Under the pieces are notes generated by a model. The model saw only the letters and a list, made by a program, of their open reading frames with translations. It had not been told where the DNA came from and did no database searches. Source: a virus. From it: 64,000 nt of DNA. Shown here in pieces: positions 1 to 64,000 of the stretch. The DNA lies in IMG/VR virus record IMGVR_UViG_3300021375_001810; one strand, given 5' to 3'. The stretch's first letter is position 1; the number at the start of each line of letters is the position of its first letter. The translations under genes were made by a program, and so were the position numbers.

Positions 1-95
1 ATTTGCGAGGTAAAGTTGATCTAAATCCTCCAACCGCATCAGCAAGTAACACTACAGTTACCATTACTGTTACAAGTGGAACTCTTAAGTCGAAC

Positions 96-308
96 TTAGG
101 CCCCTCCTCTATACACAGTACCACCTTTGGCAATGTGCATAATGTCACCACGACATAAACCTATGTCACGTAACTCATAATCTGTTAACTTCTGTAGGTC
201 GCTATAAACTTTTTTGTCATAGCTGGGCTTAATTGTTTTTTTAGTTGTCTTAAAAAAACTTTTAACTAACTCGCAAAAATTACAATATGTTAATGCTAGT
301 GTACTCAT
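96..308 (-). CDS. DUF1127 (YjiS-like) small protein
   Basis: Motif LQKLTDYELRDIGLCRGDI matches the DUF1127 L-x-x-L-x-D-x-x-L-x-DIG-L-x-R pattern. Start placed at ATG 308 (ATGA overlap with upstream stop). Confidence 0.8.
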   Translation of the reverse strand: MSTLALTYCNFCELVKSFFKTTKKTIKPSYDKKVYSDLQKLTDYELRDIGLCRGDIMHIAKGGTVYRGGA

Positions 309-517
309 TTGCCCCACCTCTCTTGTTCCATTGTTTTAAGATCCATCATAAGAGACTTTGCTGCTTCGTGATAGCCAGCACTAGCCAGTTGGCTTGCAGC
401 TCTTGCTGTACCAACATACTTTAATGTATAAGTTGTTTTTGCCCAAAGGCTATTTGCCTTTTTTGAAACCCATGCACAAAATGCACAGTAAAAAGTGTTT
501 ATTGTTTGCGTAGTCAT
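305..517 (-). CDS. small hypothetical protein in DUF1127 operon
   Basis: ORF translationally coupled on both sides (TAATG and ATGA overlaps). Confidence 0.7.
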   Translation of the reverse strand: MTTQTINTFYCAFCAWVSKKANSLWAKTTYTLKYVGTARAASQLASAGYHEAAKSLMMDLKTMEQERWGK

Positions 518-705
518 TATACCCATCCTTCTAAGTTTTGGTTTGTTAAGTGTGTTCTCGGCGGTGCCTTTCCGTCATGAGTAATCATGTACTCGTACGC
601 ATATCTCCAGTCACTTCCGTATTCTGTTTTTGCCCATACTTGGTAGTCGTGATTGGATGTCTTAGATCCAAACAAATACCGTAGGACTTTATTCACCTTT
701 TTCAT
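517..705 (-). CDS. small hypothetical protein, first gene of DUF1127 operon
   Basis: 62-aa ORF with AGGAG SD upstream on the minus strand. Confidence 0.7.
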   Translation of the reverse strand: MKKVNKVLRYLFGSKTSNHDYQVWAKTEYGSDWRYAYEYMITHDGKAPPRTHLTNQNLEGWV

Positions 706-733
706 AGTGATCTCCTGTATCTAATGTTGTGGA

Positions 734-861
734 TGCTTGAGGAAAGCAATACCCCCTGTCTTTTCAGGGCGTCAGTGGTCTTTTCCACCGTCAATGTCGC
801 TTTGGACATCGTCAATTGCTGATTTAGGAGTGCTTTCAACTCCCCGGTCTATCCCAGTGTC
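734..861 (-). ncRNA. structured 5' leader or sRNA: tandem array of GAC-flanked hexaloop hairpins
   Basis: Three abutting UGACG+stem+6-nt-loop units (754-774, 775-793, 794-814) with different but fully paired stems, a fourth unit at 844-861, and flanking hairpins. Confidence 0.65.
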
Positions 862-926
862 TGTGTGTTTTTACAACCTAAGTTAGTATGGTGTAATTGC
901 TACTCCATTACTTTTTGTAACGCTTT

Positions 927-932
927 TATTTA
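927..932 (-). promoter_or_regulatory. T4-like late promoter (TAAATA) for the DUF1127 operon
   Basis: TATTTA on the + strand, upstream of the structured leader. Confidence 0.5.
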
Positions 933-1032
933 TCATAGTAGTTAATTTTTTTCAACTGTTTTGACGTCAAAAACGCCGATTTTCGCCACTTTTTTTGCAT
1001 ACACGTTATACTATTATTGCATACCTATATAA

Positions 1033-1070
1033 TTTACACAATCTTTACACGACTGTAATCTAATCTACAT
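1033..1070 (+). promoter_or_regulatory. Pho-box/OmpR-family-like 11-bp-spaced direct repeats
   Basis: TTTACAC at 1033 and 1044; CTGTAAT at 1053 and TCTACAT at 1064; upstream of porin-like and PiT-like genes. Confidence 0.35.
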
Positions 1071-1115
1071 CTTTTATTCGTTAAATAAAATCGATGAGGA
1101 CAGGTGTTCTCATTT

Positions 1116-1151
1116 ATTGTGAGCGATGGGGTAAAGCCATCAAGCAAGGAG
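1116..1151 (+). repeat. 36-nt leader repeat copy 1 (hairpin plus SD)
   Basis: ATTGTGAGCGATGGGGTAAAGCCATCAAGCAAGGAG; 34/36 identical to 1529-1564. Confidence 0.9.
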
Positions 1152-1157
1152 AAAAAA

Positions 1158-1469
1158 ATGAAAGCAATAATCACAGCAATAGTGATGTACATTGTAACGA
1201 CTACAGCCTATGCAGGACCGTATGTTGAATACAAGCACGAACACCAACACAAAGACTGGAAGTTTGACAAGAATACAGAACATCTACGTCTTGGATACAA
1301 GGCTAAAAACAACCTTTACTTTGAACTAGGACCAATGACAAACGGCTATAGTTACGAAGCAGGTTACAAAGTAAAATTAAATAGATTTACTTTTAAAGGC
1401 AAACTAGAAACAAAAGACACAGGCATATCCAAATCAAAGTTAGAAACGGAAATTCGATATAACTTTTGA
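1158..1469 (+). CDS. secreted small beta-barrel/porin-like protein
   Basis: SD AAGGAG then ATG 1158; signal peptide (MKAIITAIV...AYA); alternating beta-strand pattern; C-terminal YNF. Confidence 0.65.
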   Translation: MKAIITAIVMYIVTTTAYAGPYVEYKHEHQHKDWKFDKNTEHLRLGYKAKNNLYFELGPMTNGYSYEAGYKVKLNRFTFKGKLETKDTGISKSKLETEIRYNF

Positions 1470-1498
1470 TTGACAGTAACATTGGGTGATGTTACAGT
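1470..1498 (+). promoter_or_regulatory. sigma70-type promoter with palindromic spacer
   Basis: TTGACA-N17-TACAGT; inverted repeat GTAACAT/ATGTTAC spans the spacer. Confidence 0.55.
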
Positions 1499-1528
1499 TA
1501 AAAAGTAGTAAGCAATTTCGCTTACTAG

Positions 1529-1564
1529 ATTGTGAGCGACGGGGTAAAGCCGTCAAGCAAGGAG
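1529..1564 (+). repeat. 36-nt leader repeat copy 2 (hairpin plus SD)
   Basis: ATTGTGAGCGACGGGGTAAAGCCGTCAAGCAAGGAG; the two differences from copy 1 form one compensatory base pair. Confidence 0.9.
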
Positions 1565-1573
1565 TAATAAAAA

Positions 1574-2545
1574 ATGGAAGCACTCACTTTATGGAGCCTT
1601 GTAGGGTTCCTGTTCGCAGCATACGCTGTAATTGCCAACGACTCAGTACAGACTCTCGGTACATGGATGGCATCAAACAATGAGAGATTCAACTACAAAA
1701 CTTTATGGGCAGCCGCAAGTACAGTGTTACTTGCAACCCTTTGGTATGGTTGGAGTGTAAATGGTGGCGACATCAGTTACGGAAGACTTAACAGGATACC
1801 CTGGCAAGAAGTACAATGGTATCATGCAGCCGCACCGGCAATCCTAGTTGCACTAACAAGACTAGGTGTACCAGTATCAACTTCGTTCTTGGTCTTATCA
1901 GTATTTGCTTCAACTTTCGTGTTGGAGAAAATGCTTATGAAATCGATAATGGGTTACGGTGTAGCCGCAGGTTTTGCATACATGGTATGGTTTGCTATAA
2001 CAAAGTATGCAAACAGTTGGTTTGACGAAACAAAACCAGTAAGCGAAGACAACAAAAGGTTTTGGCGTATTGCACAATGGATAGCAACTGGTGGCTTGTG
2101 GTGGACATGGCTTAGTCATGACATGGCAAACATCGCTGTATTCCTACCACGTGTAATTCCTGTGGACTTAATGATTCTAATTAGTTTTGTTTTTGTAGCA
2201 GGCATGTTCTTTATGTTTAGAGAACGAGGCGGTAAGATACAACAAATTGTTCTAGAGAAGCATAATACAAAGTATGTAAGATCAGCAACACTAATTGATT
2301 TATTCTACTGGTTGTGCTTGTACTTCTTTAAAGAGCTTAACGATATTCCTATGTCAACAACTTGGGTGTTCGTTGGTCTACTTGCAGGACGTGAACTAGC
2401 AATGGCAACATACTATGGTAAGCAAAAGACCAAGAGTGTGTTTCCACTAGTAGCAAAGGACTTTGGTAAGATGATGGTCGGACTTGGTGCTTCAGTAGCA
2501 TTGGTTCTTATGATCCATTATATTATTCTTCCTAACGGACTTTAA
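1574..2545 (+). CDS. PiT/PHO4-like phosphate (or sulfate) permease
   Basis: Multi-TM protein with duplicated PiT-like signatures IANDSVQT...PVSTS and SHDMANIA...PMSTT. Confidence 0.65.
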   Translation: MEALTLWSLVGFLFAAYAVIANDSVQTLGTWMASNNERFNYKTLWAAASTVLLATLWYGWSVNGGDISYGRLNRIPWQEVQWYHAAAPAILVALTRLGVPVSTSFLVLSVFASTFVLEKMLMKSIMGYGVAAGFAYMVWFAITKYANSWFDETKPVSEDNKRFWRIAQWIATGGLWWTWLSHDMANIAVFLPRVIPVDLMILISFVFVAGMFFMFRERGGKIQQIVLEKHNTKYVRSATLIDLFYWLCLYFFKELNDIPMSTTWVFVGLLAGRELAMATYYGKQKTKSVFPLVAKDFGKMMVGLGASVALVLMIHYIILPNGL

Positions 2546-2552
2546 TACTATC

Positions 2553-2586
2553 AAAGGTTATGTTTAACGACATGACCTTTTCTTTT
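2553..2586 (+). terminator. intrinsic terminator
   Basis: AAAGGTTATGT/ACATGACCTTT stem followed by T tract. Confidence 0.7.
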
Positions 2587-2600
2587 GACTAATATACCGG

Positions 2601-2629
2601 TTGACAACACTATATTAGTAATGTATAAT
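2601..2629 (+). promoter_or_regulatory. sigma70 promoter
   Basis: Perfect TTGACA-N17-TATAAT. Confidence 0.85.
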
Positions 2630-2651
2630 ATACACATATACAGAGGAGATT

Positions 2652-3254
2652 ATGAATAAAGTGAGAAAAACAATACTAACAGACGCAGATGGTGTACTTC
2701 TTGATTGGGAATGGGCATTTACTATTTGGATGGAACAGCATGGTCATGAAAAGGTAAAAGGATACCAGTTCATGTATGATATTGGAGAACGTTACGGAAT
2801 AACTAAAGATCAAAGTAGAAAATTAGTTAAACTGTTTAACGAAAGTGCAAGTATTGGCTTCCTACCTCCTTTGAGAGATGCTATGTATTATGTAAAACGT
2901 TTACATGAAGAACATGGTTACGACTTTATCTGTGTAACAAGTCTAAGCAAAAACAAAGATGCTTGTGAGTTGCGTAAAATGAATTTACGTAAACTGTTTG
3001 GTAAGAGTGCATTTAAAGGATTTAAATTTTTAGATACTGGTGCTGATAAAGACGATGCACTTGCTAAGTGGAAAGACAGTGGACTATGGTGGTTAGAAGA
3101 CAAACCAGAAAACTGTGAAGCAGGACTTAAAGCAGGACTTAAACCTATCCTAGTTGAACATGGACACAACATGGGTAATAAGAATTCAGAAATTACAGTA
3201 TGTAAGAACTGGAAAGAAATTTACAACACAATTTTAGAAAGGGATAACGTTTGA
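2652..3254 (+). CDS. HAD-family phosphatase / 5'(3')-deoxyribonucleotidase-like
   Basis: HAD motif I DADGVL, VTS, K, and LEDK motifs. Confidence 0.75.
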
Positions 3255-3256
3255 AA

Positions 3257-4210
3257 ATGAAAATTATTGCAGGGAATGCCAATAGACCATTAGCACAGGA
3301 AATAGCAGAACATTGTTTTGCTGGATTAGTACCAGCAAGTATTACAACATTTGCAGACGGTGAAACTAGTGTTGAGTTTAACGAAAATGTAAGAGGTGAA
3401 GATGTTTTTGTTGTTCAACCCACTTGCTCACCAGTAAATGATAGTTTAATGGAATTGCTAGTAATGATTGATGCGGCACGTAGATCAAGTGCTAGTCGTA
3501 TTACAGCAGTTATTCCGTATTTTGGATATGCACGGCAAGATCGTAAGAGTGCAAGTCGTACTCCTATTACAGCCAAACTAGTTGCTAACTTATTAGTTAC
3601 AGCAGGTGCAGACAGAATACTTACTATGGATTTACATGCAGGACAGATACAGGGCTTCTTTGATATTCCTGTTGACGATCTAACAAGTAGACTTGTATTT
3701 GCAAAAGATATTAAACGTAGTATTGGGTTAGTTGATGATCCTGATGTAATACAAACAGGAACAGTTTTTGTTTCACCAGATGCAGGCGGAGCCGTTAGGG
3801 CTCGTAAGTTTGCAGACATGTTCCACGGTGATATTGCTATTGTTGACAAACGTAGACCTGAAGCAGGCAAGTCAGAAGTAATGGCACTAATTGGTGACGT
3901 AGAAGGTAAACATGCTATACTAGTTGACGACATTATTGATAGTGGCGGCACACTTGTTAAAGCCGCTGACGCAATTATGAAAGCTGGCGCACTGTCAGTT
4001 CGAGCATATATTACACACGGAGTTTTGTCAGGCGAGGCTTGTCAAAAGGTAGAAAAGAGTGTACTAGAAGAATTGGTAGTAACAGACTCAATTAAGAATC
4101 GTTGCCCAAAGAACTGTAAGAAAACTAGACAAGTAAGTGTTGCCACACTGTTAGGCGAAGCAATACGTAGAGTATCAAACGAAGAAAGCGTTAGTAGTTT
4201 ATTTGGCTAA
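3257..4210 (+). CDS. prs: ribose-phosphate pyrophosphokinase
   Basis: [43 protein letters not shown] motifs. Confidence 0.97.
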
Positions 4211-4966
4211 CGCAGATTCGATATGTTTTATATATTCGTCTATGCTGTGATCTGAGAAGCTGTCAATCTTACCTTGTTTCAAGCCCATCCAGATGCCTCT
4301 GAATTTATCTTTAATTCTTTGCCATCCAGTTGGTGATCTCAAATTACCATAAGCGTTTATATAATTTTCAGTACCGTGATGTCTATAACCTACAAACGCA
4401 GGCGGAACATTAGTAACAACATCGTTATTATTTTTCCATCTATGATGATTAATACCTAGGCTAGAACAATATCCTGGCCATCCAACTCTAGGAGAACCAT
4501 ACGTGAATAACTCAATTGGATCATTAAGTTTTTGGTTATATAACGCTCTTGAAGCCATAATAGTAGCCATTGCCGCACCTAAACTATGTCCGCAAAACCA
4601 AAGATCTTTCTTTAAGTTTACTTTACGATCAATGTCTTCTTCTACCATTGGCCAAAGATCGTCTACTTCTTTCTTAAAACCTCTGTGTACTCGTGAAACT
4701 GTTTCTGCTAATACAGGTAGTGCCTGTAAATCTGCTTTAATGTCACCAAACTCTGTTGGTTGTGTACCACGACATGCAATTACAAGATCAGCTTTATTCA
4801 TAAAGCGATATGCTTGTGCCCCGTCTCGGTCGTAAAATTCAATTGTGGTGAATCCTAAATCTTTTGCTTGCTTTTTTGCGTCAGTGATGTTATTATATGC
4901 TATTTGCGATAACTTGGCGAATAACAATGATTTTTCTAGATGATTTAAATCTTTTATACATTTCAT
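4199..4966 (-). CDS. class 3 lipase (alpha/beta hydrolase)
   Basis: CRGT, VHRGF, GHSLG nucleophile, [11 protein letters not shown], and DH motifs. Confidence 0.9.
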
Positions 4967-5022
4967 TTAATGCCCCTGTAATAATACTGTTCATGTATAA
5001 CAATATTTATTAATTATTTCAC

Positions 5023-5028
5023 TAAATA
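5023..5028 (+). promoter_or_regulatory. late promoter TAAATA (divergent partner at 5004-5009 on the minus strand)
   Basis: Intergenic TAAATA on both strands between lipase and head cluster. Confidence 0.65.
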
Positions 5029-5049
5029 CTGTATCGGAGTAATGTTAAT

Positions 5050-5310
5050 ATGAGAAAGAAAACTAGAAGTATATTAGAAGAGCTTAATAACTTAGGCCGA
5101 TCGCATGACAACGATCATCTAATAGGCGCAACAGCCAATAACATAATTGAAAGTTCTATTAACCTTTTAAATAGAATTAGTGACACTTATGATGAAACAA
5201 CGGCTAGCGAACTTGAACGAAGATTTATCAATTCAATTAAAAGCGGTGATCCTAGAAAATTTAAACGTGGCATACAAAAAGTAATAGAGGGTAAAAATAA
5301 TGATTCTTAA
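5050..5310 (+). CDS. hypothetical phage protein
   Basis: 86-aa ORF after late promoter and GGAG. Confidence 0.75.
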   Translation: MRKKTRSILEELNNLGRSHDNDHLIGATANNIIESSINLLNRISDTYDETTASELERRFINSIKSGDPRKFKRGIQKVIEGKNNDS

Positions 5311-6058
5311 AGAAGGCGGCAATGTGTTTAAAGGCGAAGATGGTGTACCTGTAACACAAAGAATTAATCGTGCAGATGTTGATCCAACTCTTGCATGGTT
5401 AGAAAAGATTACAGGAATTCCACACAAAGACTTTAAACTAGGTTCAACTGGTATTAGAAGTACAAGTGGAGACATGGATATTGCTGTTAACCAAGAAGAA
5501 GTTAGTAAAGATGATTTAGTTGCAAAGTTAACTGCTTGGGTACAAAAAAACAAGCCACAAGATGACGTTAAGAACTGGATAAGAAAGTCAGGCATTAACG
5601 TACATTTTAAAACTCCGATAAATGGCGACGAAAAGAACGGATATGTACAAACAGACCTAATGTTTGGTAACCCAGAGTTTATGCAATTTTCACTTAGAGG
5701 TGCAGGAGATGATACTCCGTACAAAGGTATGCATCGTATGTTATTAATGGCAAGTATTGCAAAAGCTCAAGGAATGAAATGGTCTGCTAACAAAGGGTTA
5801 CTTGATAGAGCAACCAATGAACTTATTACAGCCAACCCAGATGAAATAGCAGAAAAAATGTTAGGTGCTGGTGCAAAAAGAGCTGACTTGGACAGTGTAG
5901 AAACTATACATGCTAAAATTAAAAACCGTCCTGACTATGAAGATTTAATAGTAGATGCTAAAGAAGCATTTGCAAGAGACAACTTAGAAATGCCAGAAAG
6001 TTTAGCAGACAGGCAACTAAGCAGAATAAAAACTTTATCGAGTGTATTAGTAAGATGA
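5300..6058 (+). CDS. Pol-beta-superfamily nucleotidyltransferase-like protein
   Basis: LGSTG...SGDMDIAV (hG[GS]...DxD) and third carboxylate VQTDL. Confidence 0.7.
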   Translation: MILKEGGNVFKGEDGVPVTQRINRADVDPTLAWLEKITGIPHKDFKLGSTGIRSTSGDMDIAVNQEEVSKDDLVAKLTAWVQKNKPQDDVKNWIRKSGINVHFKTPINGDEKNGYVQTDLMFGNPEFMQFSLRGAGDDTPYKGMHRMLLMASIAKAQGMKWSANKGLLDRATNELITANPDEIAEKMLGAGAKRADLDSVETIHAKIKNRPDYEDLIVDAKEAFARDNLEMPESLADRQLSRIKTLSSVLVR

Positions 6059-7200
6059 GATTTGTAGAATTTAAAAATGTAAATGTAGAAGCAACTACTT
6101 TAGTTGAAGCGGCACGTATACAACATGCTGAGGATTTTGTCTTTTGGGACGGAAGTAAAGGTGCTAGTAGAGTATTACAAAGTTTAATTAATCTTGAAAA
6201 AGGTGGACACAAAGACGTTACAGTTAAATGGGACGGATCTCCCGCAGTTATTTTTGGTCGTGATGAAAATGGAGAATTTATATTCACAGACAAATCAGGG
6301 TTTGTTAAAAAGGGTGGAGTTGCACAATCTAAAAGTCCAAAAGAACTTGAAAAAGAACTTCTAAGTAGAAGCGGAGGAAAGTTTGCAGATGATCCAGATA
6401 GACAGGCGTTTGCTAGTAAGATGGGACGAGCATTTACAGTCTTTGAAGCCGCAACACCTAAAGACCACAGAGGATTTTTTAAAGGCGATTTATTGTATTA
6501 TACAACACCGCCTGTTGAAGATGGTTATTTTAAATTTAAACCACAACTAGTAGAGTATTCAGTTAAACAAGATTCAGAGCTAGGAAAAAAGATTGCACAA
6601 AGTGAAGCAGGCATTGTTATACACAGAGAAGTAGATGCTGAAGGTGGAGAAGGACCCTTAAAGTTTAATGCATTCGAAGGCAATGACTTATTAGTATTTC
6701 CATCAGTAACAGCCGCGGCAGGACCTAAACTAGATACCGACGGTATAGCACAACTAAAAGCAATTATATCAAAAGATGCAGCCGCAATGGATAGTTTATT
6801 AGATCCAAACAAACTTACTGAATTAAAGTTAAAGAAGTTACCTGATGTATTTTATACATATATGAATAGTAAAGTAGATACTGGGCTTGATAACCTTGGT
6901 GCTGACTTTTTAGATTGGGTTGAAAACAGAAACCAGTTAAGCGGAGCGGCAAAGAAAAAGATTGCAACTTATGTAACAGATAACAAAAACGGATTTAATG
7001 CACTGTGGGAAGTAGTAGGAACAATGATGAGAGTTAAAGACGACATCATCAACCAACTTGATAAGCAAGACATTCCTGTAAAACAAAGCATTAACGGACA
7101 ACCTGGCGGTGAGGGATATGTACTAGCCCACCCGGAAGGCGATATTAAATTAGTACCAAGAGCAACATTCACAGCAGCCAATAGAGCTGTACAACGCTAA
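6055..7200 (+). CDS. ligase-fold (covalent nucleotidyltransferase) protein
   Basis: Motif I VKWDGS, motif III-like KGDLL, motif IV EGYVL, motif V IKLV. Confidence 0.6.
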   Translation: MRFVEFKNVNVEATTLVEAARIQHAEDFVFWDGSKGASRVLQSLINLEKGGHKDVTVKWDGSPAVIFGRDENGEFIFTDKSGFVKKGGVAQSKSPKELEKELLSRSGGKFADDPDRQAFASKMGRAFTVFEAATPKDHRGFFKGDLLYYTTPPVEDGYFKFKPQLVEYSVKQDSELGKKIAQSEAGIVIHREVDAEGGEGPLKFNAFEGNDLLVFPSVTAAAGPKLDTDGIAQLKAIISKDAAAMDSLLDPNKLTELKLKKLPDVFYTYMNSKVDTGLDNLGADFLDWVENRNQLSGAAKKKIATYVTDNKNGFNALWEVVGTMMRVKDDIINQLDKQDIPVKQSINGQPGGEGYVLAHPEGDIKLVPRATFTAANRAVQR

Positions 7201-7210
7201 GGAGCATAAA

Positions 7211-7579
7211 ATGAGAATTAAAGAATTTGTAGAAGATGAATTTGATATGGATTATCGTCCAGGTCTAGACAAACACGGTATGGAACTTGACAAAGATGAT
7301 GGCGACATGACAAACTTCAAACAAGAAGCAATGCAAGTACAACTTATGAAAGTAGCAGATTCCGCAGAGGATGATGATATTAAAAATCCTGTACGTTCAG
7401 TTACAACTGACGACGGTAAAGAACATAGAGTTGAACATGCTGAAGCAGAAGCACTACTTAGAGTTTTAAGTGCAAACATCAAGCCACAAGTAAAAGTAAA
7501 AATAATGAAGGACATTCAAACTTCAAAAGGCTTACAAACTATGTTGGCATTTGTACATAGAAATAAGATTGTGAAGTAA
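7211..7579 (+). CDS. hypothetical, probable internal head protein
   Basis: AGGAG SD; N-terminus MRIKEFVE. Confidence 0.7.
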   Translation: MRIKEFVEDEFDMDYRPGLDKHGMELDKDDGDMTNFKQEAMQVQLMKVADSAEDDDIKNPVRSVTTDDGKEHRVEHAEAEALLRVLSANIKPQVKVKIMKDIQTSKGLQTMLAFVHRNKIVK

Positions 7580-7584
7580 TCAAC

Positions 7585-8451
7585 ATGGACTTTATTAAAG
7601 ATCTTCACGAAGCGAGAATGACTCGCAACGCAAACAATCAAAGAGTATTAACATATACAGATTGTTGTGAGCGTCTTTATCTTTCTATGCTAGTTTTAGA
7701 ACTGTTATACAAGTTCAAATCATATAGACCACAAGCCCAAGCGTATGCTAAGAAGACTGTATCACATGATTCTTATAAGCATTTTCGAATGAATAGTACA
7801 GACCTATACAACTTTATACATTTTGTAACAGGTGATGACGATGCCCTTAGCAAACTTAAAGATCCTGGATCAGCATTAGCATTACGCAAATCAACTACAC
7901 TGCCTACAATGGCAGTTAACCGTTATATATCAACAGTATCAAGCGGAACTAATCGTAATGCTTCACAAACATTTATACAAATAGAGTCAGCATTACGAAT
8001 TACTAATACAGATTACAAAGCAATAAGACGCGGACTGTTTAGTTTATCTTCAATGCAACAAATTGATATTAAAAAACTAGTAACAAGATTGCTTATTGCT
8101 TCAAGAGCAAAATTACGTAGTTCAGATATTATATCATATTTAGAATCACTAGCTGCTGACAAAGACTTAGAAGTAGGCGGAGTTCCTGATAACGAACCAA
8201 CAGTAAGTGTTCCAGACATAGTGCCAACAGGCAGAGACTTACAGATGTATAGATACTTTGTAGGCACTCAAAATTTACAACTGACTAAGAAATTTTTAGA
8301 ACTTGCTAAACAGGGTAAGCCTATTCCAGCACCAATGGTTCAAGCATACTTACCAGCCATTAAAATGCTGGATGATATAGTAAAAGCAGGCCCAAGTTTT
8401 GTATCTGCGGTAAGAAATACCCACAATCGAGCCAAAAAGTACCTAAAATAA
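7585..8451 (+). CDS. hypothetical phage protein
   Basis: 288-aa ORF in operon. Confidence 0.75.
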   Translation: MDFIKDLHEARMTRNANNQRVLTYTDCCERLYLSMLVLELLYKFKSYRPQAQAYAKKTVSHDSYKHFRMNSTDLYNFIHFVTGDDDALSKLKDPGSALALRKSTTLPTMAVNRYISTVSSGTNRNASQTFIQIESALRITNTDYKAIRRGLFSLSSMQQIDIKKLVTRLLIASRAKLRSSDIISYLESLAADKDLEVGGVPDNEPTVSVPDIVPTGRDLQMYRYFVGTQNLQLTKKFLELAKQGKPIPAPMVQAYLPAIKMLDDIVKAGPSFVSAVRNTHNRAKKYLK

Positions 8452-8471
8452 GGTATTTTCTTTCAAAAGAC

Positions 8472-8508
8472 TAAATACATATAACAACTTCACGGAGCGT
8501 GAATTTGT
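8472..8508 (+). promoter_or_regulatory. late promoter TAAATA plus leader hairpin with CGGAGCG apex
   Basis: TAAATA 8472-8477; stem TTCACG/CGTGAA. Confidence 0.6.
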
Positions 8509-8533
8509 CCATTAAAATTATAGGAGATATAAA

Positions 8534-8812
8534 ATGGCAGTAGTATCAAACCCAAACGCAGCTGTAACAGCTGGAAACGGTGTAGGACCGGTAACAAGAG
8601 TAGTAACTCTTTCTAAATCAAGCATCTCAAATGATGAAGCTCGTGCAGCTATCACAACAGCTGAAAACGAAGGCAACACAGTTGCTGGCGTAATCATGGA
8701 AACAAACGTTGTAACAGTATTGTTACAAGGTGCTGGCATCACTGATGGCTCTAACTACGGTGTTGGTTCAACAGGCGTAACAGCAGCAACTACATTGACG
8801 TTTACACAGTAA
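8534..8812 (+). CDS. small A/T/G/V-rich probable virion structural protein
   Basis: Own late promoter, strong SD and terminator; beta-rich composition. Confidence 0.65.
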   Translation: MAVVSNPNAAVTAGNGVGPVTRVVTLSKSSISNDEARAAITTAENEGNTVAGVIMETNVVTVLLQGAGITDGSNYGVGSTGVTAATTLTFTQ

Positions 8813-8864
8813 TCCTAGCTACCATTAGGAACGTGACTTATGGCCTACGGGCAGGCGTCACACT

Positions 8865-8896
8865 AAAAAGCTCACTTTTACAGTGGGCTTTTTTTT
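8865..8896 (+). terminator. intrinsic terminator
   Basis: AAAAAGCTCACT/AGTGGGCTTTTTTTT. Confidence 0.85.
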
Positions 8897-8913
8897 GACT
8901 GTTTAAATACAGT

Positions 8914-9327
8914 ATGATGCAAGAGTTCGCAATTAAGACGCTAATTGACATTACTGAAACAGGACTTCACAGAGGTACTGATAAACGTAAACTAAATCAG
9001 CAACAAAATTATAATACTTTTATCAATACAATTGGTTTAAGAGTTAATTGCTTACCTATAGAAGTTACTAGTAAAATGGTAGATAAAGTTGAAGACTTAG
9101 GCTTTGGTTCTGCATATAAAGGAAGACATACTGTATGGACATTTAGGTTTAATACAGAGTACTATGGTGGTTTAACACTTGATATGTTAGAGAATGATTT
9201 CCACCTTATTCCGGTAATAACTGACCTAATGGAAACAATTAAGATAAATACAAGTGTGTTAGATACTACAGGCAAGAAGACTAAAAATATCACGTTTAAG
9301 TATGTAGATAATGAATTGGCCGAGTAG
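8914..9327 (+). CDS. hypothetical protein (leaderless late gene)
   Basis: TAAATA 8904-8909 lies 4 nt before ATG. Confidence 0.75.
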   Translation: MMQEFAIKTLIDITETGLHRGTDKRKLNQQQNYNTFINTIGLRVNCLPIEVTSKMVDKVEDLGFGSAYKGRHTVWTFRFNTEYYGGLTLDMLENDFHLIPVITDLMETIKINTSVLDTTGKKTKNITFKYVDNELAE

Positions 9328-9453
9328 TAATAAATACAATTGAAGGCAAAAAATACACAACCATTTTAGGCATCTAAAAAACACATTAAGGCCAACCGAG
9401 AGTTTACTTAATCAACCTGCGGAGCGTAGGTGTTACAGAGAGATAAGAATAAA

Positions 9454-9690
9454 ATGGCGAAGACCACAGATTTAGAAAGAGAAAACCTAGAAGCACATGT
9501 TGACTTGTGTCAGCAGAGGTATGAGGTTTTAGAAAGACGTCTTTCTAAAATAGAAGAAAAAGTCGAACACATTCATAAAGATATTACTGAAGGTCAGAAG
9601 TCAATGACTAAGGTGCTTATCGGAACAGCCGGCACAATCGTAGCTGGTTTACTTTCAACAATAGTCGTTATATTATTAAACGTATCCTAA
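9454..9690 (+). CDS. coiled-coil plus C-terminal TM protein (XhlA/holin-like)
   Basis: Heptad region RYEVLERRLSKIEEKVEHI followed by a hydrophobic C-terminal helix. Confidence 0.6.
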   Translation: MAKTTDLERENLEAHVDLCQQRYEVLERRLSKIEEKVEHIHKDITEGQKSMTKVLIGTAGTIVAGLLSTIVVILLNVS

Positions 9691-9709
9691 CTCGATAAAT
9701 AACATTGTT

Positions 9710-10012
9710 ATGTTATTAAGAGAATTTACAACCACACCCGAAATAGAAACAGATTTAGATGAGAAACAAATCTGGGCTCGCTCAGGAAACAAAGTAGTAC
9801 GCAAGTATCGATGTTCCGGCGGCAAAAGGCATGGACGTATTGTATCTAAGATACAACAATGTTTTGCTGCGCCTAACATGAAGAAGCGTATGCAAATGAA
9901 AAAGACTAGAGCTAAACTAGGAGCAAGGATGATGCGTAAAGCAAAGCGAACTAAACGCACAAACAGAGCTTCAAAGGCAGTTCAAAGATTAAATAGAATG
10001 ACAAGAAGATGA
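9710..10012 (+). CDS. highly basic protein, paralog of 10009-10344
   Basis: RKYRCSGGKRHGRIV motif; K/R-rich. Confidence 0.75.
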   Translation: MLLREFTTTPEIETDLDEKQIWARSGNKVVRKYRCSGGKRHGRIVSKIQQCFAAPNMKKRMQMKKTRAKLGARMMRKAKRTKRTNRASKAVQRLNRMTRR

Positions 10013-10344
10013 GATACGTAGAGCTACAAGATATTGAAGAATCATACGTTCAAATTATGGGACGTAAGGACGGTAAAAATGTCCGTAAATATCGTTGTAC
10101 TTCTGGTACAAGAAAAGGTAGGATTGTTGCTAGTCCGTCAACTTGTACTGCTCCACGTAATGTTAAAAAATCTTCAACAATGAAAACGACTAAGAGAAAA
10201 CGTGGTTCTGTTATGTCGTTTAAAACAGGAAGACGTAGATCAACAGGTGCTGCAAGTCAACGTTTATCAAGACTAAATGTTCACTATGGTAGCAAAATGA
10301 AACCTAAGAAACGTACAACTTCAAAAAGAAGGAAGATAAAATGA
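10009..10344 (+). CDS. highly basic protein, paralog of 9710-10012
   Basis: RKYRCTSGTRKGRIV motif; K/R-rich. Confidence 0.75.
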   Translation: MRYVELQDIEESYVQIMGRKDGKNVRKYRCTSGTRKGRIVASPSTCTAPRNVKKSSTMKTTKRKRGSVMSFKTGRRRSTGAASQRLSRLNVHYGSKMKPKKRTTSKRRKIK

Positions 10345-10811
10345 AATTTGATGAGTTTAAAAACGAAGCATTAGAAAACGTAATTAAAAATCATAATCTA
10401 TCAGAACAACAGATAGATGAAGTTCTTCCAGCAATTGGCATGGCAGCCAGAGCAATAGGCGGTATGGCAGCCAAAGCTGCAGGAGGTCTTGCAAAAGGAG
10501 CAGCCAAAGCCGGTGCATCAGCGGCAAAGAAAGTAGGAGCCGCGGCTGTTGATGGTGCTCAAGGTGCAGGCAAAGGCCTTGCAGCTAAGATAGCAGCTAA
10601 AAATGCAACCACACTAAAAAAGAGCATACTTAAAAAAGGAATGGAACTACCAATTCCTGATAGTAGTGGAAAAGCTCAAAACTTTAAGATTGACGATGTT
10701 AAGGGCGATGAAGTAACATTAGCCAATCCTAAGCCAAAACCAGGCGAACCAATCAAAACAGTACACAAACAAAAAGAATTAGATTCAGTTATACAAGGTT
10801 TAGTACAATGA
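10341..10811 (+). CDS. Ala/Gly/Lys-rich probable internal head protein
   Basis: MKFDEFK N-terminus; AAK-type low-complexity repeats. Confidence 0.7.
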   Translation: MKFDEFKNEALENVIKNHNLSEQQIDEVLPAIGMAARAIGGMAAKAAGGLAKGAAKAGASAAKKVGAAAVDGAQGAGKGLAAKIAAKNATTLKKSILKKGMELPIPDSSGKAQNFKIDDVKGDEVTLANPKPKPGEPIKTVHKQKELDSVIQGLVQ

Positions 10812-11020
10812 AATTGAATCAATTAATATCGGAGTTTACTATTTCCGTATCTAATGAAGAAAAGAAACTTCTAGAATACATGGATACAGATATTAGACCC
10901 TTCAGTAGTTTTTCAGAGAGAGAACAATTCATAATTGAAGGGCTGATACGTAAAAGTATAGTAAGTAAAGTGTACAATAAGGGTTCTATACTGGTGGTGG
11001 TTAATGATAAAATTTACTAA
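10808..11020 (+). CDS. hypothetical protein
   Basis: ATGA-coupled ORF. Confidence 0.7.
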   Translation: MKLNQLISEFTISVSNEEKKLLEYMDTDIRPFSSFSEREQFIIEGLIRKSIVSKVYNKGSILVVVNDKIY

Positions 11021-11438
11021 AGCAAAACTAGGAAGTGAATTAGAAGATCTAATCAATAAGCAACTTGATACAAGTTACTTTCCTTATGTGAAAGGTAACA
11101 GTATAAGGATTGGTAGATACGTAGTACGTGAAAACAAAAAAGGCTTCTTTTTAGTATACGATACTAAAGATAATAAACAAGTAGCAAATACCTTTTGTAA
11201 AACATCTGCTGTAGCACTTGCAAAAACTTTACTTACTGGTGATACAAGAGATCTTAAAGAAATAGAACGCCTTGATGATATAATTGCAAGGAACTTTAAT
11301 GATGCTGTATTTTATAAACACACCATTAAAACTACAAAAGAAGAAGTTCGCAAATTTGTAGCCATAACACGGTACGATTTAGCGGCAACAAAAACAAGAG
11401 AAGCCAAAGAGCTTTTGGATAGTTATATCTATTACTGA
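11004..11438 (+). CDS. hypothetical protein
   Basis: Overlapping ORF in operon. Confidence 0.7.
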   Translation: MIKFTKAKLGSELEDLINKQLDTSYFPYVKGNSIRIGRYVVRENKKGFFLVYDTKDNKQVANTFCKTSAVALAKTLLTGDTRDLKEIERLDDIIARNFNDAVFYKHTIKTTKEEVRKFVAITRYDLAATKTREAKELLDSYIYY

Positions 11439-11487
11439 GATAAATAACTATAACAAACTTATACAGGTTCAACAATAGGAAGAGAAC

Positions 11488-12360
11488 ATGAATATTAGAG
11501 AAATTTCAAAACCAATAACGGCTCAGTCGTTAAACGAAAGCCTAGCAAAGAAGTTCGGTAGTCGCATTGACATCGACGCTTTCACAACAGAACAACTTCA
11601 AGATGCACGTAATAGAGTACGTACAAGTCTTAGTCAAGTAGAAACCAACGAAGGTTTCAGCACAGTACATACAGAAGAATATCAAAAGTCAAAACTCTTC
11701 CTTGACGTTTTGAATGCCGCAATTGGCGAGCGTAGTGATGTTGTTGAAACTGAGTTAGAAGAAAAGAAAGCAAAACCAGACTTCTTAGATATGGACAAAG
11801 ATGGCGACAAAAAAGAACCAATGAAAAAAGCCATTAAAGACAAAGAAGCAAAAAAGAAAACAGATGAGTCAGTAGTAACCGAAGGTGCTGAAGAATCAGC
11901 AGAGCTTGTAATGGCTTCCAAAGATATGGTAGATAAAATTACAGGTTGGATGGAAGACACAGCAGAAATGCAAACTGAGTCAATGTTAGAACTTGCTGAT
12001 AGTATTAGAGACGAAATGGGTTCTGAGAAATCAGAAGCATTTGTTAATTTAGTTAAACCATCATTAGAAGCACTTTACACTTCACTAGAAGGTACACGTG
12101 AAGCACTAACAGGTGGTGTTACATTACTAACAGGCGAAGGCGACATGCCAACACCAATGGGCGACGAAGAAGCAGAGCTAGATGCTGACGCACCAGTTGA
12201 TGCAGAAGTTGATGTTGATGCTGAAGTAGATGCTGAAGTAGAAGACGACTTTAGTGCAGACGAAACTGCCGCAGGTGGTGAAGAAGAAGCTGGACGTATG
12301 AAGCGTGAGAGCGTAGAAAGAAGCAGAAAGTTAGGTACTATTCTTTCAAAAAAAAAGTAA
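11488..12360 (+). CDS. acidic scaffold/core-like protein ending at a slippery site
   Basis: Late promoter 11441; D/E-rich; EF-hand-like DMDKDGDKKE; ends TCA AAA AAA AAG TAA. Confidence 0.75.
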   Translation: MNIREISKPITAQSLNESLAKKFGSRIDIDAFTTEQLQDARNRVRTSLSQVETNEGFSTVHTEEYQKSKLFLDVLNAAIGERSDVVETELEEKKAKPDFLDMDKDGDKKEPMKKAIKDKEAKKKTDESVVTEGAEESAELVMASKDMVDKITGWMEDTAEMQTESMLELADSIRDEMGSEKSEAFVNLVKPSLEALYTSLEGTREALTGGVTLLTGEGDMPTPMGDEEAELDADAPVDAEVDVDAEVDAEVEDDFSADETAAGGEEEAGRMKRESVERSRKLGTILSKKK

Positions 12361-12686
12361 CAGAGGCTAATGCTTCTAATAAACTTGCGTTAGTCTTAAG
12401 AAACATTCTACAAGATGCAGACTTAGCCGGTGAATCAGTTACTTTATCATTCGATAAACTTAATCAATTAATGTCTAACTCAGGAGCAGAACAATTTAGT
12501 TACGGCTCCTTTAAGCAAGTATACGATTCAAATCCTAGTATCCAAAGAATGATTAAAAACTTTGATCAAGAAAAAGTTACTCTAGATACTGAAGAACAAG
12601 AAGAAACAGGACTAGCACCGCAGGACGATAACGGCAGTGATTCTATTAGTCAAATGGCAAAGAGAGCAACCAAAGCACGTAGATAA
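12351..12686 (+). CDS. -1 frame extension of the 11488 ORF (probable frameshift product)
   Basis: The -1 frame is open from the A9G run through ATG 12471 to stop 12686; no clear SD before 12471. Confidence 0.6.
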   Translation, partial: KKVTEANASNKLALVLRNILQDADLAGESVTLSFDKLNQLMSNSGAEQFSYGSFKQVYDSNPSIQRMIKNFDQEKVTLDTEEQEETGLAPQDDNGSDSISQMAKRATKARR

Positions 12687-12690
12687 TTGG

Positions 12691-12719
12691 TTGACAATCG
12701 TATAAATGTATAGTATACT
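12691..12719 (+). promoter_or_regulatory. sigma70 promoter
   Basis: TTGACA-N17-TATACT. Confidence 0.75.
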
Positions 12720-12739
12720 ATAACAAATAGGAAAACTAT

Positions 12740-13018
12740 ATGACTAGATCCAACGACGAAATCATTACACAAATAAAAGACATACTGGAAACACGAGTTG
12801 CTCCAGCCGTAAGTCATCACGGTGGGTTTGTTAACTTTATTTCATACGACGATGGTAAATTAAAACTACAAATGGCAGGTGCTTGTTCAGGTTGCGCCGG
12901 CAGTACTACTACTATTAAATTTGGAATAGAAAACATGATGAAACATTATGTTCCAGAAGTAACAGAAATCATATCAGAAGACGAAGAAAACAGTACTGTT
13001 GACCCATATTACACATAA
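12740..13018 (+). CDS. NifU C-terminal/NfuA-type Fe-S carrier domain protein
   Basis: VAPAVSHHGG...MAGACSGC...IENMMKHYVPEV. Confidence 0.92.
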   Translation: MTRSNDEIITQIKDILETRVAPAVSHHGGFVNFISYDDGKLKLQMAGACSGCAGSTTTIKFGIENMMKHYVPEVTEIISEDEENSTVDPYYT

Positions 13019-13033
13019 CGGAATTTAAAATAC

Positions 13034-13738
13034 ATGTCATTAATAATTGATCGATATGGCTATAAGCCTATATCACGAAAAGAAGTAAATGGTAAGCGTT
13101 TGTATGCAACACCAGATGGAAACGCTGTAGCGAGCGTTACAACAATCTTAGACGCCACTAAAGACAAGACACACCTTATTGCTTGGCGCAAAAGAGTAGG
13201 CGAAACAAAAGCAAGAGAAATAACTACAGAAGCTGCAGGCGTAGGTACTAGAATGCACAAGTACCTAGAAGACTACATTGAGTTTGGTGAATGGCCAACT
13301 CCGGGCAGTAACCCCTTTGCTATTAAAGCTCATCGTATGGCAGAAGTAATACGTGACAAAGCCATGGGAGACGTAGATGAAATATGGGGTAGTGAAGTTA
13401 ATTTATATATGCCACAGATGTATGCAGGCACAACTGACCTTGTAGGACAATACAAAGGAAATCCTTGTATTATGGATTTCAAACAAACAAATAAACCCAA
13501 GAAGCAAGAATGGGTAGTTGATTACTATTTGCAAATGGTTGCATACGCAGAAGCACATAACGAAATTTACGGAACTAATATACGTGAAGGACATGTGTTT
13601 ATGTGTAGTCGAGGCGATCATAGTATGGAATTAGGCGGCGAAACTTATCAACAGTTTGATCTTTGGCCACATGAATACGACGAATGGCGCGAAGAATGGT
13701 ATAATAGGGTATATCAGTACTACGAGAAACAACAGTAA
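13034..13738 (+). CDS. PD-(D/E)xK exonuclease
   Basis: SVTTIL, GTRMH, E, AGTTD, DFKQT, QMVAYA motifs. Confidence 0.85.
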   Translation: MSLIIDRYGYKPISRKEVNGKRLYATPDGNAVASVTTILDATKDKTHLIAWRKRVGETKAREITTEAAGVGTRMHKYLEDYIEFGEWPTPGSNPFAIKAHRMAEVIRDKAMGDVDEIWGSEVNLYMPQMYAGTTDLVGQYKGNPCIMDFKQTNKPKKQEWVVDYYLQMVAYAEAHNEIYGTNIREGHVFMCSRGDHSMELGGETYQQFDLWPHEYDEWREEWYNRVYQYYEKQQ

Positions 13739-13786
13739 CTATGTCTAACAGATAAATATGTATAAGAACATATTGGAGATTATAAC

Positions 13787-15538
13787 ATGGCCGTAGTCCA
13801 AATCAGTCGTATACAACTTAGAAGAGGTAAGAAAAATTCCGGATCGGGTTTACCGCAATTAGCAAGCGGTGAAATGGGTTGGGCTGTGGACTCGCAAGAG
13901 CTTTACATTGGTAACGGTTCAGTTGCCGAAGGTGCACCTAGCGTAGGTAATACAGAGATTTTAACTGAACATACTAACTTGTTTAGTTTTGCAGAACAGT
14001 ATACATACAAAACAGACGATGCATTAATACAAACAGGTGCTACTGATAACTCTCCAATTAAACGTACACTACAAAGTAAGATGGATGACATTGTATATGT
14101 TGCGGACTTTGGAGCAAAAGGCGACAATACAACTGACGACACAGTAGCAATACAACGTGCAATAGATCAACTGTTTTTAAACTCAGATAAAGTAAATGCT
14201 GAAAGCAGAGTTGAATTACATTTTGGTGCAGGCTCATATAAAATTACAAACAGTTTGAAACTTCCTCCTTTTGCTAAACTATACGGTGCAGGAGTAGATG
14301 GCACAGAAATAATCCAATGCTCAAACAATCCAATTTTCACAAACGTTACAAGTGCTAGTGCTTTTAATCCTGGTACTGATGTAATGGTTTATGATACAAC
14401 TACTCTTTTTGAAAACAGTCAACTAAAACAAACACGAGGTGTTGTTGTTGATGGGTTTACATTTAAACACAGTTTAGTTGATCTAGAAGGTGCTGCTATA
14501 ACGATACAAAAGAACGTTTTCGAACTAACAAGTATCAAAGACAGTGTGTTTAAAAACTTAAAATTATCAGGACAGTGGGGAACAAGTTCTAACTATACTG
14601 TAAATACTGGAGAAGCAGGATTTGATATTAGAAGTATCCAAAGTTCTTCTTATCCATCAAAAAACAATACATTTAATAATATTAAGATAGAAAACTTGTC
14701 TGAGGCTGTAACTAGCTCATATGACATTTATGATAATACATTTGATAACCTAGACGTATTTAATTGCGGTTATGGTGTTGTATTAGGCAAGAACATGCCT
14801 GCTGTAACTCCAAGTAACTTAGCAGATAAGATTGCAGAAGGACAAGCATACGGACCTACAAATACTGTTATTAAAAACAGTATAATGGATGATGTTTTTA
14901 AACAAGGTGTTTGGGTAGCAAAGGGTGTTAACAATAAATCACTTGATAATACATATCACAAAGTAGGTAATGACGGAGGTTCAAGTACAACAGCGGTTAC
15001 AAGTATTGTTAAGTTTGAAACACAAGGTAATGTGTCAACAGATGATTGGTTCCAACGTACACAGGATCTTTCTTATGGAACAACTTTTGTTACTGTTAAT
15101 ACATCATCATCTAACTATCCAAACTATGACGAGGACACAGTTCCTTATATCCCTGAAATAGAAGGATCATTTATTTCAACTAGCAACGTAGTGAATACTA
15201 TACCATTAACTTATACTCCAAACAATGAAGTTACTAGTTTTAGATTGCCAGCAAACGAAACAAGGCAGTTTAAAATACGTTATGTATATAATGTAACAGT
15301 AAACTTTACACGTACAGGAGTACTTACAGTAGATATCAACAGAGAAGATGATACTATTAAAGTTACTGATGATTATGATGCAACAGGGCTAGTTACTACC
15401 TACGGAGAATCAATAGTCTTTTCTGGACATTTAGTAAACGTTTCAGGTGCATTAGGAGTTGACACAGCATACATAGAATGCTATAATACTATCAACAACG
15501 ATGCAACTTTAGACTTTACAATTGAATCACGTTCATAA
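13787..15538 (+). CDS. tail/structural protein with pectate-lyase-like beta-helix
   Basis: N-terminal QLRRG...LASGEMGW module; DFGAKGD..TDDTVAIQRAI beta-helix cap; late promoter 13753. Confidence 0.8.
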   Translation: MAVVQISRIQLRRGKKNSGSGLPQLASGEMGWAVDSQELYIGNGSVAEGAPSVGNTEILTEHTNLFSFAEQYTYKTDDALIQTGATDNSPIKRTLQSKMDDIVYVADFGAKGDNTTDDTVAIQRAIDQLFLNSDKVNAESRVELHFGAGSYKITNSLKLPPFAKLYGAGVDGTEIIQCSNNPIFTNVTSASAFNPGTDVMVYDTTTLFENSQLKQTRGVVVDGFTFKHSLVDLEGAAITIQKNVFELTSIKDSVFKNLKLSGQWGTSSNYTVNTGEAGFDIRSIQSSSYPSKNNTFNNIKIENLSEAVTSSYDIYDNTFDNLDVFNCGYGVVLGKNMPAVTPSNLADKIAEGQAYGPTNTVIKNSIMDDVFKQGVWVAKGVNNKSLDNTYHKVGNDGGSSTTAVTSIVKFETQGNVSTDDWFQRTQDLSYGTTFVTVNTSSSNYPNYDEDTVPYIPEIEGSFISTSNVVNTIPLTYTPNNEVTSFRLPANETRQFKIRYVYNVTVNFTRTGVLTVDINREDDTIKVTDDYDATGLVTTYGESIVFSGHLVNVSGALGVDTAYIECYNTINNDATLDFTIESRS

Positions 15539-15541
15539 AAC

Positions 15542-15970
15542 ATGTTTGAAAACACTGAATACCATTTAAGGATCTCTGCTTGGCGAGAGTTCAGGGATTT
15601 ACTAGAAGAATCCGAGACTCCTTTTAGCGACCTTATACAGAAATATAAGCGAGCTCCGTTAGTGAGTATTCATACTGATCCATGGGACCAAAGCACTTGG
15701 CCAACTCCGTGGCAGTTAGTTGAGGAGAACCAGTATTGTGACTTCTCATGTGTATTAGGAATGTGCTATTCACTACAGTTAACCAATCGTTTTAAGGACT
15801 CAAATTTTGAGATACATATAGCATCAGATGAAACAAATTCAGAGCTAATGTACTTGCTATTTGTGGATGAAAAAATAATCGGTATTGACGATGACGACTG
15901 CATAGATAGAAGTGATTTAACTACACAACTATTTTCGCAACGAGTCTACTCCATGCCAAAGTTAAACTAA
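15542..15970 (+). CDS. hypothetical phage protein
   Basis: 142-aa ORF with WPTPWQL motif. Confidence 0.75.
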   Translation: MFENTEYHLRISAWREFRDLLEESETPFSDLIQKYKRAPLVSIHTDPWDQSTWPTPWQLVEENQYCDFSCVLGMCYSLQLTNRFKDSNFEIHIASDETNSELMYLLFVDEKIIGIDDDDCIDRSDLTTQLFSQRVYSMPKLN

Positions 15971-16016
15971 ATATCAAATACGAAGAAATAAAATGAATGA
16001 GAAGGAGAATAAACAC

Positions 16017-18323
16017 ATGTCAAATGGCATCTATATTATTAAGCGAGACGGTTCCAAGGAACCAATTAACATTGATAAAATACACAAGGTGGTGCAATTT
16101 GCATGTGAAGATTTAGCAGGAGTAAGTGCAAGCCAGATAGAAATGAATGCAAACTTACAATTCTATGATGGCATGAGTACATCAGAAATACAAGAAGTAT
16201 TAGTACGTAGTGCAAACGACCTTATCTCATTAGAAACACCTAACTATCAATTTGCCGCAGCAAGACTATTAAGTTATGGTGTTAATAAAGATGTATTTGG
16301 AGAGTATACAGCAATTACTCTAAAACAAAATATTGATAAAAATATTGACCGTGGAGTGTATGATAAAGAGTTTTTAGAGCTATATACAGCAGAAGAAATT
16401 GAAACACTAGACAGTTACATTCGTCACAAGAGAGACGAAAACTTTACATACGCAGGACTAAGACAAGTAGTAGACAAGTATTTGTGTCAAGACAGAAGCA
16501 CAGGCAAAATATTTGAAACTCCACAATTCATGTATATGATGATTGCGGCAACATTGTTTGCTAACTATCCAAAAGATTTACGTATGCATTACGTAAGGAG
16601 ATACTACGATGCGACCTCACTTTTTAAAATCAACATACCGACCCCAGTCATGGCGGGTGTCAGAACTCCTGTTAGACAGTTTGCAAGTTGTGTTCTTGTT
16701 GACAGCGATGACACTCTTGACAGCATTTTTTCTAGTGATATGGCTATTGGCCGCTATACAGCTCAACGTGCAGGGATTGGTATCAATGCTGGGCGGATAC
16801 GTGGAGTCAATGCGAAGATACGCGGTGGAGAAGTGGCGCACACTGGTATCATTCCTTTCTTAAAGAAATTTGAAAGTACAGTACGTTGTTGTACACAGAA
16901 TGGAGTACGTGGCGGCAGTGCAACTACCCATTTTCCTTTATGGCATCAAGAGATTGAAGACATTCTTGTATTAAAAAATAATAAAGGTACAGAAGACAAC
17001 CGTGTACGTAAATTAGATTATTCAATTCAGTTAAACAAAACTATGTATGAAAGATTGTTGGCTGGCGGAAACATAACTTTATTCTCGCCACATGATGTAC
17101 CTGGTTTGTATGAAGCATACTTTGGTGACCCTGCGGCATTCCAAGAACTATACGAAAAATATGAACGTGCTACAAGCATTAAGAAACATACTGTATCAGC
17201 AATGGACTTGTTTTCAGCACTAATTAAAGAACGTGCAGAAACAGGACGCATTTACATTATGAATGTTGATCACTGTAATACACACAGTTCTTTTAAAGAC
17301 ACAGTTTACATGAGCAATCTTTGCCAAGAGATCACATTGCCTACAAAACCATTACAGCACATTGATGACCCAGAAGGTGAGATTGCTCTATGTATTTTAA
17401 GTGCTATTAATGTAGGTATTATTAGAAGTTTAGATGATTTAGATGAACTATGTGATTTGGCTGTAAGAGCATTAGAGGAAATTATTGATTATCAAAAGTA
17501 TCCTATTTTAGCTGCAGAGAAATCAACTAAAGCAAGACGTTCATTAGGAGTAGGCTACATTGGGTTAGCACACTATCTTGCGAAGAATAAAACAAAATAC
17601 GAAGATCCAGAAAGTTGGAAGGCTGTACACGAATTGACAGAAGCATTTCAATACTATTTGCTTAAAGCCAGTAACAATTTAGCACAGGAACGAGGTGCAT
17701 GTGAATACTTCGATCGTACTAAATACTCAGAAGGCATACTTCCGATTGATACTTATAAAAAGGAAGTTGATGATATTGTAAAGGTTAAACTTAACTATGA
17801 TTGGGATAGTTTACGCAATGACATTAAGGAACACGGGCTACGACACTCAACGTTGTCCGCACAGATGCCATCGGAGAGCAGTTCTGTTGTGTCAAACGCA
17901 ACAAACGGAATTGAGCCACCTAGAGGATACTTGTCCGTTAAGAAAAGCAAGAAAGGGCCTCTTAAGCAAATTGTTCCACAGTATCAGACGTTAAAGAATA
18001 ATTACAGTTTACTATGGGATATGCCTAGTAACGAAGGCTATATTAATATTGTTGCTGTAATGCAAAAGTTCTTTGATCAAGCGATTAGTGGTAACTGGAG
18101 TTACAATCCGACACACTTTGAGAACAACGAAGTTCCAATGAGTGTTATGTTAAAAGATTTGTTAACAACTTATAAACTAGGTTGGAAGACATCATACTAT
18201 CAAAACACGTATGATTACAAAACAGATCCAAGTGAACTAGAACTAGAAGAAAAAGAAGTAGAGTTACAGCCATCAGAAAATGACTACGAAGATGGCGAAG
18301 AATGTGAGGCATGTGCAATTTAG
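16017..18323 (+). CDS. nrdA: class Ia ribonucleotide reductase alpha subunit
   Basis: ATP cone IKRDG, PTPVMAG, QFASC, SNLCQE, SYY, C-terminal CEAC. Confidence 0.97.
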   Translation: MSNGIYIIKRDGSKEPINIDKIHKVVQFACEDLAGVSASQIEMNANLQFYDGMSTSEIQEVLVRSANDLISLETPNYQFAAARLLSYGVNKDVFGEYTAITLKQNIDKNIDRGVYDKEFLELYTAEEIETLDSYIRHKRDENFTYAGLRQVVDKYLCQDRSTGKIFETPQFMYMMIAATLFANYPKDLRMHYVRRYYDATSLFKINIPTPVMAGVRTPVRQFASCVLVDSDDTLDSIFSSDMAIGRYTAQRAGIGINAGRIRGVNAKIRGGEVAHTGIIPFLKKFESTVRCCTQNGVRGGSATTHFPLWHQEIEDILVLKNNKGTEDNRVRKLDYSIQLNKTMYERLLAGGNITLFSPHDVPGLYEAYFGDPAAFQELYEKYERATSIKKHTVSAMDLFSALIKERAETGRIYIMNVDHCNTHSSFKDTVYMSNLCQEITLPTKPLQHIDDPEGEIALCILSAINVGIIRSLDDLDELCDLAVRALEEIIDYQKYPILAAEKSTKARRSLGVGYIGLAHYLAKNKTKYEDPESWKAVHELTEAFQYYLLKASNNLAQERGACEYFDRTKYSEGILPIDTYKKEVDDIVKVKLNYDWDSLRNDIKEHGLRHSTLSAQMPSESSSVVSNATNGIEPPRGYLSVKKSKKGPLKQIVPQYQTLKNNYSLLWDMPSNEGYINIVAVMQKFFDQAISGNWSYNPTHFENNEVPMSVMLKDLLTTYKLGWKTSYYQNTYDYKTDPSELELEEKEVELQPSENDYEDGEECEACAI

Positions 18324-18326
18324 TTG

Positions 18327-18355
18327 TTGACATTCAGTCAAAACTATAGTATTGT
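18327..18355 (+). promoter_or_regulatory. sigma70 promoter
   Basis: TTGACA-N17-TATTGT. Confidence 0.6.
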
Positions 18356-18382
18356 ATATTAGAGATATAAGGAATCAAACAG

Positions 18383-19486
18383 ATGGCAAAGACAGTTTTT
18401 AATCAAGACAAGGTGGACTTCACCAAACAGAACATGTTCTTCGGAGCAGATCAAAATACACAGCGTTACGATACATTTCGTTTCCCTGTGTTTGACAAAC
18501 TTAATCAAACAATGCTTGGTTACTTTTGGCGACCAGAAGAAGTTAGTCTACAAAAAGACAGAGCTGACTTTGCAAACTTCCGCCCTGAGCAGAAGCATAT
18601 CTTTACAAGTAACTTAAAGTATCAAACTCTACTTGATAGTGTACAAGGACGTGGTCCATGTTTAGCATTTTTGCCGCATGTATCATTGCCTGAACTAGAA
18701 GGTTGTATTGTTACTTGGGATTTCTTTGAAACAATTCACTCACGTTCTTATACACACATTATGAAAAATGTGTACGCCGATCCTGCAGAAGTATTTGACA
18801 CTATCTTAGATGATAAAGAAATTATCAAACGTGCAACAGCCGTTACTAAGAACTATGATGCATTTACTGGAGCTGCTGATGCGTTTATCCATCGTAAAGA
18901 AGGCAACATGCGTGATGTGAAAAAGAAACTGTATCTTGCAATGATGAATGTAAACATTCTTGAAGGGTTACGTTTCTATGTGTCATTTGCTTGCACCTTT
19001 GGTTTTGGTGAACTAAAACTAATGGAAGGTAGTGCTAAGATTATTAGTCTTATCGCTAGAGATGAAGCACAGCATTTGGCACTTAGTACTCACGTTCTTA
19101 AACTTTGGGCTCAAGGCAAAGACGATCCAGAAATGAAGAAGATTGCTAAAGAGTGTGAAGAAGAAGTATATGATATGTGGCGCGAATGTGTTGCAGAAGA
19201 AAAGGCATGGGCTGAGTACTTGTTTAAAGATGGTTCTATGATTGGTTTGAATGCAGCTTTACTAAACCAATACGTTGAATACATTGCTAACCGTAGGCTA
19301 AAAGCATTAGGATATAATGCTATCTTTGATGCGCCTATTAATACTAACCCGCTACCGTGGACACAACACTGGCTATCCAGTTCAGGTCTGCAAGTTGCTC
19401 CGCAAGAAACAGAAGTTGAAAGTTATATCATTGGTGGCATTAAACAAGATGTCGATACAGACAGTCTTAAAGGATTTTCATTATGA
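18383..19486 (+). CDS. nrdB: ribonucleotide reductase beta subunit
   Basis: FWRPEE, LLDSVQ, ETIHSRSY, EGLRFY, DEAQH, APQETE motifs. Confidence 0.97.
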   Translation: MAKTVFNQDKVDFTKQNMFFGADQNTQRYDTFRFPVFDKLNQTMLGYFWRPEEVSLQKDRADFANFRPEQKHIFTSNLKYQTLLDSVQGRGPCLAFLPHVSLPELEGCIVTWDFFETIHSRSYTHIMKNVYADPAEVFDTILDDKEIIKRATAVTKNYDAFTGAADAFIHRKEGNMRDVKKKLYLAMMNVNILEGLRFYVSFACTFGFGELKLMEGSAKIISLIARDEAQHLALSTHVLKLWAQGKDDPEMKKIAKECEEEVYDMWRECVAEEKAWAEYLFKDGSMIGLNAALLNQYVEYIANRRLKALGYNAIFDAPINTNPLPWTQHWLSSSGLQVAPQETEVESYIIGGIKQDVDTDSLKGFSL

Positions 19487-19734
19487 TAACAATATACGGC
19501 AAGCCAGCTTGCCCTAGTTGCACAAAAGCAAAAGCATTTTGCGAGTCAAGAGGATACGAGTTTGAATACAAACAACTTGATCAAGACTTTACAAGAGAAG
19601 AATTATTTGAAACATTTCCAACAGCCAGAACCTTTCCACAAATCATCGTTGGATTAGAAAAGGTAGGCGGCTACGAAAACATGTTGGAGTATATTGATAA
19701 CACAGGATACAACGGAACAGGACACACACTATAA
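19483..19734 (+). CDS. glutaredoxin
   Basis: CPSC, TFPQI, VGGY; coupled to nrdB. Confidence 0.93.
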   Translation: MITIYGKPACPSCTKAKAFCESRGYEFEYKQLDQDFTREELFETFPTARTFPQIIVGLEKVGGYENMLEYIDNTGYNGTGHTL

Positions 19735-20021
19735 TGTTAATAGAAACTAGTTATAAAATTGGTGATACAGTCTCTTTTAAACTTACATCTGGTGAAGAAC
19801 TAGTTGCAAGGCTTGATAAAGAAGACGAATCCACTTATACTATACATAAACCAATGGTATTAGTTGCCGGCGAGAAGGGTTTAGGCCTTGCTCCGTTTAT
19901 GTTTAGTGTATCACAAGACGGCAAATTTGTATTAAATCTAACTGCCGTAGCATGTATTGCTAAAACTGCAAAAGAATTAGCAGATCAATACACAACTCAG
20001 ACAACAGGTATACAACTTTAA
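19734..20021 (+). CDS. Sm-like-fold hypothetical protein
   Basis: FKLTSGEELVA...PF pattern. Confidence 0.7.
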   Translation: MLIETSYKIGDTVSFKLTSGEELVARLDKEDESTYTIHKPMVLVAGEKGLGLAPFMFSVSQDGKFVLNLTAVACIAKTAKELADQYTTQTTGIQL

Positions 20022-20063
20022 AACAGCTCTCGTCTAAAAGTAATAAATATACAAAAGGATAGT

Positions 20064-20309
20064 ATGTTTATGGCTATAAGACGAGGAGCACCGTTTGATG
20101 AGAATAACTTTTTTAATATCCCACCAATAGACGGCGGCGAGATTAATCAGTCCTCATACGTTGCTGTTAAAATATCAAACATCGAAGGTGGAGCAATAAC
20201 TGCTCAGGTATCGTCATATTTTGACGGTGGCAATATACCACTAGCTGGCACAGCCTCATACGATCCTAATGTTGTATACGGACCTAACAGTCCATTAATT
20301 GGAGATTAA
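20064..20309 (+). CDS. hypothetical late protein
   Basis: Late promoter 20044; precedes giant structural gene. Confidence 0.65.
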   Translation: MFMAIRRGAPFDENNFFNIPPIDGGEINQSSYVAVKISNIEGGAITAQVSSYFDGGNIPLAGTASYDPNVVYGPNSPLIGD

Positions 20310-20312
20310 TCA

Positions 20313-23300
20313 ATGCCAGCTGAAAATGGTAGTATTCTTGTAAGACGCGGACCTACAACTGACAGAGAAGTGTTTACACCGTTAAGTGGTGAAATAATAT
20401 ATGACACTACTACTGGACAGTTACATGTAGGTGACGCAGCAACAGCCGGCGGCAAAACAGTATTTGGTGATAAAGTTAAAGTTGATAGTGATGGCAACTT
20501 ATCAGAAATATATATGCGAGGTGAAGAGCCTAGACCTGCACCAGTTGAAGGATTATTTCGTTACAATGCTAACACACAAAGTTTAGAATACTCCGATGGT
20601 AATACATTTTATCAAGTAGCATCGAGTCCTTTTACAGGCTCGTCAAACGTACTATATGTTTCAACAAATGGTAAGGACGATAACACATACGGTTCTAAGA
20701 GAGGACGTACTCCGGGTACAGCATTTAGAACACTAAACGCTGCTTGTAGAGAAGCTGACCGTGTTATGGAGAAAGCCGCTAAAGGCCTAGGCCCATATCA
20801 AAAATGGATTACATATACTAACGCATCTAACGCACAAGTTAGATCAACAGTAGCATCTATTAGCGACAATACTCCTTACAAGAACATTGAAATGTCTAAA
20901 GAGACATACGAACTAGATGCCACAACTGAGATAAGAAGTGGTATGCGTATTGTTGGCCAAAACAGTGGCGCAATTGGTTTAATAGAAGAATATACAAAAA
21001 ACGTAGGTAGTACATCAGATACACTAGTTATTGATGTTGAAAGCGGTGAGTTTGTACAAGGCGAACAAATTAAGTTTGGTAATGCTATTCCAAGTTTACC
21101 ATATCAAACTTATAATTCAGGAGCAACTGAATCTCCTGAAATAACTATTAGACTTGAAACAGGTATTTACTACGAACACTTTCCAATCAAAGTTCCAAAC
21201 AATGTTTCTATTAAAGGTGATGAATTTAGAAGAAGTATTATTCGACCAAGACCTGGACCAAGTGCAAGTCCGTATTCAGAGATAAGATTTAAACGTAATG
21301 CTGATAAACTTGAACTTGACCCAAATGTTGTCGGCGAACGTCCGTTTGGTGCTCACTACTTAACTGACCGTGCTAACTTAATATATAGTTTTGTTGCCAA
21401 TCCAGGTGCATACACTGACGACTATAATACATTGTTTGCTAGTAAGGTAACACTTCAAGATGCTGTAATTACTTTTATAACAAGTACATATCCTAGTTTA
21501 ACATATGATGTAGATAAGTGTAAACGTGATGTTGGCTATATTGTTGATGCTCTTTCAATAGACTTACGAGATGGTGGCAGATTAGAAACACTAAACAATG
21601 CATTAATGTATCAAGGTCAACTACCAGCAGACCAAGTAACAGAAACTGCTGCGGCGCTTGATTATCTTGCAACACAGATAGCACCTTTACTAACAACAGA
21701 TGCACAAGTAATATCAAATAGTTTTATAGGCGGCATTGCAAATATTATACGTGGTACAGGATTTAATGCTCCTAAAGAAAACGATACACTTGATGTATTT
21801 TTAATGAATGATGCTACTATTATTAGAAACCTATCTGTTCAAGGACATGGCGGATTTATGGAAGTGCTTGACCCAGAAGGTCAGATACTTACTAAATCAC
21901 CTTATACACAAACTTGTTCAAGTTTTAGTAAATCACTAGCACCTAAAGTAAGTTTTGCAGGTGGTATGTTTGTTGACGGGTTCTGTGGTAACCAAGATGC
22001 TAGAATTGTACAAGCAAACAGTACAACTGAAATTGTTATTGATAACATTTACAGAGAACCACAAACTCCGACAAGTTTCTTTATTGATGGTGTTAGATGG
22101 CAAATTAACAAAGTAGACAAAGTTGGAGTTGCTGCAGATCAATGGCGTTGCGTGTTGTCAGCAGATACTCCATGGACTGACGCACACTATGTAGTTATTA
22201 ACCCAGGGCAAACTTTACCAGCACTTCCGTATAACATAGAAGTATTAACAGCAGGTAATATATCCATGCTGTCAAATGACTTTACACAGGTTAACGATTT
22301 GGGTTATGGACTGTATACTACAAACGGTTCACGTGCAGAAGCTGTTAGTGTATTCTGTTATTACTGTCACGTAAGTTACCTTGCAGAAAACGGTTCGGAT
22401 ATTAGATCACTTAACGGCTCAACAGCATACGGTGACTATGCATTATTAGCAAGAGGTAGTGATCCTCTAGAAGTTAGTGACGATGTAGTACTAGCTGATG
22501 ATATGATTCAAACTGGTACAGCAATGACTGATGCTACCTACACAAATATACAAGGCGGCACAGTTATATATGTTGACAATCTTTCATATGCACCGTATAA
22601 CATTAGTGAAGTTGATGTTGATCATGGTGGAGCAAATAACGTATTAGGCGATCCAACTTATCTTACTAGATATGAAGTTATTAGTGTTAGTGCTGTTGAA
22701 TCAACTTCACCTCAATTATATCAACTTAATATTTCAGCAGGAGAAGCAAGTAACCCTGGTGTTCAAGTTACTATACCAGACGGAACTCCTGTAGTTTTAC
22801 GTAACAACCAAGTAATTAAGTATGATGACATATTAGATATTAACCCTACTAGACCAAGTACAGCATTACAGTATGACGATGATCCAGATAAAGTATATCG
22901 TGTACTAGCATATGATGTTGCCGGCTTGCCTGATAACGTAGCAAGGATTACATTGCGTGAATCGTATGATTATATTAAATTAGTAGTCGACGATACAGCA
23001 GGTAGTACATCTGGAACAGGACAAGTAGGCGATACAACTATCAGACTTGATACTGATTTAGATCCAAACGAAACAACAAGAGTTAATCTTGGTATTACAA
23101 CTGGACCTAAATACATCTTTGGATTTAATGATACTATACACCAAGTAACAGCATACAGAGATAAAGCCACAACAGGACAAACATATGCTGAAATAGATAT
23201 TACTCCAGCTCTTACTAAATCACTCGGCGGCTATCCAGATAAACCTACACTACGAGCAGGATTACCAGCTGGCGGACAAGCAGACATTACAGTAGGTATT

Positions 23301-26300
23301 AGTACACTTAGAGTTACAGGACATGATTTACTTGACATTGGTACAGGAAGTTATCAAACATCAAGTTACCCAAGAGAAATTTATGGTAAGCCAGAGATTG
23401 CTGCTAACCAAGCAAGGGAAGTAGTAGAAGAAGGTAAAGGGCGTGTGTTCTTTGTAACAACTGACCAAGACGGTAACTTTAGAGTTGGTGACTATTTTAA
23501 AGTTGACCAGGGAACAGGTACAGTTACTTTTGCCGCAAGTATTGCTCTTTCAAACTTAGACGGTATTGGATTTAAACGTGGTGTTGCCGTAAGTGAATTC
23601 AGTACAGACGACGGCATGACTGATAATGCAACTGACACTGTGCCAGTAGAAAGTGCTGTAAGAAATTATGTAAATCGTAGACTAGGGCTTAACCATGCAG
23701 GTGCAAGTGTACCAGGAATTATAGGACCGGGCTTCTTAGATCTAAATGGTTCTAATGCTATGGCTGGCAACTTAGACATGGACAGCAATAACATTGATAA
23801 TATCAGTGTGCTAACAGTAGCAACTCTTGATGCTACAACAAGATTAAGTGTTCCGTCAGCGGGAACAGTAGTAGGCGGAAATGTTGGTGATATAAAATAC
23901 AATACTGACACACAAAGATTTGAAGGTTACTTATCATCCAATCAATGGGGCTCATTAGGTGGAGTAAGTGATGTCGACGGTGACACTTATGTACAAGGCG
24001 AAACAACTCCAGGTAATGACAATGATGATTTAGATTTTTATACAGCAGGAACACAAAGATTACAAATTGACGAAACTGGTGATTTTAAATTTGGTGACGG
24101 ACTAAACAAAGTTACTATGGACTTTGCAACAGGTAATATCGTAACGCCTGGAGACATAGACGTTGCTACACTTGATGTAGGAACATCAGCAGAAATTGCA
24201 ACACTAAAAGTTGAGGACTTAACTGCAGGGCGAGTATTACTAGCAGGCACTAACGGAGAGATAGAAGATAGTGCAAACTTAACATTCAACGGGACCAAAC
24301 TAACAGTTGACGGCAATGCTGAGATTACTGGTAATGTAGTTATTGGTGGAAACATTACAATTGGTGATGCAGATACAGATTCAATTATAGTATCAGCAGA
24401 CTTTGAAGGCAATCTTATACCTGATACAGACGATTTATATGACCTAGGTACAAATACAAAACGTTGGAGTGAGCTGTTCCTAAATGACAAGTTAACTTTA
24501 AACGATTATATATTACCTTTACAAGACGGAACTAAAGGACAACTAGTAAGTACAGACGGACTAGGACAACTAGGATTTAGTGACAGTGATATCTTTGGTG
24601 GTAAAAGAGTTTATGTAAGTGCTGAAAAAGGTAATGATACAAATGACGGTGTAACAGCACCTGTAGCAACTATCAAACGTGCTATGCAAATTGCATCAGG
24701 CATGGTATACAATGTATCTAAAGATGTTGTAGACAGAGCTACAGTAATGGTTGCAACAGGCGAGTACATACTTGATAACCCTGTAATTATTCCAGACAAT
24801 GTTTCAATTGTAGGCGACAGTATTAGAACTGTAATTTTAAGACCAGCAAATGAAAACGAAGACATGTTTAGAGTGCGTAACGCTTCTTACATGTTTAACA
24901 TGACATTTAGAGATGCACTATCAGGAACTGTACCTATAGCAGCATTTAGATTTGCTGTAGCATTTGATAATCCAAATGATTCTGCTACAAGTAGAGCAGG
25001 ATACACAAACCTGCCTAACACACGAGTGTTAATAACTACTTCACCATATTTACAAAACTGTTCAGTAATCAGCTTCTTAGGTGCTAATGGTGTTGAAATA
25101 GACGGAGACCTTGTTGTTACTCCTAACACACCGGGTAATGCTATTGAAGCAGAGAATCCTGTAACACCAGAAGATGGACAGCCTGAACAAGGTAAGAGTA
25201 TGGTTGCTAATGCATTTACTATTCTATCCTTTGGAGGTGTAGCATGGCGTGTAATGAACGATGCATATGCACAGTTGGTTAGTTGTTTTGTTATTTTTGC
25301 AGAACAAGGGTGTTTAACACAGAACGGTGGTTATCTATCTATTACAAACTCAGCAACAAACTTTGGTTACTTTGCATTAAGGTCAACAGGTTATTCGCCA
25401 AGGGTATTTGACACTGACAAAGGTATTATTGGTAACGTTGGTGTTGTAGACAATGTACAAAATGTTAACATTGTAGGACTTCAACGTGATACTGTAAACC
25501 AATATGTAATGCGAGTAATGAACCTAGCAAGCCAAGACGTTACTAATACATTTAATAATGATACAGCAAGAGGGGTAACAGTATCGTTTACAGCAGGCAA
25601 TGCATCGGGTAATAGTATTGCTACAACTGGCAGTCATGGATTATCTACAGGTGATCTAGTACAATATAATAAAAATGGTAATTTAGAAATAGTAGGATTA
25701 CTTAACGAAGCAACTTACTATGTTTCTGTTGTCAATACAACTTCGCTACAATTATTCCATGATGCTGATCTAACTAAACCTGTTACGGGTGTTAATGGTG
25801 GATCAAGCACAGGAACTCATCAACTGTTACATGACTTTGAAGAAATATTCATTGACGAAGTTTTATCAAGCCATAATAACTACCAAGATGTTTATTTGCC
25901 AGCAGGTTCTTATACTGTTACTAAAGGAGCATTGATATCAGCAACATCAGGTAGTGATAATATTAGTGCAACTGTTGTAAACTTTGATAACAATATAATA
26001 ACAGTTTCAGTTGAAAAAGTACAAGAAGGTAGTGTTTCAGTAACTAACTTCTTTAGTACAGGTGCTGTTATAAATGCAGGAGAAATTAGTGTTAGTTCTG
26101 TAACAGTTAGCAATGTAGTTAATAGAACAGATTTAATTACAATTAATGCTGCTGTTAAGACTACTAAAAACAGACAAGTACAAAGTTTTGGTTTACTACA
26201 AGGTAATCAAGCATGGTTACATCGTCCAAGTATTACAAACTCATCAGCACACACTTGGGAATATAGCGGTAGTGGTGTTGACTATAATGCGTTACCAGAG

Positions 26301-29300
26301 AATGGTGGCGTAGGTGTTGACACATTTGAACAATACAGCGACTTGCCGGGTAGAGTATATACTTCAGGTACTAATGAACTTGGTGACTTTAAGATCGGTG
26401 ACTTTATTGTAGCATTTAACAGAACTGGTAATATCATATTTAGAAACCAAGTTAGTATTGGTGAATTAGACAGTTTGGCACTTAGCCTAAGTGGCGGTGT
26501 AAGAGTTACAGCAATTAGTAATGATCCAGACCTTGGCGACAATGATGTTGATGGAGCATTAGATTCAAGACTTGTAACACAGTTAGCAGTCAAATCGTTT
26601 ATGAACGATAGACTAGGAAACTTCATTGACAGAAATGTAAGTACTAATGCTGTACCAAGTGCCGTTGTTCAACTTAACAGTCAAGGTTTAATTAATCAAG
26701 ATCTTATTCCTCCAACAGGAGCATTTGAAAGTTTCACTGTAGACGAATACGGCGGACGATTAACTGTATCACAGGATATACCTGCTCCAAATATTAGTGC
26801 AGGTGATATTGTTGTAGAAACTTACCCTGAAATTGTGTTAAACCTAACAGGTGCTGTAACTGTTACAGCAGGCGACACTATTACACAGGCAACATCAGGC
26901 GCAACTGGTATTGTAAAAGAAAGTGGTACAACATCAACTCTTAAATTAGTAAACACAATTACAGGAACGTTTAATACAACAGACACTCTTAGTAGTAGCG
27001 GAACAGGAAATTTAGGTGCAAGTAGTGTACCTACTATTGTTTCACCAGTAAACTCAATTAATGATAACTACTTCTTAAAAACAGACAAAATAAGTCAGTT
27101 CCTAGTATTACAAGATGGTGGCACACCAAGTTTTACAACTATAATTTCTAACAGCACACCAATTCAAGGTGCAACAAGTAAAGCGGTAGCAACTGTAACT
27201 AGCCATGTTGTTGGTGTTCTTAATGCTGTTGATGTAGCAACGTTACCAGGAGGCAGTGGATATACTACACCAGGTACATATGAAAATGTAAGCATACAAG
27301 GCGGAAATGGTTCTGGTGCAAAAGCAAATATCATTGTTGGAGCAACTGGAACAATTACTAGTTTTGATGTTACAGTAGGCGGGTCGTTCTATACTGAATC
27401 TGATAACGTTACAATTAATGATGCAGATGTAGGTGGTCGTTCAGGTGGTAGTCCAATAAGCATTGGTGTAACTGATATACAAAATAGATTATATGTTGAT
27501 CTAAATGCAGATACAGGATTACAATTTACAGCAAGTAATATAAATTTAGACTTTATAGTTGATGACAATCCTCCAACAGATACACTAGCACAGCAAGGAC
27601 AGTCAATTAAAGCATTCGTAGCCACAAGTACAGGCAGTGGCGGAGATGTTGATGTTATTAATGACAAAATTGTTTTCCAATCAGCACACGGATTACAAAA
27701 CGGAGATCCGTTGTATTATGATAGTAATGCAAATACACCATTAGGTGGTCTTCTCAACAATACTACATACTATGCAAAAGTTCTTACAACTACAGAAATT
27801 GAACTTTTTGCAAATTACGGTTTAACAGCCGCTGGGAAAGTAGACATAACATCATCAAGTAGCGGAACACACAACTTTAAAGTGTTCAATGTTAATCAAT
27901 ATGCTAATACTTTCTTCGTACCAATCCATGGGCTATCCACTGGAGATGCGATCAAGTTTGAATCATCATCTCCACCTACTGGGGTCGACAGCGGCGACTT
28001 TTTCTTTGTTGGATCTGTAACACTAAACAGTTTTACACTACACGAAGCAAGAGGTGCGGCACTAGACAGTGTTGCTGGATTGACAGTATCGCCTGTTAAT
28101 ATAACTAGCCAAGGCGGCGCTGTAAATGCAACACTAACAGAACAAAATGTTATCATAGTAGACGATGTTAATACTAGTGGCGACTTAGAATCAAGTTGGA
28201 GTAGTTTAAGTACAACAACTATTGATGCAGGAAATATTATTAGTGGTGTAGTAGATACATCTAGACTTGCCAGTGGAAATGCAAACGACAAATCATTCTT
28301 AAGAGGAGATCAAACTTGGGCAACGGCTGTACAGTCTATTACAAATACTACAGCAGGCGATCCAATAACCTTAACAAGTGCAGATGTTAACGGGGATAAT
28401 TTTTATAACAATGTAGACATTAAGATTGAAAAAGCAAGTTATACTAACCCAGCAGCACCAAGTGTAGGAACAGAAACATTAGGTGTTGCCAGTTACCACT
28501 TTGATCACTTTGAAATTGACGCTAATGGACGAGTAACTACTAAGGCATCAGGCAACGGTGGTGTTATTGATGCTGATAAACTTGATAATCAAACAGGTGC
28601 TTATTACTTAAACCCAGTTAACTTATCAAGAGGAGTTCCAATACAACGAGGCGGAACTAATTTAATCAATTATGCACAAGGTGATTTATTATATGCTGGT
28701 TCAGTACTAGGAGGCGCACCAGCAGACTATAATGAGACACTAACAAAATTAACCATTGGTAGTGCTAGAAATGTACTACAAGTTAAAGCAGACGGAACAG
28801 CACCTCAATGGACAAACGCCTTAAGTATTGCAACTCTTGAAACAAGTAGTAATGTAACTATTGGTGGTGACTTAACTGTTAATGGTACAACAACAACTGT
28901 TAATACAGAAACAATTAACCTTGCTGATAATATTATTTTACTTAATAGTAATCTTGCAGGTAACGTTGCACCAACACAAAATTCAGGTATTGAAATTGAA
29001 AGAGGTAATGCTGCTAACAAAACATTAATTTGGAATGAAGGCGATGATGTATGGACAGTTGGCGCTGAGAAATTTACAGCAGGAACACTTGAAGGAAATC
29101 TAGACTGGTCATACTTGCAGAATGTAGTAGACCCTGTAGTTACAGTAACACTAACAGGTGACGTAACGGGTACAGGCACAGCAACAATGACCAACTTAGG
29201 TAGTGCAACAGCAAGTTTTGCAACTACTATTACAGCCAATAGTGTTGCACTCGGTACAGACACAAGTGGTCAGTATGCATCAACAATTACAGCAGGTGAC

Positions 29301-31232
29301 GGTATATCTGCTACTACCGCTAGTGCCGATGACGGAACAGCATATACTGTATCACATGCTGATACATCTAGTATAGCAAATGTAGATCTTGGCGCTGAAG
29401 AATTTGTAAATGAAATTACCTTTGACGAGTTTGGCCATGTTCTAACTGTAGGAAGTGCTACTGTTACAGCCCCAAGTAATGAAGAAATTACAATTACAGC
29501 AGGCACTGACCTTTCGACAGGCGGAGCATTTACACTTAATCAAGCTGCTGCAGAAACAATTACAATTGATCACGCAGATATTACTAGATCCGATACAACA
29601 GGTAGTAGTAGTTTGTCATTCGCAGGAACGTTTGATGTGATAGACAGCATTACATCAAATGCTAGAGGTCATATAACAGCGGTCAATGTTAAAACACTTA
29701 CAATGCCAGCTGCTGGTGCTAACGACAATACTACATATTCAACAAGTGTAGTACAAGCAAGTGCAGGTAATGACAGCAATCCAATAATACGTTTAACAGA
29801 CAGCGATGGCACCAATGATGATATTACAATTAGTGGCGGAGGAGACGTAAGTGTAACTAGAACAAGTGCATCAGCATTTAAAGTAGAAGCCACTTTCCCA
29901 ACTGACAACAATACAACTTACGATTTAAGTTTAGTTGATAACTTAACAACTAATGACTCAGTTGATATTAAACTTAATCCTAGTAGCGGTACTGCAGACC
30001 TAGTAACAGTTGAAGCAGGTACAAATATAACTATAGAGGTTGATGGTGACAATGCTAACGGATTTATAATTAGCTCAACTGATACTACAGTTGATGTAGA
30101 CGATACTCCTGTTGATGGAGCAACTACATCAGCAATATCAAGTAATTGGGCATTTGATAATGTTAAGACAGCAGTACCAGTAAATGCGTTATTTACAGAT
30201 ACTAATACAAACCAACTTACTACTTGGACCTTAAGAGACAGTGGCGATGATGATGTAACTATTGGTCAAGGTAAATTTATTAAGTTTGTAACGGCTACAG
30301 GAGCATTAGGAACCAATACAACAGGATCTGGAACAACCGCAGATCCTTACGTAGTAACACTTACATCTCCAAATGATAATACTCAACTTGCAATATCTAG
30401 TACCCCAACTAATGGAGCAACAACTACAGCAATTAGCTCAGACTGGGCATTTGATAATGTTAAAACAGCAGTACCAGCAAATGCGTTATTTACAGATAAT
30501 AATACAACATATAATATTGCAACAGATAGTACAGCAGGTCTTGTTAAAATAGGTGCTACACCAAGTGCTTCTAATTATTATGCAATTGAATTAGACAGCA
30601 ATGATAGAATGTATGTCAATGTGCCGTGGACTGATACTGATAATAAATCATATACAAGTTATATTGAAAATAATCAAACTTCTACAGCAGAGTGGAATTT
30701 AGTATTCGTTGACGGATCATCAGATAATACTTCTGCTGCACAATTAAAAGAATTAACTGTAGACGAACATAGTAGTGGTACTGGCGGATTAACTTATGTA
30801 CCTGGCTCAGCAACACTAAGGACAACTAAGTTCCAAGGTACAGCGACATCAGCAGAATATGCGGATTTGGCGGAAGTTTATTCAAGTGATATAAACTATA
30901 GACCAGGTACTGTTGTAATGTTCGGCGGCGAGCAGGAAGTTACTACTTCAACTGGTTTAGCAACAACTAAAGTAGCAGGTGTTGTATCAACTGACCCTGC
31001 ATACTTAATGAACTCAGAAGCAAAAGGTGTTGCTGTTGCACTTAAAGGACGAGTACCATGTTATGTAGTAGGACCAATTAACAAAGGCGACTTACTAGTA
31101 ACTAGTTCAATTCCGGGCGTTGCATGTAGAACTGAGTCGTGGGTAGGCGGTGCTGTTATTGGTAAGTCAATTGAAGACTGTCCAAAAGAGTTTGAAGTAA
31201 GATTAATAGAAATAGCAATAGGATCAATATAA
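20313..31232 (+). CDS. giant tail fibre/baseplate structural protein (3639 aa)
   Basis: T/G/N/S-rich; two YVS.(N/K)G.D.N modules, three HGL..GD repeats, C-terminal YADLAE..PGTVV chaperone-like domain; next to PAAR. Confidence 0.85.
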   Translation: MPAENGSILVRRGPTTDREVFTPLSGEIIYDTTTGQLHVGDAATAGGKTVFGDKVKVDSDGNLSEIYMRGEEPRPAPVEGLFRYNANTQSLEYSDGNTFYQVASSPFTGSSNVLYVSTNGKDDNTYGSKRGRTPGTAFRTLNAACREADRVMEKAAKGLGPYQKWITYTNASNAQVRSTVASISDNTPYKNIEMSKETYELDATTEIRSGMRIVGQNSGAIGLIEEYTKNVGSTSDTLVIDVESGEFVQGEQIKFGNAIPSLPYQTYNSGATESPEITIRLETGIYYEHFPIKVPNNVSIKGDEFRRSIIRPRPGPSASPYSEIRFKRNADKLELDPNVVGERPFGAHYLTDRANLIYSFVANPGAYTDDYNTLFASKVTLQDAVITFITSTYPSLTYDVDKCKRDVGYIVDALSIDLRDGGRLETLNNALMYQGQLPADQVTETAAALDYLATQIAPLLTTDAQVISNSFIGGIANIIRGTGFNAPKENDTLDVFLMNDATIIRNLSVQGHGGFMEVLDPEGQILTKSPYTQTCSSFSKSLAPKVSFAGGMFVDGFCGNQDARIVQANSTTEIVIDNIYREPQTPTSFFIDGVRWQINKVDKVGVAADQWRCVLSADTPWTDAHYVVINPGQTLPALPYNIEVLTAGNISMLSNDFTQVNDLGYGLYTTNGSRAEAVSVFCYYCHVSYLAENGSDIRSLNGSTAYGDYALLARGSDPLEVSDDVVLADDMIQTGTAMTDATYTNIQGGTVIYVDNLSYAPYNISEVDVDHGGANNVLGDPTYLTRYEVISVSAVESTSPQLYQLNISAGEASNPGVQVTIPDGTPVVLRNNQVIKYDDILDINPTRPSTALQYDDDPDKVYRVLAYDVAGLPDNVARITLRESYDYIKLVVDDTAGSTSGTGQVGDTTIRLDTDLDPNETTRVNLGITTGPKYIFGFNDTIHQVTAYRDKATTGQTYAEIDITPALTKSLGGYPDKPTLRAGLPAGGQADITVGISTLRVTGHDLLDIGTGSYQTSSYPREIYGKPEIAANQAREVVEEGKGRVFFVTTDQDGNFRVGDYFKVDQGTGTVTFAASIALSNLDGIGFKRGVAVSEFSTDDGMTDNATDTVPVESAVRNYVNRRLGLNHAGASVPGIIGPGFLDLNGSNAMAGNLDMDSNNIDNISVLTVATLDATTRLSVPSAGTVVGGNVGDIKYNTDTQRFEGYLSSNQWGSLGGVSDVDGDTYVQGETTPGNDNDDLDFYTAGTQRLQIDETGDFKFGDGLNKVTMDFATGNIVTPGDIDVATLDVGTSAEIATLKVEDLTAGRVLLAGTNGEIEDSANLTFNGTKLTVDGNAEITGNVVIGGNITIGDADTDSIIVSADFEGNLIPDTDDLYDLGTNTKRWSELFLNDKLTLNDYILPLQDGTKGQLVSTDGLGQLGFSDSDIFGGKRVYVSAEKGNDTNDGVTAPVATIKRAMQIASGMVYNVSKDVVDRATVMVATGEYILDNPVIIPDNVSIVGDSIRTVILRPANENEDMFRVRNASYMFNMTFRDALSGTVPIAAFRFAVAFDNPNDSATSRAGYTNLPNTRVLITTSPYLQNCSVISFLGANGVEIDGDLVVTPNTPGNAIEAENPVTPEDGQPEQGKSMVANAFTILSFGGVAWRVMNDAYAQLVSCFVIFAEQGCLTQNGGYLSITNSATNFGYFALRSTGYSPRVFDTDKGIIGNVGVVDNVQNVNIVGLQRDTVNQYVMRVMNLASQDVTNTFNNDTARGVTVSFTAGNASGNSIATTGSHGLSTGDLVQYNKNGNLEIVGLLNEATYYVSVVNTTSLQLFHDADLTKPVTGVNGGSSTGTHQLLHDFEEIFIDEVLSSHNNYQDVYLPAGSYTVTKGALISATSGSDNISATVVNFDNNIITVSVEKVQEGSVSVTNFFSTGAVINAGEISVSSVTVSNVVNRTDLITINAAVKTTKNRQVQSFGLLQGNQAWLHRPSITNSSAHTWEYSGSGVDYNALPENGGVGVDTFEQYSDLPGRVYTSGTNELGDFKIGDFIVAFNRTGNIIFRNQVSIGELDSLALSLSGGVRVTAISNDPDLGDNDVDGALDSRLVTQLAVKSFMNDRLGNFIDRNVSTNAVPSAVVQLNSQGLINQDLIPPTGAFESFTVDEYGGRLTVSQDIPAPNISAGDIVVETYPEIVLNLTGAVTVTAGDTITQATSGATGIVKESGTTSTLKLVNTITGTFNTTDTLSSSGTGNLGASSVPTIVSPVNSINDNYFLKTDKISQFLVLQDGGTPSFTTIISNSTPIQGATSKAVATVTSHVVGVLNAVDVATLPGGSGYTTPGTYENVSIQGGNGSGAKANIIVGATGTITSFDVTVGGSFYTESDNVTINDADVGGRSGGSPISIGVTDIQNRLYVDLNADTGLQFTASNINLDFIVDDNPPTDTLAQQGQSIKAFVATSTGSGGDVDVINDKIVFQSAHGLQNGDPLYYDSNANTPLGGLLNNTTYYAKVLTTTEIELFANYGLTAAGKVDITSSSSGTHNFKVFNVNQYANTFFVPIHGLSTGDAIKFESSSPPTGVDSGDFFFVGSVTLNSFTLHEARGAALDSVAGLTVSPVNITSQGGAVNATLTEQNVIIVDDVNTSGDLESSWSSLSTTTIDAGNIISGVVDTSRLASGNANDKSFLRGDQTWATAVQSITNTTAGDPITLTSADVNGDNFYNNVDIKIEKASYTNPAAPSVGTETLGVASYHFDHFEIDANGRVTTKASGNGGVIDADKLDNQTGAYYLNPVNLSRGVPIQRGGTNLINYAQGDLLYAGSVLGGAPADYNETLTKLTIGSARNVLQVKADGTAPQWTNALSIATLETSSNVTIGGDLTVNGTTTTVNTETINLADNIILLNSNLAGNVAPTQNSGIEIERGNAANKTLIWNEGDDVWTVGAEKFTAGTLEGNLDWSYLQNVVDPVVTVTLTGDVTGTGTATMTNLGSATASFATTITANSVALGTDTSGQYASTITAGDGISATTASADDGTAYTVSHADTSSIANVDLGAEEFVNEITFDEFGHVLTVGSATVTAPSNEEITITAGTDLSTGGAFTLNQAAAETITIDHADITRSDTTGSSSLSFAGTFDVIDSITSNARGHITAVNVKTLTMPAAGANDNTTYSTSVVQASAGNDSNPIIRLTDSDGTNDDITISGGGDVSVTRTSASAFKVEATFPTDNNTTYDLSLVDNLTTNDSVDIKLNPSSGTADLVTVEAGTNITIEVDGDNANGFIISSTDTTVDVDDTPVDGATTSAISSNWAFDNVKTAVPVNALFTDTNTNQLTTWTLRDSGDDDVTIGQGKFIKFVTATGALGTNTTGSGTTADPYVVTLTSPNDNTQLAISSTPTNGATTTAISSDWAFDNVKTAVPANALFTDNNTTYNIATDSTAGLVKIGATPSASNYYAIELDSNDRMYVNVPWTDTDNKSYTSYIENNQTSTAEWNLVFVDGSSDNTSAAQLKELTVDEHSSGTGGLTYVPGSATLRTTKFQGTATSAEYADLAEVYSSDINYRPGTVVMFGGEQEVTTSTGLATTKVAGVVSTDPAYLMNSEAKGVAVALKGRVPCYVVGPINKGDLLVTSSIPGVACRTESWVGGAVIGKSIEDCPKEFEVRLIEIAIGSI
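30147..30498 (+). repeat. 55-bp direct repeat inside tail gene (30147-30201 and 30444-30498)
   Basis: 53/55 identity; encodes WAFDNVKTAVP.NALFTD. Confidence 0.9.
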
Positions 31233-31528
31233 TGCCAGAAGTAGTAAGAAAAAATTTAGATGTTCATGAAGGACATGACTCTAATACACCTAACCCATTT
31301 CATCAAACTAGTTATAATGAAGGATCGCCTGACGTATTTACTAATAACGAATCAACTGTAAGAATAGGTGATACTACTATTTGCGGTGATGGTGCGGCTG
31401 CAGGATCAGCAACTGTGTTTGCAAATAACATAGCAGTACATAGAAAAACTGATGCTACTACAGGACACGGAAGTTGGGGAGCAAATGCGGCCAAAACAGG
31501 AAGTCCTGACGTTTTTGCTGATTCATAA
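31232..31528 (+). CDS. PAAR-repeat spike-tip protein
   Basis: GH, GSPDVF, VRIGD..CG, GSATVF, HRKTD...H repeats. Confidence 0.88.
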   Translation: MPEVVRKNLDVHEGHDSNTPNPFHQTSYNEGSPDVFTNNESTVRIGDTTICGDGAAAGSATVFANNIAVHRKTDATTGHGSWGANAAKTGSPDVFADS

Positions 31529-31601
31529 TAAACCACATTTAAGACCCCTAAGACATAGATTATTTAAATACTGCGTAATTAAAACTTAATAGGAGACAAT
31601 T

Positions 31602-31787
31602 ATGTCAGAACAAACATTACACGAACAAATCGTTCAAGCATACAATTCATACATGGCAGAGCATTCTACATTCGAAGAAAAGAATGTAAAAGCGGCTGCT
31701 GCAAGAGCTCGTAAAGCATTAGGTGATATTGGTAAATTATCAAAATCACGTCGAGCTGAAATTCAAGAACGCAAGAACTCTATGTAA
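31602..31787 (+). CDS. histone H1-like (Hc1-family) small basic protein
   Basis: NVKAAAARARKAL...RAEIQ pattern. Confidence 0.7.
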   Translation: MSEQTLHEQIVQAYNSYMAEHSTFEEKNVKAAAARARKALGDIGKLSKSRRAEIQERKNSM

Positions 31788-31996
31788 TGAGCGGCCAGCG
31801 GCGTTGGCTCAGAACATGGGCACGAACTGTTGGTATGCCCATTGGCATTACAGACGACGATAAGCCAGAATTCCTTCCTATATCTCAATCGAGTGTAAAG
31901 AAGGCCCTGGCTTTTCGCACCTTTTGGATAGTGTTACATGTCGTAACCTGTTTTAGCATTATTGCCGGTAACGGCAGGAACTTAGGAATCTGGTAG
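31787..31996 (+). CDS. small membrane protein
   Basis: TAATG-coupled ORF with a C-terminal hydrophobic helix. Confidence 0.65.
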   Translation: MSGQRRWLRTWARTVGMPIGITDDDKPEFLPISQSSVKKALAFRTFWIVLHVVTCFSIIAGNGRNLGIW

Positions 31997-31997
31997 A

Positions 31998-33143
31998 GTG
32001 GATCAAAGAATATACGAAATTTTAGACAAAGAGGTTGATAGGCAAGCAACCACAATAGAATTAATTGCAAGTGAAAACTTTGCAAGTGATGCTGTAAGAG
32101 ACTTGTCAGGAAGCGTGTTTACTAACAAATACGCAGAAGGTTATCCAGGTAATAGATATTACAACGGTTGTGATCATATGGACGAAATTGAAACATTGGC
32201 CATAGAAGAACTAAAAAAGTTATATGGATGTGAATTTGCAAATGTACAACCGCATTGCGGAGCAAATGCTAACACCGCAGTTTATCAAGCATTTTTAAAG
32301 CCCGGTGATACAATACTAGGTATGGATCTAGCAAGTGGCGGTCATTTAAGTCACGGTAGTAAACCAAACATATCTGGTAAGATCTATAACGCACACACTT
32401 ATGGTGTTGACGAAATAACAGGGTTATTAGACTATGGTGCTATAATGGCACAGGCTAAAGAAGTACAACCTAAAATGATTGTTGCTGGTGCAAGTGCGTA
32501 TCCAAGATCTATTGATTGGAGTTTATTCCGTGAAATTGCAGATAGTGTAGGAGCATTACTATTAGTTGATATGGCACACTATTCAGGACTTATTGCAGGT
32601 AATGCATATCCTAGTCCGTTACCATATGCAGACATAGTAACAAGTACAACACACAAGACTCTTAGAGGCCCACGTGGCGGCATTATACTATGGAATAATC
32701 CAGAATATACAAAACAAATTAATAGTGCAATATTTCCAGGAACACAAGGCGGGCCGTTGATGCATATCATTGCCGCTAAAGCACAATGTTTTTCTGAAGC
32801 AAATACAGATGAGTTTAAAGAATATGCTCAACAAGTAGTACAGAATGCAAAGGCAATGTGTAGAGTGTTTTTAGAAAATGGATTAGAAGTACAAACTAAC
32901 GGAACTGACAGTCACATTATTTTAATGGACTTGTCATCGAGTAAGTTTAGTGGTAGACAAGCAGCTGATTTGTTAGAAGCAAATGGTATTACTGTAAATA
33001 AAAACGGAGTTCCAAATGATCCTAGATCGTTTATTGAAACCAGTGGTATCAGAATAGGAACAGCAGCTGAAACTACACGAGGCCATGACGAAGCATGGTT
33101 TGGACACTTAGCACAACGAATATCAGACCTCTTAAAACAATAG
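31998..33143 (+). CDS. glyA: serine hydroxymethyltransferase
   Basis: LIASEN, NKYAEGYPG.RYY, GGHLSHG, TTHKTLRGPRGG, FPGTQGGP. Confidence 0.98.
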   Translation: MDQRIYEILDKEVDRQATTIELIASENFASDAVRDLSGSVFTNKYAEGYPGNRYYNGCDHMDEIETLAIEELKKLYGCEFANVQPHCGANANTAVYQAFLKPGDTILGMDLASGGHLSHGSKPNISGKIYNAHTYGVDEITGLLDYGAIMAQAKEVQPKMIVAGASAYPRSIDWSLFREIADSVGALLLVDMAHYSGLIAGNAYPSPLPYADIVTSTTHKTLRGPRGGIILWNNPEYTKQINSAIFPGTQGGPLMHIIAAKAQCFSEANTDEFKEYAQQVVQNAKAMCRVFLENGLEVQTNGTDSHIILMDLSSSKFSGRQAADLLEANGITVNKNGVPNDPRSFIETSGIRIGTAAETTRGHDEAWFGHLAQRISDLLKQ

Positions 33144-33155
33144 GAAAGGAACACA

Positions 33156-33380
33156 ATGCTGTGGGTAGATTACAATATTGAAAGTTTTCCAGACGGAAGT
33201 TTTACTGTAAAAGGAGAATGGCCTGGAGAAGTAATGGGTCGTCAATTAAATGGCGATAAAAAAGACCATTGGTTATACAAGCCAGGCGATGTTTTTATAG
33301 TAGATGAAAACGGAATCTTACGTAAGTCAGATCAGTTATCTGCATTAATAACAAAATACGAAAAAAATAATGAAGTGTAA
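33156..33380 (+). CDS. hypothetical protein
   Basis: ORF with AGGA SD. Confidence 0.65.
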   Translation: MLWVDYNIESFPDGSFTVKGEWPGEVMGRQLNGDKKDHWLYKPGDVFIVDENGILRKSDQLSALITKYEKNNEV

Positions 33381-33669
33381 ACAAGGCGACTTAGCCGTTA
33401 TAAAATTTAGCATACGTCCAGAGAACATTGGGCGTATTGTTAAAGTAGCGGAACTTATAGGTCGCTACGAAGCTGGAACACAATTTGCATATAGAGGCAT
33501 GCCCTGTCAAGCCGCTGTTACAGACACTTATTGGTGGATTGAAGCAGACGATCTAAGCATACAGTTAGGGCCATCGCCTCGTGCATACATTCCGGATACA
33601 TGGTTAGAACCAATAAAACCAGAAGAAGAAAAAGCAGAAACAAAAGCTGAATTAGAATTCGAACTGTAG
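33370..33669 (+). CDS. hypothetical protein
   Basis: MKCKQGDLAV...PDTWLEPI. Confidence 0.7.
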   Translation: MKCKQGDLAVIKFSIRPENIGRIVKVAELIGRYEAGTQFAYRGMPCQAAVTDTYWWIEADDLSIQLGPSPRAYIPDTWLEPIKPEEEKAETKAELEFEL

Positions 33670-33681
33670 AAAGGATAGGCC

Positions 33682-33897
33682 ATGAAGCCTAACAAAAATT
33701 TTAGTCTTGAAGTACGAGACATAGAGATTATTGAACAAGCATTAAGAGCCAAGGCAGGACGTAGGGGACTTGCTATTGCACAAGGCGAAACATCACCTCA
33801 GCTCAAAGAAGAAATGCATGAGATACAAGAACTCCTTGGACGCATACATAATCAAAAGAATTGGTATACTCCAAAAGAATTTGTTCCAGGTGGTTGA
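33682..33897 (+). CDS. hypothetical protein
   Basis: 71-aa ORF in operon. Confidence 0.7.
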   Translation: MKPNKNFSLEVRDIEIIEQALRAKAGRRGLAIAQGETSPQLKEEMHEIQELLGRIHNQKNWYTPKEFVPGG

Positions 33898-33924
33898 CAA
33901 ACACAAAAAATGACTGTATAAATA
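33894..33924 (+). promoter_or_regulatory. composite sigma70 and late promoter for tmRNA
   Basis: TTGACA-N17-TATAAA overlapping TATAAATA. Confidence 0.7.
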
Positions 33925-33927
33925 TAA

Positions 33928-34215
33928 CTGTAACGTTGAAGCAAATCAAACGCTATACAGGACCCGGGGGCAGTACCCGGCGACTCCACCAAAAATACAT
34001 TCTGCTTACTGTATAGCAGAAGCAACAGGCTGATAAACTGGGAATGTATTTTTGATGGGGTCGAACTAGGATCGACTGGTAGTTAATAGACAAGTGGAGT
34101 TGCCCGGCGCAAGCACGGTTATCGCAAGAAAACAAATAGAAGCAAACGAAAACTTCGCATTAGCAGCCTAAGGGCTACTACGAGGTAGTTAGACCTTGTT
34201 ACCAAACATAGCAGG
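33928..34215 (+). ncRNA. ssrA: circularly permuted (two-piece) tmRNA, tag ANENFALAA
   Basis: Acceptor piece ends CGACTCCACCA (33991); coding piece starts GGGGTCG (34057), giving the G3-U70 pair; tag ORF 34142-34171. Outer ends approximate. Confidence 0.93.
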
Positions 34216-34250
34216 AAAGGTGTTGCAGAGATGTAACACCTTTTTCTTTT
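34216..34250 (+). terminator. intrinsic terminator after ssrA
   Basis: AAAGGTGTTGCA/TGTAACACCTTT plus T tract. Confidence 0.85.
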
Positions 34251-34355
34251 ATTCTTTCACTCTTGCACAATAAGAGTGCATAAATGATAACTATTAATGT
34301 GAGCAACACAATCCCACCTCGCTCACTAATAAGAATAATAAAAGGAAACTAATCA

Positions 34356-34763
34356 ATGCGTACAACCGTACTAGCAATCGTAGCCGCTCTGGCTACTACA
34401 TCAGTAAGTGCAGCAGATCTAGGTATAGCCGGACTGTCACTTAACACAGAAGTAAAAGCATTTCACAAAGTAGATGCAGAAACTAATCACATTACAGTAG
34501 AGCCAGAATTACGTTGGACACCTAATGCAGGTCCGTTATCAATGTATGGCGAAGTTCCGTTAACAGTGTATGAAACAGATCACGCATCAGGCGATGATTT
34601 TGCTGTAACAAACATTTGGGACGAAGGTCATAAGCCAACACTAGAACTTGGTGTTGATTATACTATCAATTCAAGCACAATGGCATATGCCGAAACAACA
34701 TACGACTACAATAAAGACAAAGGTCGTGGTGAAATTGAAATTGGTGTAGCGTTTAACTTCTAA
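34356..34763 (+). CDS. outer-membrane beta-barrel-like protein
   Basis: Signal peptide, amphipathic strands, C-terminal GVAFNF. Confidence 0.7.
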   Translation: MRTTVLAIVAALATTSVSAADLGIAGLSLNTEVKAFHKVDAETNHITVEPELRWTPNAGPLSMYGEVPLTVYETDHASGDDFAVTNIWDEGHKPTLELGVDYTINSSTMAYAETTYDYNKDKGRGEIEIGVAFNF

Positions 34764-34780
34764 GTAAAATACTGCAACTT

Positions 34781-34809
34781 AAAAGGTCGCTTTATGCGGC
34801 CTTTTTTTA
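34781..34809 (+). terminator. intrinsic terminator
   Basis: AAAAGGTCGC/GCGGCCTTTTTTT. Confidence 0.85.
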
Positions 34810-34855
34810 TGGCTAAATAATACGGGCATATAATTATTACAAAGCGAGGGCAAGT

Positions 34856-35293
34856 ATGTACGAATATAAATGTAAAGTATTAAGAGTAGTCGATGGAGAC
34901 ACTGTCGATATAGATATTGATTTAGGGTTTGGAATGTGGATGCACAAAGAGCGTGTTCGTATAATGGGCATAGATACGCCTGAGTCAAGAACAAGAGATA
35001 AAGTAGAAAAAGCATTTGGATTAGCATCAAAAGCAAGACTAAAAGAAATGTTACCAATTGGATCAATTCAACATCTTAAAACAGAAATTGATAGAAGTGG
35101 CGAAGATAAAAGAGGAAAGTTTGGAAGAATCCTTGGAGACTTTATTATAGACGATAAGCGAGTTACTGAAGTACTTGTTGAAGAAGGATATGCTGTAGCA
35201 TATTTTGGCGGATCAAAAGAAGAAGTTGAAATGAAGCACATGGCAAATAGAGAAAAACTTCTACGTGAAGGTAAAGTAACATTACCAAAATAG
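34856..35293 (+). CDS. thermonuclease (SNase)-like protein
   Basis: RVVDGDT, VRIMGIDTPE, KFGRILG motifs. Confidence 0.9.
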   Translation: MYEYKCKVLRVVDGDTVDIDIDLGFGMWMHKERVRIMGIDTPESRTRDKVEKAFGLASKARLKEMLPIGSIQHLKTEIDRSGEDKRGKFGRILGDFIIDDKRVTEVLVEEGYAVAYFGGSKEEVEMKHMANREKLLREGKVTLPK

Positions 35294-35294
35294 A

Positions 35295-35323
35295 TTGACA
35301 TTAGTGTTTACTCGTGTTATAGT
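35295..35323 (+). promoter_or_regulatory. sigma70 promoter
   Basis: TTGACA-N17-TATAGT with TGn. Confidence 0.7.
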
Positions 35324-35354
35324 ATTACTATAATAAAGGCACGAGGTAGGCACA

Positions 35355-35807
35355 ATGACAATGCATCTAGCGAGAGGTCTTAGTACTATTAGTACTAAGA
35401 AACGTAAGAAGAAAGCTCTTACACAAAAGGATATCGATCGATATACTATCGAATGGCGCAAGCATAACAAATCTATGCGCCGAGCAAACAATCACTCATT
35501 ACAATACGATACAGTAGACGACTACATTTCGTATGTGAGAGGTGAATATAAAGCGCCAGTAAAAAGTAGAGGCACATACACTCCTGATTCATCCTGGCGA
35601 AGAGATGAAACAAAGATTCCTTCTGCAATGGAAGAAGCAATCAAGAATGGTACATTCAATAGAGGATGTTCGGGCGGTACTAAAAAAGAAACACCTAAGT
35701 ATACAGGTGATCTTATTGTAGGCATTGCAACAATGCATAAATCAAATGCTGTTCCTGTAATGCGTGGAACAGATCAAGCAAAAGAAATTGCAAGGATGAG
35801 GAGATAA
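35355..35807 (+). CDS. hypothetical phage protein
   Basis: Basic ORF; C-terminal GIATMHKSNAVPV. Confidence 0.75.
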   Translation: MTMHLARGLSTISTKKRKKKALTQKDIDRYTIEWRKHNKSMRRANNHSLQYDTVDDYISYVRGEYKAPVKSRGTYTPDSSWRRDETKIPSAMEEAIKNGTFNRGCSGGTKKETPKYTGDLIVGIATMHKSNAVPVMRGTDQAKEIARMRR

Positions 35808-35809
35808 TT

Positions 35810-36391
35810 ATGATTAAGATTATAAATTGGGTTGCAGGCGTTGGGGTGTTGACACTTGGATTAATTGGATCAACTGTAGCATACCCTTCAACTTTCCAAG
35901 ATCCAGTACCAGGCGAACTTTTTACAGAAAAAGACCAGCCTGAGTTATATTGTTTAGCAATGAATATCTATCATGAAGCAAGAGCAGACAACTTAGCAGG
36001 TCAGTATGCTGTTGCTGATGTAGTTTTAAATCGTGTAAAGGATACACGTTATCCGAATACTATTTGTGAAGTAGTAAAGGACGGAAAGTATAAGGAAAGT
36101 TGGAAAACAAAACAATATCCTGAACTGCTTGATAGCGAACGTAAGTATATTCCTATTAGAAATAAATGTCAATTTAGTTGGTGGTGTGATGGCAGAAGCG
36201 ACACAGCATTTGATATTGATTCGTGGATGCGAGCTCAAGACATTGCTGAGAGATTAGTATATGTAGGTTCTTATAGAGGTATTACTGAAGGTGCTACTCA
36301 CTATCATGCAACGTATGTTTCACCTATATGGGCGTCCGAACTTGATCAGATTGGTCGAATTGGATCACACATTTTTTATAGGTGGCACTAA
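35810..36391 (+). CDS. cell wall hydrolase (SleB/Hydrolase_2)
   Basis: CLAMNIYHEAR, VVLNRV, CQFSW, GATHYH, IGSHIFY. Confidence 0.92.
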   Translation: MIKIINWVAGVGVLTLGLIGSTVAYPSTFQDPVPGELFTEKDQPELYCLAMNIYHEARADNLAGQYAVADVVLNRVKDTRYPNTICEVVKDGKYKESWKTKQYPELLDSERKYIPIRNKCQFSWWCDGRSDTAFDIDSWMRAQDIAERLVYVGSYRGITEGATHYHATYVSPIWASELDQIGRIGSHIFYRWH

Positions 36392-36469
36392 GTTAACCAA
36401 AAGTGGTTGACTAATCTTCTATACTATAGTATAGTATAACAATAAACTAATAGGCTAATGGAGGCTAAA

Positions 36470-36985
36470 ATGAAAGGCGTAATTCAAAAAGCAACACTAG
36501 TAGGTATGATAATTACCCTAGGTGCATGTTCATCAATGACAACAATTGATGTACGAGAAACAAAAGCAAATCCCAAATGGTACGCAGATTGTGAACAAAT
36601 TGGATCTGAAGGATTCTTATTTTGGAAAGATAAATTCGCTTATGCATGTGGTATGGGCGAAAGCAAATACGAACAAGCAAGTGAGTCACAAGCATACGCA
36701 TTTGCAGTAAAAGGGTTTGCTGAACGTATCAACGGAGTTGTAAACAGCTCAACAGTAGTTGATATCTCAGGAGATTCTAAACAAGATAGAACTCGAGTAG
36801 AGCATCTTGTTAAAGACACAACAATTAGAGAACATCTTGAAGTTAAGAAGTATTCATACGAACTTGCAAGTACAGGCAGAGTTCATACGTATGTAAGAAT
36901 CAAGATGCCACTTGAAACTTTCGACCAATTGATTGCAGAGGCTAATAATGCTCAAGTATCTTCTACTCAGTCTAATAGTAATTAG
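36470..36985 (+). CDS. lipoprotein (LPP20-like)
   Basis: Lipobox LGAC; PKW motif; promoter TTGACT-N17-TATAGT at 36407. Confidence 0.7.
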   Translation: MKGVIQKATLVGMIITLGACSSMTTIDVRETKANPKWYADCEQIGSEGFLFWKDKFAYACGMGESKYEQASESQAYAFAVKGFAERINGVVNSSTVVDISGDSKQDRTRVEHLVKDTTIREHLEVKKYSYELASTGRVHTYVRIKMPLETFDQLIAEANNAQVSSTQSNSN

Positions 36986-37280
36986 TAGTGCAGGGTGTTC
37001 AATCACACCCGACTACTACGACTATGATGCACCGTATTGTTACACCGACCAGACTATTAAAATGGAACAAGGTCAAACAGTAGATAGTGAAACTGTTTTA
37101 GAGTGTACTGATCGACCTGGTACGCAAATGGAAATTGCAAGAGCAGGAATTGATAAAGGGTGCGAAGAATTTTGGTATAACGAAACCCGTTGGGGTAAAC
37201 TAACAAAAGTAAGAGGAGTAAGATGTGAGAAACTTGACGGCAGTTGGGAAATTCTTAACATTAACGGTACTGTTAACTAG
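36948..37280 (+). CDS. Cys-containing lipoprotein
   Basis: Signal peptide with SAGC lipobox. Confidence 0.65.
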   Translation: MLKYLLLSLIVISSAGCSITPDYYDYDAPYCYTDQTIKMEQGQTVDSETVLECTDRPGTQMEIARAGIDKGCEEFWYNETRWGKLTKVRGVRCEKLDGSWEILNINGTVN

Positions 37281-37662
37281 TTTAGGAGCCTGTTCTACAA
37301 CTACTCCTTATCAGCAAAGTAAAAGTATCTCAAGTAGTGCTGAGATGAATTATGCTAACGGTGGAGTAGTTACTACAGTTTTTAATCTTAGTAAGTATCA
37401 GTGGTTTCGGCTAACCGACGAGCAAAAACGTAAACAGAATAGTGCAATACAAGCGGCACTTGAAAGCGATTACGGTGTAGTATATAACTGGTATGAAAGT
37501 ACAGCAAAAGGAAGTGTAAAAACCGTTCATGGTTATCCTATGAGTAGCGGGTTTTGTAAAGTAATTTACAGTACAATTACAGTTAAAGGTAAAACACGTA
37601 ATTTTGAAGAAACTGGATGCCAAGACGTCGGACACGATGGTTGGAGATTCCTTGTTAGGTAA
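37225..37662 (+). CDS. 17-kDa surface-antigen-like lipoprotein
   Basis: LGAC lipobox; ALE...W...G...C...C....W pattern. Confidence 0.7.
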   Translation: MRNLTAVGKFLTLTVLLTSLGACSTTTPYQQSKSISSSAEMNYANGGVVTTVFNLSKYQWFRLTDEQKRKQNSAIQAALESDYGVVYNWYESTAKGSVKTVHGYPMSSGFCKVIYSTITVKGKTRNFEETGCQDVGHDGWRFLVR

Positions 37663-37728
37663 ACACAACACTTTATTATGAGCCAAAATACCGATAAATA
37701 CAACATAGAGATCTCCGGGAGAGGAAAC

Positions 37729-39408
37729 ATGTTGTTAGCGATACTAACATTAATCACTGCTCTAAGCATTTCAGCGGTGGCGATATACTATTCAGTAGCA
37801 GGTTTGGTTGCTATTTTTGCGGCTGCCGCACTTCCTATTATGATTATGGGTGGGGTACTAGAAGTTGGTAAACTAGTAACGGCTGTTTGGTTACACAAAT
37901 ATTGGAAGAAGGCTTCCTGGTGGCTTAAAGGTTATCTAAGTGTAGCCGTCTTTGTACTCATGCTTATAACAAGTATGGGTATTTTCGGCTTTTTAAGTAA
38001 AGCCCATATTGAACAAACAAGTGCTGGCGAAGAAAGTGTTGCTCAAGTAGAACGCATTGATGATGAAATAACAAGATACATTAGTGTTATTGGCCGTGCA
38101 GAAAACAAAATTAGAGAACTAGAGTCAAGCACATTCAACAACGACTCACAAATACAAGAACAGATTGATAAAGAACAGACACGTATTGACACAGCATACG
38201 ATCGTATTAATCCTGCAATTAAAGAACAGAATGATATAATTGCAAACGTAACACAATTATTCCAAAACGAATTAGATAAAATTGATGCAGACCTAGAAAC
38301 ACTTCAAGGTTATGTAGACAATGGCGAAGTTAAAAAAGCACAACAAATGATTGGTGCTAGTGCAGATGGTATCTTTGGTAAAAAGACAGCAGAAAAGATC
38401 GGCGACTGGAAAGACGAAAAGAAAGAAGAACGTGCAGAATGGGTAGTAAAGATTCAAGAAGCCGCAAGTTCGCCTACAGTAATAGCGGCACGTGAAGAAA
38501 TTAAAAGATTAAGAACTGTTGCAGAAGATAACATTAAACAGTCAAACGAACTTATTAATAGACTAAGAAGTAAACTAGGAACAGACAATGTTAATCTTGA
38601 TGAGTTACTAGATGAACAGTTTGAAAGAGTTCGCACAGCAAACGCAGAAATTGAAGTCCTAACTGATGAAAAGTTTGAACTAGAAGCAGAATACAGAAAA
38701 CTAGAAGCAGAAGTAGGACCTATCAAATACATTGCTGAGTTTGTATACGGCGAAAGTGCTGATCGCAATATGTTAGAAGAAGCAGTACGTTGGGTTATTA
38801 TTACAATTATATTTGTATTTGATCCACTTGCTGTACTATTACTTATAGCAAGTCAGTATACATTTGAATGGGGTAGAAAACGTAAGCCCGCACTTGATAA
38901 CGATGAATGGAAAGACTACGAACGAATGAGAGCAGAAGTAATAGCTTCTAATGTTCCGCCATCGTTTGAACCAGAACCAGAAGAGATTATAGGTGACACT
39001 GAGGATAAACTTCCTGAAGTAGAAGATCTAAAAGAAGTAGAAGTAGATCCAGAACCGAAAAAAAAAGATATAAAATTATCGGAAGAATTAGTAGAGGATC
39101 GTCAAAAGAAACTTGATGAACAAGATACACAAGATTGGGAAACTGCTAAACAAGCATGGAAAGACGAGAATCCTACATTAACTTTAAAGATATACAAACA
39201 ATTATATCTGGAAGGTAAGATAGACGAGTTACCGTGGGAAAAACATTTTACTCCGCAAAAGTTTATGATTAAAGATAATAACAAACAAATCAAACTGGAA
39301 ACAGAACCACAACAAGAACAACCATCCGAGGGCCAAGGATATATACAGAACGAAGAACAAAACTCTTCAGACAGTAAATGGAAAAACATCAGGCCCAAAG
39401 ATGAGTGA
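37729..39408 (+). CDS. membrane-anchored coiled-coil protein
   Basis: N-terminal TMs, long coiled coil with PG-binding-like ADGIFGKKT, TM FVFDPLAV, acidic tail; late promoter 37695. Confidence 0.75.
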   Translation: MLLAILTLITALSISAVAIYYSVAGLVAIFAAAALPIMIMGGVLEVGKLVTAVWLHKYWKKASWWLKGYLSVAVFVLMLITSMGIFGFLSKAHIEQTSAGEESVAQVERIDDEITRYISVIGRAENKIRELESSTFNNDSQIQEQIDKEQTRIDTAYDRINPAIKEQNDIIANVTQLFQNELDKIDADLETLQGYVDNGEVKKAQQMIGASADGIFGKKTAEKIGDWKDEKKEERAEWVVKIQEAASSPTVIAAREEIKRLRTVAEDNIKQSNELINRLRSKLGTDNVNLDELLDEQFERVRTANAEIEVLTDEKFELEAEYRKLEAEVGPIKYIAEFVYGESADRNMLEEAVRWVIITIIFVFDPLAVLLLIASQYTFEWGRKRKPALDNDEWKDYERMRAEVIASNVPPSFEPEPEEIIGDTEDKLPEVEDLKEVEVDPEPKKKDIKLSEELVEDRQKKLDEQDTQDWETAKQAWKDENPTLTLKIYKQLYLEGKIDELPWEKHFTPQKFMIKDNNKQIKLETEPQQEQPSEGQGYIQNEEQNSSDSKWKNIRPKDE

Positions 39409-39799
39409 TATAACATTAGTTACACCACCAGACAAGTACTACACTAGCGAACCAAGTTTTCTTTTAGTGTATCCTAGTGAAGTTATTAAAGAACAGTTTA
39501 ATGACTTTGTTCAGCAATATAACATTCCATTTGTAGTTTACCTATACGAACAGAAAGAACCCAATCATGAACCAGAATGGCTTATGGATACCTTTCATGC
39601 CGCGGACTATGTTATCATAGATATTGATAACTGTGACCCAAAAGTAAAAGATTTCACATCATATTTTATTTCCAAAAACAAAACTTTTTGGTTGACAAAC
39701 AGTGGTGAAAACATGTATAATGTATTATCAAAGAATAGATTATATAATTTAGACTTTTTAACTGCAACAATCGGAGGACAGTTTGAGAAGAAACAATAG
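39401..39799 (+). CDS. hypothetical protein
   Basis: 132-aa ORF in operon. Confidence 0.7.
   Translation: MSDITLVTPPDKYYTSEPSFLLVYPSEVIKEQFNDFVQQYNIPFVVYLYEQKEPNHEPEWLMDTFHAADYVIIDIDNCDPKVKDFTSYFISKNKTFWLTNSGENMYNVLSKNRLYNLDFLTATIGGQFEKKQ
39692..39721 (+). promoter_or_regulatory. internal sigma70 promoter upstream of rpsU
   Basis: TTGACA-N18-TATAAT. Confidence 0.6.
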
Positions 39800-40064
39800 A
39801 AAAAACGACAACAGCCAATCATTTGGAAATGGTTTAACTGTTGAAGTAAGAAACGGCGATTTTAATAAAGCACTAAGAATTTTCAAAAAGAAAGTTATGG
39901 AGGCTGGAATTATTCAAGAAGTCCGTGACAGACAAGAATACACAAAGCCTAGCGAAAAACGTGCAAAAGCAAAAGCGGCGGGCAGAGCTCGTTGGATGAA
40001 GAAACAACGTCAAATGGAAATGGACGGTAAGTTACCTCCGTCACAGATTAAACGTAGGAAGTAG
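39783..40064 (+). CDS. rpsU: ribosomal protein bS21
   Basis: VEVRNGDFNKALRIFKKKV...EYTKPSEKR; GGAGG SD with TTG start. Confidence 0.9.
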   Translation: MRRNNRKNDNSQSFGNGLTVEVRNGDFNKALRIFKKKVMEAGIIQEVRDRQEYTKPSEKRAKAKAAGRARWMKKQRQMEMDGKLPPSQIKRRK

Positions 40065-40066
40065 TC

Positions 40067-40642
40067 ATGGCAATGCATACGGAACTATGGTTTCCGAGTG
40101 TTATCTGGAGCTCGATCATTCACGTAGTTAATAACGATGAACTTAAGAAGTTTGCGTATCAACGTAAGCAAACTGATAAAGGTAGGGTTATTAGTAATTA
40201 CGGAGGTTGGCAAAGTAACGATATAAAGCCAGGCGAGTCTGATCAAATCGATCGTTTAGTAAAAACCCTCAATGAAGAAATGAAAACTTGTGCCACACAA
40301 GTTGGTTTAAAAGAATGTGAAATATATAACATTTGGATAAACATTAATCCTCCACACAGTTATAATCACTTACACAACCATGTAGGTAGTGTATTAAGTG
40401 GAGTATATTATGTTGATGCAGAGAATCAAGGTAATATACAATTTGAAAGAAACGATGGCGGCGAATATCATATCCCCTATGATATTGCACAAGAAACCTA
40501 CTATACAAGTACAAGAGCAACATATGCCGCTAAGACTAATGCATTGTACATTTTTCCTGGATGGCTTAAACATAGTGTTCAAGGAAACATTGGAACAACT
40601 GACAGAATCAGTGTTTCATTTAACTACGGCGAAAAAAAGTAA
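40067..40642 (+). CDS. 2OG-Fe(II) oxygenase-like (TIGR02466-type)
   Basis: HNH, SGVYYV, FPGWLKHSV, RISVSFN. Confidence 0.85.
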   Translation: MAMHTELWFPSVIWSSIIHVVNNDELKKFAYQRKQTDKGRVISNYGGWQSNDIKPGESDQIDRLVKTLNEEMKTCATQVGLKECEIYNIWININPPHSYNHLHNHVGSVLSGVYYVDAENQGNIQFERNDGGEYHIPYDIAQETYYTSTRATYAAKTNALYIFPGWLKHSVQGNIGTTDRISVSFNYGEKK

Positions 40643-40654
40643 AAAGGTAGAATA

Positions 40655-41788
40655 ATGCGTATTGAACAAGATATAAAACTTGACTACAAAGATGTTCTGA
40701 TTAGACCTAAACGATCCATACTAGGTAGTCGCAAGGAAGTAAACTTAGATCGTAAATTTACATATAGGAATTATAATCCACCATTTCCAGATAATTCCGC
40801 TGAATATCATTATAGTGGTATTCCAATTATTGCAAGTAACATGGATGGTGTCGGTACAATGGAAATGGCAGACACACTTGCACAACAAAACATCCTAACT
40901 TGTCTTGTTAAAACATATAGTGAGGACGAACTTGTAAATTACTTCAACGGTGACGTACTAGTTAATAACAACAGAGTAGAACGTACAGAGTATGTTGCTA
41001 TGAGTATTGGCATTACAGATAATGATTATAGTAAGTTCAAAGAAGTATACGAACAAGTTGGATATAAATTAAAGTATGTTTGCGTTGATGTAGCAAATGG
41101 CTACTCAGAAAGGTTTGCAACATTTGTAAGAGGGTTGCGTAATAATTATCCACATATTGTTATTATTGCAGGCAACGTAGTTACAGGAGAAATGACGGAG
41201 GAATTGATTCTTGCAGGAGCAGATATTGTTAAGGTTGGCATTGGTCCTGGTAGTGTTTGTACTACTCGGATACAAACTGGTGTGGGGTATCCGCAACTAT
41301 CGGCGGTTATTGAATGCGCCGATGCGGCACACGGTCTCGGTGGTCATATTATCGCTGACGGCGGATGTACTTGCCCTGGCGATGTTGCCAAGGCTTTTGC
41401 CGGAGGCGCTGACTTTGTTATGCTGGGAGGTATGTTAGCAGGACACGACGAAGGCGGTGGTGAAGTAATTGTAAAGCAATTTGAAACAAACGAAATTATT
41501 CAAACACAGAAAAAAATTGTACAAGAAAAATATGTACAGTTTTACGGAATGAGCTCAAATGCCGCAAACGAAAAACACTTTGGTGGATTAAAAGAATACC
41601 GTAGTAGCGAAGGACGAGAAGTATTGGTTCCATATCGCGGCAAGGTAAAGCACACAATACAAGACCTATTAGGCGGTGTAAGAAGCACTTGTACCTATGC
41701 AGGTGCAGTAGGACTTAAACAACTCAGTAAGTGTACTACATTTGTACGTTGTACACAACAGTTTAACGCGGTTTACGCAGGAAAGTAA
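40655..41788 (+). CDS. guaC: GMP reductase
   Basis: [41 protein letters not shown]. Confidence 0.95.
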
Positions 41789-41792
41789 TATC

Positions 41793-42830
41793 ATGGATTT
41801 AAGTATTTTATATAGCGGACAAGTTTATCTTTTCCTAATTGTATTTGTAATGATGATTGCAGGTATGATAAAAGAGAACGACTTGTTCAAAGACATCTTC
41901 TGTTTCTTTGAACAGAATTTAAAAAGTAAGAAAGCGGTAGTTGCTATTGTAAGTGCCCTAACAGGACTACTACCTATCAAAGGTCGTGTTACAGTTAGTG
42001 CTGGCATGTTAGACACACTTGCACCCGATAAAGGGTGTTGTGGCCGAGAAAAGTTTGGACCAATTGATTATGTAAGCACACACCACTACTACTTTTGGTC
42101 ACCACTAGAGAAAACAGTTATTCTGCCGATGGCGGCGTTCGGACTGTCTTATGGTGCATTTATGAGTATGATGTGGCCATTGCTTGCTGTAAGTATTGCT
42201 TTTATTCTCGGCTACTTGATATGGGGCGTTAAAGAAAGTGATGTTCAATTACAGGATTGCGGAACAGAAATTAAAGTAAGTCGTATCACACGTTATGTAT
42301 TTCCATACATTGCAGGCGTAGTTGCTATTGTAGCTGGCGTAGACTTTATGTGGTCATTTGGATTGCTTACATTATATTACATGTTTTGTACAGCAACGTT
42401 TGATATTAAGAAGTTACTAGGTTACGTTGACTGGAAACTTATAGGCTGGGTAGCTCTTATTATTGCTCTAGCTAACTTTGCTGTCTCTAACACAGAAGCA
42501 ATTAAAACAGGATTAGAAAGTACAGGATTGGACATTAATACCCCGCTTGGCTTTATTGGTCTTAGTGTGTTTAGTTTCTTAGGTGCATTTGCACTAGGAA
42601 GCAGTTCACGCTTTGGTGCCATCACAGTGTTGATGTCAAGTATATATGGATTGGAGTATCTTCCTTGGTTCTTTGCAGTAGACTTTGTAGGCTATCTAAT
42701 TAGCCCTATGCACAAGTGCGTAGCAATTGGTATGCTGTACTTTGGAACTAAGTTGAGATATTACATTACTATATTAGGCTTATGGGGTGGATTGGTAATC
42801 GCCACCGCTGGGTTGACATTACTGTTCTAA
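41793..42830 (+). CDS. multi-pass inner-membrane transporter (ion-transporter-superfamily-like)
   Basis: About 10 hydrophobic segments; GLLP..G and SPMHKC motifs. Confidence 0.65.
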   Translation: MDLSILYSGQVYLFLIVFVMMIAGMIKENDLFKDIFCFFEQNLKSKKAVVAIVSALTGLLPIKGRVTVSAGMLDTLAPDKGCCGREKFGPIDYVSTHHYYFWSPLEKTVILPMAAFGLSYGAFMSMMWPLLAVSIAFILGYLIWGVKESDVQLQDCGTEIKVSRITRYVFPYIAGVVAIVAGVDFMWSFGLLTLYYMFCTATFDIKKLLGYVDWKLIGWVALIIALANFAVSNTEAIKTGLESTGLDINTPLGFIGLSVFSFLGAFALGSSSRFGAITVLMSSIYGLEYLPWFFAVDFVGYLISPMHKCVAIGMLYFGTKLRYYITILGLWGGLVIATAGLTLLF

Positions 42831-42841
42831 GAGTGTACACT
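42813..42841 (+). promoter_or_regulatory. sigma70 promoter
   Basis: TTGACA-N17-TACACT. Confidence 0.6.
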
Positions 42842-42916
42842 TAATAGGATAGAGGTAAGCACTAGGTTGTGCTTACTATTTTAATAACTTTTTTATAATT
42901 TATTTAAGGAGATAAT

Positions 42917-43504
42917 ATGAAAAATTTAATAATCGCAGGAATACTTGCAATTTTTGCAACAACTACTGTTAGTGCAGATGATTTTGATTATACAGAAGTA
43001 AACACTTTCGTAACTAAAGACAATTGGACCTTTGGTGTAAGAGAGTATGCTGATAAAGATTACTCTCAGCGTATCTTAAGATATGACTTTGAAGGAAATC
43101 CATATCGTTTAGAGTATAGAAAAATTGATCGTGCAGGCGTAGGCGAAGATTGGATTCGCTTTCAAGTCAAGCAGATTAAAAATGGAGCGTTCTTTTTCAA
43201 CTCAAGATTTGAACATAGATCAAGAGAAGGTAGAGAAAACGTTATGCGTTATCGCCCACAGTTTGGTTTAGAAGCACAAGGACAGCCTAACTTATTGTTT
43301 GGTTCACCGTTCTTAATCTTTGAACCACATGTACAATATACGTATGAAGGTAGTAATTTAGATTACAGCCATTTACAAACGTTTATAGGTACAAAATACA
43401 AGTTTGGATCATTCTCAGTGTCGCCTTTTGTTGAAGTCGATTTTGACGATGATTTTAAGAAAGATACAGCATTCTTTGGGGTTGACTTTAAACTCAATCT
43501 ATAA
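42917..43504 (+). CDS. outer-membrane porin-like protein (KdgM-like)
   Basis: Signal peptide; Arg-rich amphipathic beta strands; C-terminal FKLNL. Confidence 0.65.
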   Translation: MKNLIIAGILAIFATTTVSADDFDYTEVNTFVTKDNWTFGVREYADKDYSQRILRYDFEGNPYRLEYRKIDRAGVGEDWIRFQVKQIKNGAFFFNSRFEHRSREGRENVMRYRPQFGLEAQGQPNLLFGSPFLIFEPHVQYTYEGSNLDYSHLQTFIGTKYKFGSFSVSPFVEVDFDDDFKKDTAFFGVDFKLNL

Positions 43505-43574
43505 TATACTTGTATTATAAATGATAAATAAATGTGTAGGGAGATTGATTCTCCTTACATATTTTTAAATAAAC

Positions 43575-43631
43575 TGAAACGCCGAAAGGGTTTCAATAGT
43601 TAACTTGCTTATTAAAGGAGGAAACATTATG
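43575..43631 (+). promoter_or_regulatory. ROSE-like RNA thermometer upstream of hsp20
   Basis: TTGCT positioned to pair with the AGGAGG SD; preceding GAAA-loop hairpin. Confidence 0.5.
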
Positions 43632-44090
43632 ACAAGACTAACTACCTTAGACATCCCATCACTACATAGAGCTACTATCGGCTTCGATAGAATTTTCAGC
43701 GAGCTAGAACGCCAGTTTGAAAATAGCCCTAATAAGAATGGATATCCACCATACAACATTGCACAAATCAACGAAGATGAGTATATGATCTCATTGGCTG
43801 TTGCCGGCTTTGGTATGGATAATCTTTCAATTGAAAAGGATAACAAACTTTTAACAATTGAAGGTACGGCTCCTAAAGGAGATGAAGACGTTAATTACCT
43901 ACATAAAGGTATTGGCGGACGCAACTTCCGTAGGGAGTTCACACTTGCTGATCACGTAGAAGTGAAAAGTGCAGGCCTTGAACTAGGTATGCTAAACATT
44001 CATCTAGTACGTGAAGTTCCAGAAGAACTACAGCCTAAGAAAATTAAGATCAATGAAGGTCTTACTATTGAAGGCGAAACAGGCAAGTAA
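43629..44090 (+). CDS. small heat shock protein (IbpA/Hsp20)
   Basis: IGFD, YPPYNI, LAVAGF, YLHKGI..R.F.R.F.LA, GML, PKKIKI. Confidence 0.95.
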   Translation: MTRLTTLDIPSLHRATIGFDRIFSELERQFENSPNKNGYPPYNIAQINEDEYMISLAVAGFGMDNLSIEKDNKLLTIEGTAPKGDEDVNYLHKGIGGRNFRREFTLADHVEVKSAGLELGMLNIHLVREVPEELQPKKIKINEGLTIEGETGK

Positions 44091-44138
44091 ATTGTCTAGG
44101 GGGAGTGGGAAACCCTCCCCCACTTAACGGAGAAAGAA

Positions 44139-44450
44139 ATGAGCGAAGAAGTAATTTTAGATGTAAAGATAGATGAGAAATTATCTAAACAAATATCTGA
44201 GCCACCAAAGTTTAAAGTAGTATTACTGAATGATGATGTTACGCCTATTGATTGGGTAATAAAAGTTTTAGTAGAAATATTTAGACATTCAAACGAGAAT
44301 GCTGAAAAAATAACATTAACCATTCATACCGATGGTTCAGGCGTTGCTGGCATATATACTTATGAAATAGCAGAACAGAAAGCACTTGAAGCACAAGACC
44401 AAAGTAGAAGTCAAGGCTTTCCATTACAAATTAAACTAGAGAAAGAGTAA
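44139..44450 (+). CDS. clpS: ClpS N-end-rule adaptor
   Basis: VVLLNDDVTP, IHTDG, YEIAE, GFPL. Confidence 0.93.
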   Translation: MSEEVILDVKIDEKLSKQISEPPKFKVVLLNDDVTPIDWVIKVLVEIFRHSNENAEKITLTIHTDGSGVAGIYTYEIAEQKALEAQDQSRSQGFPLQIKLEKE

Positions 44451-44452
44451 AT

Positions 44453-45019
44453 ATGAGCCTAAAAGATCTTACATGGGAACACCATAAAGACGCAGAAAGA
44501 CAAGAATTTGTAAAAGTTATGATGAGTGGTAAGATCAATCCAGAATTATACGCAATCTACTTATGGAATCAACATAAGAAGTATGACCTACTTGAAGCAA
44601 TAGCAGGAGCAAATGGCGTATTAGACGACCTTCCAGGTATCAGACGTAAACAAGAAATTGAAAAAGATTTCTTTGAGTTGTGGACTAAGAAAGAAGAAGA
44701 GCCACCGATACTACCTAGTACAGAAAAATACATCGAACATATGCGTAGTATAATGGCTGACCCCGAAGCACTGATGGCACACATTTATACGTTACACATG
44801 GGCGACCTAAGTGGCGGACAAATGATTAAGAAACGTATTCCAGGCACGGGTAATATGTATAACTTCAAAGTTGACACACAAGAATTAAAAGAAGCCATAC
44901 GTAGTAAAATTCATGACGGCATGGCAGACGAAGCAAAGTTTTGTTTCGAAACAGCAACCAACTTATTTAAAGAACTAATGGAGTTAGACATTGAGCGTTA
45001 TATGGAACCGGTTAATTGA
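44453..45019 (+). CDS. heme oxygenase
   Basis: LKDLTWEHHKDAE (proximal His), HIYTLHMGDLSGG, EAKFCF. Confidence 0.93.
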   Translation: MSLKDLTWEHHKDAERQEFVKVMMSGKINPELYAIYLWNQHKKYDLLEAIAGANGVLDDLPGIRRKQEIEKDFFELWTKKEEEPPILPSTEKYIEHMRSIMADPEALMAHIYTLHMGDLSGGQMIKKRIPGTGNMYNFKVDTQELKEAIRSKIHDGMADEAKFCFETATNLFKELMELDIERYMEPVN

Positions 45020-45683
45020 ATGCCAAGATGAAATTATAAGCATCTTTGACAGTCGAGCAAAAGAAATAGAAGAACCAGGGTTATCACATTTTAATCAACC
45101 AGAGAATGGTTGGATTAATCGTGTGTGGGCAAATGATAGTGTTCGTAGAGCACATATTGATGTTGTAGATGCACGTGAGTCTAGAGGCTTATGGATGATG
45201 CATGTATGTTGTTTTCCAGTTCTTAACAATGATGCGCCAATATACGGCTTTGATGTTATTGCAGGCAAAAACAAAATGACTGGAGCCTTCCATGACTTTA
45301 GTCCTAGTTCTAATCCAGACCATCCTATGATTGATGGATACAGAGAAAGTGTTGAAGAATTTATTCCTAGCAAACAAAGACAACTACCTGAATGGGCAAC
45401 AAATATTTTTACAGATAAAATGCTTGCTGCAGGCAATGTTAAAACAGAGGAAGAAGCAGTTGCTATTATTGACATTGCTATTGCTAATCTTAATGCTTGG
45501 TTTGACGAAGTACCATTATCCGACGGTGACGGTAATTGCGAGATAGTTGCAGCAAGTCAGAACTATTACTGTCATAACCAGCAACAAAATCCACATACGC
45601 CTAACGTTATGAAAACACTTGGTCTTGCAGAAGAAGATGTAGATAAGTTCTGCACAGACATGCTGTTTCCTAAAATAGTATAA
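44991..45683 (+). CDS. ferredoxin-dependent bilin reductase (PcyA/PcyX-like)
   Basis: RRAH, MHVCCFP, PIYGFDVI, HDFSP, LPEWA.IF, QNYYC..QQQNPHT; overlaps heme oxygenase. Confidence 0.88.
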   Translation: MSVIWNRLIECQDEIISIFDSRAKEIEEPGLSHFNQPENGWINRVWANDSVRRAHIDVVDARESRGLWMMHVCCFPVLNNDAPIYGFDVIAGKNKMTGAFHDFSPSSNPDHPMIDGYRESVEEFIPSKQRQLPEWATNIFTDKMLAAGNVKTEEEAVAIIDIAIANLNAWFDEVPLSDGDGNCEIVAASQNYYCHNQQQNPHTPNVMKTLGLAEEDVDKFCTDMLFPKIV

Positions 45684-45713
45684 ATACTATTAATAATTTA
45701 GGAACAACTAATA

Positions 45714-47312
45714 ATGCGTTACAGTGACTTTAAACTTATAGAATCAAAAAAATTAGACGAGTCGGCTAATGCCGGACTAGAAGCTCAACATGCAATACAT
45801 GATATTGATGCTATTAGCAATGCTGTTGCTACTATGGACCCAACAGTTAAGTCTAACGTAGTAAGTAATTTAACAAGTCTTGCTCAAAAGGTCAGAGACT
45901 TTGTTACTAAGAATATTAAGAAAACTCCAGAACCGCAAACAGAAGCATTAGGTAGTGAAGACCAAGAAGCAGAATCTGCATTACAAAGATTAAAAGCCGA
46001 TATTGCTACTATTGAAGCAAGTGATATTGATGAAAACATAAAAGCATCTTTCTTAGCAAGTTTAAACGAAACATTAGACAAACTTACTAAAGCATCTGAA
46101 AACATAAAAACATCAAGAGACTCAGCACGTACTGAGCGTGACGAAGCAATTAACTTTGTTAAAGACGTTACAGGTGTATTAGTTACACTAGGTAACAAAG
46201 TACAAGGATATACAGCAGACTTAGACACAAGTGATATGACAGCAAGAGATAGATCTTCATACAAGAAAATGTCTATTAACGCAGATAAGTTTACTAAAAC
46301 TCTAAAGCAGGCACTGTTTGGAAAAATACTTGATATGCAGGAAGAAAGTGATGTTAAGGCTGAAGAGATTAAAGAGTTTTTACAAGCCTGTGTTGATGGT
46401 AAAGTAATTAACATGCTAAGACTTATTTCTGTAGACAGAGGTAATGTTAAAGATTTTGTAAACCCAAACTATCAAAAAGTATTTGATGTATTTGTAAAAG
46501 AAAACATCTTTAGTTATGCGCCTGGCACAACATCAGGTGCTATTGGTCCAGGCGAAATGGCATTGTCAATGATGGGTAACCCTGCAGAAAAGGGCAAGAA
46601 GGGCGATCTAAAGATTGGCGATGAAGAAGTTGAAATTAAAGCAAGTGCAAAGACCGGTGGGCGTTTCAATAGTAAGGCTATTGCTAAAGCAACTACAGGT
46701 TGGCAAACATGGTCAAACAAAATTAACGAAATTATGCAATCAGCACCAAAGGGTGCAACTATTCCAGTAATGCAAAAAGATGGAACATTCCAAAAAATTG
46801 ATGCACAAAGTTACGATGGTAACCAATACAATGTTATTAAAGGCAAGGCCAAAAAAGGTAGCAAGTATAACTGGAACAAGAAAGGCTTTGATGCACTAAA
46901 CAACGAAGTGTTAGAACCGTATGCAAATAAAAAACAAACTGCTGACTTGTTTATTTCAACAATTAAAGCTCTTGTACAAAACTATGAGAAACTAAGTCAA
47001 GAACAAGCAGGTAATTCACATCATAAACCATTTAAGCCAGCAGAACTAATTATTGATGCAATTAATAATGATGGTACTGTTGACATGAAGAAGATGAATG
47101 TTGCATACTCTAAAATTGCATATGCAAGTTATCACTTAGCAGACGGCATTACAACTGTTATGTTACTTAGAACAGATACATTAGACTACACTATCTTTAA
47201 AGATGCCGACGATTTAGTTGGACAAATGAATAACGATAGGGTTATTACTGGTGGCGGCTTCAATTGGAATGACGACCAGCAAACACCTACCCCTGGCTAC
47301 ACAGCCGCATAA
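45714..47312 (+). CDS. late protein with coiled coil and PD-(D/E)xK-like nuclease motif
   Basis: TATAAATA at 45679; MRYSDFKLIE N-terminus; GPGE...GDL...VEIK. Confidence 0.65.
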   Translation: MRYSDFKLIESKKLDESANAGLEAQHAIHDIDAISNAVATMDPTVKSNVVSNLTSLAQKVRDFVTKNIKKTPEPQTEALGSEDQEAESALQRLKADIATIEASDIDENIKASFLASLNETLDKLTKASENIKTSRDSARTERDEAINFVKDVTGVLVTLGNKVQGYTADLDTSDMTARDRSSYKKMSINADKFTKTLKQALFGKILDMQEESDVKAEEIKEFLQACVDGKVINMLRLISVDRGNVKDFVNPNYQKVFDVFVKENIFSYAPGTTSGAIGPGEMALSMMGNPAEKGKKGDLKIGDEEVEIKASAKTGGRFNSKAIAKATTGWQTWSNKINEIMQSAPKGATIPVMQKDGTFQKIDAQSYDGNQYNVIKGKAKKGSKYNWNKKGFDALNNEVLEPYANKKQTADLFISTIKALVQNYEKLSQEQAGNSHHKPFKPAELIIDAINNDGTVDMKKMNVAYSKIAYASYHLADGITTVMLLRTDTLDYTIFKDADDLVGQMNNDRVITGGGFNWNDDQQTPTPGYTAA

Positions 47313-47313
47313 C

Positions 47314-47403
47314 TGTCAAAATATTAACACTTGCATCTGTCAAATTTTTGCAAAGGTGTTACTTATTTACACATAGTTAATATCACCACTCCCTAGATAA
47401 ATA
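47314..47403 (+). promoter_or_regulatory. operator-like imperfect palindromes plus late promoter of the csg operon
   Basis: TGTC-N8-AACA (47314), TGTC-N8-GCAA (47338), TAAATA (47398). Confidence 0.45.
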
Positions 47404-47461
47404 CAACGAGAAGGATATATTATAGAATAAGAGTGTGAGGGCTCTAACTTCGGAGATTATT

Positions 47462-47953
47462 ATGACAAAATATGGTTTAGGGGCGATCCTTGTGTTACTA
47501 ACTTTTACTAATGCAGGGGCAACAGAGATTCTATGGGGTTTTAAGAATCCTGCTTTCCATTATGGTAACGGTTATTCAACCCATGTACTAAGTGTAGAGC
47601 AACTACAATATAATCGTAAAAAAGAGATTGCTGATTTTCAAAGATCAGAAGCACTAAGGATTGAAAGAGAACTTGAGAATACAACACTCAACAAGTTCTT
47701 AAAAAACTTAGAGTCAAGAATTTACGCACAGATATCAAAACAGATGGTAGACAGTATGTTTAGCTCATGTGATGATGCTGCAGCGGCCGCTGGAACTTGT
47801 ACACAAGCAACAACAGGTACAGCAACAATAGAAGGTTCTACAATTACGTGGATCAGAGATCCACTAACAGGATCTATTACCCTTCAAATATTAAATGAAG
47901 ACGGTACGTATACGGAAATAACAATTCCTGGATCAGGGGAGTTTGGATTTTAA
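47462..47953 (+). CDS. csgF: curli assembly protein CsgF-like
   Basis: Signal peptide then WGFKNPAF..GN......L..EQ.Q, matching the CsgF N-terminus; adjacent to csgG. Confidence 0.82.
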   Translation: MTKYGLGAILVLLTFTNAGATEILWGFKNPAFHYGNGYSTHVLSVEQLQYNRKKEIADFQRSEALRIERELENTTLNKFLKNLESRIYAQISKQMVDSMFSSCDDAAAAAGTCTQATTGTATIEGSTITWIRDPLTGSITLQILNEDGTYTEITIPGSGEFGF

Positions 47954-48892
47954 ATGATACGTTCTCTTTTAATTATTGCTATGACATTGTTAGCAACTGG
48001 GTGTGCCATGACCCCCTCCATGGTAGATTATTCAAAAGAGTCCAGTTGGAAGCCAACTGTACAGACAGCTCCTTTAGTAAATGAACTAAGAGATGTCCCT
48101 GAATTAAACGGCCCAGTAATAACAATAGCAGTTTATAACTTTTTAGACAAAACAGGTCAAAGAAAACCAGCAAGTAATATTGCTAATCTTTCTTCGGCAG
48201 TTTCTCAAGGCAGTGAAGTATGGGTAATAAAGGCATTACAAGAGGCAGGTAACGGCACGTGGTTTCAAGTTGTAGAGCGTGTAGGCCTAGACAATTTAGT
48301 TAAAGAGCGTCAACTGATTCGTTCCACAAGGGAACAGTATGAACGCACAAAAGAGAAAGGACCAACCCCTTTAAAACCTATGCTATTTGCAGGTTTACTT
48401 TTAGAGGGCGGCATTGTAGGTTATGATAGCAATGTTGCAGCAGGGGGTGTAGGAGCCAGATATTTAGGCATTGGAGCACAAACTGAATATCGAATAGACA
48501 CAGTAACCGTGGTGATGAGAATTGTATCAGTAAGTACCGGCAAGGTTTTATTATCTGTCGCTACCGAAAAGGTCATCGCATCGTCACGATCCGGAGCGGA
48601 CGTATTTAAGTTTTTAGATATGGGTACAAAAGCTGTCGAAGCGGAGAGTGGATACTCTGTAAATGAACCAGTCAATTATGCCGTGAGAGCAGCCATTGAG
48701 GCAGGCATAATTGAAATAATAAATCAAGGCGAAAAGGAAGGGCTTTGGAAGTTCAAGGAACAACGGGTAACAGGAACTGAAGCAGAAGTAATAGAGAACA
48801 CTAATGAAGGGGTCTCTATTTATTGTGAAACAGAAGACAAATGTTACACCTCTGAGGAACTGGACAAAAAAGCACAATCTTTAGACCGATAA
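47954..48892 (+). CDS. csgG: curli secretion channel lipoprotein CsgG
   Basis: Lipobox ATGC; AVYNFLDKTGQRK, SSAVSQG, WFQVVER.GLDNLVKERQLIR, EGGIVGYDSN, NEPV. Confidence 0.93.
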   Translation: MIRSLLIIAMTLLATGCAMTPSMVDYSKESSWKPTVQTAPLVNELRDVPELNGPVITIAVYNFLDKTGQRKPASNIANLSSAVSQGSEVWVIKALQEAGNGTWFQVVERVGLDNLVKERQLIRSTREQYERTKEKGPTPLKPMLFAGLLLEGGIVGYDSNVAAGGVGARYLGIGAQTEYRIDTVTVVMRIVSVSTGKVLLSVATEKVIASSRSGADVFKFLDMGTKAVEAESGYSVNEPVNYAVRAAIEAGIIEIINQGEKEGLWKFKEQRVTGTEAEVIENTNEGVSIYCETEDKCYTSEELDKKAQSLDR

Positions 48893-48898
48893 AGAGGG

Positions 48899-49615
48899 AT
48901 GATTATGAAAAAGATATATACAGGACTCACAGTTCTATTATTATCTAGTTTTGTAAACTTTGCGTCCGCTAATGATATCTATATCGAGCAAGTAGGTGAT
49001 ACTTTAGATTTAGATATTGTTCAGGACGGTACAGGAAATAAAATTGGTGATGCAGTTACAGGCGTAGACCTGGACGGTGCATCCATGACATTTAGTATAT
49101 CTCAAGTTGGAAATACCAACATCGTTTCAGCACTTATCAAAGGTGCATCGTACACTGGTACGTGGGACGTAAATGGTAGTGGTAACGATATCGACTTCAA
49201 ATGTTCTAGTACATCTACAGGTAACTGTGAAGATGTAACAGCAACAATTGACATCGATGGTGACAACACTAACTTAGATTTATATATAGGTGAAAATGGT
49301 GATGCTGATGATACTAATGTTACGTTAGACATTGACGGAAATGGAAACATTCTGAATATGGCTTTAGACGGAACAGACCTGGCGCTAAACTACACTATTG
49401 ACAATAGTGCTAACAGTGGCGGAAGTTCAACACTAGCAAACACCTTTACGATTAATGTTGATGATTCAGGCTTAACTGGACACAATCAAACTATTAGTCT
49501 AATTGGTGGTGGTAATACAGTAGACATCACACAAAGTGGTACAGCTCAAGATCAAACAATAAGTCTTGACTTGCAAACTAGTGGTAGTGATATCGACATT
49601 ACACAGAGCGACTAA
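48899..49615 (+). CDS. secreted curlin-like beta-solenoid protein
   Basis: Signal peptide; about 22-aa repeats with Q/D-x-G-x-x-N. Confidence 0.7.
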   Translation: MIMKKIYTGLTVLLLSSFVNFASANDIYIEQVGDTLDLDIVQDGTGNKIGDAVTGVDLDGASMTFSISQVGNTNIVSALIKGASYTGTWDVNGSGNDIDFKCSSTSTGNCEDVTATIDIDGDNTNLDLYIGENGDADDTNVTLDIDGNGNILNMALDGTDLALNYTIDNSANSGGSSTLANTFTINVDDSGLTGHNQTISLIGGGNTVDITQSGTAQDQTISLDLQTSGSDIDITQSD

Positions 49616-49617
49616 AG

Positions 49618-50742
49618 ATGCAGTTTGCTAGGTATATCCTCGCTGCACTACTTTGGTTACCAATTACAGCATATGCAAATATTGGACAAGTAGCTGATCA
49701 AAAGGGTAATGGTGCGATTGAAAGAGGTAGAGATTTAGTTGGTAGTGGTGTTGGTACTGAAGTACAAAGTATGGATGCTGCTGTTACTACCAACGGAACT
49801 ATGCGAATCGACTTTATTGACGATACTCGAGTAGATATCACACAACATAGTAAACTTATTATTGACGAATTTGTGTTTGATCCAGCGAATGATATCGGAT
49901 CACTAAGTCTAAAAGCGTCATTAGGAACAGTAAGGTACGCATCTGGACAAATTGCAAAGAAGTATAAGCAAAATGTTAAGATTCGTACGCCAAGTGCAAC
50001 AATCGGTGTACGTGGTACTGATTTCGTAATGGTTGTGGACGAAGTTGGCGGAAGTTTAATTACGCTTCTACCAAGTTGTGACTCTGCTGGAAACTGTTAT
50101 ACTGGAGAGATAACAGTGGAAACAGACGCAGGAATGGTTATTATGAATCAAGCATTCCAAGCAACGGCAACACAGACTTCTTCACAGCCTCCGACGCCGC
50201 CCAGACTGTTAGACTTACCAGAAGATATGATTGATACTCTTTTAATTGTAAGAAAGAAAACACCATGGGTTGAAGACGAGGAAGAATGGAAAAAGGCAAA
50301 GAAACAAACAGCAGATATTTTAGGTATTGATTATTTAGAGTTTGATGGATTAGATGTTGAAGTATTTCAAGACCAAGAAGAAATATGGCACACTGAACTT
50401 GACGAAACAGACTTTATGTTAGGCGACTTATTAATAGATATTTTAGAACAACTTAATATTCAATTAGCAGAACTATTTAAAGATGAATTTGAAAAACAAA
50501 AAACAGACTTTAGCGGAGTTAAGTTAGGGTTTGATGCAACAACAGGAATAAGAATTACAGACGTAGATCCATCATATCTATTTGAAAGATATGACAATAT
50601 AGGAACTAACAATGTATACCTAAAGTTGCGTAAAGGAAGCGGAGGATATACTATCAATTTACAACAGGGCGATTTCGAATTAATAGATTATAGAATCGGA
50701 ACTGGTCCTAATAGCATTGACATATATCAAAATAGCCAATGA
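49618..50742 (+). CDS. secreted FecR-domain protein
   Basis: Signal peptide; IDF.DDT.V.I, L..G.VRY, IRTPSATIGVRGTDF motifs. Confidence 0.88.
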   Translation: MQFARYILAALLWLPITAYANIGQVADQKGNGAIERGRDLVGSGVGTEVQSMDAAVTTNGTMRIDFIDDTRVDITQHSKLIIDEFVFDPANDIGSLSLKASLGTVRYASGQIAKKYKQNVKIRTPSATIGVRGTDFVMVVDEVGGSLITLLPSCDSAGNCYTGEITVETDAGMVIMNQAFQATATQTSSQPPTPPRLLDLPEDMIDTLLIVRKKTPWVEDEEEWKKAKKQTADILGIDYLEFDGLDVEVFQDQEEIWHTELDETDFMLGDLLIDILEQLNIQLAELFKDEFEKQKTDFSGVKLGFDATTGIRITDVDPSYLFERYDNIGTNNVYLKLRKGSGGYTINLQQGDFELIDYRIGTGPNSIDIYQNSQ

Positions 50743-51920
50743 AGATAACAGGAACACATTTAGGAATATTAATATTAGTAATGTACTTTGCGGCGCAGAC
50801 TGTTGACGCTAACGAGATTTACATCAACCAGGCTGGTGATAACATTGACATGACTATTGTTCAAGATGGTGAAAATAATGTTATTAGTTCACTTACTGGT
50901 AACGCCACTAAAGCCACAATCTCCGGTAATAACACAAGCACAACGTTTACACAAACAGGCGATGACAATGATATAGGCGTGTATATGAGTGCTGGCAATG
51001 GACAACAGACAGTTACACAAACAGGCAATACTAACTATGCTATTGTAGATTGCCACGGTAATAACTGTTCAGCAACCATTATACAAAATGGTAATAATAA
51101 TGCGGCAAATTTAGAGTTTGGTGACGGCGGTGATTACGATAACACTGGTACAATTACACAAGACGGTGACTACAATACGGCTGGTACAGAAATCAATGGC
51201 GACGACAACACTGTTGTAATGGATCAGGATGGTGACTACAATAGTATTGGAGGAATTACCAGCGCACCAATTACTGGTGATAACAATGTACTATCAATGA
51301 TACAAGATGGCGACTATATGACTTTTGAAGGACATCTTGTAGGTAGTAATAATAGTTTAACATCATTTCAAGGCGGCGGAGCCAACAGTAGTTTTATTCG
51401 TGTTAGTACAGTTGGAAGCAATAACACAGGTGATCTACGTCAAGGTAAGAAGATGGACGGATCAGTTGACGGCAATGATAGTGGTAACCATGAACAATAC
51501 ATAACAGTAGTTGGCGATGGTAATACTGTTGATACGTCACAGGTAAACAGTAACGGTGCAAGTTCAGATCATCATATGGCACATATTATAACAGGTGATA
51601 GTAACACACTAAGTCACTTGCAATATGCAGATAGTAAAAAACAAGGCTTCATCGAAATAACAGGCGACAACAATAATGTCGAACTTGAACAAAGAAATAG
51701 TGCAACTCATTTTGCTGACATAGTATTAACTGGAGACGGACATTCTGTATACGGTGAGCAACGTGGGTATGGATCGCATAATATAACAGTAGATCTAACT
51801 AACTCAGGCGGAGCATACAATATGTCAACTACACAAAATTCATCAACTGCACAAACTTACACACTAACCGGGAGTTGTGCAAATGCTAACGGATGTGGTA
51901 TTATAATTACCCAAAACTAA
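50739..51920 (+). CDS. curlin-repeat (CsgA/B-like) protein
   Basis: Signal peptide; repeats QDGENN, QTGDDN, QTGNTN, QNGNNN, QDGDYN (x2). Confidence 0.8.
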   Translation: MKITGTHLGILILVMYFAAQTVDANEIYINQAGDNIDMTIVQDGENNVISSLTGNATKATISGNNTSTTFTQTGDDNDIGVYMSAGNGQQTVTQTGNTNYAIVDCHGNNCSATIIQNGNNNAANLEFGDGGDYDNTGTITQDGDYNTAGTEINGDDNTVVMDQDGDYNSIGGITSAPITGDNNVLSMIQDGDYMTFEGHLVGSNNSLTSFQGGGANSSFIRVSTVGSNNTGDLRQGKKMDGSVDGNDSGNHEQYITVVGDGNTVDTSQVNSNGASSDHHMAHIITGDSNTLSHLQYADSKKQGFIEITGDNNNVELEQRNSATHFADIVLTGDGHSVYGEQRGYGSHNITVDLTNSGGAYNMSTTQNSSTAQTYTLTGSCANANGCGIIITQN

Positions 51921-51968
51921 ATAAATACTACTGACAGCAGAAGGCAGACTGCTAGAAAGTAGGGCGTA

Positions 51969-52451
51969 TTGATAGATCCATTCACCGCCGTAGCCGCGGC
52001 AACCACAGCGTTTAATACTGTAAAAAAATTCGTACACGCTGGTCAAGAATTTGAAAATTGTATGGGCCAAATGGGCAAGTGGTACACTAGTGTATCTGAC
52101 TTCCGTAAAGGTCAGCAGATGCAAAAGAATCCTCCAATATTTAGAAAACTATTAGCCTCAGGCTCAGTTGAAGAAGAAGCACTCAATCTCCTTATCCACG
52201 AAAAGAAAATTATGGAGATGGAAAAAGAACTTCAACAAATGCTAAACATACGTTTTGGCTTTGGAACTTGGGACGAGCTAAAAGAAATGCAACGTAAGAT
52301 ACGTGCTAAACGTGAACGTGAAGTATACAAACAAGCAGAAGCAAAGCAAGCATTAATAAACGGTGTTGCTATTACTTTATTAATAGGAGCATTAGTTAGT
52401 ATGCTTGGAGGATTGTTTTACTTTATATTAAAGGCCAAAGGAATGATTTAA
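51969..52451 (+). CDS. hypothetical protein with C-terminal TM
   Basis: Late promoter 51918/51922; TTG start. Confidence 0.7.
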   Translation: MIDPFTAVAAATTAFNTVKKFVHAGQEFENCMGQMGKWYTSVSDFRKGQQMQKNPPIFRKLLASGSVEEEALNLLIHEKKIMEMEKELQQMLNIRFGFGTWDELKEMQRKIRAKREREVYKQAEAKQALINGVAITLLIGALVSMLGGLFYFILKAKGMI

Positions 52452-52452
52452 A

Positions 52453-52674
52453 TTGAAATATGTCTACAAGAATTTAGTATATGATAATAGGGATACCAAA
52501 GGATTATTATATAGAGATGGTAAACTTTTGTTTATGGGAAATACTTGGAGTGGTATATTACAATTTTTAGCATACAGCAACAACGCACCTGAAGTACGAG
52601 AAATGTTTAAAGCACAACTTGAACAGCGCGAACAAATAAAATTTAAACAGCATCAAAGAGATATAGAAAAATGA
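52453..52674 (+). CDS. hypothetical protein
   Basis: 73-aa ORF in operon. Confidence 0.55.
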   Translation: MKYVYKNLVYDNRDTKGLLYRDGKLLFMGNTWSGILQFLAYSNNAPEVREMFKAQLEQREQIKFKQHQRDIEK

Positions 52675-52889
52675 TACATGCCTTTATGTTAATTGTGTTG
52701 ATAGCAGAAGTTCAACAACCATCGCCTATGTATTTTAGGAGTATAGATGTGTGTCAATACTACGCTAAACGTATACCTCGACAGTATGGTAACTATGGAT
52801 CAAAGTATCTTGTGCCTAAAGAACACAGAATTACAGCTTATTGTAAGCCTGTAAAGGTTCAAGACGGACCTTACATATACGATCATTAA
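52671..52889 (+). CDS. small hypothetical protein (two Cys)
   Basis: ATGA-coupled; hydrophobic N-terminus. Confidence 0.6.
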   Translation: MIHAFMLIVLIAEVQQPSPMYFRSIDVCQYYAKRIPRQYGNYGSKYLVPKEHRITAYCKPVKVQDGPYIYDH

Positions 52890-52899
52890 TAAATACTGT

Positions 52900-54951
52900 A
52901 TGACGAAGTATATCACACACTGGTCAGTAGCATTTATTACTGCCTTTATAATGATAATGTTACACTACGGTGATAGTACTGTAGTGCAAACAGCTCGGCT
53001 CAAGCAATTTGATTTACTTCAACAAACTGACGAGCCCCAACTCTCCCAAGATATTGTAGTAGTCACTATCGACGAACCAGCTATTGAAAAGTACGGTCAA
53101 TGGCCTTGGAGGCGTGATCAGATTGCAGATATAATCTGGAAGCTGCGCGAGGCAGGTGCTGGTATTATTGTAATACCTATTATGTTTTCTGAACCTGATA
53201 GATTAGGTGGAGATAATATTTTATCCGAAGCACTTGTAGATAACGGAGTAGTAATTGCACAAACAGGAACTACCTCTGTTAATAAGAATCCTGTTCCTAG
53301 AGGCGTAGCCAAAATAGGAGATCCTTTACCATACATGTTTGAATGGCCGGGGATGTTAGGACCAATTCCATTGCTAGGTGAAGCGGCAGACGGTGTAGGT
53401 GTTTTAAACACAGCACCAGAAATAGACGGTGTAGTAAGACGTGTTCCGCTCATCATGCGTATCGGTGAAGATACGTATCCTGCTTTAGCAGTGGAAGTAA
53501 TTAGGACAGCGACAGGAAATCCTAGTTATCAAGTAAAAGCGAATCAAGGCGGTATTGAAGCTGTACGTGTTCCGGGTTACCCGATTATCAAAACCGATCC
53601 TAATGCACAAATATGGTTACGTTGGAATAAACAGTTTGAAGAAATTAGTTTAGTAGACGAAGATCAATTTTGGGCTTTAGAAGGTAAGACAGTAATCCTT
53701 GGAATAACCGCAGAAGGAATTGGGGGACTTATTGCAAGTCCAACCGGACCGCAATATAATTACATACCAGCGGCAGTAACCTTACAAACAGTAATGGACG
53801 GAGATCAAATACAACGTCCATTCTGGGCACTCTTAGCAGAAATGATCACAACAGGAATCTTAGGCATAGCCCTTGTGCTAGTTGGACGTTTTGCACCTTA
53901 TTGGTTAGTTGGTACAAAGATAGTTGCATTTAGTGGAGCGTTAGTGTATGGTGCATACTATGCATGGACAAACTACTTGTATCTACTTGACATAACTATG
54001 CCGCTGGCTACTGTAATACTTGTAGGCTTACATTCTGTGTTTAATAGATTTGTAAGTGAATACCTACAAAAGCAAGAAATTAAAAAGCAATTTGCAGGAT
54101 ATGCATCACCTACTATTGTACGTATGTTACAGGAAAATCCTGCACTGATCAAAGACGGTATGAAGAAAGAAGTTAGTATATGTTTTAGTGACCTTAGAGG
54201 TTTTACTCCTTTAGGTGAAAGTTTTGGCGATGACGTTAAAGGCCTAACAAAAATAATGAATGGTTACATGGATGCAATTACACAGCCAGTACTAGACGCC
54301 GACGGTATGATTATTAAGTATATTGGTGATGCTAGTATGCATGTACACAATGCTCCAATTGATGATCCTGATCATCCTAAGAGTGCTGTACAATGTGGAC
54401 TAGATATGTTAAAAGCAGTGGAGAAGTTTAATGAAACATTACAACGAGATAACCGTCCGCCAGTGGGTATGGGTGCTGGCATTAATACTGGTTTGGGGTA
54501 CCTTGGTGAAATGGGTAGCACAAGGAGACATTCGTATGACGTTCTTGGCGACTCAGTATCAACAGCAGCAAGGATTGAATCAAAGTGTAAGGAATACGGG
54601 TGTACCTTACTAGTAGGAGACGCTACATACCAACGTACTAAGTCGGACTTCTTTTACTTAAAAATAGATGACTTAGCAGTAAAAGGAAAAACTGTCGGTA
54701 TAACAATATGGACAGTGTTAGACAATAGACGTCCGGCCTGGCGTGTAGCACAACGTAAACACGAGGATATGCACGAAGCATATAAAGCTCAAAAGTTTGA
54801 CAAAGCAATAGAGTTATGTAATACACTACATAATCATTTTGATGGCAAGATGTCTGACTATTATGATATGTGGATAGAACGTTGCAAATTCCAAAAAACT
54901 CAAGACCTACCTAAAGATTGGAATGGAGTATTCATTGCCACAACAAAATGA
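52900..54951 (+). CDS. CHASE2-domain class III adenylate/guanylate cyclase
   Basis: IDE......GQWPWRR, DGVVRR (CHASE2), TMs, FSDLRGFT, KYIGDA, GINTG, YDVLGDSVSTAARIE, VKGK. Confidence 0.95.
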   Translation: MTKYITHWSVAFITAFIMIMLHYGDSTVVQTARLKQFDLLQQTDEPQLSQDIVVVTIDEPAIEKYGQWPWRRDQIADIIWKLREAGAGIIVIPIMFSEPDRLGGDNILSEALVDNGVVIAQTGTTSVNKNPVPRGVAKIGDPLPYMFEWPGMLGPIPLLGEAADGVGVLNTAPEIDGVVRRVPLIMRIGEDTYPALAVEVIRTATGNPSYQVKANQGGIEAVRVPGYPIIKTDPNAQIWLRWNKQFEEISLVDEDQFWALEGKTVILGITAEGIGGLIASPTGPQYNYIPAAVTLQTVMDGDQIQRPFWALLAEMITTGILGIALVLVGRFAPYWLVGTKIVAFSGALVYGAYYAWTNYLYLLDITMPLATVILVGLHSVFNRFVSEYLQKQEIKKQFAGYASPTIVRMLQENPALIKDGMKKEVSICFSDLRGFTPLGESFGDDVKGLTKIMNGYMDAITQPVLDADGMIIKYIGDASMHVHNAPIDDPDHPKSAVQCGLDMLKAVEKFNETLQRDNRPPVGMGAGINTGLGYLGEMGSTRRHSYDVLGDSVSTAARIESKCKEYGCTLLVGDATYQRTKSDFFYLKIDDLAVKGKTVGITIWTVLDNRRPAWRVAQRKHEDMHEAYKAQKFDKAIELCNTLHNHFDGKMSDYYDMWIERCKFQKTQDLPKDWNGVFIATTK

Positions 54952-55001
54952 TTTTAGTAGTTTAAGTATTGAAGAAAAAGTAATTAATATTAAAAGAAGA
55001 A

Positions 55002-55367
55002 TTAGTGAAATGCAACTAAGGCTACGATTGCAAAATACGTCGAAAAGTGCAAGGCCTGATCCAATGTTTGAACACGAAAGAACGTTGGACTTGAACGAGA
55101 AATCCCAAGCAACTTCACACACGTCGACTTCCAAAAATCAATATGCCAGTGCGCCAAATGATCTAAAAGCGAAACTACTAAAGCACACTCAACAGAAGTA
55201 AAGTTTAAAGTTATTAAAAACGTAAGTAAACTATGCTGAGCATAGTGTATTTGACCGTTACCTAAGTATTTTGTTTTGTCAATATTCTTGTTAAATGTCT
55301 GAAGGAATAAGTCTGCAAAAGTATGCTTTATTACTAATAAAAATAATAAAACAACCTCGGGACTCAT
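55002..55367 (-). CDS. DUF3307 membrane protein
   Basis: H.FAD..LQ, H...H, HWHID..K, DQALH motifs. Confidence 0.8.
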   Translation of the reverse strand: MSPEVVLLFLLVIKHTFADLFLQTFNKNIDKTKYLGNGQIHYAQHSLLTFLITLNFTSVECALVVSLLDHLAHWHIDFWKSTCVKLLGISRSSPTFFRVQTLDQALHFSTYFAIVALVAFH

Positions 55368-55693
55368 TTGGTTGACTTCTTATTCTCTTTAGCCTGAGAA
55401 ATAGCGTCTTCGATTTCATCTAGATCAAGGTCAAAACTTTTGCCAGTGAGCTTTTCATACTGTTCTTTAAATTCTAGTATCATGTTAATCTTTTGATTAA
55501 GTCTAATCATATCGTTATCAAGCATACGTATACGATCAATTAGTGCAATTAGTGTACTGTTTGCTTCACCTAGTACAGGTTTAATTTCTGTTGTAACCCA
55601 TTTCCATACGTAGTAGACAAAGTATCCAAGACCCATGGCTGCAATAATGGGAAAGCCGTATTGGTTTATTGCGTCAATTAAGTCTTGAGACAT
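55364..55693 (-). CDS. GFPI-motif single-TM coiled-coil protein (paralog B)
   Basis: YGFPIIAA..G.FV; DRIRMLDNDMIRL. Confidence 0.75.
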   Translation of the reverse strand: MSQDLIDAINQYGFPIIAAMGLGYFVYYVWKWVTTEIKPVLGEANSTLIALIDRIRMLDNDMIRLNQKINMILEFKEQYEKLTGKSFDLDLDEIEDAISQAKENKKSTK

Positions 55694-55702
55694 GTATTAC
55701 TC

Positions 55703-55867
55703 CTATATTGCTAGACTAAGTCCTATTACTAGTCCAAATATTGCGCCAAACAAAAATAAAGGTGTTCCTATTGCAAAAACATCTCTATAAAAATCTTTTG
55801 CCTGGGCGTCTAGCCATGCCTGGGTTGTTGGATTTTGATTGTTGTAGAATTTATCCCACTTGGTCAT
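55703..55867 (-). CDS. 54-aa membrane protein (not in ORF track)
   Basis: MTKWDKFY...GAIFGLVIGLSLAI; fills the gap between the two paralogs. Confidence 0.6.
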   Translation of the reverse strand: MTKWDKFYNNQNPTTQAWLDAQAKDFYRDVFAIGTPLFLFGAIFGLVIGLSLAI

Positions 55868-56146
55868 TTAATCTCTCCTAGCGTCTTCTTTGCCTTCGTT
55901 AGCGGCTATACGTTCAACGTTAGGTTTTACGTTAAGTGCATAACTCATAAGAGCGTCGATCTTAACTAGATCATTGTTCATTGTTTGAACTCGATTGTTT
56001 AGAGCGGTAATCATACCTTTAAGTCCATTGACACTTCCAGTAACACTGTCGAGAATAAATCTTAATGTAGTGAACACAAATAATCCGCTTGCTAAAGCCC
56101 CCGCAATTGGAAAACCTACGTCTCCTACTATCTTTAAAAATTCCAT
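55868..56146 (-). CDS. GFPI-motif single-TM coiled-coil protein (paralog A)
   Basis: VGFPIAGA..G.FV; NRVQTMNNDLVKI; minus-strand TAAATA at 56182-56187. Confidence 0.75.
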   Translation of the reverse strand: MEFLKIVGDVGFPIAGALASGLFVFTTLRFILDSVTGSVNGLKGMITALNNRVQTMNNDLVKIDALMSYALNVKPNVERIAANEGKEDARRD

Positions 56147-56210
56147 TGTTCTATATTAGTCCCTCACGCTCTCGCTACAAGTATTTACCATTTTTACTTT
56201 CGTTTATAGG

Positions 56211-56239
56211 TTGACAAATATAAGTAATGATGCTATTAT
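56211..56239 (+). promoter_or_regulatory. sigma70 promoter
   Basis: TTGACA-N17-TATTAT with TGn. Confidence 0.7.
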
Positions 56240-56269
56240 AACTAAACAATAGAAATTTAAGGAGTTTTT

Positions 56270-56833
56270 ATGAAAGAAGGCGTACAAGTCCCGGCAGTTG
56301 ATTTTAAATATAGAGTTAGAACTGACGGACAACCAATTACGTTTGTAGATACATCAAACGGTCAAGCAAATCCATTTGAATGGAAAACTGTTACGTCATC
56401 AGAAATTTTTGATGGAAAAAGAGTTGTAGTATTTTCACTACCCGGTGCATTTACTCCAACATGTAGTACATACCAAGTACCAGGATTTGAAGAACTATAT
56501 GATCAAATTCGTAACTTAGACGTAGACGAAATTTATGTTGTTAGTGTTAACGACACATTTGTTATGCGTAAGTGGATGATTGATCAAGACGTAAAGAATA
56601 TTAAATTTATTCCAGACGGAGCAGGTGAGTTTACTCAAATGATGGGTATGCTTGTTTGTAAACCTGAGCAAGGCTTTGGTAATAGATCGTGGCGTTATGC
56701 AATGGTAGTTAAAAATGGCGTAGTAGAAAAGTTCTTTGAAGAGCCAGGACGTAACAATCATAGTGACGACAATGATCCATACGGTGAAACAGATCCGAAA
56801 AAAGTATTAGAGTATTTAAAGACTGTTGCCTAA
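56270..56833 (+). CDS. peroxiredoxin (Prx5-type)
   Basis: PGAFTPTCS, VSVND.FVM..W, RSWRY. Confidence 0.93.
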   Translation: MKEGVQVPAVDFKYRVRTDGQPITFVDTSNGQANPFEWKTVTSSEIFDGKRVVVFSLPGAFTPTCSTYQVPGFEELYDQIRNLDVDEIYVVSVNDTFVMRKWMIDQDVKNIKFIPDGAGEFTQMMGMLVCKPEQGFGNRSWRYAMVVKNGVVEKFFEEPGRNNHSDDNDPYGETDPKKVLEYLKTVA

Positions 56834-57376
56834 ATGAAAGTACATGAATTATATGATTGGGGTAATCTAATTACACCAGATCAGCGATTCGAAATGTGTA
56901 AAGATATTAGTAATCTTATTGCACAGGGAAAGTACTGGGATAATAGTCCTCCCTATCAGACTAACGTAAACATCTTTGGCGAGCCAGGAGAACACTGGAC
57001 TAATTTAAAGATGAGTTTTATCTGGAGTTGTTTTGCTTACATGAAACAAGAAAGACAGATAAAGAGCGTTAAGAGTTGGGGATATAGAACTAATATAAAG
57101 ACCCAAGAAAATCGTGATACATATTGGCATCAGCATGATAGACAAGGCTCTACTACAATAAGTGGAGTATACTATTTGCACCTGCCAATAGCAGAGGAAA
57201 ACGATTTAGAAACATCTGGTACAGAACTTGCACCTAATGGAATATCATCTGAGACTTATTATGCTCCATGGCGTAAAGGTAATTGGATGATATTTCCAGG
57301 CAAGACATGGCACCGTCCGGGCATACTAGCGTGTGACGAAGATAGATTTATTGTTGCCGCAGATATGGAGTTTTAA
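56834..57376 (+). CDS. 2OG-Fe(II) oxygenase-like protein
   Basis: WHQH, SGVYYL, IFPG..WH, RFIVAAD. Confidence 0.7.
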   Translation: MKVHELYDWGNLITPDQRFEMCKDISNLIAQGKYWDNSPPYQTNVNIFGEPGEHWTNLKMSFIWSCFAYMKQERQIKSVKSWGYRTNIKTQENRDTYWHQHDRQGSTTISGVYYLHLPIAEENDLETSGTELAPNGISSETYYAPWRKGNWMIFPGKTWHRPGILACDEDRFIVAADMEF

Positions 57377-57528
57377 TGGGTTATCCAACACAAGGTCACA
57401 TAGCTAAAGACGTAGCAGAACTTAAGAAGCTCGTACAAGAGTGCGAATCCGAAATTGATAGAATTAAACAACTAGCCGTAAGAAACGGTGAATTAATTAG
57501 AGAAGTTTTAAAGAAATTGGAATCCTAA
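57376..57528 (+). CDS. 50-aa coiled-coil protein (not in ORF track)
   Basis: TAATG coupling, GGAG SD. Confidence 0.55.
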   Translation: MGYPTQGHIAKDVAELKKLVQECESEIDRIKQLAVRNGELIREVLKKLES

Positions 57529-57531
57529 TGG

Positions 57532-57560
57532 TTGACACAAGAGGTAAGATCAACTATAAT
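57532..57560 (+). promoter_or_regulatory. sigma70 promoter for tRNA
   Basis: Perfect TTGACA-N17-TATAAT. Confidence 0.85.
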
Positions 57561-57575
57561 AATTTTATATTATAC

Positions 57576-57652
57576 GCGGCTGTAGCTCAGCTGGATAGAG
57601 CATTGGTCTACGAAACCAAGGGTCAGGAGTTCGAATCTCTTCAGCCGCGCCA
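57576..57652 (+). tRNA. tRNA-Arg(ACG)
   Basis: Acceptor GCGGCTG/CAGCCGC, anticodon arm TTGGT-CTACGAA-ACCAA, GTTCGAATC T-loop, encoded CCA. Confidence 0.96.
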
Positions 57653-57675
57653 AAGAGTCTTAAGGAGGACCTATT

Positions 57676-58419
57676 ATGGCAAAACGTAGATTTAGAATTG
57701 ATGCCGGTCGATATGGCGGCGAACTTGTAATTGGTAAAATTAATGCTGACTTTGTAGAACACATGCGTGACTATGATGAATCAGATCTTATTGATACTAT
57801 AACAGGGTATGAATGGGAAGATGAAGAAATGGGCATTGCTGATGCACCTAAACCTAAGGATGAATTTTATGCTTGGCATGAGTGCGATGACATTGAACAT
57901 CTAAACAATGCATATGCTGACGGAGGCTTTGTAATTAACGAAGTTCCTGCAGATGGCTCAGATGATTTTAACTGGGACGAAAACGAAATCAATACAGATG
58001 GTTATCATCTGTATGGTAGAGAAGCATATCATGATGATGAACTTCCTGAACCAAGTGATTACCTGTCAGAAGAGGACATTGCAAATATGTTCCCAGTACT
58101 TGTATTCCACAGTGGTGAAAAAGGTGGCTTTGCATCTTACTTTGTAGAAACAGATGGCGAAGACTTTGATCCTAAGAAACTTGCATTTAGTTCTGTCGAA
58201 ACTAACGTTTCAGAAATTATCGAAAATGTATATTACGATAAAGTAGAGCTAGAAGCAGACTATGATTACAACGACACAACAGGCAAAGGATACTATGCAC
58301 AAGTAGGCTATATGAATCCTAAGTATCGTGATGATCCTAATCAATACACAGACGAGTACCTAGAAGAAGAAGGATACTGGGAGTGTTACGAGGACCATTT
58401 GCTAGAGGAAGATGAATAA
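57676..58419 (+). CDS. very acidic hypothetical protein
   Basis: AGGAGG SD; D/E/Y-rich. Confidence 0.8.
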   Translation: MAKRRFRIDAGRYGGELVIGKINADFVEHMRDYDESDLIDTITGYEWEDEEMGIADAPKPKDEFYAWHECDDIEHLNNAYADGGFVINEVPADGSDDFNWDENEINTDGYHLYGREAYHDDELPEPSDYLSEEDIANMFPVLVFHSGEKGGFASYFVETDGEDFDPKKLAFSSVETNVSEIIENVYYDKVELEADYDYNDTTGKGYYAQVGYMNPKYRDDPNQYTDEYLEEEGYWECYEDHLLEEDE

Positions 58420-58427
58420 ATATATGC

Positions 58428-58535
58428 ATGGGTGACACTAAAGAATTCGTGCCGTATTCCTTTTCTAAGGATTTTATATTAGTTTGTTCAATAGGACTTA
58501 ATATAGGATTTATAGTAGGTTTACTTTTATTATAA
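58428..58535 (+). CDS. 35-aa leaderless membrane peptide (not in ORF track)
   Basis: TAAATA 58417 then ATG; hydrophobic C-terminus. Confidence 0.45.
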   Translation: MGDTKEFVPYSFSKDFILVCSIGLNIGFIVGLLLL

Positions 58536-58550
58536 TTGGAGACAAAATTA

Positions 58551-58778
58551 ATGTCAGATAAAAACGTATATGAATTTAAAGCAGAGGATATCTTTGAAGA
58601 TATTAAAGATGATCCAAACAATGTGCTAATGAATATTCCACCAGAGATATCTGAAAAGATGGGCTGGAAGGAAGGTGACGTTTTAGATATTAAACTCATG
58701 CATGACACCAAATCAATATCAATTAAGAAAATAGAAGATGCTGATGATTTGATTCCTAATTTGGAGAAAGATGTCTAA
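58551..58778 (+). CDS. AbrB/MazE-like DNA-binding domain protein
   Basis: [20 protein letters not shown]. Confidence 0.75.
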
Positions 58779-58986
58779 AGACGGATTACTAGAGTTAGAG
58801 GGTAAAATATTACAAGTTTTACCCAATCAAATTTACAAAGTTGAACTTGAAAACGGACACGTAATAACTTGTTATACAGGTGGTAGATTGCGTAAGAACA
58901 AGATCCGAATGATATTGAACGACAAAGTTAGGGTAGAAATGACCCCATACGATCTGTCCAAAGGACGAATTACCTTTAGATTATAA
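58771..58986 (+). CDS. infA: translation initiation factor IF-1
   Basis: [41 protein letters not shown]. Confidence 0.96.
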
Positions 58987-58987
58987 G

Positions 58988-59016
58988 TTGACATCAGTAG
59001 TATATGATGCTATAAT
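58988..59016 (+). promoter_or_regulatory. sigma70 promoter
   Basis: Perfect TTGACA-N17-TATAAT with TGn. Confidence 0.85.
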
Positions 59017-59045
59017 ATACATATAACCTAAAAAAGAAGGCGTGT

Positions 59046-59480
59046 ATGTTTATTACAGTTACAGGTGGCAAACCTAATCAACGCAAATATGTAGAGAGCA
59101 TGGCAGAGTTTTGTGTTAAAACTTTAATGCCTCGTATGCGTACTCTTGAAATTACTGTAAAACTGAAGAAGCCCAAAGACGCTATGGGGTATTGCCTAGA
59201 AGGTGATAGCAATAGAGAGTTTGAAATAGAACTTGATTGTACTCAAAAATTACGTCCTTTATTAGAAACACTTGCTCACGAGATGGTTCACGTTAAACAG
59301 TTTGCTCGTAGAGAGTTGCATCCTTCAACAGACACATGGTATGGTAAAACATATAATCCTAAGAAAATCAGTTACTGGGACCTTCCATGGGAAATAGAAG
59401 CACACGGTAGAGAGTGTGGCTTGTTTATCCGTTGGGCTGAAGAAAAAGGTTTTGCCAAATATAAGTGGACACAGTTATAG
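59046..59480 (+). CDS. HExxH zinc metallopeptidase-like protein
   Basis: TLAHEMVHVKQ; PWEIEA. Confidence 0.82.
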   Translation: MFITVTGGKPNQRKYVESMAEFCVKTLMPRMRTLEITVKLKKPKDAMGYCLEGDSNREFEIELDCTQKLRPLLETLAHEMVHVKQFARRELHPSTDTWYGKTYNPKKISYWDLPWEIEAHGRECGLFIRWAEEKGFAKYKWTQL

Positions 59481-60628
59481 TGGACATTGAAACTTATTAC
59501 AATCATATTTGCAAAGAATGGAATGTTAATCCAACCACAGATGTGTACACAGGGTACGAACATGTACACGACAAACTAACATCTTACTCAAAAGAGCAAT
59601 GGAGTTCTGCAGACGAAGCAGGCAAGCAAAAGATAGAAGATGAAATATTTGATATCTATCGAAGTGTAAATGTTATCCCAATTACATACTTTAGTCTTGA
59701 AGGTTGTAAAAAAGAATTAAAAAAAATAAGCCTAAAACATCATAAAGTAGTAGATGATAAAATTGCTGTGGGCAATACAGCAGGACAGAACTTTAGTAGA
59801 TTTTGGTTTCCTAATATGCAAGAAGCATACTCTAGAAATGATAAGATGGTTAGTATGCGAGCAAGGTTCTATGACGACAAAAGATTAAAAAGAGCTATCT
59901 CTTTTTGCTTTAAATACAGAGACGAGGGTAGTAATAGTGTACTACCTGCCAACATTAGAAGAGCGTTAGATCTAGTTAGCGGAGGAACTATTGCTAACTT
60001 TAAGCCTATGAATGCTAGAGCTGTATACGAATACATATGCCCTACCTTTATGGGTAACGTATTGGACTTTAGTTCAGGTTACGGCGGACGCATGTTAGGC
60101 GGGCTTACAAGTAATCTAAGATACCACTACACAGGCATTGACCCTAATACTAAAACGTATAACGGTCTTGTAGCATTGGGCGAACTTATGACTAGTTTAG
60201 GACTAGGTAGCGGATATGAAATGCACCATTTACCAAGTGAACAGTTTACACCTAAACCTGGATACTATGATGCCGCATTTAGTAGCCCACCGTACTTTAA
60301 TTTAGAAACTTATACTGACGAGCCTACACAATGCATGAACAGTTGTTCTAATCTAGATCAGTGGTTTGAACACTATGTTACGCCCACTATACAAATGTTA
60401 CACACAGCTCTTGCTAAAGACGGACTGTATGCTGTAAACATAGCAGACTATAAAGATGGCAAAGAAGAATTTAAAATTGTTGATCGCTGGAAAGAACTTA
60501 GCGAAAGTATAGGGTTCAAGTATGTTAAGCAACTAGATATGTTGTTGAACGTCCGACCAGGTGTAGGCAATAATAAATTAGAAAATAGTTATAAGTCCGA
60601 AGGCATTTATATTTTCAAAAAGACTTGA
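59465..60628 (+). CDS. amino (N4-C/N6-A) DNA methyltransferase
   Basis: SAM motif LDFSSGYGGR, GIDPN, catalytic SPPY. Confidence 0.85.
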   Translation: MDTVIVDIETYYNHICKEWNVNPTTDVYTGYEHVHDKLTSYSKEQWSSADEAGKQKIEDEIFDIYRSVNVIPITYFSLEGCKKELKKISLKHHKVVDDKIAVGNTAGQNFSRFWFPNMQEAYSRNDKMVSMRARFYDDKRLKRAISFCFKYRDEGSNSVLPANIRRALDLVSGGTIANFKPMNARAVYEYICPTFMGNVLDFSSGYGGRMLGGLTSNLRYHYTGIDPNTKTYNGLVALGELMTSLGLGSGYEMHHLPSEQFTPKPGYYDAAFSSPPYFNLETYTDEPTQCMNSCSNLDQWFEHYVTPTIQMLHTALAKDGLYAVNIADYKDGKEEFKIVDRWKELSESIGFKYVKQLDMLLNVRPGVGNNKLENSYKSEGIYIFKKT

Positions 60629-60653
60629 CACTTAGTAGACTAGGTGTTATATT
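60625..60653 (+). promoter_or_regulatory. sigma70 promoter
   Basis: TTGACA-N17-TATATT with TGn. Confidence 0.7.
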
Positions 60654-60658
60654 AATAG

Positions 60659-60722
60659 AGTAGTCCAGTAATTCGTTACGCAACTACTTAAACTTAACGC
60701 CCCAGTATTTCGATACGCAGGC
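60659..60722 (+). repeat. tandem UUCG hairpins with shared CCA/GCA internal loop
   Basis: CCAGTAATTCGTTACGCA and CCAGTATTTCGATACGCA, each closed by a different outer stem. Confidence 0.8.
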
Positions 60723-60738
60723 ATATTTGGAGAAGAAC

Positions 60739-61842
60739 ATGAAAGTTAAACCTTATAATCGTCAGACTGAAATCAATAAGTTTCTGGCAAAATATAAAAC
60801 CCCATTCGAAATGAAAGACGATGCTATTGACACTCGTACAATGGCGGACAATTACGAAAACGGAATAATTCCACTACAAGATATTGCTGAAGCAATTGAC
60901 GTAGTATTAGGTCCACAAAAGAAACCAAACAACCCTGATCCGTTTGATCCTAAAGTAGGTATTGTAAAGTTTGGATATGTAGAATGGACAGATTGCTACT
61001 TATGGCCTAGGTTCCAACGAGATGTAGCACCTAATCATTTATATAAAATTGAACTAGATTTTGAACATACATCTGTGTTACTGCCTACAGCAATTTTAGT
61101 TGACGGTATGTATATGCTTTGGGACGGACATCATACAGCACAGGAAATGAAACGTCAAAACTATACTAGCATTCCTATGTGGTATATTGACACCGCAATG
61201 ATTACAGATGAAACTGTAGAAGAAGCAGGATTTACTGACAGAGTAGAATATGCTGTTTGGCTTGCTGGACAAAACATGATTCGTATTAATAGTCGTAACA
61301 AACGTAAGTTACATGCATATGACGAATTTATGATTTTGCTTGAAACTAAAGACGGTCCTACAACAGCAATGTATAATATTTTAAAAGCAGCAGGATTTGT
61401 TCCAAAGCGTAATGCAAACACACCAAATGCATTTAGTCAGATTAAAAGTGGACAGACAATTTTTGAAATGTCAGATGACTACGGAGTAAAAGGCAAATAC
61501 TTTAAACGTGCATTAGCATTTCATAACAAGACTTGGAAAAAGGCAGCCGCAGAACTTGAAGTTTGGAGACCTATTGCATTGTTGTATAAAATGGCAGAAG
61601 TAGAAAGTTTTGTTATTGATGAAGAATTTGATAAAGAACTAGGTAAACTGTTTATTCAAGAATGGGGAGATCCTGCATCAGTACAACTTGGTCTTAAGGA
61701 ACAGTATGATAATGCGTTACATACTAAAGGGTTTACTAATCCAAGAGACCACGATCAATGGCGTGTGTATGATGCTATTGTGAACTTATATAATAGTAAA
61801 GTTGGTCGTATACAACTTCCGCAAGCACAGTGTAGGTGGTAA
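60739..61842 (+). CDS. ParB/Srx-like N-terminal domain protein
   Basis: FQR...P...Y.LWDGHHT motif. Confidence 0.6.
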   Translation: MKVKPYNRQTEINKFLAKYKTPFEMKDDAIDTRTMADNYENGIIPLQDIAEAIDVVLGPQKKPNNPDPFDPKVGIVKFGYVEWTDCYLWPRFQRDVAPNHLYKIELDFEHTSVLLPTAILVDGMYMLWDGHHTAQEMKRQNYTSIPMWYIDTAMITDETVEEAGFTDRVEYAVWLAGQNMIRINSRNKRKLHAYDEFMILLETKDGPTTAMYNILKAAGFVPKRNANTPNAFSQIKSGQTIFEMSDDYGVKGKYFKRALAFHNKTWKKAAAELEVWRPIALLYKMAEVESFVIDEEFDKELGKLFIQEWGDPASVQLGLKEQYDNALHTKGFTNPRDHDQWRVYDAIVNLYNSKVGRIQLPQAQCRW

Positions 61843-61843
61843 A

Positions 61844-62254
61844 ATGAAATTTCTATATCTAATGAAAGATCCGCTTGGCGCCAAGGCTTGTAAAATTGGT
61901 ATTACAAGTGTAACAAAGGCAAAGGTAAGACTAGGTGTTTACCAAAACAGTTATAGTTCTGAAAGTCATATGGCAACTTTTGATTACTTATGGTATGGTA
62001 AGAACAGTCCGATTGCTCGTTTAGAAGGTGTCCTAAAAGATACTTTCGGCTATGCTATTACAATGGAGGGTAGAGGTTTTTCAGAATGGATATCTGAGCC
62101 GCCAGTAGTTATCTTAGAAAAGATAAAAGAAACTATTGAAGACTATCATTTTCATGTATATGAAGCAGGCAAAAATCATAACATTTATACACTAGATGAT
62201 GTAATAAATCAGTTGACAGTAACCGGAAAAGGTGCTATAATTAAACATAATTAG
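61844..62254 (+). CDS. GIY-YIG/T5orf172-like protein
   Basis: FLYLM...KIGIT...RL..YQ...LE...SEW. Confidence 0.6.
   Translation: MKFLYLMKDPLGAKACKIGITSVTKAKVRLGVYQNSYSSESHMATFDYLWYGKNSPIARLEGVLKDTFGYAITMEGRGFSEWISEPPVVILEKIKETIEDYHFHVYEAGKNHNIYTLDDVINQLTVTGKGAIIKHN
62213..62241 (+). promoter_or_regulatory. sigma70 promoter
   Basis: Perfect TTGACA-N17-TATAAT with TGn. Confidence 0.8.
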
Positions 62255-62275
62255 GCAAACAGATAGAGGCACACA

Positions 62276-63016
62276 ATGTACGTAACAGCAAAACCAAGTT
62301 ACTCTCGTAAGACTTTTAATCATAAGGATCGTGTCCCGTTGCGAACAGTACCTACACAAGAAGCACTTGCTTATGCTTGTGCCGCACAGCGTATTAATGG
62401 TTCTTATGTTAAGGACACTAGACGCTTTTCAGAACAAGAAAACAAAACACAATTTGCTAACAAAGAGATTGTTAAGTTTGCATTTGCTAGTACTGACAAT
62501 CCTACGCCTGATGACTTCACTAAGCCTACACCTACTGAACAAGACTACGAGATGGTAGCAGAGATTCAAAAATGGATGCGTCGATATGTAATGCTAGGGT
62601 TAGGTGACCTTGATGAGTTTAAACGTGATATGGTTAATAGTGTATCACAAGATACTGTAGCATTTAATAATTTAGGTCGTATTGCATTTATACCTGAATT
62701 TGTAAATCGTGATAAACATGAAACAGGATTGACTAAAGACATCCGTGTTGAGTATCGTGACTCACAATACTTAGGTAATGAAAAAGATGTAGTTGAAGGT
62801 GTAATTAAAATCCTTGACAAACGTTTTAGTAGTCAGTGGGAGAGCTATAACTACACAGCAGTTATGGACGGCAACCTTGTTAGTTTTATGAACAAGTTTG
62901 AACATGAAATAGGTACGATGAAACGTATCAAAGCAAAAGTTAAAGCACAAACAAAAAATAAATTGTTTAGTGCAAATGAAACTAGACTTAATTACGTTAA
63001 ACTCTATAAGGTGTAA
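62276..63016 (+). CDS. hypothetical protein with C-terminal OB-fold-like region
   Basis: SQYLG...IKAKVK...TRLNYVK pattern. Confidence 0.7.
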   Translation: MYVTAKPSYSRKTFNHKDRVPLRTVPTQEALAYACAAQRINGSYVKDTRRFSEQENKTQFANKEIVKFAFASTDNPTPDDFTKPTPTEQDYEMVAEIQKWMRRYVMLGLGDLDEFKRDMVNSVSQDTVAFNNLGRIAFIPEFVNRDKHETGLTKDIRVEYRDSQYLGNEKDVVEGVIKILDKRFSSQWESYNYTAVMDGNLVSFMNKFEHEIGTMKRIKAKVKAQTKNKLFSANETRLNYVKLYKV

Positions 63017-63017
63017 C

Positions 63018-63632
63018 ATGATTCGGTTACAAGGTAAATTGCCTTATTACTTGCATGTAGCATGTTCCGGCGGTGTCGACAGTATGGCTATTGCTGACTT
63101 TTTGTCTAACAATCATCATACTAATATTTTGTTTTTTGATCATCAAACTGAAACTAGTAAAGAAGCATATAGGTTTATTGCTCATTATGTTGGTGAAAAG
63201 AAAATGGGTATTTTATATGGCAAGCCTCGCTATTCAAAAGAGAAGAGTCAAAGTTGGGAAGAGTATTGGCGCACTGAAAGATATCATTTCTTTCATAGTG
63301 TAGATGCACCTGTTGTAACAGCACATCATTTAGATGATTGTGTAGAAACTTGGTTATGGAGTAGTATGCATGGTAAAGGAAAAATTATTCCGTATAGGAA
63401 TCGTAATGTTGTTCGTCCTTTTCGCCTTACCCGCAAACGGGATTTAGAACTTTGGTGCAATCTTAAAAATGTACCTTATATTAACGATGAAACTAACAAA
63501 GATACTCGTTACATACGTAATTATATTAGACATGAAATGATGCCACATGCACTTCGTGTAAATCCAGGTATTCACAAAACAATTTTTAAGAAGGTAAAAC
63601 AAGATGAACATTCAACACCAATCACTGTTTGA
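63018..63632 (+). CDS. tilS: TilS-like PP-loop ATPase (catalytic domain only)
   Basis: ACSGGVDS, RY, TAHHLDD.VET, RP, DETN, RNYIRH. Confidence 0.85.
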   Translation: MIRLQGKLPYYLHVACSGGVDSMAIADFLSNNHHTNILFFDHQTETSKEAYRFIAHYVGEKKMGILYGKPRYSKEKSQSWEEYWRTERYHFFHSVDAPVVTAHHLDDCVETWLWSSMHGKGKIIPYRNRNVVRPFRLTRKRDLELWCNLKNVPYINDETNKDTRYIRNYIRHEMMPHALRVNPGIHKTIFKKVKQDEHSTPITV

Positions 63633-64000
63633 CATAGCACAGTTAGAAGAACACTATTCAAACAAAGACGGCGTACCAGTAAAGTATGTTTGTACTTCAG
63701 ACTTGCGTGTAAGTGATATTCCTATGGATATTTTTTATAGAGAAACGCCACATCCTGAGTTTGGTAATTATTACTTTGGTGTGTACAAACATCCAGTAAC
63801 TAAAGATATTTTTATTACAAACGCAGATGAGATAGAGTCACTTGAGTTTGGCATGATTGAACACGAAGGTAAGTACTATTACAGTCAGTCACATCACGAT
63901 TACAAATCTATAGGTGGCAAAATGATTGATGGTGGAAGAGCGTATATTAGGAGTAGCGGCGGCGCTGTTACAATGCATATAAAAAATGGAAAGTTTTATA
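63604..64000 (+). CDS. hypothetical protein (partial)
   Basis: Open frame MNIQHQ...SHHDY...IDGGRAYIR runs to the window end. Confidence 0.7.
   Translation, partial: MNIQHQSLFDIAQLEEHYSNKDGVPVKYVCTSDLRVSDIPMDIFYRETPHPEFGNYYFGVYKHPVTKDIFITNADEIESLEFGMIEHEGKYYYSQSHHDYKSIGGKMIDGGRAYIRSSGGAVTMHIKNGKFY

What the first reader, a model, noticed from the sequence alone, without database searches (positions are those of the whole stretch)
734..932. Tandem hairpin-array RNA leading a DUF1127 small-protein operon
Seen (minus strand): UGACG-AUGUC[CAAAGC]GACAU, UGACG-GUGG[AAAAGA]CCAC and UGACG-CCCUG[AAAAGA]CAGGG abut each other. Upstream are GACA-CUGG[GAUAGA]CCGG and GGAGU[UGAAAGC]ACUCC; downstream is UGCUU[UCCUC]AAGCA. 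Stems differ in sequence but stay paired while linker and loop are conserved, which points to selection on RNA structure. Known: alphaproteobacterial DUF1127 proteins (e.g. CcaF1) bind RNA and are co-transcribed with repeated sRNAs. Inference: a multivalent protein-binding leader or sponge for autoregulation or titration of a host RNA-binding protein.
Basis: partly seen in the sequence, partly recalled or inferred. Interest (0 to 1): 0.78.

Follow-up and report, generated by a model that had tools for sequence, protein, structure and literature searches.

The report
Conserved hairpin-array leader RNA of phage operon
The flagged hairpins are real. They belong to a conserved folded RNA leader, absent from Rfam, that sits in front of three tiny genes (one DUF1127) in large marine T4-type phages and probably sets how much of these proteins is made.

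Summary
Observation confirmed. On the minus strand, 934-734 holds a late-promoter-like GATAAATA, two 5' hairpins, a CA-rich stretch and six hairpins (P1, P2, P3, P3b, P4, P5). An AGGAG ribosome site and three overlapping small genes follow: an 'AKTEYG' family, an 'RAAAEL' family and DUF1127.

The element is one copy of a widespread family:
- Its 23-nt 3' block occurs exactly in at least 120 IMG/VR contigs.
- A covariance model finds one copy in each of 97 of 99 related loci, and once in this window (68 bits).
- Across 89 distinct homologues, 95% of stem cells pair, against 31-42% when partners are slid. Eighteen of 31 pairs show compensatory double changes.
- G-U pairs place the structure on the gene's sense strand. 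No reading frame is conserved.
- No Rfam 15 family matches.

The carriers are T4-type phages of about 350 kb. "Cyanophage" is not shown.

Best reading: a cis-acting leader whose one to four NAAAGA-hexaloop hairpins are protein-binding sites next to the ribosome site, perhaps for the operon's own products. That step is inferred; no binding or transcription was measured. The closest known system is the alphaproteobacterial DUF1127/'cuckoo' (CcsR) RNA loci, but the family's own tests fail. I call it a new variant of a known kind.

The parts
927..934 (-). T4-type late-promoter-like box GATAAATA (NATAAATA)
   Evidence: 100 of 108 distinct homologous upstream regions carry NATAAATA, and one more has only TAAATA (107 of 108). 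Only 5% of random 200-nt windows hold ATAAATA. In the window NATAAATA occurs 14 times on the + strand and 3 times on the - strand; most lie 14-100 nt before an ORF. The S-PM2 late-promoter motif NATAAATA is cited from PMC2984593. No transcription start was measured.
906..922 (-). P0a, 5'-proximal hairpin CGUUAC[AAAAA]GUAAUG
   Evidence: Local fold. Every homologue has a variable hairpin directly after the promoter box.
871..896 (-). P0b, second variable 5' hairpin
   Evidence: Local fold. It is present only in the window's closest relatives.
858..869 (-). Conserved single-stranded CA-rich block AACACACAGACA (type A 5' domain)
   Evidence: Conserved in all type A homologues. Type B homologues have a pseudoknot here instead.
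844..857 (-). P1, CUGG[GAUAGA]CCGG, hexaloop hairpin
   Evidence: Helix 1: 98.4% of cells pair and all 5 pairs have changes on both sides.
827..843 (-). P2, GGAGU[UGAAAGC]ACUCC
   Evidence: Helix 2: 90.6% of cells pair and all 5 pairs have changes on both sides.
812..826 (-). J2/3 linker UAAAUCAGCAAUUGA. AGCAAU can pair with AUUGCU in the 5' half of P5 (alternative helix).
   Evidence: 90% of cells pair and all one-sided changes are compatible, but the partner strand does not vary, so this is unproven.
792..811 (-). P3, CGAUGUC[CAAAGC]GACAUUG
   Evidence: Helix 3: 95.4% of cells pair and 5 of 8 pairs have changes on both sides.
773..790 (-). P3b, CGGUGG[AAAAGA]CCACUG, an extra copy of the hexaloop module
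   Evidence: Present in a minority of homologues. Module number is 1-4 per leader, with 29 distinct stems.
751..772 (-). P4, AC.CCCUG[AAAAGA]CAGGG.GU
   Evidence: Helix 4: 94.7% of cells pair and 3 of 8 pairs have changes on both sides. Most homologues carry a GAAGU-loop version.
734..748 (-). P5, UGCUU[UCCUC]AAGCA, a pyrimidine-rich (anti-Shine-Dalgarno-like) loop, part of the 23-nt block at 754-732
   Evidence: The 23-mer is exact in at least 120 IMG/VR contigs. The stem does not vary, so covariation is uninformative. Loop variants are listed. P5 ends 20-32 nt before the start codon.
711..717 (-). Ribosome-binding site CAGGAGA of ORF1
   Evidence: Sequence. A GGAG-type site stands at this position in the homologues.
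517..705 (-). ORF1, 62 aa, 'AKTEYG-DW-YAY' small-protein family, no Pfam family
   Evidence: 202 representative clusters in 1.8 billion proteins. It is the first gene behind the leader in nearly all loci.
305..517 (-). ORF2, about 70 aa, 'GRARAAAELSRQGYH-EAKALM' family. Its likely start overlaps the ORF1 stop (TAATG).
   Evidence: A family HMM hits it at E 3.6e-19. The start is chosen from homologues.
96..308 (-). ORF3, about 70 aa, DUF1127. Its likely start overlaps the ORF2 stop (ATGA).
   Evidence: Pfam PF06568, 29.6 bits, above the cut-off. A family HMM gives E 2.5e-18. Overlap.

Best explanation
Window 934-706 (minus strand) is the promoter and the roughly 215-nt structured 5' leader of a three-gene small-protein operon: ORF1 'AKTEYG' family, ORF2 'RAAAEL' family, ORF3 DUF1127.

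Shown here:
- The leader belongs to a conserved RNA family of marine T4-type jumbo phages, one copy per genome.
- It has a fixed order of parts: late-promoter box, a 5' hairpin, a CA-rich block (or, in other phages, an H-type pseudoknot), P1, P2, one to three further hexaloop hairpins, P4, and P5 with a UCCUC loop. The ribosome-binding site and the start codon follow P5 by 20-32 nt.
- The stems covary, while loops and linkers are conserved.

Inferred:
- The repeated hairpins (C-G/G-U-closed stem with an NAAAGA hexaloop) are binding sites for a protein, most economically one of the operon's own small basic products.
- Binding on P3-P5 next to the ribosome site sets translation, and perhaps stability, of the translationally coupled operon (autoregulation).
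- A possible switch between P5 and a J2/3:P5 helix may be part of this.
For: Homologues:
- The exact 23-mer occurs in at least 120 viral contigs.
- Model R1 finds exactly one hit in each of 97 of 99 loci and one in the window (732-869 minus strand, 68.2 bits, E 1.7e-15).

Structure:
- 95.4% of cells pair, against 31-42% with slid partners.
- 18 of 31 pairs have changes on both sides.
- Covariation score 0.337 against 0.03-0.05 slid, and 0 of 500 shuffles reach it.

Sense-strand RNA:
- Frequent G-U pairs, for example 55 and 48 sequences at two pairs.
- No conserved reading frame, and core lengths fall in all three classes mod 3.

Recognition features:
- Unpaired columns are more conserved than paired ones (0.81 against 0.735).
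- Hexaloop modules number 1-4 per leader, with 29 distinct stems.
- Minimal homologues keep one hexaloop hairpin plus P5.

Linkage to the genes:
- The first ORF belongs to the AKTEYG family in nearly all loci. Loci found through that protein alone almost all carry the leader.
- Each gene family and the RNA occur once in the window.
- P5 ends 20-32 nt before the AUG, at the edge of a ribosome footprint.
- The stop/start overlaps TAATG and ATGA point to translational coupling.

Promoter.

Precedent: the DUF1127 protein CcaF1 binds RNA and is co-transcribed with repeated stem-loop RNAs (PMC8034643).
Against: - No binding, transcription or regulation was measured.
- ORF1, the gene directly behind the leader, has no known function and shows no profile similarity to DUF1127 (hhalign probability 0.2%).
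- DUF1127 proteins can also act by protein-protein contact, with PhoR (PMC12501420), so RNA binding by these phage proteins is not a given.
- P5 does not vary, and the alternative helix shows only one-sided changes.
- Thermodynamic folds leave the ribosome site about 42% unpaired on average and give no clear switch.
- One P5 loop variant (AACCAUA) lacks the anti-SD-like sequence.
Confidence: 0.55

Rival explanations
1. The leader mainly stabilises or processes the mRNA. The 5' hairpins and the compact hairpin array protect the late transcript from host 5'-end-dependent nucleases. Alternatively the leader is cut off to give a stable small RNA whose UCCUC loop acts in trans on Shine-Dalgarno sequences, as cuckoo/CcsR RNAs do.
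For: - A hairpin follows the promoter box directly in every homologue.
- The P5 loop UUUCCUC can pair with AGGAGA-type ribosome sites (sequence).
- CcsR RNAs next to DUF1127 genes carry anti-SD loops and are processed out of the mRNA by RNase E (PMC8034643).
Against: - Stability alone does not explain the conserved loops, linkers and CA block.
- There is no terminator or recognisable processing site between P5 and the ribosome site.
- Only one anti-SD-like loop is present, and one variant lacks it.
Confidence: 0.2
2. The leader is a riboswitch. The conserved junctions and loops form a ligand pocket, and the mutually exclusive P5 and J2/3:P5 helices are the expression platform.
For: - Loops and junctions are conserved while stems vary.
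- Type B homologues have an H-type pseudoknot with an A-rich loop.
- The alternative helix pairs in 90% of cells with compatible one-sided changes.
- Both states appear among minimum-free-energy folds.
Against: - P2-P4 are dispensable, and hexaloop hairpin number varies from 1 to 4. That is unusual for a single aptamer.
- No match to any Rfam riboswitch.
- The downstream genes give no hint of a metabolite.
Confidence: 0.12
3. The repeats act as DNA: spaced TGACG sites for a DNA-binding regulator between promoter and gene. The hairpins would be incidental.
For: TGAC(G) recurs at 19-21-bp spacing.
Against: - Compensatory changes keep the pairing, not the sequence, of the stems.
- Many G-U pairs would be A-C mismatches on the other strand.
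- The plus strand folds less exceptionally (z = -2.1 against -3.2).
Confidence: 0.03

Closest known systems
Cuckoo / CcsR (Rfam ar14) RNAs next to DUF1127 genes (CIN1 loci) in Alphaproteobacteria, e.g. ccaF1-CcsR1-4 of Rhodobacter sphaeroides (PMC8034643)
   Same: A small DUF1127 gene is co-transcribed with an array of repeated stem-loops, in the 5' or 3' UTR. One hairpin (P5) shows a pyrimidine-rich, anti-SD-like loop. The DUF1127 partner there binds RNA.
   Different: Cuckoo units are pairs of hairpins with CCUCCUCCC loops; here the repeated loops are NAAAGA and only P5 has UCCUC. No ar14 match was reported in cmscan of the window's first 3 kb or of 13 related loci. The setting here is a phage, the element is a single 5' leader with extra domains, and the first gene is a different small-protein family.
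Autoregulatory translational operators in phage and bacterial mRNA leaders (T4 gene 32 pseudoknot leader, ribosomal-protein leaders, MS2 coat-protein hairpin); from general knowledge
   Same: A structured, covarying leader is tied strictly to one operon, with hairpins close to the ribosome-binding site, and occurs once per genome.
   Different: The binder is unknown, the sites are repeated 1-4 times, and there is no sequence or model similarity to any of these.
Lambda N / boxB hairpins (GCCCUGAAAAAGGGC; recalled from memory, not tested)
   Same: Short G+C stems with purine-rich GAAA-type loops of the kind arginine-rich peptides recognise. P4 begins GCCCUGAAAA.
   Different: The loops are hexaloops, not pentaloops. 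There is no boxA, no N homologue was looked for or seen, and the context is translational rather than antitermination.
uORF-dependent attenuator leader of a Sinorhizobium meliloti DUF1127 gene (PMC12218461)
   Same: A DUF1127 gene controlled through its mRNA leader, with pairing between the ribosome site and a C-rich stretch.
   Different: That mechanism needs a translated uORF and premature termination. Here no reading frame is conserved in the leader, and the only terminator-like match in it is the weak P4 site.

Membership tests
Any Rfam 15 family (4227 models) | cmscan match at or near the gathering score | tested here: not met
   Window 1-3000: only Mu-gpT-DE at 18.3 bits (gathering score 49, E 0.71), which covers only P4 and the ribosome-binding site. 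In 13 homologous loci nothing was found at the element at E <= 0.1.
Cuckoo / CcsR / ar14 RNAs | Adjacency to and co-orientation with a DUF1127 gene (CIN1 context) | tested here: met
   DUF1127 is ORF3 of the operon. 32 distinct DUF1127 ORFs lie behind homologous leaders.
Cuckoo / CcsR / ar14 RNAs | Units of two hairpins, each with a CCUCCUCCC loop | tested here: not met
   The repeated loops are GAUAGA, GAAAGA, AAAAGA and CAAAGA. Only P5 has UCCUC, or the variants UCCUU, CCCUC and AACCAUA.
Cuckoo / CcsR / ar14 RNAs | Processing into stable sRNAs by RNase E | not testable with these tools
Riboswitch | One invariant aptamer architecture across members | tested here: inconclusive
   A core of 5' domain, one hexaloop hairpin and P5 is always present, but P2-P4 are optional and module number is 1-4.
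Riboswitch | Alternative pairing that serves as an expression platform | tested here: inconclusive
   The J2/3:P5 helix pairs in 90% of cells with one-sided changes only. Pairing probabilities are mixed.
Riboswitch | Ligand binding | not testable with these tools
   Needs in-line probing or a similar assay.
T4-type late promoter | A TATAAATA / NATAAATA box at the right distance upstream, strand-matched to the genes | tested here: met
   GATAAATA at 934-927. NATAAATA is present in 100 of 108 homologues. In the window it occurs 14 times on the + strand and 3 times on the - strand, mostly before ORFs. TATAAATA is depleted (2 found, 8.7 expected).
T4-type late promoter | A gp55-type late sigma factor in the phage, and a mapped transcription start | not tested
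   Only the Gp23 capsid protein was checked in a related 306-kb contig (E 2.3e-99).
DUF1127 (PF06568), protein ORF3 | Pfam match above the gathering score | tested here: met
   29.6 bits against 23.3, E 5.7e-7.
DUF1127 (PF06568), proteins ORF1 and ORF2 | Pfam or profile-profile similarity to DUF1127 | tested here: not met
   No Pfam hit. hhalign of ORF1 against DUF1127 gives probability 0.2%. ORF2 shares only a C-terminal extension module with some DUF1127 members. The language-model hits to DUF1127 clusters (0.77-0.79) are below the level to trust.

The most novel reading that the evidence does not exclude
The leader is a modular RNA operator. Each NAAAGA-hexaloop hairpin binds one copy of an arginine/lysine-rich small protein encoded just downstream (DUF1127 or its neighbours), so that hairpin number (1-4) tunes an autoregulatory threshold. 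This would carry the DUF1127/'cuckoo RNA' partnership from alphaproteobacterial chromosomes into jumbo phages and give the first defined RNA recognition element for this protein class.
Probability: 0.3. Interest if true: 0.8.

Novelty: new variant of a known kind. Interest (0 to 1): 0.62.

Why it matters
- DUF1127 proteins number in the tens of thousands, yet no RNA recognition element has been defined for them, and whether they act on RNA or on proteins is debated (PMC8034643, PMC12501420).
- This phage operon places a DUF1127 gene and two unknown small-protein families behind a strongly covarying, modular hairpin array. It offers a compact, directly testable RNA-protein pair: gel shifts, reporter fusions, and loop and compensatory stem mutants.
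- It adds a well-supported new structured RNA family, with two kinds of 5' domain (one a pseudoknot), to the few known for large marine phages.
- Even if the binder is not the operon's own product, the element is a clean candidate for an Rfam family.

Tried and rejected
- **Rfam.** No family matches. The weak CsrC hit in L025 lies about 1.2 kb away in coding sequence plus a terminator and is irrelevant.
- **GenBank phage collection.** No match for the leader, for ORF1, or even for a 583-aa protein of the window. This absence is uninformative and is not evidence of novelty.
- **RNAalifold on the MAFFT alignment.** It recovered only parts of P1 and P3 plus a spurious 3' helix. I replaced it with a hand-drawn structure and a covariance-model alignment.
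- **P1 loop pairing with the 5' half of P5.** The central position is mismatched in 48 of 87 sequences and does no better than controls. Rejected.
- **Ribosome-site sequestration by the P5 loop.** Predicted pairing probability is a mean of 0.18. Not established.
- **ORF1 as a hidden DUF1127.** Not supported.
- **AlphaFold model of ORF1.** Two helices, mean pLDDT 69. Too simple for a fold search to say anything.
- **Leader peptide.** No conserved frame.
- **"Cyanophage" label.** psbA is absent from five large related contigs. Only the Pfam name of the neighbouring OMP-like gene suggests cyanophage.
- **Literature.** No paper in the library holds the motif sequence, and none pairs cyanophage with DUF1127. 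The supplements of the 2023 catalogue of viral structured RNAs (PMC10690425) are not held, so the element may be listed there anonymously.

Full report
**1. What is in the window**

Read on the minus strand (coordinates), the region holds, in order:
- GATAAATA (934-927)
- two hairpins, P0a (922-906) and P0b (896-871)
- a CA-rich stretch, AACACACAGACA (869-858)
- P1, CUGG[GAUAGA]CCGG (857-844)
- P2, GGAGU[UGAAAGC]ACUCC (843-827)
- a linker, UAAAUCAGCAAUUGA (826-812)
- P3, CGAUGUC[CAAAGC]GACAUUG (811-792)
- P3b, CGGUGG[AAAAGA]CCACUG (790-773)
- P4, AC.CCCUG[AAAAGA]CAGGG.GU (772-751)
- P5, UGCUU[UCCUC]AAGCA (748-734)
- an A-rich spacer, the ribosome site CAGGAGA (717-711) and the ORF1 start codon at 705

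The one correction concerns the 'UGACG linker'. Its CG closes the next stem against the UG of the following UGAC, so each unit is closed by C-G and G-U pairs.

The RNA folds better than shuffles (z = -3.2). The other strand does so less (z = -2.1). Hexaloop hairpins of this kind are rare in the window: 7 against 1.7 +/- 1.4 expected, and three of them cluster here.

**2. The genes behind it**

Three small ORFs follow:
- ORF1, 705-517, 62 aa.
- ORF2, most likely 517-305. Its ATG overlaps the ORF1 stop (TAATG).
- ORF3, most likely 308-96. Its ATG overlaps the ORF2 stop (ATGA).

ORF3 is DUF1127, above Pfam's cut-off.

ORF1 belongs to a family with the motif AKTEYG-DW-YAY. It has no Pfam family and 202 representative clusters among 1.8 billion proteins, all small.

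ORF2 belongs to a family with the motif GRARAAAELSRQGYH-EAKALM.

Each family occurs once in the window. Profile comparison does not tie ORF1 to DUF1127. ORF2 shares only a C-terminal extension module with some DUF1127 members.

**3. Homologues**

- Relatives of ORF1 in IMG/VR carry the same upstream element with different stem sequences.
- Loci fetched through the ORF1 protein alone, independently of the RNA, almost all carry the element. Some have variant P5 loops: AUUCCUC, UCCUU, CCCUC, AACCAUA.
- A covariance model built from 47 sequences and a hand-drawn structure finds exactly one hit in each of 97 of 99 loci. It finds one hit in the 64-kb window (732-869 minus strand, 68.2 bits, E 1.7e-15).
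- Among 185,579 species genomes, only three marine MAG contigs hold the 22-mer.

**4. Structure and covariation**

Results on the model alignment of 89 distinct sequences:

| Measure | Observed | Control |
|---|---|---|
| Stem cells forming standard pairs | 95.4% | 31-42% with partners slid 1-3 columns |
| Pairs with changes on both sides | 18 of 31 | not reached in 0 of 500 shuffles |
| Covariation score | 0.337 | 0.03-0.05 slid |

- P1 and P2 have double changes at all five pairs each. P3 has them at 5 of 8 and P4 at 3 of 8.
- P5 does not vary, so covariation says nothing about it. One divergent locus (L205) has a different stem, GGAUGC/GUAUCC, around a UUUCCC-containing loop.
- Frequent G-U pairs place the structure on the strand of the genes.
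- Unpaired columns are more conserved than paired ones (0.81 against 0.735).
- No reading frame is conserved, and core lengths fall in all three classes mod 3.
- The alignment was fitted to the structure, which favours pairing. The slid controls and the raw sequence listing show the same picture.

**5. Modularity**

- Leaders hold 1 to 4 hexaloop (N-A-N-A-G-N) hairpins with 29 distinct stems. The window has the maximum of four.
- Minimal homologues (L156, L163, L195) keep only a 5' domain, one hexaloop hairpin and P5.
- Two 5' domains exist. Type A, as here, has the CA-rich block. Type B has an H-type pseudoknot, GAGC-gaCCUCA-GCUC-A-rich-UGAGU, with covariation in both stems: G-C to A-U in stem 1, and C-G, U-A and A-U at one position of stem 2.

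**6. Possible switch**

The linker AAGYGAU (here AGCAAU) is complementary to AUUGCUU, the 5' half of P5. P5 and this long-range helix therefore exclude each other.

The helix pairs in 90% of cells, and every change on the linker side is compatible: C-G to U-G in 27 sequences, G-U to A-U in 12, A-U to G-U in 8. Its partner never varies, so this stays consistent but unproven. Predicted ensembles are mixed.

**7. Promoter and phage**

- NATAAATA precedes the element in 100 of 108 distinct homologues, against 5% of random 200-nt windows that hold ATAAATA. About half also have a sigma-70-like -35/-10 pair just upstream.
- In the window NATAAATA is strand-matched to the genes and mostly lies 14-100 nt before ORFs. 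TATAAATA is depleted.
- This matches the late-promoter motif reported for T4-type phages (PMC2984593).
- Related contigs are estimated at about 350 kb when complete. One carries a T4-type Gp23 capsid gene. None of five large contigs has psbA. The carriers are therefore T4-type jumbo marine phages with an unproven host, and 'cyanophage' rests only on a Pfam domain name.

**8. How it most likely works**

Shown:
- A conserved, sense-strand, non-coding structured leader.
- It is tied one-to-one to this operon.
- Its last hairpin stands 20-32 nt before the start codon.
- The genes are translationally coupled.

Inferred:
- The repeated hairpins, with conserved loops and a variable copy number, look like protein-binding sites rather than a single ligand pocket.
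- The strict linkage to the operon is the usual signature of autoregulation, as in ribosomal-protein leaders and T4 gene 32.
- The DUF1127 protein CcaF1 binds RNA (PMC8034643).

I therefore favour a multivalent operator for one of the operon's own small proteins (about 0.55 for the whole statement). The rivals are a stabiliser or processed sRNA (0.2), a riboswitch (0.12) and a DNA site (0.03).

One caution: DUF1127 proteins also act through PhoR by protein contact (PMC12501420).

**9. Comparison and novelty**

The closest known system is the cuckoo/CcsR (ar14)-DUF1127 locus of Alphaproteobacteria. It shares the gene context, the repeated stem-loops and one anti-SD-like loop. The defining CCUCCUCCC double hairpins and the Rfam model are not met.

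No paper in the library holds the motif sequence. A 2023 catalogue of more than 10,000 viral candidate RNAs drew on IMG/VR v3 and may list it anonymously; its supplements were not available.

I rate it a new variant of a known kind: a well-supported new RNA family whose function remains an inference.

Noticed in passing
window 1118-1151 and 1531-1564, + strand: A second conserved 5'-UTR motif, ATTGTGAGCGAYGGGGTAAAGCCRTCAAGCAAGGAG, sits directly before the ribosome sites of the OMP-like gene (1158) and the 323-aa membrane-protein gene (1574). The two copies differ by a compensatory C-G to U-A change in the hairpin GAYGG/CCRTC. There are exactly 2 copies in the window against 0 expected. The 24-mer occurs in 8 IMG/VR contigs, several of which also carry the leader.
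   Followed up: partly
related loci, e.g. L006, L014, L015, L029, L041, L108 (about 90-120 nt before the P5 block): Type B leaders replace the CA-rich block with an H-type pseudoknot: a GAGC/GCUC stem, a loop CCUCA that pairs with a downstream UGAGU, and an A-rich connecting loop. Both stems covary. No Rfam match.
   Followed up: partly
window 96-705 (-) and homologous operons: The small proteins are mosaics of shared short modules. Both ORF1-type and DUF1127-type proteins can end in the tail N-L-[KR]-G-[WS]-V. An extension YEPGDHYMRGK-VATWKGKAHA is shared by DUF1127 and RAAAEL members (hhalign probability 97%). ORF2- and ORF3-type proteins share an N-terminal T-YC-FC (CxxC) motif. This suggests common docking partners.
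   Followed up: partly
window, whole: TATAAATA is depleted (2 found, 8.7 expected). NATAAATA, mostly GATAAATA, occurs 14 times on the + strand and 3 times on the - strand, mostly 14-100 nt before ORFs. This phage's late-promoter box appears to be GATAAATA.
   Followed up: partly
L061, L039, L060, L027, L049 (their contigs, G002-G006): Contigs that carry the leader are estimated at about 350 kb when complete; 306 kb is rated 87% complete. None has psbA, and one has a T4-type Gp23 gene. The carriers are jumbo T4-type marine phages of unknown host.
   Followed up: partly
L207, L208, L209 (genome contigs): The leader's 22-mer occurs in three MAG contigs labelled Candidatus Neomarinimicrobiota (one contig of 335 kb) and Flavobacteriales. 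These are probably phage contigs binned with bacteria, but they could hint at the host.
   Followed up: no
about half of the homologous loci, just upstream of the NATAAATA box: A sigma-70-like TTGAYN-N17-TAnnnT pair lies just upstream of the late box in 50 of 108 leaders, against 1.5% of random windows. That is an early-plus-late double promoter. The window's own copy lacks it.
   Followed up: partly

Follow-up and report, generated by a model that had tools for sequence, protein, structure and literature searches.

Comparison of related sequences indicates that a short element present twice in the window, by which we mean the whole 64-kb stretch of viral DNA that was analysed, is a real and new cis-regulatory leader RNA that is specific to phages and linked to phosphate uptake. 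We favour, at a probability of roughly 45%, a reading in which this RNA, positioned in the 5′ UTR of phosphate-acquisition genes, would be recognised by a trans-acting factor, likelier a protein, that sets translation.

Two copies of a leader element in the window

A pattern search of the 64 kb returned exactly two copies of a 36-nt element, at 1116-1151 and 1529-1564, both on the plus strand, where shuffled sequence is expected to hold 0; covariance model R1 scored them at 66.4 bits (E 7.8e-12) and 61.4 bits (E 1e-10), respectively. The copies differ solely at T1127/A1139, which become C1540/G1552 in the second copy, and these positions are partners within a 5-bp stem. The chance that two random differences among 36 positions would hit one of the five pairs is 5/630. 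The earlier note had described such a duplication before two genes, the exchange of a U-A for a C-G pair as the only change in a stem closed by the loop GGUAAAG, and a hairpin of unrelated sequence ahead of each copy; all three descriptions were borne out, the hairpin coordinates being right to a base or two. No further GUAAA-loop hairpin in the window was found to be related to the element, and one at 44081 is a stop-codon and terminator region.

In copy 1 an outer helix, P0 (1117-1120 paired with 1144-1147), is followed by an internal loop (GAGC at 1121-1124 opposite AA at 1142-1143), a second helix, P1 (1125-1129 paired with 1137-1141), and the terminal loop GGUAAAG (1130-1136). The same parts of copy 2 lie at 1530-1533/1557-1560 (P0), 1534-1537 opposite 1555-1556 (internal loop), 1538-1542/1550-1554 (P1) and 1543-1549 (terminal loop). 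Both copies terminate with the SD sequence AAGGAG (1146-1151 and 1559-1564), at a distance of 6 nt from the start codon (ATG at 1158) in copy 1 and 9 nt (ATG at 1574) in copy 2.

Each copy is preceded on the same strand by a promoter-like sequence and a hairpin (hairpin 1). For copy 1, the region 1064-1091 reads TCTACA-16-TAAAAT (9/12 consensus matches), a putative promoter that also holds TAAATAA, resembling the T4-type late motif TATAAATA; among 116 distinct members of the family, 69 have TAAATA in the 50 nt preceding the element. For copy 2, a candidate sigma-70-like promoter occupies 1470-1498 (TTGACA-17-TACAGT with a TG, 10/12 consensus matches). Hairpin 1 of copy 1 (1093-1114; 9 bp, 4-nt loop) is found in both the MFE and the centroid fold and is probably located at or near the mRNA 5′ end, and that of copy 2 (1506-1527; 8 bp, 6-nt loop) starts about 7 nt past the -10-like hexamer. 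Nearly all family members have a hairpin of unrelated sequence at this position, with a mean MFE of -9.7 kcal/mol for the 42 upstream nucleotides against -4.4 kcal/mol in shuffles. This upstream hairpin is variable and falls into several classes, and is not a conserved aptamer domain. One of these classes carries a GGUAAAG-type loop on a different, covarying stem.

Genes behind the leader

Gene 1 (1158-1469, plus strand) encodes a 103-aa protein with a signal-peptide-like N-terminus that matches the outer-membrane beta-barrel-like family Phage_OMP (Pfam PF24653, E 2.7e-8, 34.5 bits against a cut-off of 27, residues 2-62 of 103; phrog_417). Gene 2 (1574-2545, plus strand) encodes a 323-aa polytopic membrane protein that can be assigned by its modelled fold to the PiT (PHO4) group, as a distant member. 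Its score against Pfam PF01384 (PHO4) was below gathering level (E 2.6, 7.4 bits), as was that of P0116, a relative with 80% identity (28.1 bits, cut-off 33.7), and a sequence-profile search against the PDB gave no match. The AlphaFold model of gene 2 (pLDDT 90.8) had one significant Foldseek match in the PDB, the Na+-dependent phosphate transporter 6L85 (E 9e-5, probability 1.0, TMq 0.62; next match E 0.16), and this predicted fold supports the PiT-like identity proposed in the earlier note. Phosphate as the substrate is suggested by the modelled fold together with apparent co-regulation with PstS-like genes. The PiT-like family is very large (about 8,000 clusters at 90% identity) and unannotated. 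A terminator-like hairpin with a T-run (2553-2580, plus strand) closes the two-gene cassette, which is found in differing gene neighbourhoods.

Across the family, the only genes downstream of the element are PiT-like, PstS-like or small outer-membrane-like, together with one 55-aa Cys-rich gene in a PiT operon. The PstS-like gene at L008:3090-4070 matches PF12849 (PBP_like_2) with E 5.5e-47 and reaches 144.9 bits against TIGR02136, whose cut-off is 206.6. The suspected link to phosphate is thus upheld, and is much stronger than before since PstS-like genes carry the same leader. Because one kind of RNA module stands before three unrelated uptake proteins, a viral phosphate-uptake regulon can be defined by sequence alone.

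A covarying RNA module next to the SD

The functional unit is a module of about 32 nt. It comprises a weak AU-rich helix P0 of 2-4 bp, a conserved and asymmetric internal loop whose purines are invariant (GAGN opposite AA), the 5-bp helix P1 and the conserved 7-nt loop GGUAAAG, for which the consensus across the family is K-G-U-A-R-A-D. The structured RNA next to the SD that the earlier note described is borne out, but its 5-bp hairpin is not the whole unit, to which P0 and the internal loop belong as well.

Double-sided changes are seen at all five pairs of P1, and among 46 distinct sequences 100% of cells are paired, a percentage that leans towards structure because the alignment was collected partly by sequence pattern and partly with a model in which P1 is already specified. 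In P0 the two inner pairs are formed in 87/87 and 46/46 sequences, with the pair types UG/CG/UA and GC/AU/UA. About 14 unpaired nucleotides are near-invariant and are concentrated in the internal and terminal loops between the covarying helices, and pairwise identity is 0.85 in the 28-nt core compared with 0.67 at third codon positions in the gene next to it. The 3′ strand of P0 abuts the SD, and overlaps it in the window copies.

At least nine different P1 stem sequences occur, related by compensatory substitutions, and G-U pairs are present among the stems. Both observations argue against a function at the DNA level, whether as a site bound by a dimeric transcription factor (an operator or Pho-box-like sequence) or as a recombination joint for cassette shuffling, since the half-sites vary instead of being conserved and a G-U pair would be G-T in DNA. 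An inverted repeat close to promoter-like sequences, Pho-box-like GTTACA repeats nearby and the mobility of the cassettes would suit such a site. However, all copies are on the sense strand between the promoter-like motif and the SD, with downstream space too short for a -10 element, and each of ten large phage contigs searched whole, including a complete genome of 221 kb, holds only 1-2 copies, unlike the shuffling repeats of T4-type phages. We therefore regard a DNA-level site as very improbable.

In predicted ensembles P1 forms with a pair probability of 0.98 in every member. The A-rich stretch is partly accessible, as is the SD (mean unpaired probability 0.55), and the predicted partners of the SD vary with the class of hairpin 1; in one class a U-run is predicted to be able to pair with AGGAG. 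Because the SD is not consistently sequestered in these ensembles, SD occlusion is only a model. Neither a conserved mutually exclusive alternative fold nor a pseudoknot was detected in the leader. Three further pairings were rejected. An outer helix G12-C34/C13-G33 with an AA bulge gave way to P0, C13-G33 being broken in 12/87 sequences; a long-range pairing of GUGAG in the 5′ flank with CUCAC in codons 4-5 of the PiT-like gene, suggested by folds, had duplex energies no better than shuffled coding sequence, and worse for pstS; and a pseudoknot of the U-rich linker with the GUAAA loop was dismissed as the linker is not conserved.

The same predictions bear on the view that the leader is a constitutive mRNA module travelling with a mobile gene cassette, in which the 5′ hairpin together with the GC-rich hairpin would block 5′-end-dependent decay and insulate the ribosome-binding site from its AT-rich surroundings, giving high unregulated expression. 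The uniformly stable P1, the partial accessibility of the A-rich stretch and SD, a hairpin 1 at the predicted 5′ end whose sequence is free to vary, and the differing neighbourhoods of the cassette are all consistent with it. Yet the invariant nucleotides of the loop and internal loop would be needless in a stabiliser or insulator and are more conserved than synonymous sites, the module has been recruited to three unrelated gene families sharing only function, and no other use of it is seen in genomes as large as 221 kb. On balance a constitutive role is rather improbable.

Distribution among phages

The core was present in at least 120 IMG/VR viral contigs. Of 79 phage loci anchored on the PiT-like protein, about 75 carry the element, placed directly ahead of that gene or of the gene that opens its operon. 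The carriers appear to be one broad lineage of large, uncultured, marine T4-like phages. Carrier contigs of 30-45 kb were considered as podoviruses, but this was ruled out by a CheckV-type completeness of 10-17%, which identifies them as fragments of large genomes. The record nearest to the window's genome, G001, lacks the cassette region.

Outside this group, the motif was not found in 50,697 cultured phage records, and the cassette had neither a DNA nor a protein match among cultured phages. The motif was likewise not found upstream of 80 bacterial PiT-like homologues or in 5 whole cellular genomes, for which reason a host origin was rejected; 401 Pelagibacterales genomes gave a single pattern match, which does not fold. 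An Rfam 15 cmscan of positions 850-1750 at E≤10 returned three chance-level matches, none overlapping the element, and the literature yielded nothing relevant on riboswitches of phages or of pstS, nor on a phosphate leader in pelagimyophages.

A protein or a metabolite as possible effector

We favour a protein over a metabolite as the effector, with a phage DUF1127 small protein as the best available candidate. Under this model the mRNA would begin with the variable hairpin and the module would fold about 2-10 nt further on. A trans-acting factor would then recognise the internal loop, the terminal loop or both, and once bound it would lock P0 and leave a bulky complex where the ribosome-binding site begins on its 5′ side. 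In this way translation of the PiT-like permease, its outer-membrane partner and the PstS-like binding protein could answer to a single signal, as might mRNA stability. The analysis shows the structure, how it is conserved, which genes it precedes and its restriction to phages; control at the level of translation, the direction of that control and the factor behind it are inferred.

The DUF1127 gene in the window (96-317, minus strand) is the divergent neighbour of the cassette and matches PF06568 (E 5.6e-7, 29.6 bits against a cut-off of 23.3), a relative in L035 reaching 42.2 bits; its product is a candidate trans-acting partner or PhoR modulator. DUF1127 proteins have been reported to bind RNA with paired stem-loops (PMC8034643) and to control the Pho regulon (PMC12501420), the published phosphate mechanism being a protein-protein one that acts on PhoR, not RNA binding (PMC12501420). 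In about one third of motif loci this gene lies divergently beside the cassette; of five whole contigs, four have it in a single copy, and in two it is 17-30 kb away. Only 9 of the 50,697 cultured phage records have it, and 19 of 33 DUF1127-anchored loci, gathered with a single protein as query, have no motif inside 5 kb. A GGUAAAG-type loop duplicated on hairpin 1 in one class, the DUF1127 neighbour gene and the rarity of that gene in cultured phages are pointers to a protein effector, and adjacency in a minority of loci, the DUF1127-anchored loci lacking the motif and a published mechanism that targets PhoR count against it.

Alternatively, the leader might be a riboswitch, with P0, internal loop, P1 and loop forming a small aptamer for a phosphorus-status metabolite or ion (orthophosphate, polyphosphate, PRPP, an alarmone or a cation) whose binding would stabilise P0 and gate the SD. 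Some 14 near-invariant unpaired nucleotides in two loops between covarying helices would suit an aptamer, as would the strict association with three unrelated uptake-protein families; a conserved covarying 5′ UTR domain and a shared downstream function, two of the marks of a riboswitch class, are both found, and size and layout are reminiscent of small translational riboswitches whose closing helix touches the SD. Moreover, no universally linked neighbour gene was found within ±4-5 kb, where no family besides the PiT-like one occurs in more than about 35% of loci. However, Rfam held no match even at E 10, and the cellular sequences searched (80 PiT-like loci, 5 whole genomes, 401 Pelagibacterales) yielded no member, whereas no riboswitch class is known to lack cellular members. 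The module is also very small, with no conserved mutually exclusive structure found, and its loop, duplicated on hairpin 1 in one class, is more like repeated protein sites. Finally, the carriers apparently belong to one broad T4-like lineage, so a lineage-specific protein may be the effector. Weighing these points, we consider a riboswitch possible but unlikely, and the narrower proposal, that it senses orthophosphate or a direct phosphorus-status metabolite to gate translation of phage phosphate-uptake genes, decidedly improbable. What stands of the cis-regulatory RNA that the earlier note had proposed for an uptake pair is a selected 5′ UTR structure next to the SD; a nature as riboswitch, and a particular ligand or protein, stay at the level of proposal.

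Implications for viral phosphate uptake

In large areas of the surface ocean growth is limited by phosphate. Among auxiliary metabolic genes, pstS carried by phages is a textbook example. The leader most likely co-ordinates translation of phosphate-uptake genes, and is predicted to be a second, post-transcriptional layer of control peculiar to a large set of marine, uncultured T4-like phages. Its covariance model flags phosphate-uptake genes, the unannotated PiT-like family included, and the leader itself is a short, easily made RNA for ligand or protein screens, for which phage DUF1127, whose family has recently been linked to PhoR and to RNA binding, is a concrete candidate partner. If a phosphate riboswitch were the true explanation, it would be the first phosphate-responsive riboswitch and the first class known only from viruses; and if the effector is a small molecule, the existence of a phosphate riboswitch, a long-open question, becomes directly testable.

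Comparison with known systems

The DUF1127 protein CcaF1 binds stem-loop pairs with the conserved loop CUGGC and acts on sRNA maturation and turnover (PMC8034643). Its stem-loops, like Smaug recognition elements, share with the leader the arrangement of paired stem-loops with a conserved loop (PMC8034643). The loops themselves differ, CUGGC for CcaF1 and GGUAAAG for the leader.

The T4-type translational operators (gp43, RegA, gp32) likewise belong to a T4-like phage and place a short hairpin immediately ahead of the SD, at a site where protein, once bound, prevents 30S binding. A 5-bp stem bearing a 7-8-nt loop is a probable further likeness to the gp43 operator. There is, however, no sequence similarity, and these operators are autogenous or act at many early genes, whereas the leader marks a small phosphate-uptake regulon.

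Among riboswitches, preQ1-I, THF-II/folE, NAD+-II/pnuC and guanidine-II likewise have a core of about 30-35 nt with conserved unpaired nucleotides and covarying helices. PreQ1-I, THF-II and NAD+-II are small translational riboswitches with a closing helix touching the SD and, like the leader, such riboswitches stand before transporter genes with the 3′ strand of that helix in contact with the SD. The leader is unlike them in having no Rfam match (E 10), no cellular representatives found and no pseudoknot or alternative fold detected.

Lambda-type nut boxB elements are also phage-borne, with a 5-bp stem, a purine-rich loop and a second hairpin nearby. The leader's loop core GUAAA/GUAGA fits GNRNA, the boxB-type GNR(N)A pentaloop pattern, but inside a 7-nt loop, and its variable residue is at what we take to be the position differing between lambda nutL and nutR. 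In contrast to boxB, which is located downstream of early promoters, the leader has a 7-nt loop with non-canonical closing residues and sits at the ribosome-binding site of a single gene. A boxA-like CGCUCUUA is absent from the leader alignment, and the 5′ flank (U)GUGAGN instead forms P0 and the internal loop.

Finally, cyanophage pstS is a comparable case of phage-borne phosphate-acquisition genes under dedicated control. There control is transcriptional and relies on host PhoB and a DNA site, the Pho-box, upstream of the -10 element, whereas the leader is part of the transcript, shows covariation as RNA and lies against the SD. The Pho-box and leader layers may coexist.

A duplicated leader before two uptake-type genes

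The 36-nt element occurs exactly twice in the window, with none expected from shuffled sequences, and both copies lie on the plus strand next to an SD. Copy 1 (1116-1151) ends in AAGGAG 6 nt 5′ of the ATG at 1158, and copy 2 (1529-1564) ends in AAGGAG 9 nt 5′ of the ATG at 1574. Only two positions distinguish the copies, T1127/A1139 versus C1540/G1552, and these are pairing partners in a 5-bp stem (P1) around the loop GGTAAAG. Each copy follows a separate hairpin (hairpin 1; 1093-1114 and 1506-1527) unrelated in sequence to the other. The duplication, the compensatory pair and the dissimilar upstream hairpins described in an earlier note were all confirmed.

Gene 1 (1158-1469, 103 aa) begins like a signal peptide and has a Pfam Phage_OMP match above cut-off. 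Gene 2 (1574-2545, 323 aa) was assigned to no family in searches of Pfam and PHROG, and belongs to a family that is very large and unannotated (at 90% identity, 7,946 clusters among the 8,000 candidates scored; at 50% identity, 814 representatives). The earlier note had called gene 2 PiT-like, a description for which the sequence evidence was mixed: PHO4 scores of a few relatives were sub-threshold, and the family profile matched no solved structure by sequence. A confident AlphaFold model built from 24 relatives (pLDDT 90.8) had one significant PDB match, the Thermotoga Na+/phosphate transporter 6L85 (E 9e-5, probability 1.0, TMq 0.62; runner-up E 0.16). Because of this match, the predicted product is clearly PiT-like at the level of fold, and its substrate is presumably phosphate.

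The element marks putative phosphate-uptake genes in many viral contigs

A search of IMG/VR using a 25-nt core, in which the two covarying positions could be any base, matched at least 120 contigs, always on the sense strand and directly 5′ of an SD and start codon. Separately, 80 viral loci were collected via the PiT-like protein, so that the motif itself was not the basis of selection. The exact core was present in 24 of the 75 loci having enough upstream sequence, with variants in most others. A covariance model of the motif (R1), the kind of search suggested in the earlier note, detected it in about 75 of the 79 protein-anchored loci searched, directly 5′ of the PiT-like gene or of the first gene in a short operon ending in PiT. 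Ten contigs searched whole (34 to 221 kb, one rated complete) contained only one or two copies each, indicating that the element serves neither as a promoter, RBS enhancer or terminator of general use nor as a shuffling repeat.

Of 111 distinct instances, 95 lie before a PiT-like gene and 5 before a gene for a protein of ~325 aa; the others are found ahead of genes for small proteins with a signal peptide, or for a 55-aa Cys-rich protein heading a PiT operon. The ~325-aa protein matched PF12849 (E 5e-47) and scored 145 bits against TIGR02136, below that model's cut-off, suggesting that it is a PstS-type phosphate-binding protein. A scan of non-PiT starts returned only 20 loci, all with gene kinds already found. 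The same leader on three unrelated families sharing only a role in phosphate uptake is a regulon signature. A phage PstS-like gene adjoining a DUF1127 gene (L306:4323-4480, minus strand) has a different long leader without the element, which is therefore not shared by every phage pstS gene in this group.

Covariation and conservation support a structured RNA

In 46 distinct protein-anchored sequences all five P1 pairs showed double-sided changes, with a standard pair in every cell, and sliding the partner column reduced pairing to 7-39%; the paired percentages lean towards structure because R1 knows P1 and the first alignment demanded five pairs, and the many double-sided changes are independent of this bias. 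The stems included GACGG/CCGUC, GAUGG/CCAUC, GCAGG/CCUGC, GAUGU/ACAUC, AACGA/UCGUU, GCGAU/AUCGC, GCAAG/CUUGC, GACAA/UUGUC and GACGU/ACGUC, and G-U pairs were present among them. That the element is instead a site acting in DNA is unlikely, because its half-sites change by compensation, G-U pairs occur and its position speaks against this.

The outer helix considered initially did not hold up. Another helix, P0 (1117-1120 with 1144-1147 in the window), does, and it is absent from the structure encoded in R1. The two inner P0 pairs form in 87/87 and 46/46 sequences (pair types U-G, C-G or U-A, and G-C, A-U or U-A), and the incompatible C-A combination was never seen among these aligned sequences. 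For the third pair the counts are 72/87 and 41/46. On its 3′ side P0 continues into the SD, overlapping the first two bases of AAGGAG in the window. The comparisons thus give a module in the order P0, internal loop, P1 and a 7-nt loop K-G-U-A-R-A-D, where the internal loop places an invariant G-A-G and one free base opposite an invariant A-A. A leader that stabilizes the message constitutively is less likely than a riboswitch, since the bases of both loops are invariant. The 28-nt core is better conserved than synonymous sites, with a pairwise identity of 0.85 versus 0.67 at third positions of the 50 codons that follow and 0.33 in the region just upstream.

Hairpin 1 and upstream promoter-like motifs

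A hairpin lies 2-10 nt upstream of almost every copy of the element, and the folding energy of the 42 nt on that side is -9.7 kcal/mol versus -4.4 for shuffles. Hairpin 1 splits into several unrelated classes. In the first, the GGUAAAG-type loop of the element recurs on a stem of 7-10 bp with 6-8 U after it (e.g. L016:12983-13016, L216, L226, L232), and the hairpin lies directly 3′ of a late-promoter-like ATAAATA; this class looks terminator-like, and its U-run is able to pair with AGGAG in predicted folds, such that it may act as an attenuator or anti-SD. In the second, the loop AACGUCGAG sits on covarying stems (e.g. L093:5593-5684, L045:25-116, L001:641-732), and its CGUCG is complementary to CGACG in the 5′ part of the element; this pairing, for which compensatory changes were not observed, could represent an alternative fold or a second recognition site. 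A third class has GUAAC-N5-GUUAC with compensated variants.

A T4-late-like (A)TAAATA was found upstream of hairpin 1 in 69/116 members, and the other motif found there is sigma-70-like, TTGACA-17-TAACNT (TTGACA-17-TACAGT for copy 2 of the window). Because these promoter-like motifs lie upstream, we infer that the mRNA probably begins with hairpin 1.

Within window 9244-58416 ATAAATA occurs 14 times on the plus strand and 3 times on the minus strand, frequently 10-50 nt upstream of the start of an ORF (e.g. 13752, 45680, 52889), consistent with use by this phage as a late promoter motif of the T4 type; the full TATAAATA was not enriched in the window (2 found versus 6.5 in shuffles). A perfect sigma-70 consensus, TTGACA-17-TATAAT (12/12), is located at 2601-2629 before a phrog_420 gene at 2652, and a 39-nt region there has a 72%-identical copy at 58987-59025.

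Promoter regions also contain GTTACA(G)-type repeats (window 1470-1500; L131, L132 and L137 upstream of 3001; L016:12933-12960). In the window GTAACA...GTTACAG overlaps the copy 2 promoter, in L016 TTACAC-N4-TGTCAC precedes pstS, and in Pelagibacter direct repeats of this type with ~11 bp spacing precede the PiT-like homologue. Possibly these repeats are Pho boxes; transcriptional control by phosphate would then be superimposed on the RNA element.

The element was found only in viral sequences

Bacterial PiT-like homologues (54-64% identical; Pelagibacter, Flavobacteriales, Micavibrio and others) have other upstream sequences, without the motif. It was not found in five whole genomes, 401 Pelagibacterales genomes or 50,697 cultured phage records, suggesting that, as far as searched, it is not host-derived. 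Pelagibacter loci L149-L173 have a conserved leader of their own (...CTTAAGTCATGAATCGATAGGAACCGAAAACAATAATATAAAGGAG) ~100 nt before position 3001, ahead of the PiT-like homologue; it is unrelated to the phage element, and its conservation may reflect only the close kinship of the genomes. Rfam contained nothing similar to the phage element and no publication describing it was found. On comparative grounds, which are solid, it is a real and widespread RNA family with a clear functional theme.

A protein is the favoured effector

The layout of conserved loops, covarying helices and an SD-adjacent closing helix would suit a translational operator as well as a small riboswitch acting on translation. 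A protein effector is favoured, because hairpin 1 in one class duplicates the loop of the element, neither cellular copies nor a conserved alternative fold of the leader were found, and all carriers seem to be one lineage of large T4-like phages, making a lineage-specific protein plausible. A riboswitch, which would share the same layout, is judged less likely, though its probability is appreciable.

One candidate for a protein effector is the small phage DUF1127 protein, encoded in the window at 96-317 (minus strand), divergent from the cassette, with relatives at L035:8429-8677, L009:5559-5816 and about 45 other loci. About one locus in three has this gene 0.5-2 kb upstream in divergent orientation, and 4/5 whole contigs have one copy. 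Conversely, 14 of the 33 viral loci fetched via DUF1127 had the motif, encoded on the other strand; it lies 250-600 nt upstream of the DUF1127 start in 13 and 1.6 kb away in one. The linkage is far from universal. DUF1127 is very rare in cultured phages (9/50,697 records, all phages of Alphaproteobacteria). The bacterial DUF1127 protein CcaF1 is reported to bind RNAs with paired stem-loops (PMC8034643), and bacterial DUF1127 proteins reportedly bind PhoR and thereby restrain the Pho regulon (PMC12501420). A phosphate cassette would be compatible with either role, and the phage may use DUF1127 to manipulate host phosphate signalling.

Many phage DUF1127 proteins end in N-L-[KR]-G-W-V, and an unrelated 62-aa ORF (window 517-705, minus strand) ends in NLEGWV, sharing this C-terminal tail. 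In 39 loci the DUF1127 gene upstream of the cassette is joined by a second small family of 65-73 aa (window 305-526, minus strand; L048:2284-2478), with the conserved segment ...A(A/S)xL(S/A)xxGYH(K/E)(E/A)AK(A/S)LM... and no Pfam family.

The phage carrying the cassette

The source of the window is a large uncultured T4-like marine myovirus, encoding NrdAB (NrdA 70% identical to those of T4-like cyanomyoviruses), PRPP synthetase and tail proteins. It also has an ORF of 3,639 aa with internal repeats (20313-31232; e.g. 64-nt repeats at 30147 and 30444) and, at 50739-51920, a protein with repeated GDN...QDGD units, the repeat copies lying between 50833 and 51318. These units recall the curlin-like repeats described in pelagimyophages (PMC7029224).

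Follow-up and report, generated by a model that had tools for sequence, protein, structure and literature searches.

A curli-type secretion module with a FecR protein and a CHASE2 adenylate cyclase in a T4-like phage, compared with its viral and bacterial relatives

Background

Curli-type (type VIII) secretion genes have been described in marine phages. The arrangement CsgF-CsgG-CsgA/B-FecR-CsgA/B-AC, without CsgE, was reported in pelagiphages by Wittmers et al. 2022 (PMC9599517). Thus the cassette itself is not new, having been published in 2022 for SAR11 and OM43 phages. The viral module is expressed in metatranscriptomes, and in podophages FecR is present in all modules, the cyclase just frequently (PMC9599517). 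A first-pass annotation of the DNA considered here held that phage csgF and csgG occur mainly without recognised curlin subunits. This is outdated, as curlins, FecR and adenylate cyclase are already present in that description. On the other hand, the CHASE2 domain is not mentioned in the papers on the viral modules (PMC9599517, PMC7029224, PMC9004378), nor are FecR and CHASE2 treated there as a pre-existing bacterial pair.

In bacteria, the genes of FecR-domain proteins and CHASE2 sensors are known as neighbours. In the clr-cyaD1-smc02177-smc02178 locus of Sinorhizobium meliloti, as in the phage, the gene of a CHASE2 receptor adenylate cyclase has that of an extracytoplasmic FecR-domain protein next to it (PMC5498481). 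The FecR gene adjacent to cyaD1 is a cAMP/Clr target and is dispensable for perceiving the known signal (PMC5498481). A CRP-type reader, Clr, adjoins this locus, whereas the phage relatives have none, and, unlike the phage, it contains no curli genes. In S. meliloti, NsrA, a protein of the outer membrane, passes an extracellular protein signal on to CHASE2 cyclases (PMC13001267). Hence the Sinorhizobium precedent for signalling from an outer-membrane protein to a CHASE2 cyclase, invoked in the first-pass annotation, is found in the literature.

The Burkholderia 'BiofilmReg' operon encodes a response regulator, a LysM/FecR protein and a CHASE2 histidine kinase (PMC5192318; COG4254). Here again, the gene directly 5' of the CHASE2 sensor codes for a signal-peptide FecR protein, and biofilm formation has been linked to the operon. 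However, its output is a histidine kinase, LysM takes the place of the phage-type C-terminal domain, and the operon is bacterial and lacks secretion genes. Finally, curli operons of alphaproteobacteria, which do not contain csgE, csgC and csgD, have the csgF-csgG-curlin order of the phage and encode detectably similar curlin-repeat proteins.

Results and discussion

Organization of the locus and its viral relatives

The window is a stretch of 64,000 nucleotides of viral DNA (IMG/VR record IMGVR_UViG_3300021375_001810). The csgF, csgG, curlin-like 1, FecR, curlin 2 and cyclase genes are closely packed in a single block, all in one orientation and preceded by late-type promoter boxes. They follow in this order on the plus strand, with three small ORFs between curlin 2 and the CHASE2 cyclase. 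From csgF to the 393-aa curlin 2 gene, neighbouring genes are 0-6 nt apart or share 4 nt, and no terminator-like sites were found on the plus strand between the cassette genes. A candidate late promoter ATAAATA (47397..47403, plus strand), which is a consensus match only, lies 59 nt 5' of the csgF ATG and is retained in several related loci. Boxes of this type were also observed at 51921, 5' of the 160-aa ORF, and at 52889. In the whole window, 14 of 17 ATAAATA boxes are on the plus strand, the majority 5-94 nt 5' of gene starts.

Pfam searches found CsgF, CsgG, FecR, Curlin_rpt, CHASE2 and Guanylate_cyc matches. The gene content claimed in the first-pass annotation is thus borne out, but not the gene order, as FecR sits between the two repeat proteins, not behind them. 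The cyclase was said to lie about 1 kb downstream with its own late promoter. The distance is correct (the gap is 980 bp), but the promoter would require a leaderless mRNA and is otherwise doubtful, because the box at 52889 ends only 5 nt 5' of the cyclase ATG.

Very probably, the locus represents the viral curli (type VIII secretion) module known from marine T4-like relatives of Melnitz and HTVC008M. Methylophilales phage Melnitz and Pelagibacter phage HTVC008M have been annotated with the order seen here, csgF-csgG-csgA/B-FecR-csgA/B-adenylate cyclase. Both the genes present and their arrangement coincide with those of the pelagiphage module (PMC9599517, PMC7029224, PMC9004378), CsgE, CsgC and CsgD being missing in both. 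As in the Melnitz and HTVC008M-type module, the cassette lies between the replication and the tail/baseplate modules of a T4-like genome. The window proteins are 39-66% identical to those of Melnitz and 33-56% identical to those of HTVC008M. Unlike the published module, the window has three small ORFs inserted 5' of the cyclase and, unlike the podophage modules, it has no upstream histidine kinase.

The block is retained in more than 70 viral loci. Lack of co-occurrence of the cyclase with the csg/FecR genes in related genomes had been named as grounds for rejecting a functional link; in fact, the cyclase is found together with the block in each of the 46 related viral loci whose flanking DNA is long enough to contain it. 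In four of the 46 it is situated 5' of csgF, and in others it is up to 4.3 kb away.

Curli secretion proteins and curlin-like subunits

All five csg/FecR products (CsgF, CsgG, both curlins and FecR) carry a Sec signal peptide or a lipobox, whereas the CHASE2 cyclase is an inner-membrane protein. The csgF gene (47462..47953, plus strand; ORF 47435/47462-47953) has GGAG before the ATG at 47462 and encodes a signal peptide followed by the conserved N-terminal peptide FKNPAF..GNG. Its product matches Pfam CsgF (2.9e-10, 40.9 bits, cut-off 25.8) over 123 of 132 profile positions, and phrog_35372 (2.7e-47). The product of csgG (47954..48892, plus strand) is an outer-membrane lipoprotein pore with the lipobox LLATG↓C, as read from the translation. 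It matches Pfam CsgG (5.1e-50, 170 bits, cut-off 20.8) and is 43-46% identical to CsgG of alphaproteobacterial curli loci. No Pfam matches to CsgE, CsgC or CsgD were observed among the ten ORFs between 45.7 and 54.95 kb. The earlier remark that no CsgE-like gene is visible is thereby upheld, in agreement with PMC9599517. Since csgE, csgC and csgD are missing from the alpha-type bacterial operons too, the phage system is of the alpha type, not of the E. coli type.

Curlin-like subunit 1 (238 aa; 48899..49615, plus strand) has a signal peptide, a beta-solenoid, two conserved Cys and the C-terminus ..DIDITQSD. The window copy scores 11.6 bits with Curlin_rpt, under the Pfam cut-off of 20.7. However, 17 of its 21 orthologues have hits to Curlin_rpt (best E 1.2e-7), and its sequence aligns with the N-terminus of the 393-aa protein at 30% identity (E 3e-11). 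The predicted structure is a beta-solenoid (pLDDT 76) similar to Pontibacter CsgA 8c50 (Z 15.7, 190 residues, rmsd 8.8, 20% identity). Orthologues and the modelled fold thus support its assignment as a candidate curlin-type solenoid. Subunit 2 (393 aa; 50739..51920, plus strand) has a signal peptide, a hypervariable C-terminal two thirds and the C-terminus ..GCGIIITQN, and matches Curlin_rpt directly (2.3e-14, 53.5 bits, cut-off 20.7). Of the two signal-peptide curlin-repeat proteins initially claimed, the longer one therefore stands by its own score and the shorter one by its orthologues and fold.

Curlin 2 stands out as a hot spot of recombination. The window carries a different allele even in comparison with a phage that is otherwise 95-98% identical (locus L003), in which another sequence replaces positions 51305-51882. 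Such a swap between near-identical phages is as expected of an exposed protein. Taken together with the signal peptides of both curlins, it suggests that these are exported proteins rather than parts of the virion.

[quoted passage not shown] Candidate purposes are aggregation ('sibling capture'), exclusion of superinfecting phages, import and control of lysis; roles in lysis timing or contact sensing are speculation. Another explanation is that only the CsgG/CsgF pore is functional, as a gated channel for lysis timing or solute import, and that the repeat proteins do not form fibres. Lysis timing (Buchholz 2022, PMC9004378) and import (Zaragoza-Solas 2020, PMC7029224; Wittmers 2022, PMC9599517) are published hypotheses, infected OM43 cells showed no clumping (PMC9004378), and the CsgE gate is not encoded. 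However, every locus keeps two signal-peptide genes for curlin-type beta-solenoids. Conservation extends to CsgF, which in E. coli nucleates the fibres, and about 1.9 kb of subunit genes would not be kept for the sake of a mere pore. As the exchange of curlin 2 also suggests an exposed, selected product, we consider this explanation improbable.

FecR and CHASE2 genes in bacterial genomes

In a genome scan, distant bacterial homologues of the phage FecR protein had a CHASE2 protein encoded downstream on the same strand in six cases out of six, for example FecR-OmpA-CHASE2/HD and FecR-939aa-CHASE2/cyclase. Further, the best 40 small FecR ORFs, that is, the most phage-like ones, were selected from 401 Pseudomonadota genomes. 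CHASE2 was found within 7 kb of 20 of them, eight of these 20 being CHASE2 cyclases, and none of the 40 had csg genes beside it. Viewed from the other side, the association holds for a minority: FecR is within 1.5 kb in 3 of the 30 top CHASE2 loci. These neighbourhood counts, together with the described operons (PMC5192318, PMC5498481), support the view that FecR and CHASE2 genes recur as a pair in bacteria. In the window, CHASE2 follows FecR on the same strand at a distance of 2.2 kb.

Neither FecR nor CHASE2 nor a cyclase was found within 9 kb of any of seven alphaproteobacterial csgF-csgG-curlin loci, and therefore the fusion of curli genes with FecR-CHASE2 appears to be phage-specific. The new finding is that genes for FecR and a CHASE2 cyclase appear as a sensor pair of bacteria, joined to curli genes by phages alone.

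FecR-domain protein

The periplasmic FecR-domain protein (374 aa; 49618..50742, plus strand) consists of a signal peptide, a FecR domain (approximately residues 20-195), an acidic/helical linker and a beta-rich C-terminal domain ending ..SIDIYQNSQ. It matches phrog_37870 (1.5e-103) and Pfam FecR (1.4e-7, 32.3 bits, cut-off 24); its fold is poorly predicted (pLDDT 41). A cleavable signal peptide (AYA↓N) takes up residues 1-21, and Pfam FecR matches from residue 56 onwards. This leaves no space for an anti-sigma domain of about 85 aa, and thus a FecIRA-type anti-sigma factor was rejected. Indeed, the periplasmic FecR domain (PF04773) is all that the protein has in common with E. coli FecR: it has no cytoplasmic anti-sigma domain and no transmembrane helix, and its signal peptide is cleavable.

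One possibility is that FecR is a curli accessory factor, that is, a periplasmic adaptor, chaperone or gate replacing CsgE/CsgC, or a fibre anchor or nucleator, and that the cyclase is a separately acting passenger. The FecR gene stands between both curlin genes in every complete region and is translationally coupled to them, its stop overlapping the start of curlin 2. The phage protein carries an extra domain of about 175 aa, which is missing from the 150-230-aa bacterial FecR proteins encoded beside CHASE2 genes. The curlin 1, FecR and curlin 2 families all terminate in hydrophobic-x-hydrophobic-x-Gln at the extreme C-terminus. However, hhalign detected no homology between FecR and curlin 1 past the signal peptide, and thus the common motif is short and could be convergent. 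The missing CsgE and the movable position of the cyclase agree with an accessory role, and the constancy of FecR in podophages, where the cyclase is only frequent (PMC9599517), suggests that the curli machinery, and not the cyclase, may be what FecR serves. On the other hand, the nearest bacterial relatives of FecR adjoin CHASE2 genes and never csg genes, the alpha-type bacterial curli loci of the same order work without FecR, and the myophage-type loci always have the cyclase where room exists. On balance, this alternative seems rather unlikely.

We favour, with modest confidence, a curli module in which the FecR-CHASE2 pair couples curli export or the state of the envelope to cAMP synthesis. 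The FecR protein and the CHASE2 cyclase would constitute a bacterial periplasmic sensor pair joined to curli genes in phages and not in bacteria. Most likely, FecR would act in the periplasm and make the CHASE2 domain respond to the state of the envelope or of curli export, and cAMP synthesis in the cytoplasm would be altered. The phage-specific C-terminal domain of FecR, with its curlin-like terminal strand motif, might provide the connection to the curlins. The FecR-to-CHASE2 coupling as such is putative, and we regard it as somewhat short of probable.

CHASE2 adenylate cyclase

The CHASE2 receptor class III adenylate cyclase (683 aa; 52900..54951, plus strand) has a first transmembrane helix, a periplasmic CHASE2 domain (approximately residues 25-318), three further transmembrane helices, a cyclase domain (approximately residues 420-605) and a conserved C-terminal extension. 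It matches Pfam CHASE2 (3.2e-38, 132 bits) and Guanylate_cyc (4.6e-17, 62.6 bits), and its cyclase domain matches PDB cyclases. The metal-binding Asp residues D431 (FSD) and D477 (IGD) are invariant in an alignment of 25 sequences and align to solved cyclases. K473, the adenine-specifying Lys, is invariant in the cyclase alignment as well. The paired adenine-specifying position is D547 (SYDVLG), which corresponds to the Asp of the mammalian C2-domain motif YDIWG; another subtype of phage cyclases has Ser at this position. R558 is invariant, whereas the transition-state Asn is replaced by Ser554 (VSTAAR) in the window and in most myophage copies. The variant VNLAAR is retained in five phage loci and two bacterial homologues. 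Judging from this substitution, cyclase activity may be low or altered.

The cAMP might feed back on the csg operon via a CRP/Clr-type regulator at palindromes 5' of csgF. Indeed, the site TGTCAAAATATTAACA (47316-47331) has one mismatch relative to the Clr box TGTT-N8-AACA, and seven nearest-clade loci contain a clean palindrome TGTAAA-N4-TTTACA about 100 nt 5' of csgF. However, the pattern TGT-N10-ACA occurs 5' of csgF in 9 of 58 cases, compared with 15% of random windows from the same loci, and thus is not commoner there. The complete relatives have no cNMP-binding domain; neither this domain nor GAF was found in Melnitz, HTVC008M and three related records. Of 41 genomes from the family of a Pelagibacter-labelled MAG, which may not be the family of the host, only two have a cNMP-binding domain. 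The scarcity of canonical cAMP receptors in both sets also counts against cAMP signalling by the FecR-CHASE2 pair. Finally, T4-type late promoters do not usually depend on CRP/Clr-type activators. Such feedback is therefore highly improbable.

Small ORFs upstream of the cyclase

The 980-bp stretch 5' of the cyclase contains three small ORFs (51969..52889, plus strand) of 160, 73 and 72 aa, the first with a C-terminal membrane helix. They are missing from Melnitz and HTVC008M and go along with the cassette in the nearest clade. In the window and in loci L004, L005, L011 and L014 the trio separates curlin 2 from the cyclase; in L009, L010, L064 and L073 it is found 5' of csgF instead. The 160-aa ORF matches phrog_32327.

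Structure of the locus

Ten ORFs lie in one orientation on the + strand between 47.4 and 54.95 kb of the window. The csg/FecR/cyclase locus described in the first-pass annotation was borne out by Pfam matches on this strand. The genes encode CsgF (47462-47953, 40.9 bits), CsgG (47954-48892, 170 bits, with the lipobox LLATG/C in the translation), a 238-aa protein, curlin 1, without a Pfam match at E <= 0.01 (48899-49615), a FecR-domain protein (49618-50742, 32.3 bits), a 393-aa protein with Curlin_rpt, curlin 2 (50739-51920, 53.5 bits), three small ORFs of 160, 73 and 72 aa (51969-52889), and a protein with CHASE2 and Guanylate_cyc domains (52900-54951, 132 and 62.6 bits). The operon thus has the gene content originally assigned to it, but the FecR gene is situated between the two repeat protein genes. 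From csgF through the 393-aa gene the spacing is 0-6 nt, or a 4-nt overlap, and the translations of all products begin with a hydrophobic signal peptide. No terminator-like site was found on the + strand inside the block.

ATAAATA boxes, the core of T4-type late promoters, are rarer than expected (17 in the window versus about 30 in shuffles). Fourteen of the 17 are on the + strand, mostly directly 5' of gene starts. Such + strand boxes occur at 47397, 5' of csgF, at 51921, 5' of the 160-aa ORF, and at 52889. The last one corresponds to the late promoter previously ascribed to the cyclase; the box exists, but it ends 5 nt before the ATG, so close that this assignment is hard to accept as it stands. 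Directly upstream of csgF there is a 532-aa ORF (45714-47312) that has a separate ATAAATA box at 45680 and belongs to no Pfam or PHROG family. Among related loci, it is whole only in L003, a close relative of the window, and has a weak partial match in L080.

The region is 66-68% identical (blastn) to four records of Methylophilales phage Melnitz and to Pelagibacter phage HTVC008M. The annotation of these phages contains, contiguously and with the order unchanged, CsgF, CsgG, a curlin-associated protein, FecR ("hypothetical" in HTVC008M), a second curlin, and an adenylate/guanylate cyclase, and the cassette adjoins tape-measure and baseplate genes. The csgF and csgG genes were reported by Zaragoza-Solas et al. 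2020 (PMC7029224), who suspected that the subunits were present, whereas Buchholz et al. 2022 (PMC9004378) discussed a role as a lysis pore and described csgA and csgB as missing. Wittmers et al. 2022 (PMC9599517) described CsgF, CsgG, CsgA/B, FecR, CsgA/B and adenylate cyclase in podo- and myo-pelagiphages, at 65 of 65 GOV2.0 stations and expressed in metatranscriptomes. None of the three papers mentions CHASE2. A cassette of this kind is therefore already published, and the window locus adds a member. Ocean viromes contain the module in abundance, and it would provide a surface structure to infected SAR11- and OM43-type cells otherwise incapable of making one.

Conservation in viral genomes

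Scanning IMG/VR with the FecR protein yielded 71 viral loci, in which the gene order was established by tblastn with the window proteins. The order csgF-csgG-curlin 1-FecR-curlin 2 is retained in every viral locus with a complete region. The cyclase was found in 46 loci, in four of them upstream of csgF. Across the loci it lies 0.7-4.3 kb from FecR. Its co-occurrence with the csg/FecR block, on which the first-pass annotation made its proposal depend, holds: all 27 cyclase-less loci either end at most 3.3 kb from FecR or begin within it, and the two that begin within FecR belong to the type with the cyclase upstream of csgF. In the nearest clade the cassette is accompanied by the three small ORFs, placed 5' of either the cyclase or csgF; Melnitz and HTVC008M lack them.

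Among the best 120 matches of CsgG in a set of 5.8 billion proteins, all were phage-like metagenome proteins and none had bacterial context. One of them, the 303-aa CsgG P0008, is 100% identical to the window protein across the aligned 97%. Its contig (339,019 bases) is approximately twice as long as the 168-kb contig with the full-length protein, which could reflect a concatemer, a chimera of the assembly or another cause.

Seven phage-like contigs with the whole cassette (L074-L080) are binned in MAGs of at least six unrelated taxa, labelled as Pirellulales, Legionellales, Rhodobacteraceae, Pelagibacter, Flavobacteriaceae, and Polynucleobacter. These placements look like binning artefacts: since near-identical phage contigs occur in unrelated MAGs, the bin labels are uninformative and unsafe for inference of hosts.

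Bacterial origin of the two halves

A profile of viral FecR proteins was used to search the prokaryotes, each species being represented by a single genome. Besides the seven phage-like contigs in MAGs of unrelated taxa, the scan yielded six true distant FecR homologues, each with a gene for a CHASE2 protein following it in the same orientation. Examples of the gene order are FecR-OmpA-CHASE2/HD-GYP and 392aa-FecR-939aa-CHASE2/cyclase-response regulator/PglZ. The cyclase of the latter has the whole architecture in common with the phage cyclase, including the C-terminal extension. The operon of this type in two bacterial loci (L083 and L085) encodes a 392-401 aa protein without a family, a 227-aa FecR protein, a 936-939 aa protein without a family, the CHASE2 cyclase, and the response regulator/PglZ protein; the two large family-less proteins may be further partners of FecR and CHASE2.

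In a second sample we considered the best 40 small FecR ORFs from 401 Pseudomonadota genomes with 7 kb on each side. A CHASE2 gene was present in 20 of 40 cases, eight of them CHASE2 class III cyclases, whereas CsgG, CsgF or curlin genes were present in none of the 40. Adjacency by chance is estimated at about 1%, given approximately 1-5 CHASE2 genes per genome. From the CHASE2 side the pairing is scarcer, with FecR within 1.5 kb in three of the top 30 CHASE2 loci. Similar neighbourhoods are known from Burkholderia, where a response regulator, a LysM/FecR protein, and a CHASE2 kinase are found together (PMC5192318), and from S. meliloti, with clr-cyaD1-smc02177(FecR)-smc02178 (PMC5498481).

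The csgF gene occurs in eight of 401 alphaproteobacterial genomes. One case is a phage-like contig in a Pelagibacter-labelled MAG. The other seven have a csgG-curlin neighbourhood with the same order as in phages, and none has FecR, CHASE2 or cyclase genes within 9 kb. Both halves of the cassette are thus of bacterial ancestry, and, given the frequent FecR-CHASE2 pairs without csg genes and the curli loci without FecR or CHASE2, the phage cassette is a composite of two bacterial modules that is seen only in phages. An alphaproteobacterial origin was reported for the pelagiphage module, which has no CsgE (Wittmers et al. 2022, PMC9599517). The main alternative to a sensory function of FecR is an accessory role in the curli system, in place of this missing CsgE. 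Its position between the curlin genes of phages, kept wherever the region is complete, is consistent with that role, and many of its bacterial relatives keep company with CHASE2. The two roles are not exclusive. A ready-made bacterial pair joined to curli by phages only provides a testable wiring diagram in place of "regulatory genes nearby".

Pseudomonadota also have close FecR-domain matches of another kind, which cover query residues 15-195 and are found close to the N-terminal ends of giant open frames 1000-9900 aa long (loci L126 and L128; genomes G257, G143, G107, G250, and others). A CHAT-domain gene adjoins the giant frame in both loci examined, L126 and L128.

Repeat proteins

The 393-aa protein retains its assignment as a curlin-repeat protein, whereas the 238-aa protein, also named as such originally, is alone below the family threshold (11.6 bits against Curlin_rpt). 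However, 17 of 21 curlin 1 orthologues from related loci match Curlin_rpt (best E 1.2e-7), and curlin 1 and the first 160 residues of curlin 2 are 30% identical (E 3e-11). The AlphaFold2 model of curlin 1, based on 21 orthologues, is a continuous beta-solenoid (pLDDT 76, pTM 0.71). In VIA-align, SufB/SufD-type beta-helices rank first (Z 16-18), and CsgA of Pontibacter korlensis (8c50) ranks fourth (Z 15.7, 190 residues aligned, rmsd 8.8) with 20% identity, the highest among the matches listed. Foldseek with the same model produced generic beta-helix matches only, and PDB sequence searches with the curlin 1 profile and with curlin 2 gave nothing meaningful. Taken together, the similarity of the two proteins, the orthologue matches, the solenoid model and the 8c50 alignment mean that both are best read as curlin-type subunits. 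Their being virion components seems unlikely in view of the predicted Sec signal peptides.

At 40-60 kb, the window and L003 share 95-98% identity except for two segments. One of them, 51305-52888, comprises the C-terminal two thirds of curlin 2 and the small ORFs. The final 39 nt of curlin 2 (..GCGIIITQN) are kept despite the replacement, so that the change at 51305-51920 looks like a cassette-type exchange within a repeat protein. In other loci curlin 2 is 74-78% identical where the identity of FecR is only 52-59%. Both facts indicate that exchange of curlin 2 is not tied to that of the adjacent genes, as would be the case for an exposed or selected product. L003 has no counterpart of the other segment, 41778-42959 (about 1.2 kb), which is a second swap point.

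The FecR protein and a possible signalling circuit

In the 374-aa FecR protein the signal peptide is followed by a FecR domain with strong conservation (residues ~20-195), a linker that is acidic and helical, and a beta-rich C-terminal domain (~300-374). The latter is missing from the 150-230-aa bacterial FecR proteins adjoining CHASE2 genes. The AlphaFold2 model (12 sequences) is unusable (pLDDT 41), and the ESM Atlas, which includes the sequence, lists neither a structure nor neighbours for it. The extreme C-termini of curlin 1 (..DIDITQSD), FecR (..SIDIYQNSQ), and curlin 2 (..GIIITQN) share a hydrophobic-x-hydrophobic-x-Gln pattern, common to the three families in lineages that are only 42-59% identical. 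We initially considered the FecR C-terminal domain as a curlin repeat, but dropped this since the profile-profile comparison with curlin 1 aligned nothing beyond the signal peptides and showed no wider homology; the short motif was kept.

Curli-type fibres would be built on the infected cell, and FecR would form the link between the CHASE2 cyclase and the fibres or the envelope. One possibility, which we consider rather improbable as a whole, is that phages have welded a bacterial FecR/CHASE2 sensor onto curli secretion, producing a self-contained envelope-to-cytoplasm circuit. In this circuit the cyclase would be informed of fibre export or of contact at the surface by FecR, acting through the C-terminal domain that is peculiar to the phage proteins and through its curlin-like last strand. 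The cyclic nucleotide would act in hosts largely without cyclases and cNMP receptors, its reader being an unrecognised phage or host protein, or its role not being in signalling. The S. meliloti precedent for such coupling cuts both ways: the outer-membrane protein NsrA relays a signal to CHASE2 cyclases (PMC13001267), which is in favour, whereas the FecR neighbour of cyaD1 is an output gene, dispensable for perception (PMC5498481), which is against. The Pfam entry, in the passage quoted by a 2016 paper (PMC5192318), lists CHASE2 ligands as unknown, and the phage module could help to understand this domain generally.

The cyclase and the search for a cAMP reader

The predicted topology of the 683-aa cyclase is one TM helix, periplasmic CHASE2, three TM helices, and a cytoplasmic cyclase domain. 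Positions D431, D477, K473, and R558 are invariant in the alignment. With D547 as the adenine-specifying partner, the protein is read here as an adenylate cyclase. At the position of the transition-state Asn, the window phage (Ser554) and most myophage copies have Ser; the Asn is kept in five phage loci and both bacterial homologues of the alignment. In a mammalian cyclase, Asn-to-Ser changes strongly lower kcat. Conservation of the Ser indicates that the enzyme is under selection.

No cNMP_binding or GAF domains were found in the complete genomes of Melnitz and HTVC008M or in four related IMG/VR records (G001-G004); by the same method, the cyclase was detected in all five records tested (Melnitz, HTVC008M, G002-G004). 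In the family of the Pelagibacter-labelled MAG (41 genomes), two genomes have a cNMP-binding domain and two have a class III cyclase. The host of the window phage may lie outside this family, so the scarcity of readers there is a caution rather than a refutation. The puzzle is that a receptor producing cAMP has no recognised partner to read it, either in the phage or, it seems, in a large part of the host lineage.

A CRP/Clr-type box upstream of csgF was rejected, as TGT-N10-ACA is not enriched (9 of 58 versus a background of 15%). A clean palindrome TGTAAA-N4-TTTACA is conserved about 100 nt 5' of csgF in seven loci of the clade nearest to the window, at ~87-106 nt in L006, L008, L009, L010, L011, and L064, and at ~42 nt in L075. 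The window contains a degenerate version, GTGTTACTTATTTACAC, at ~47357-47373.
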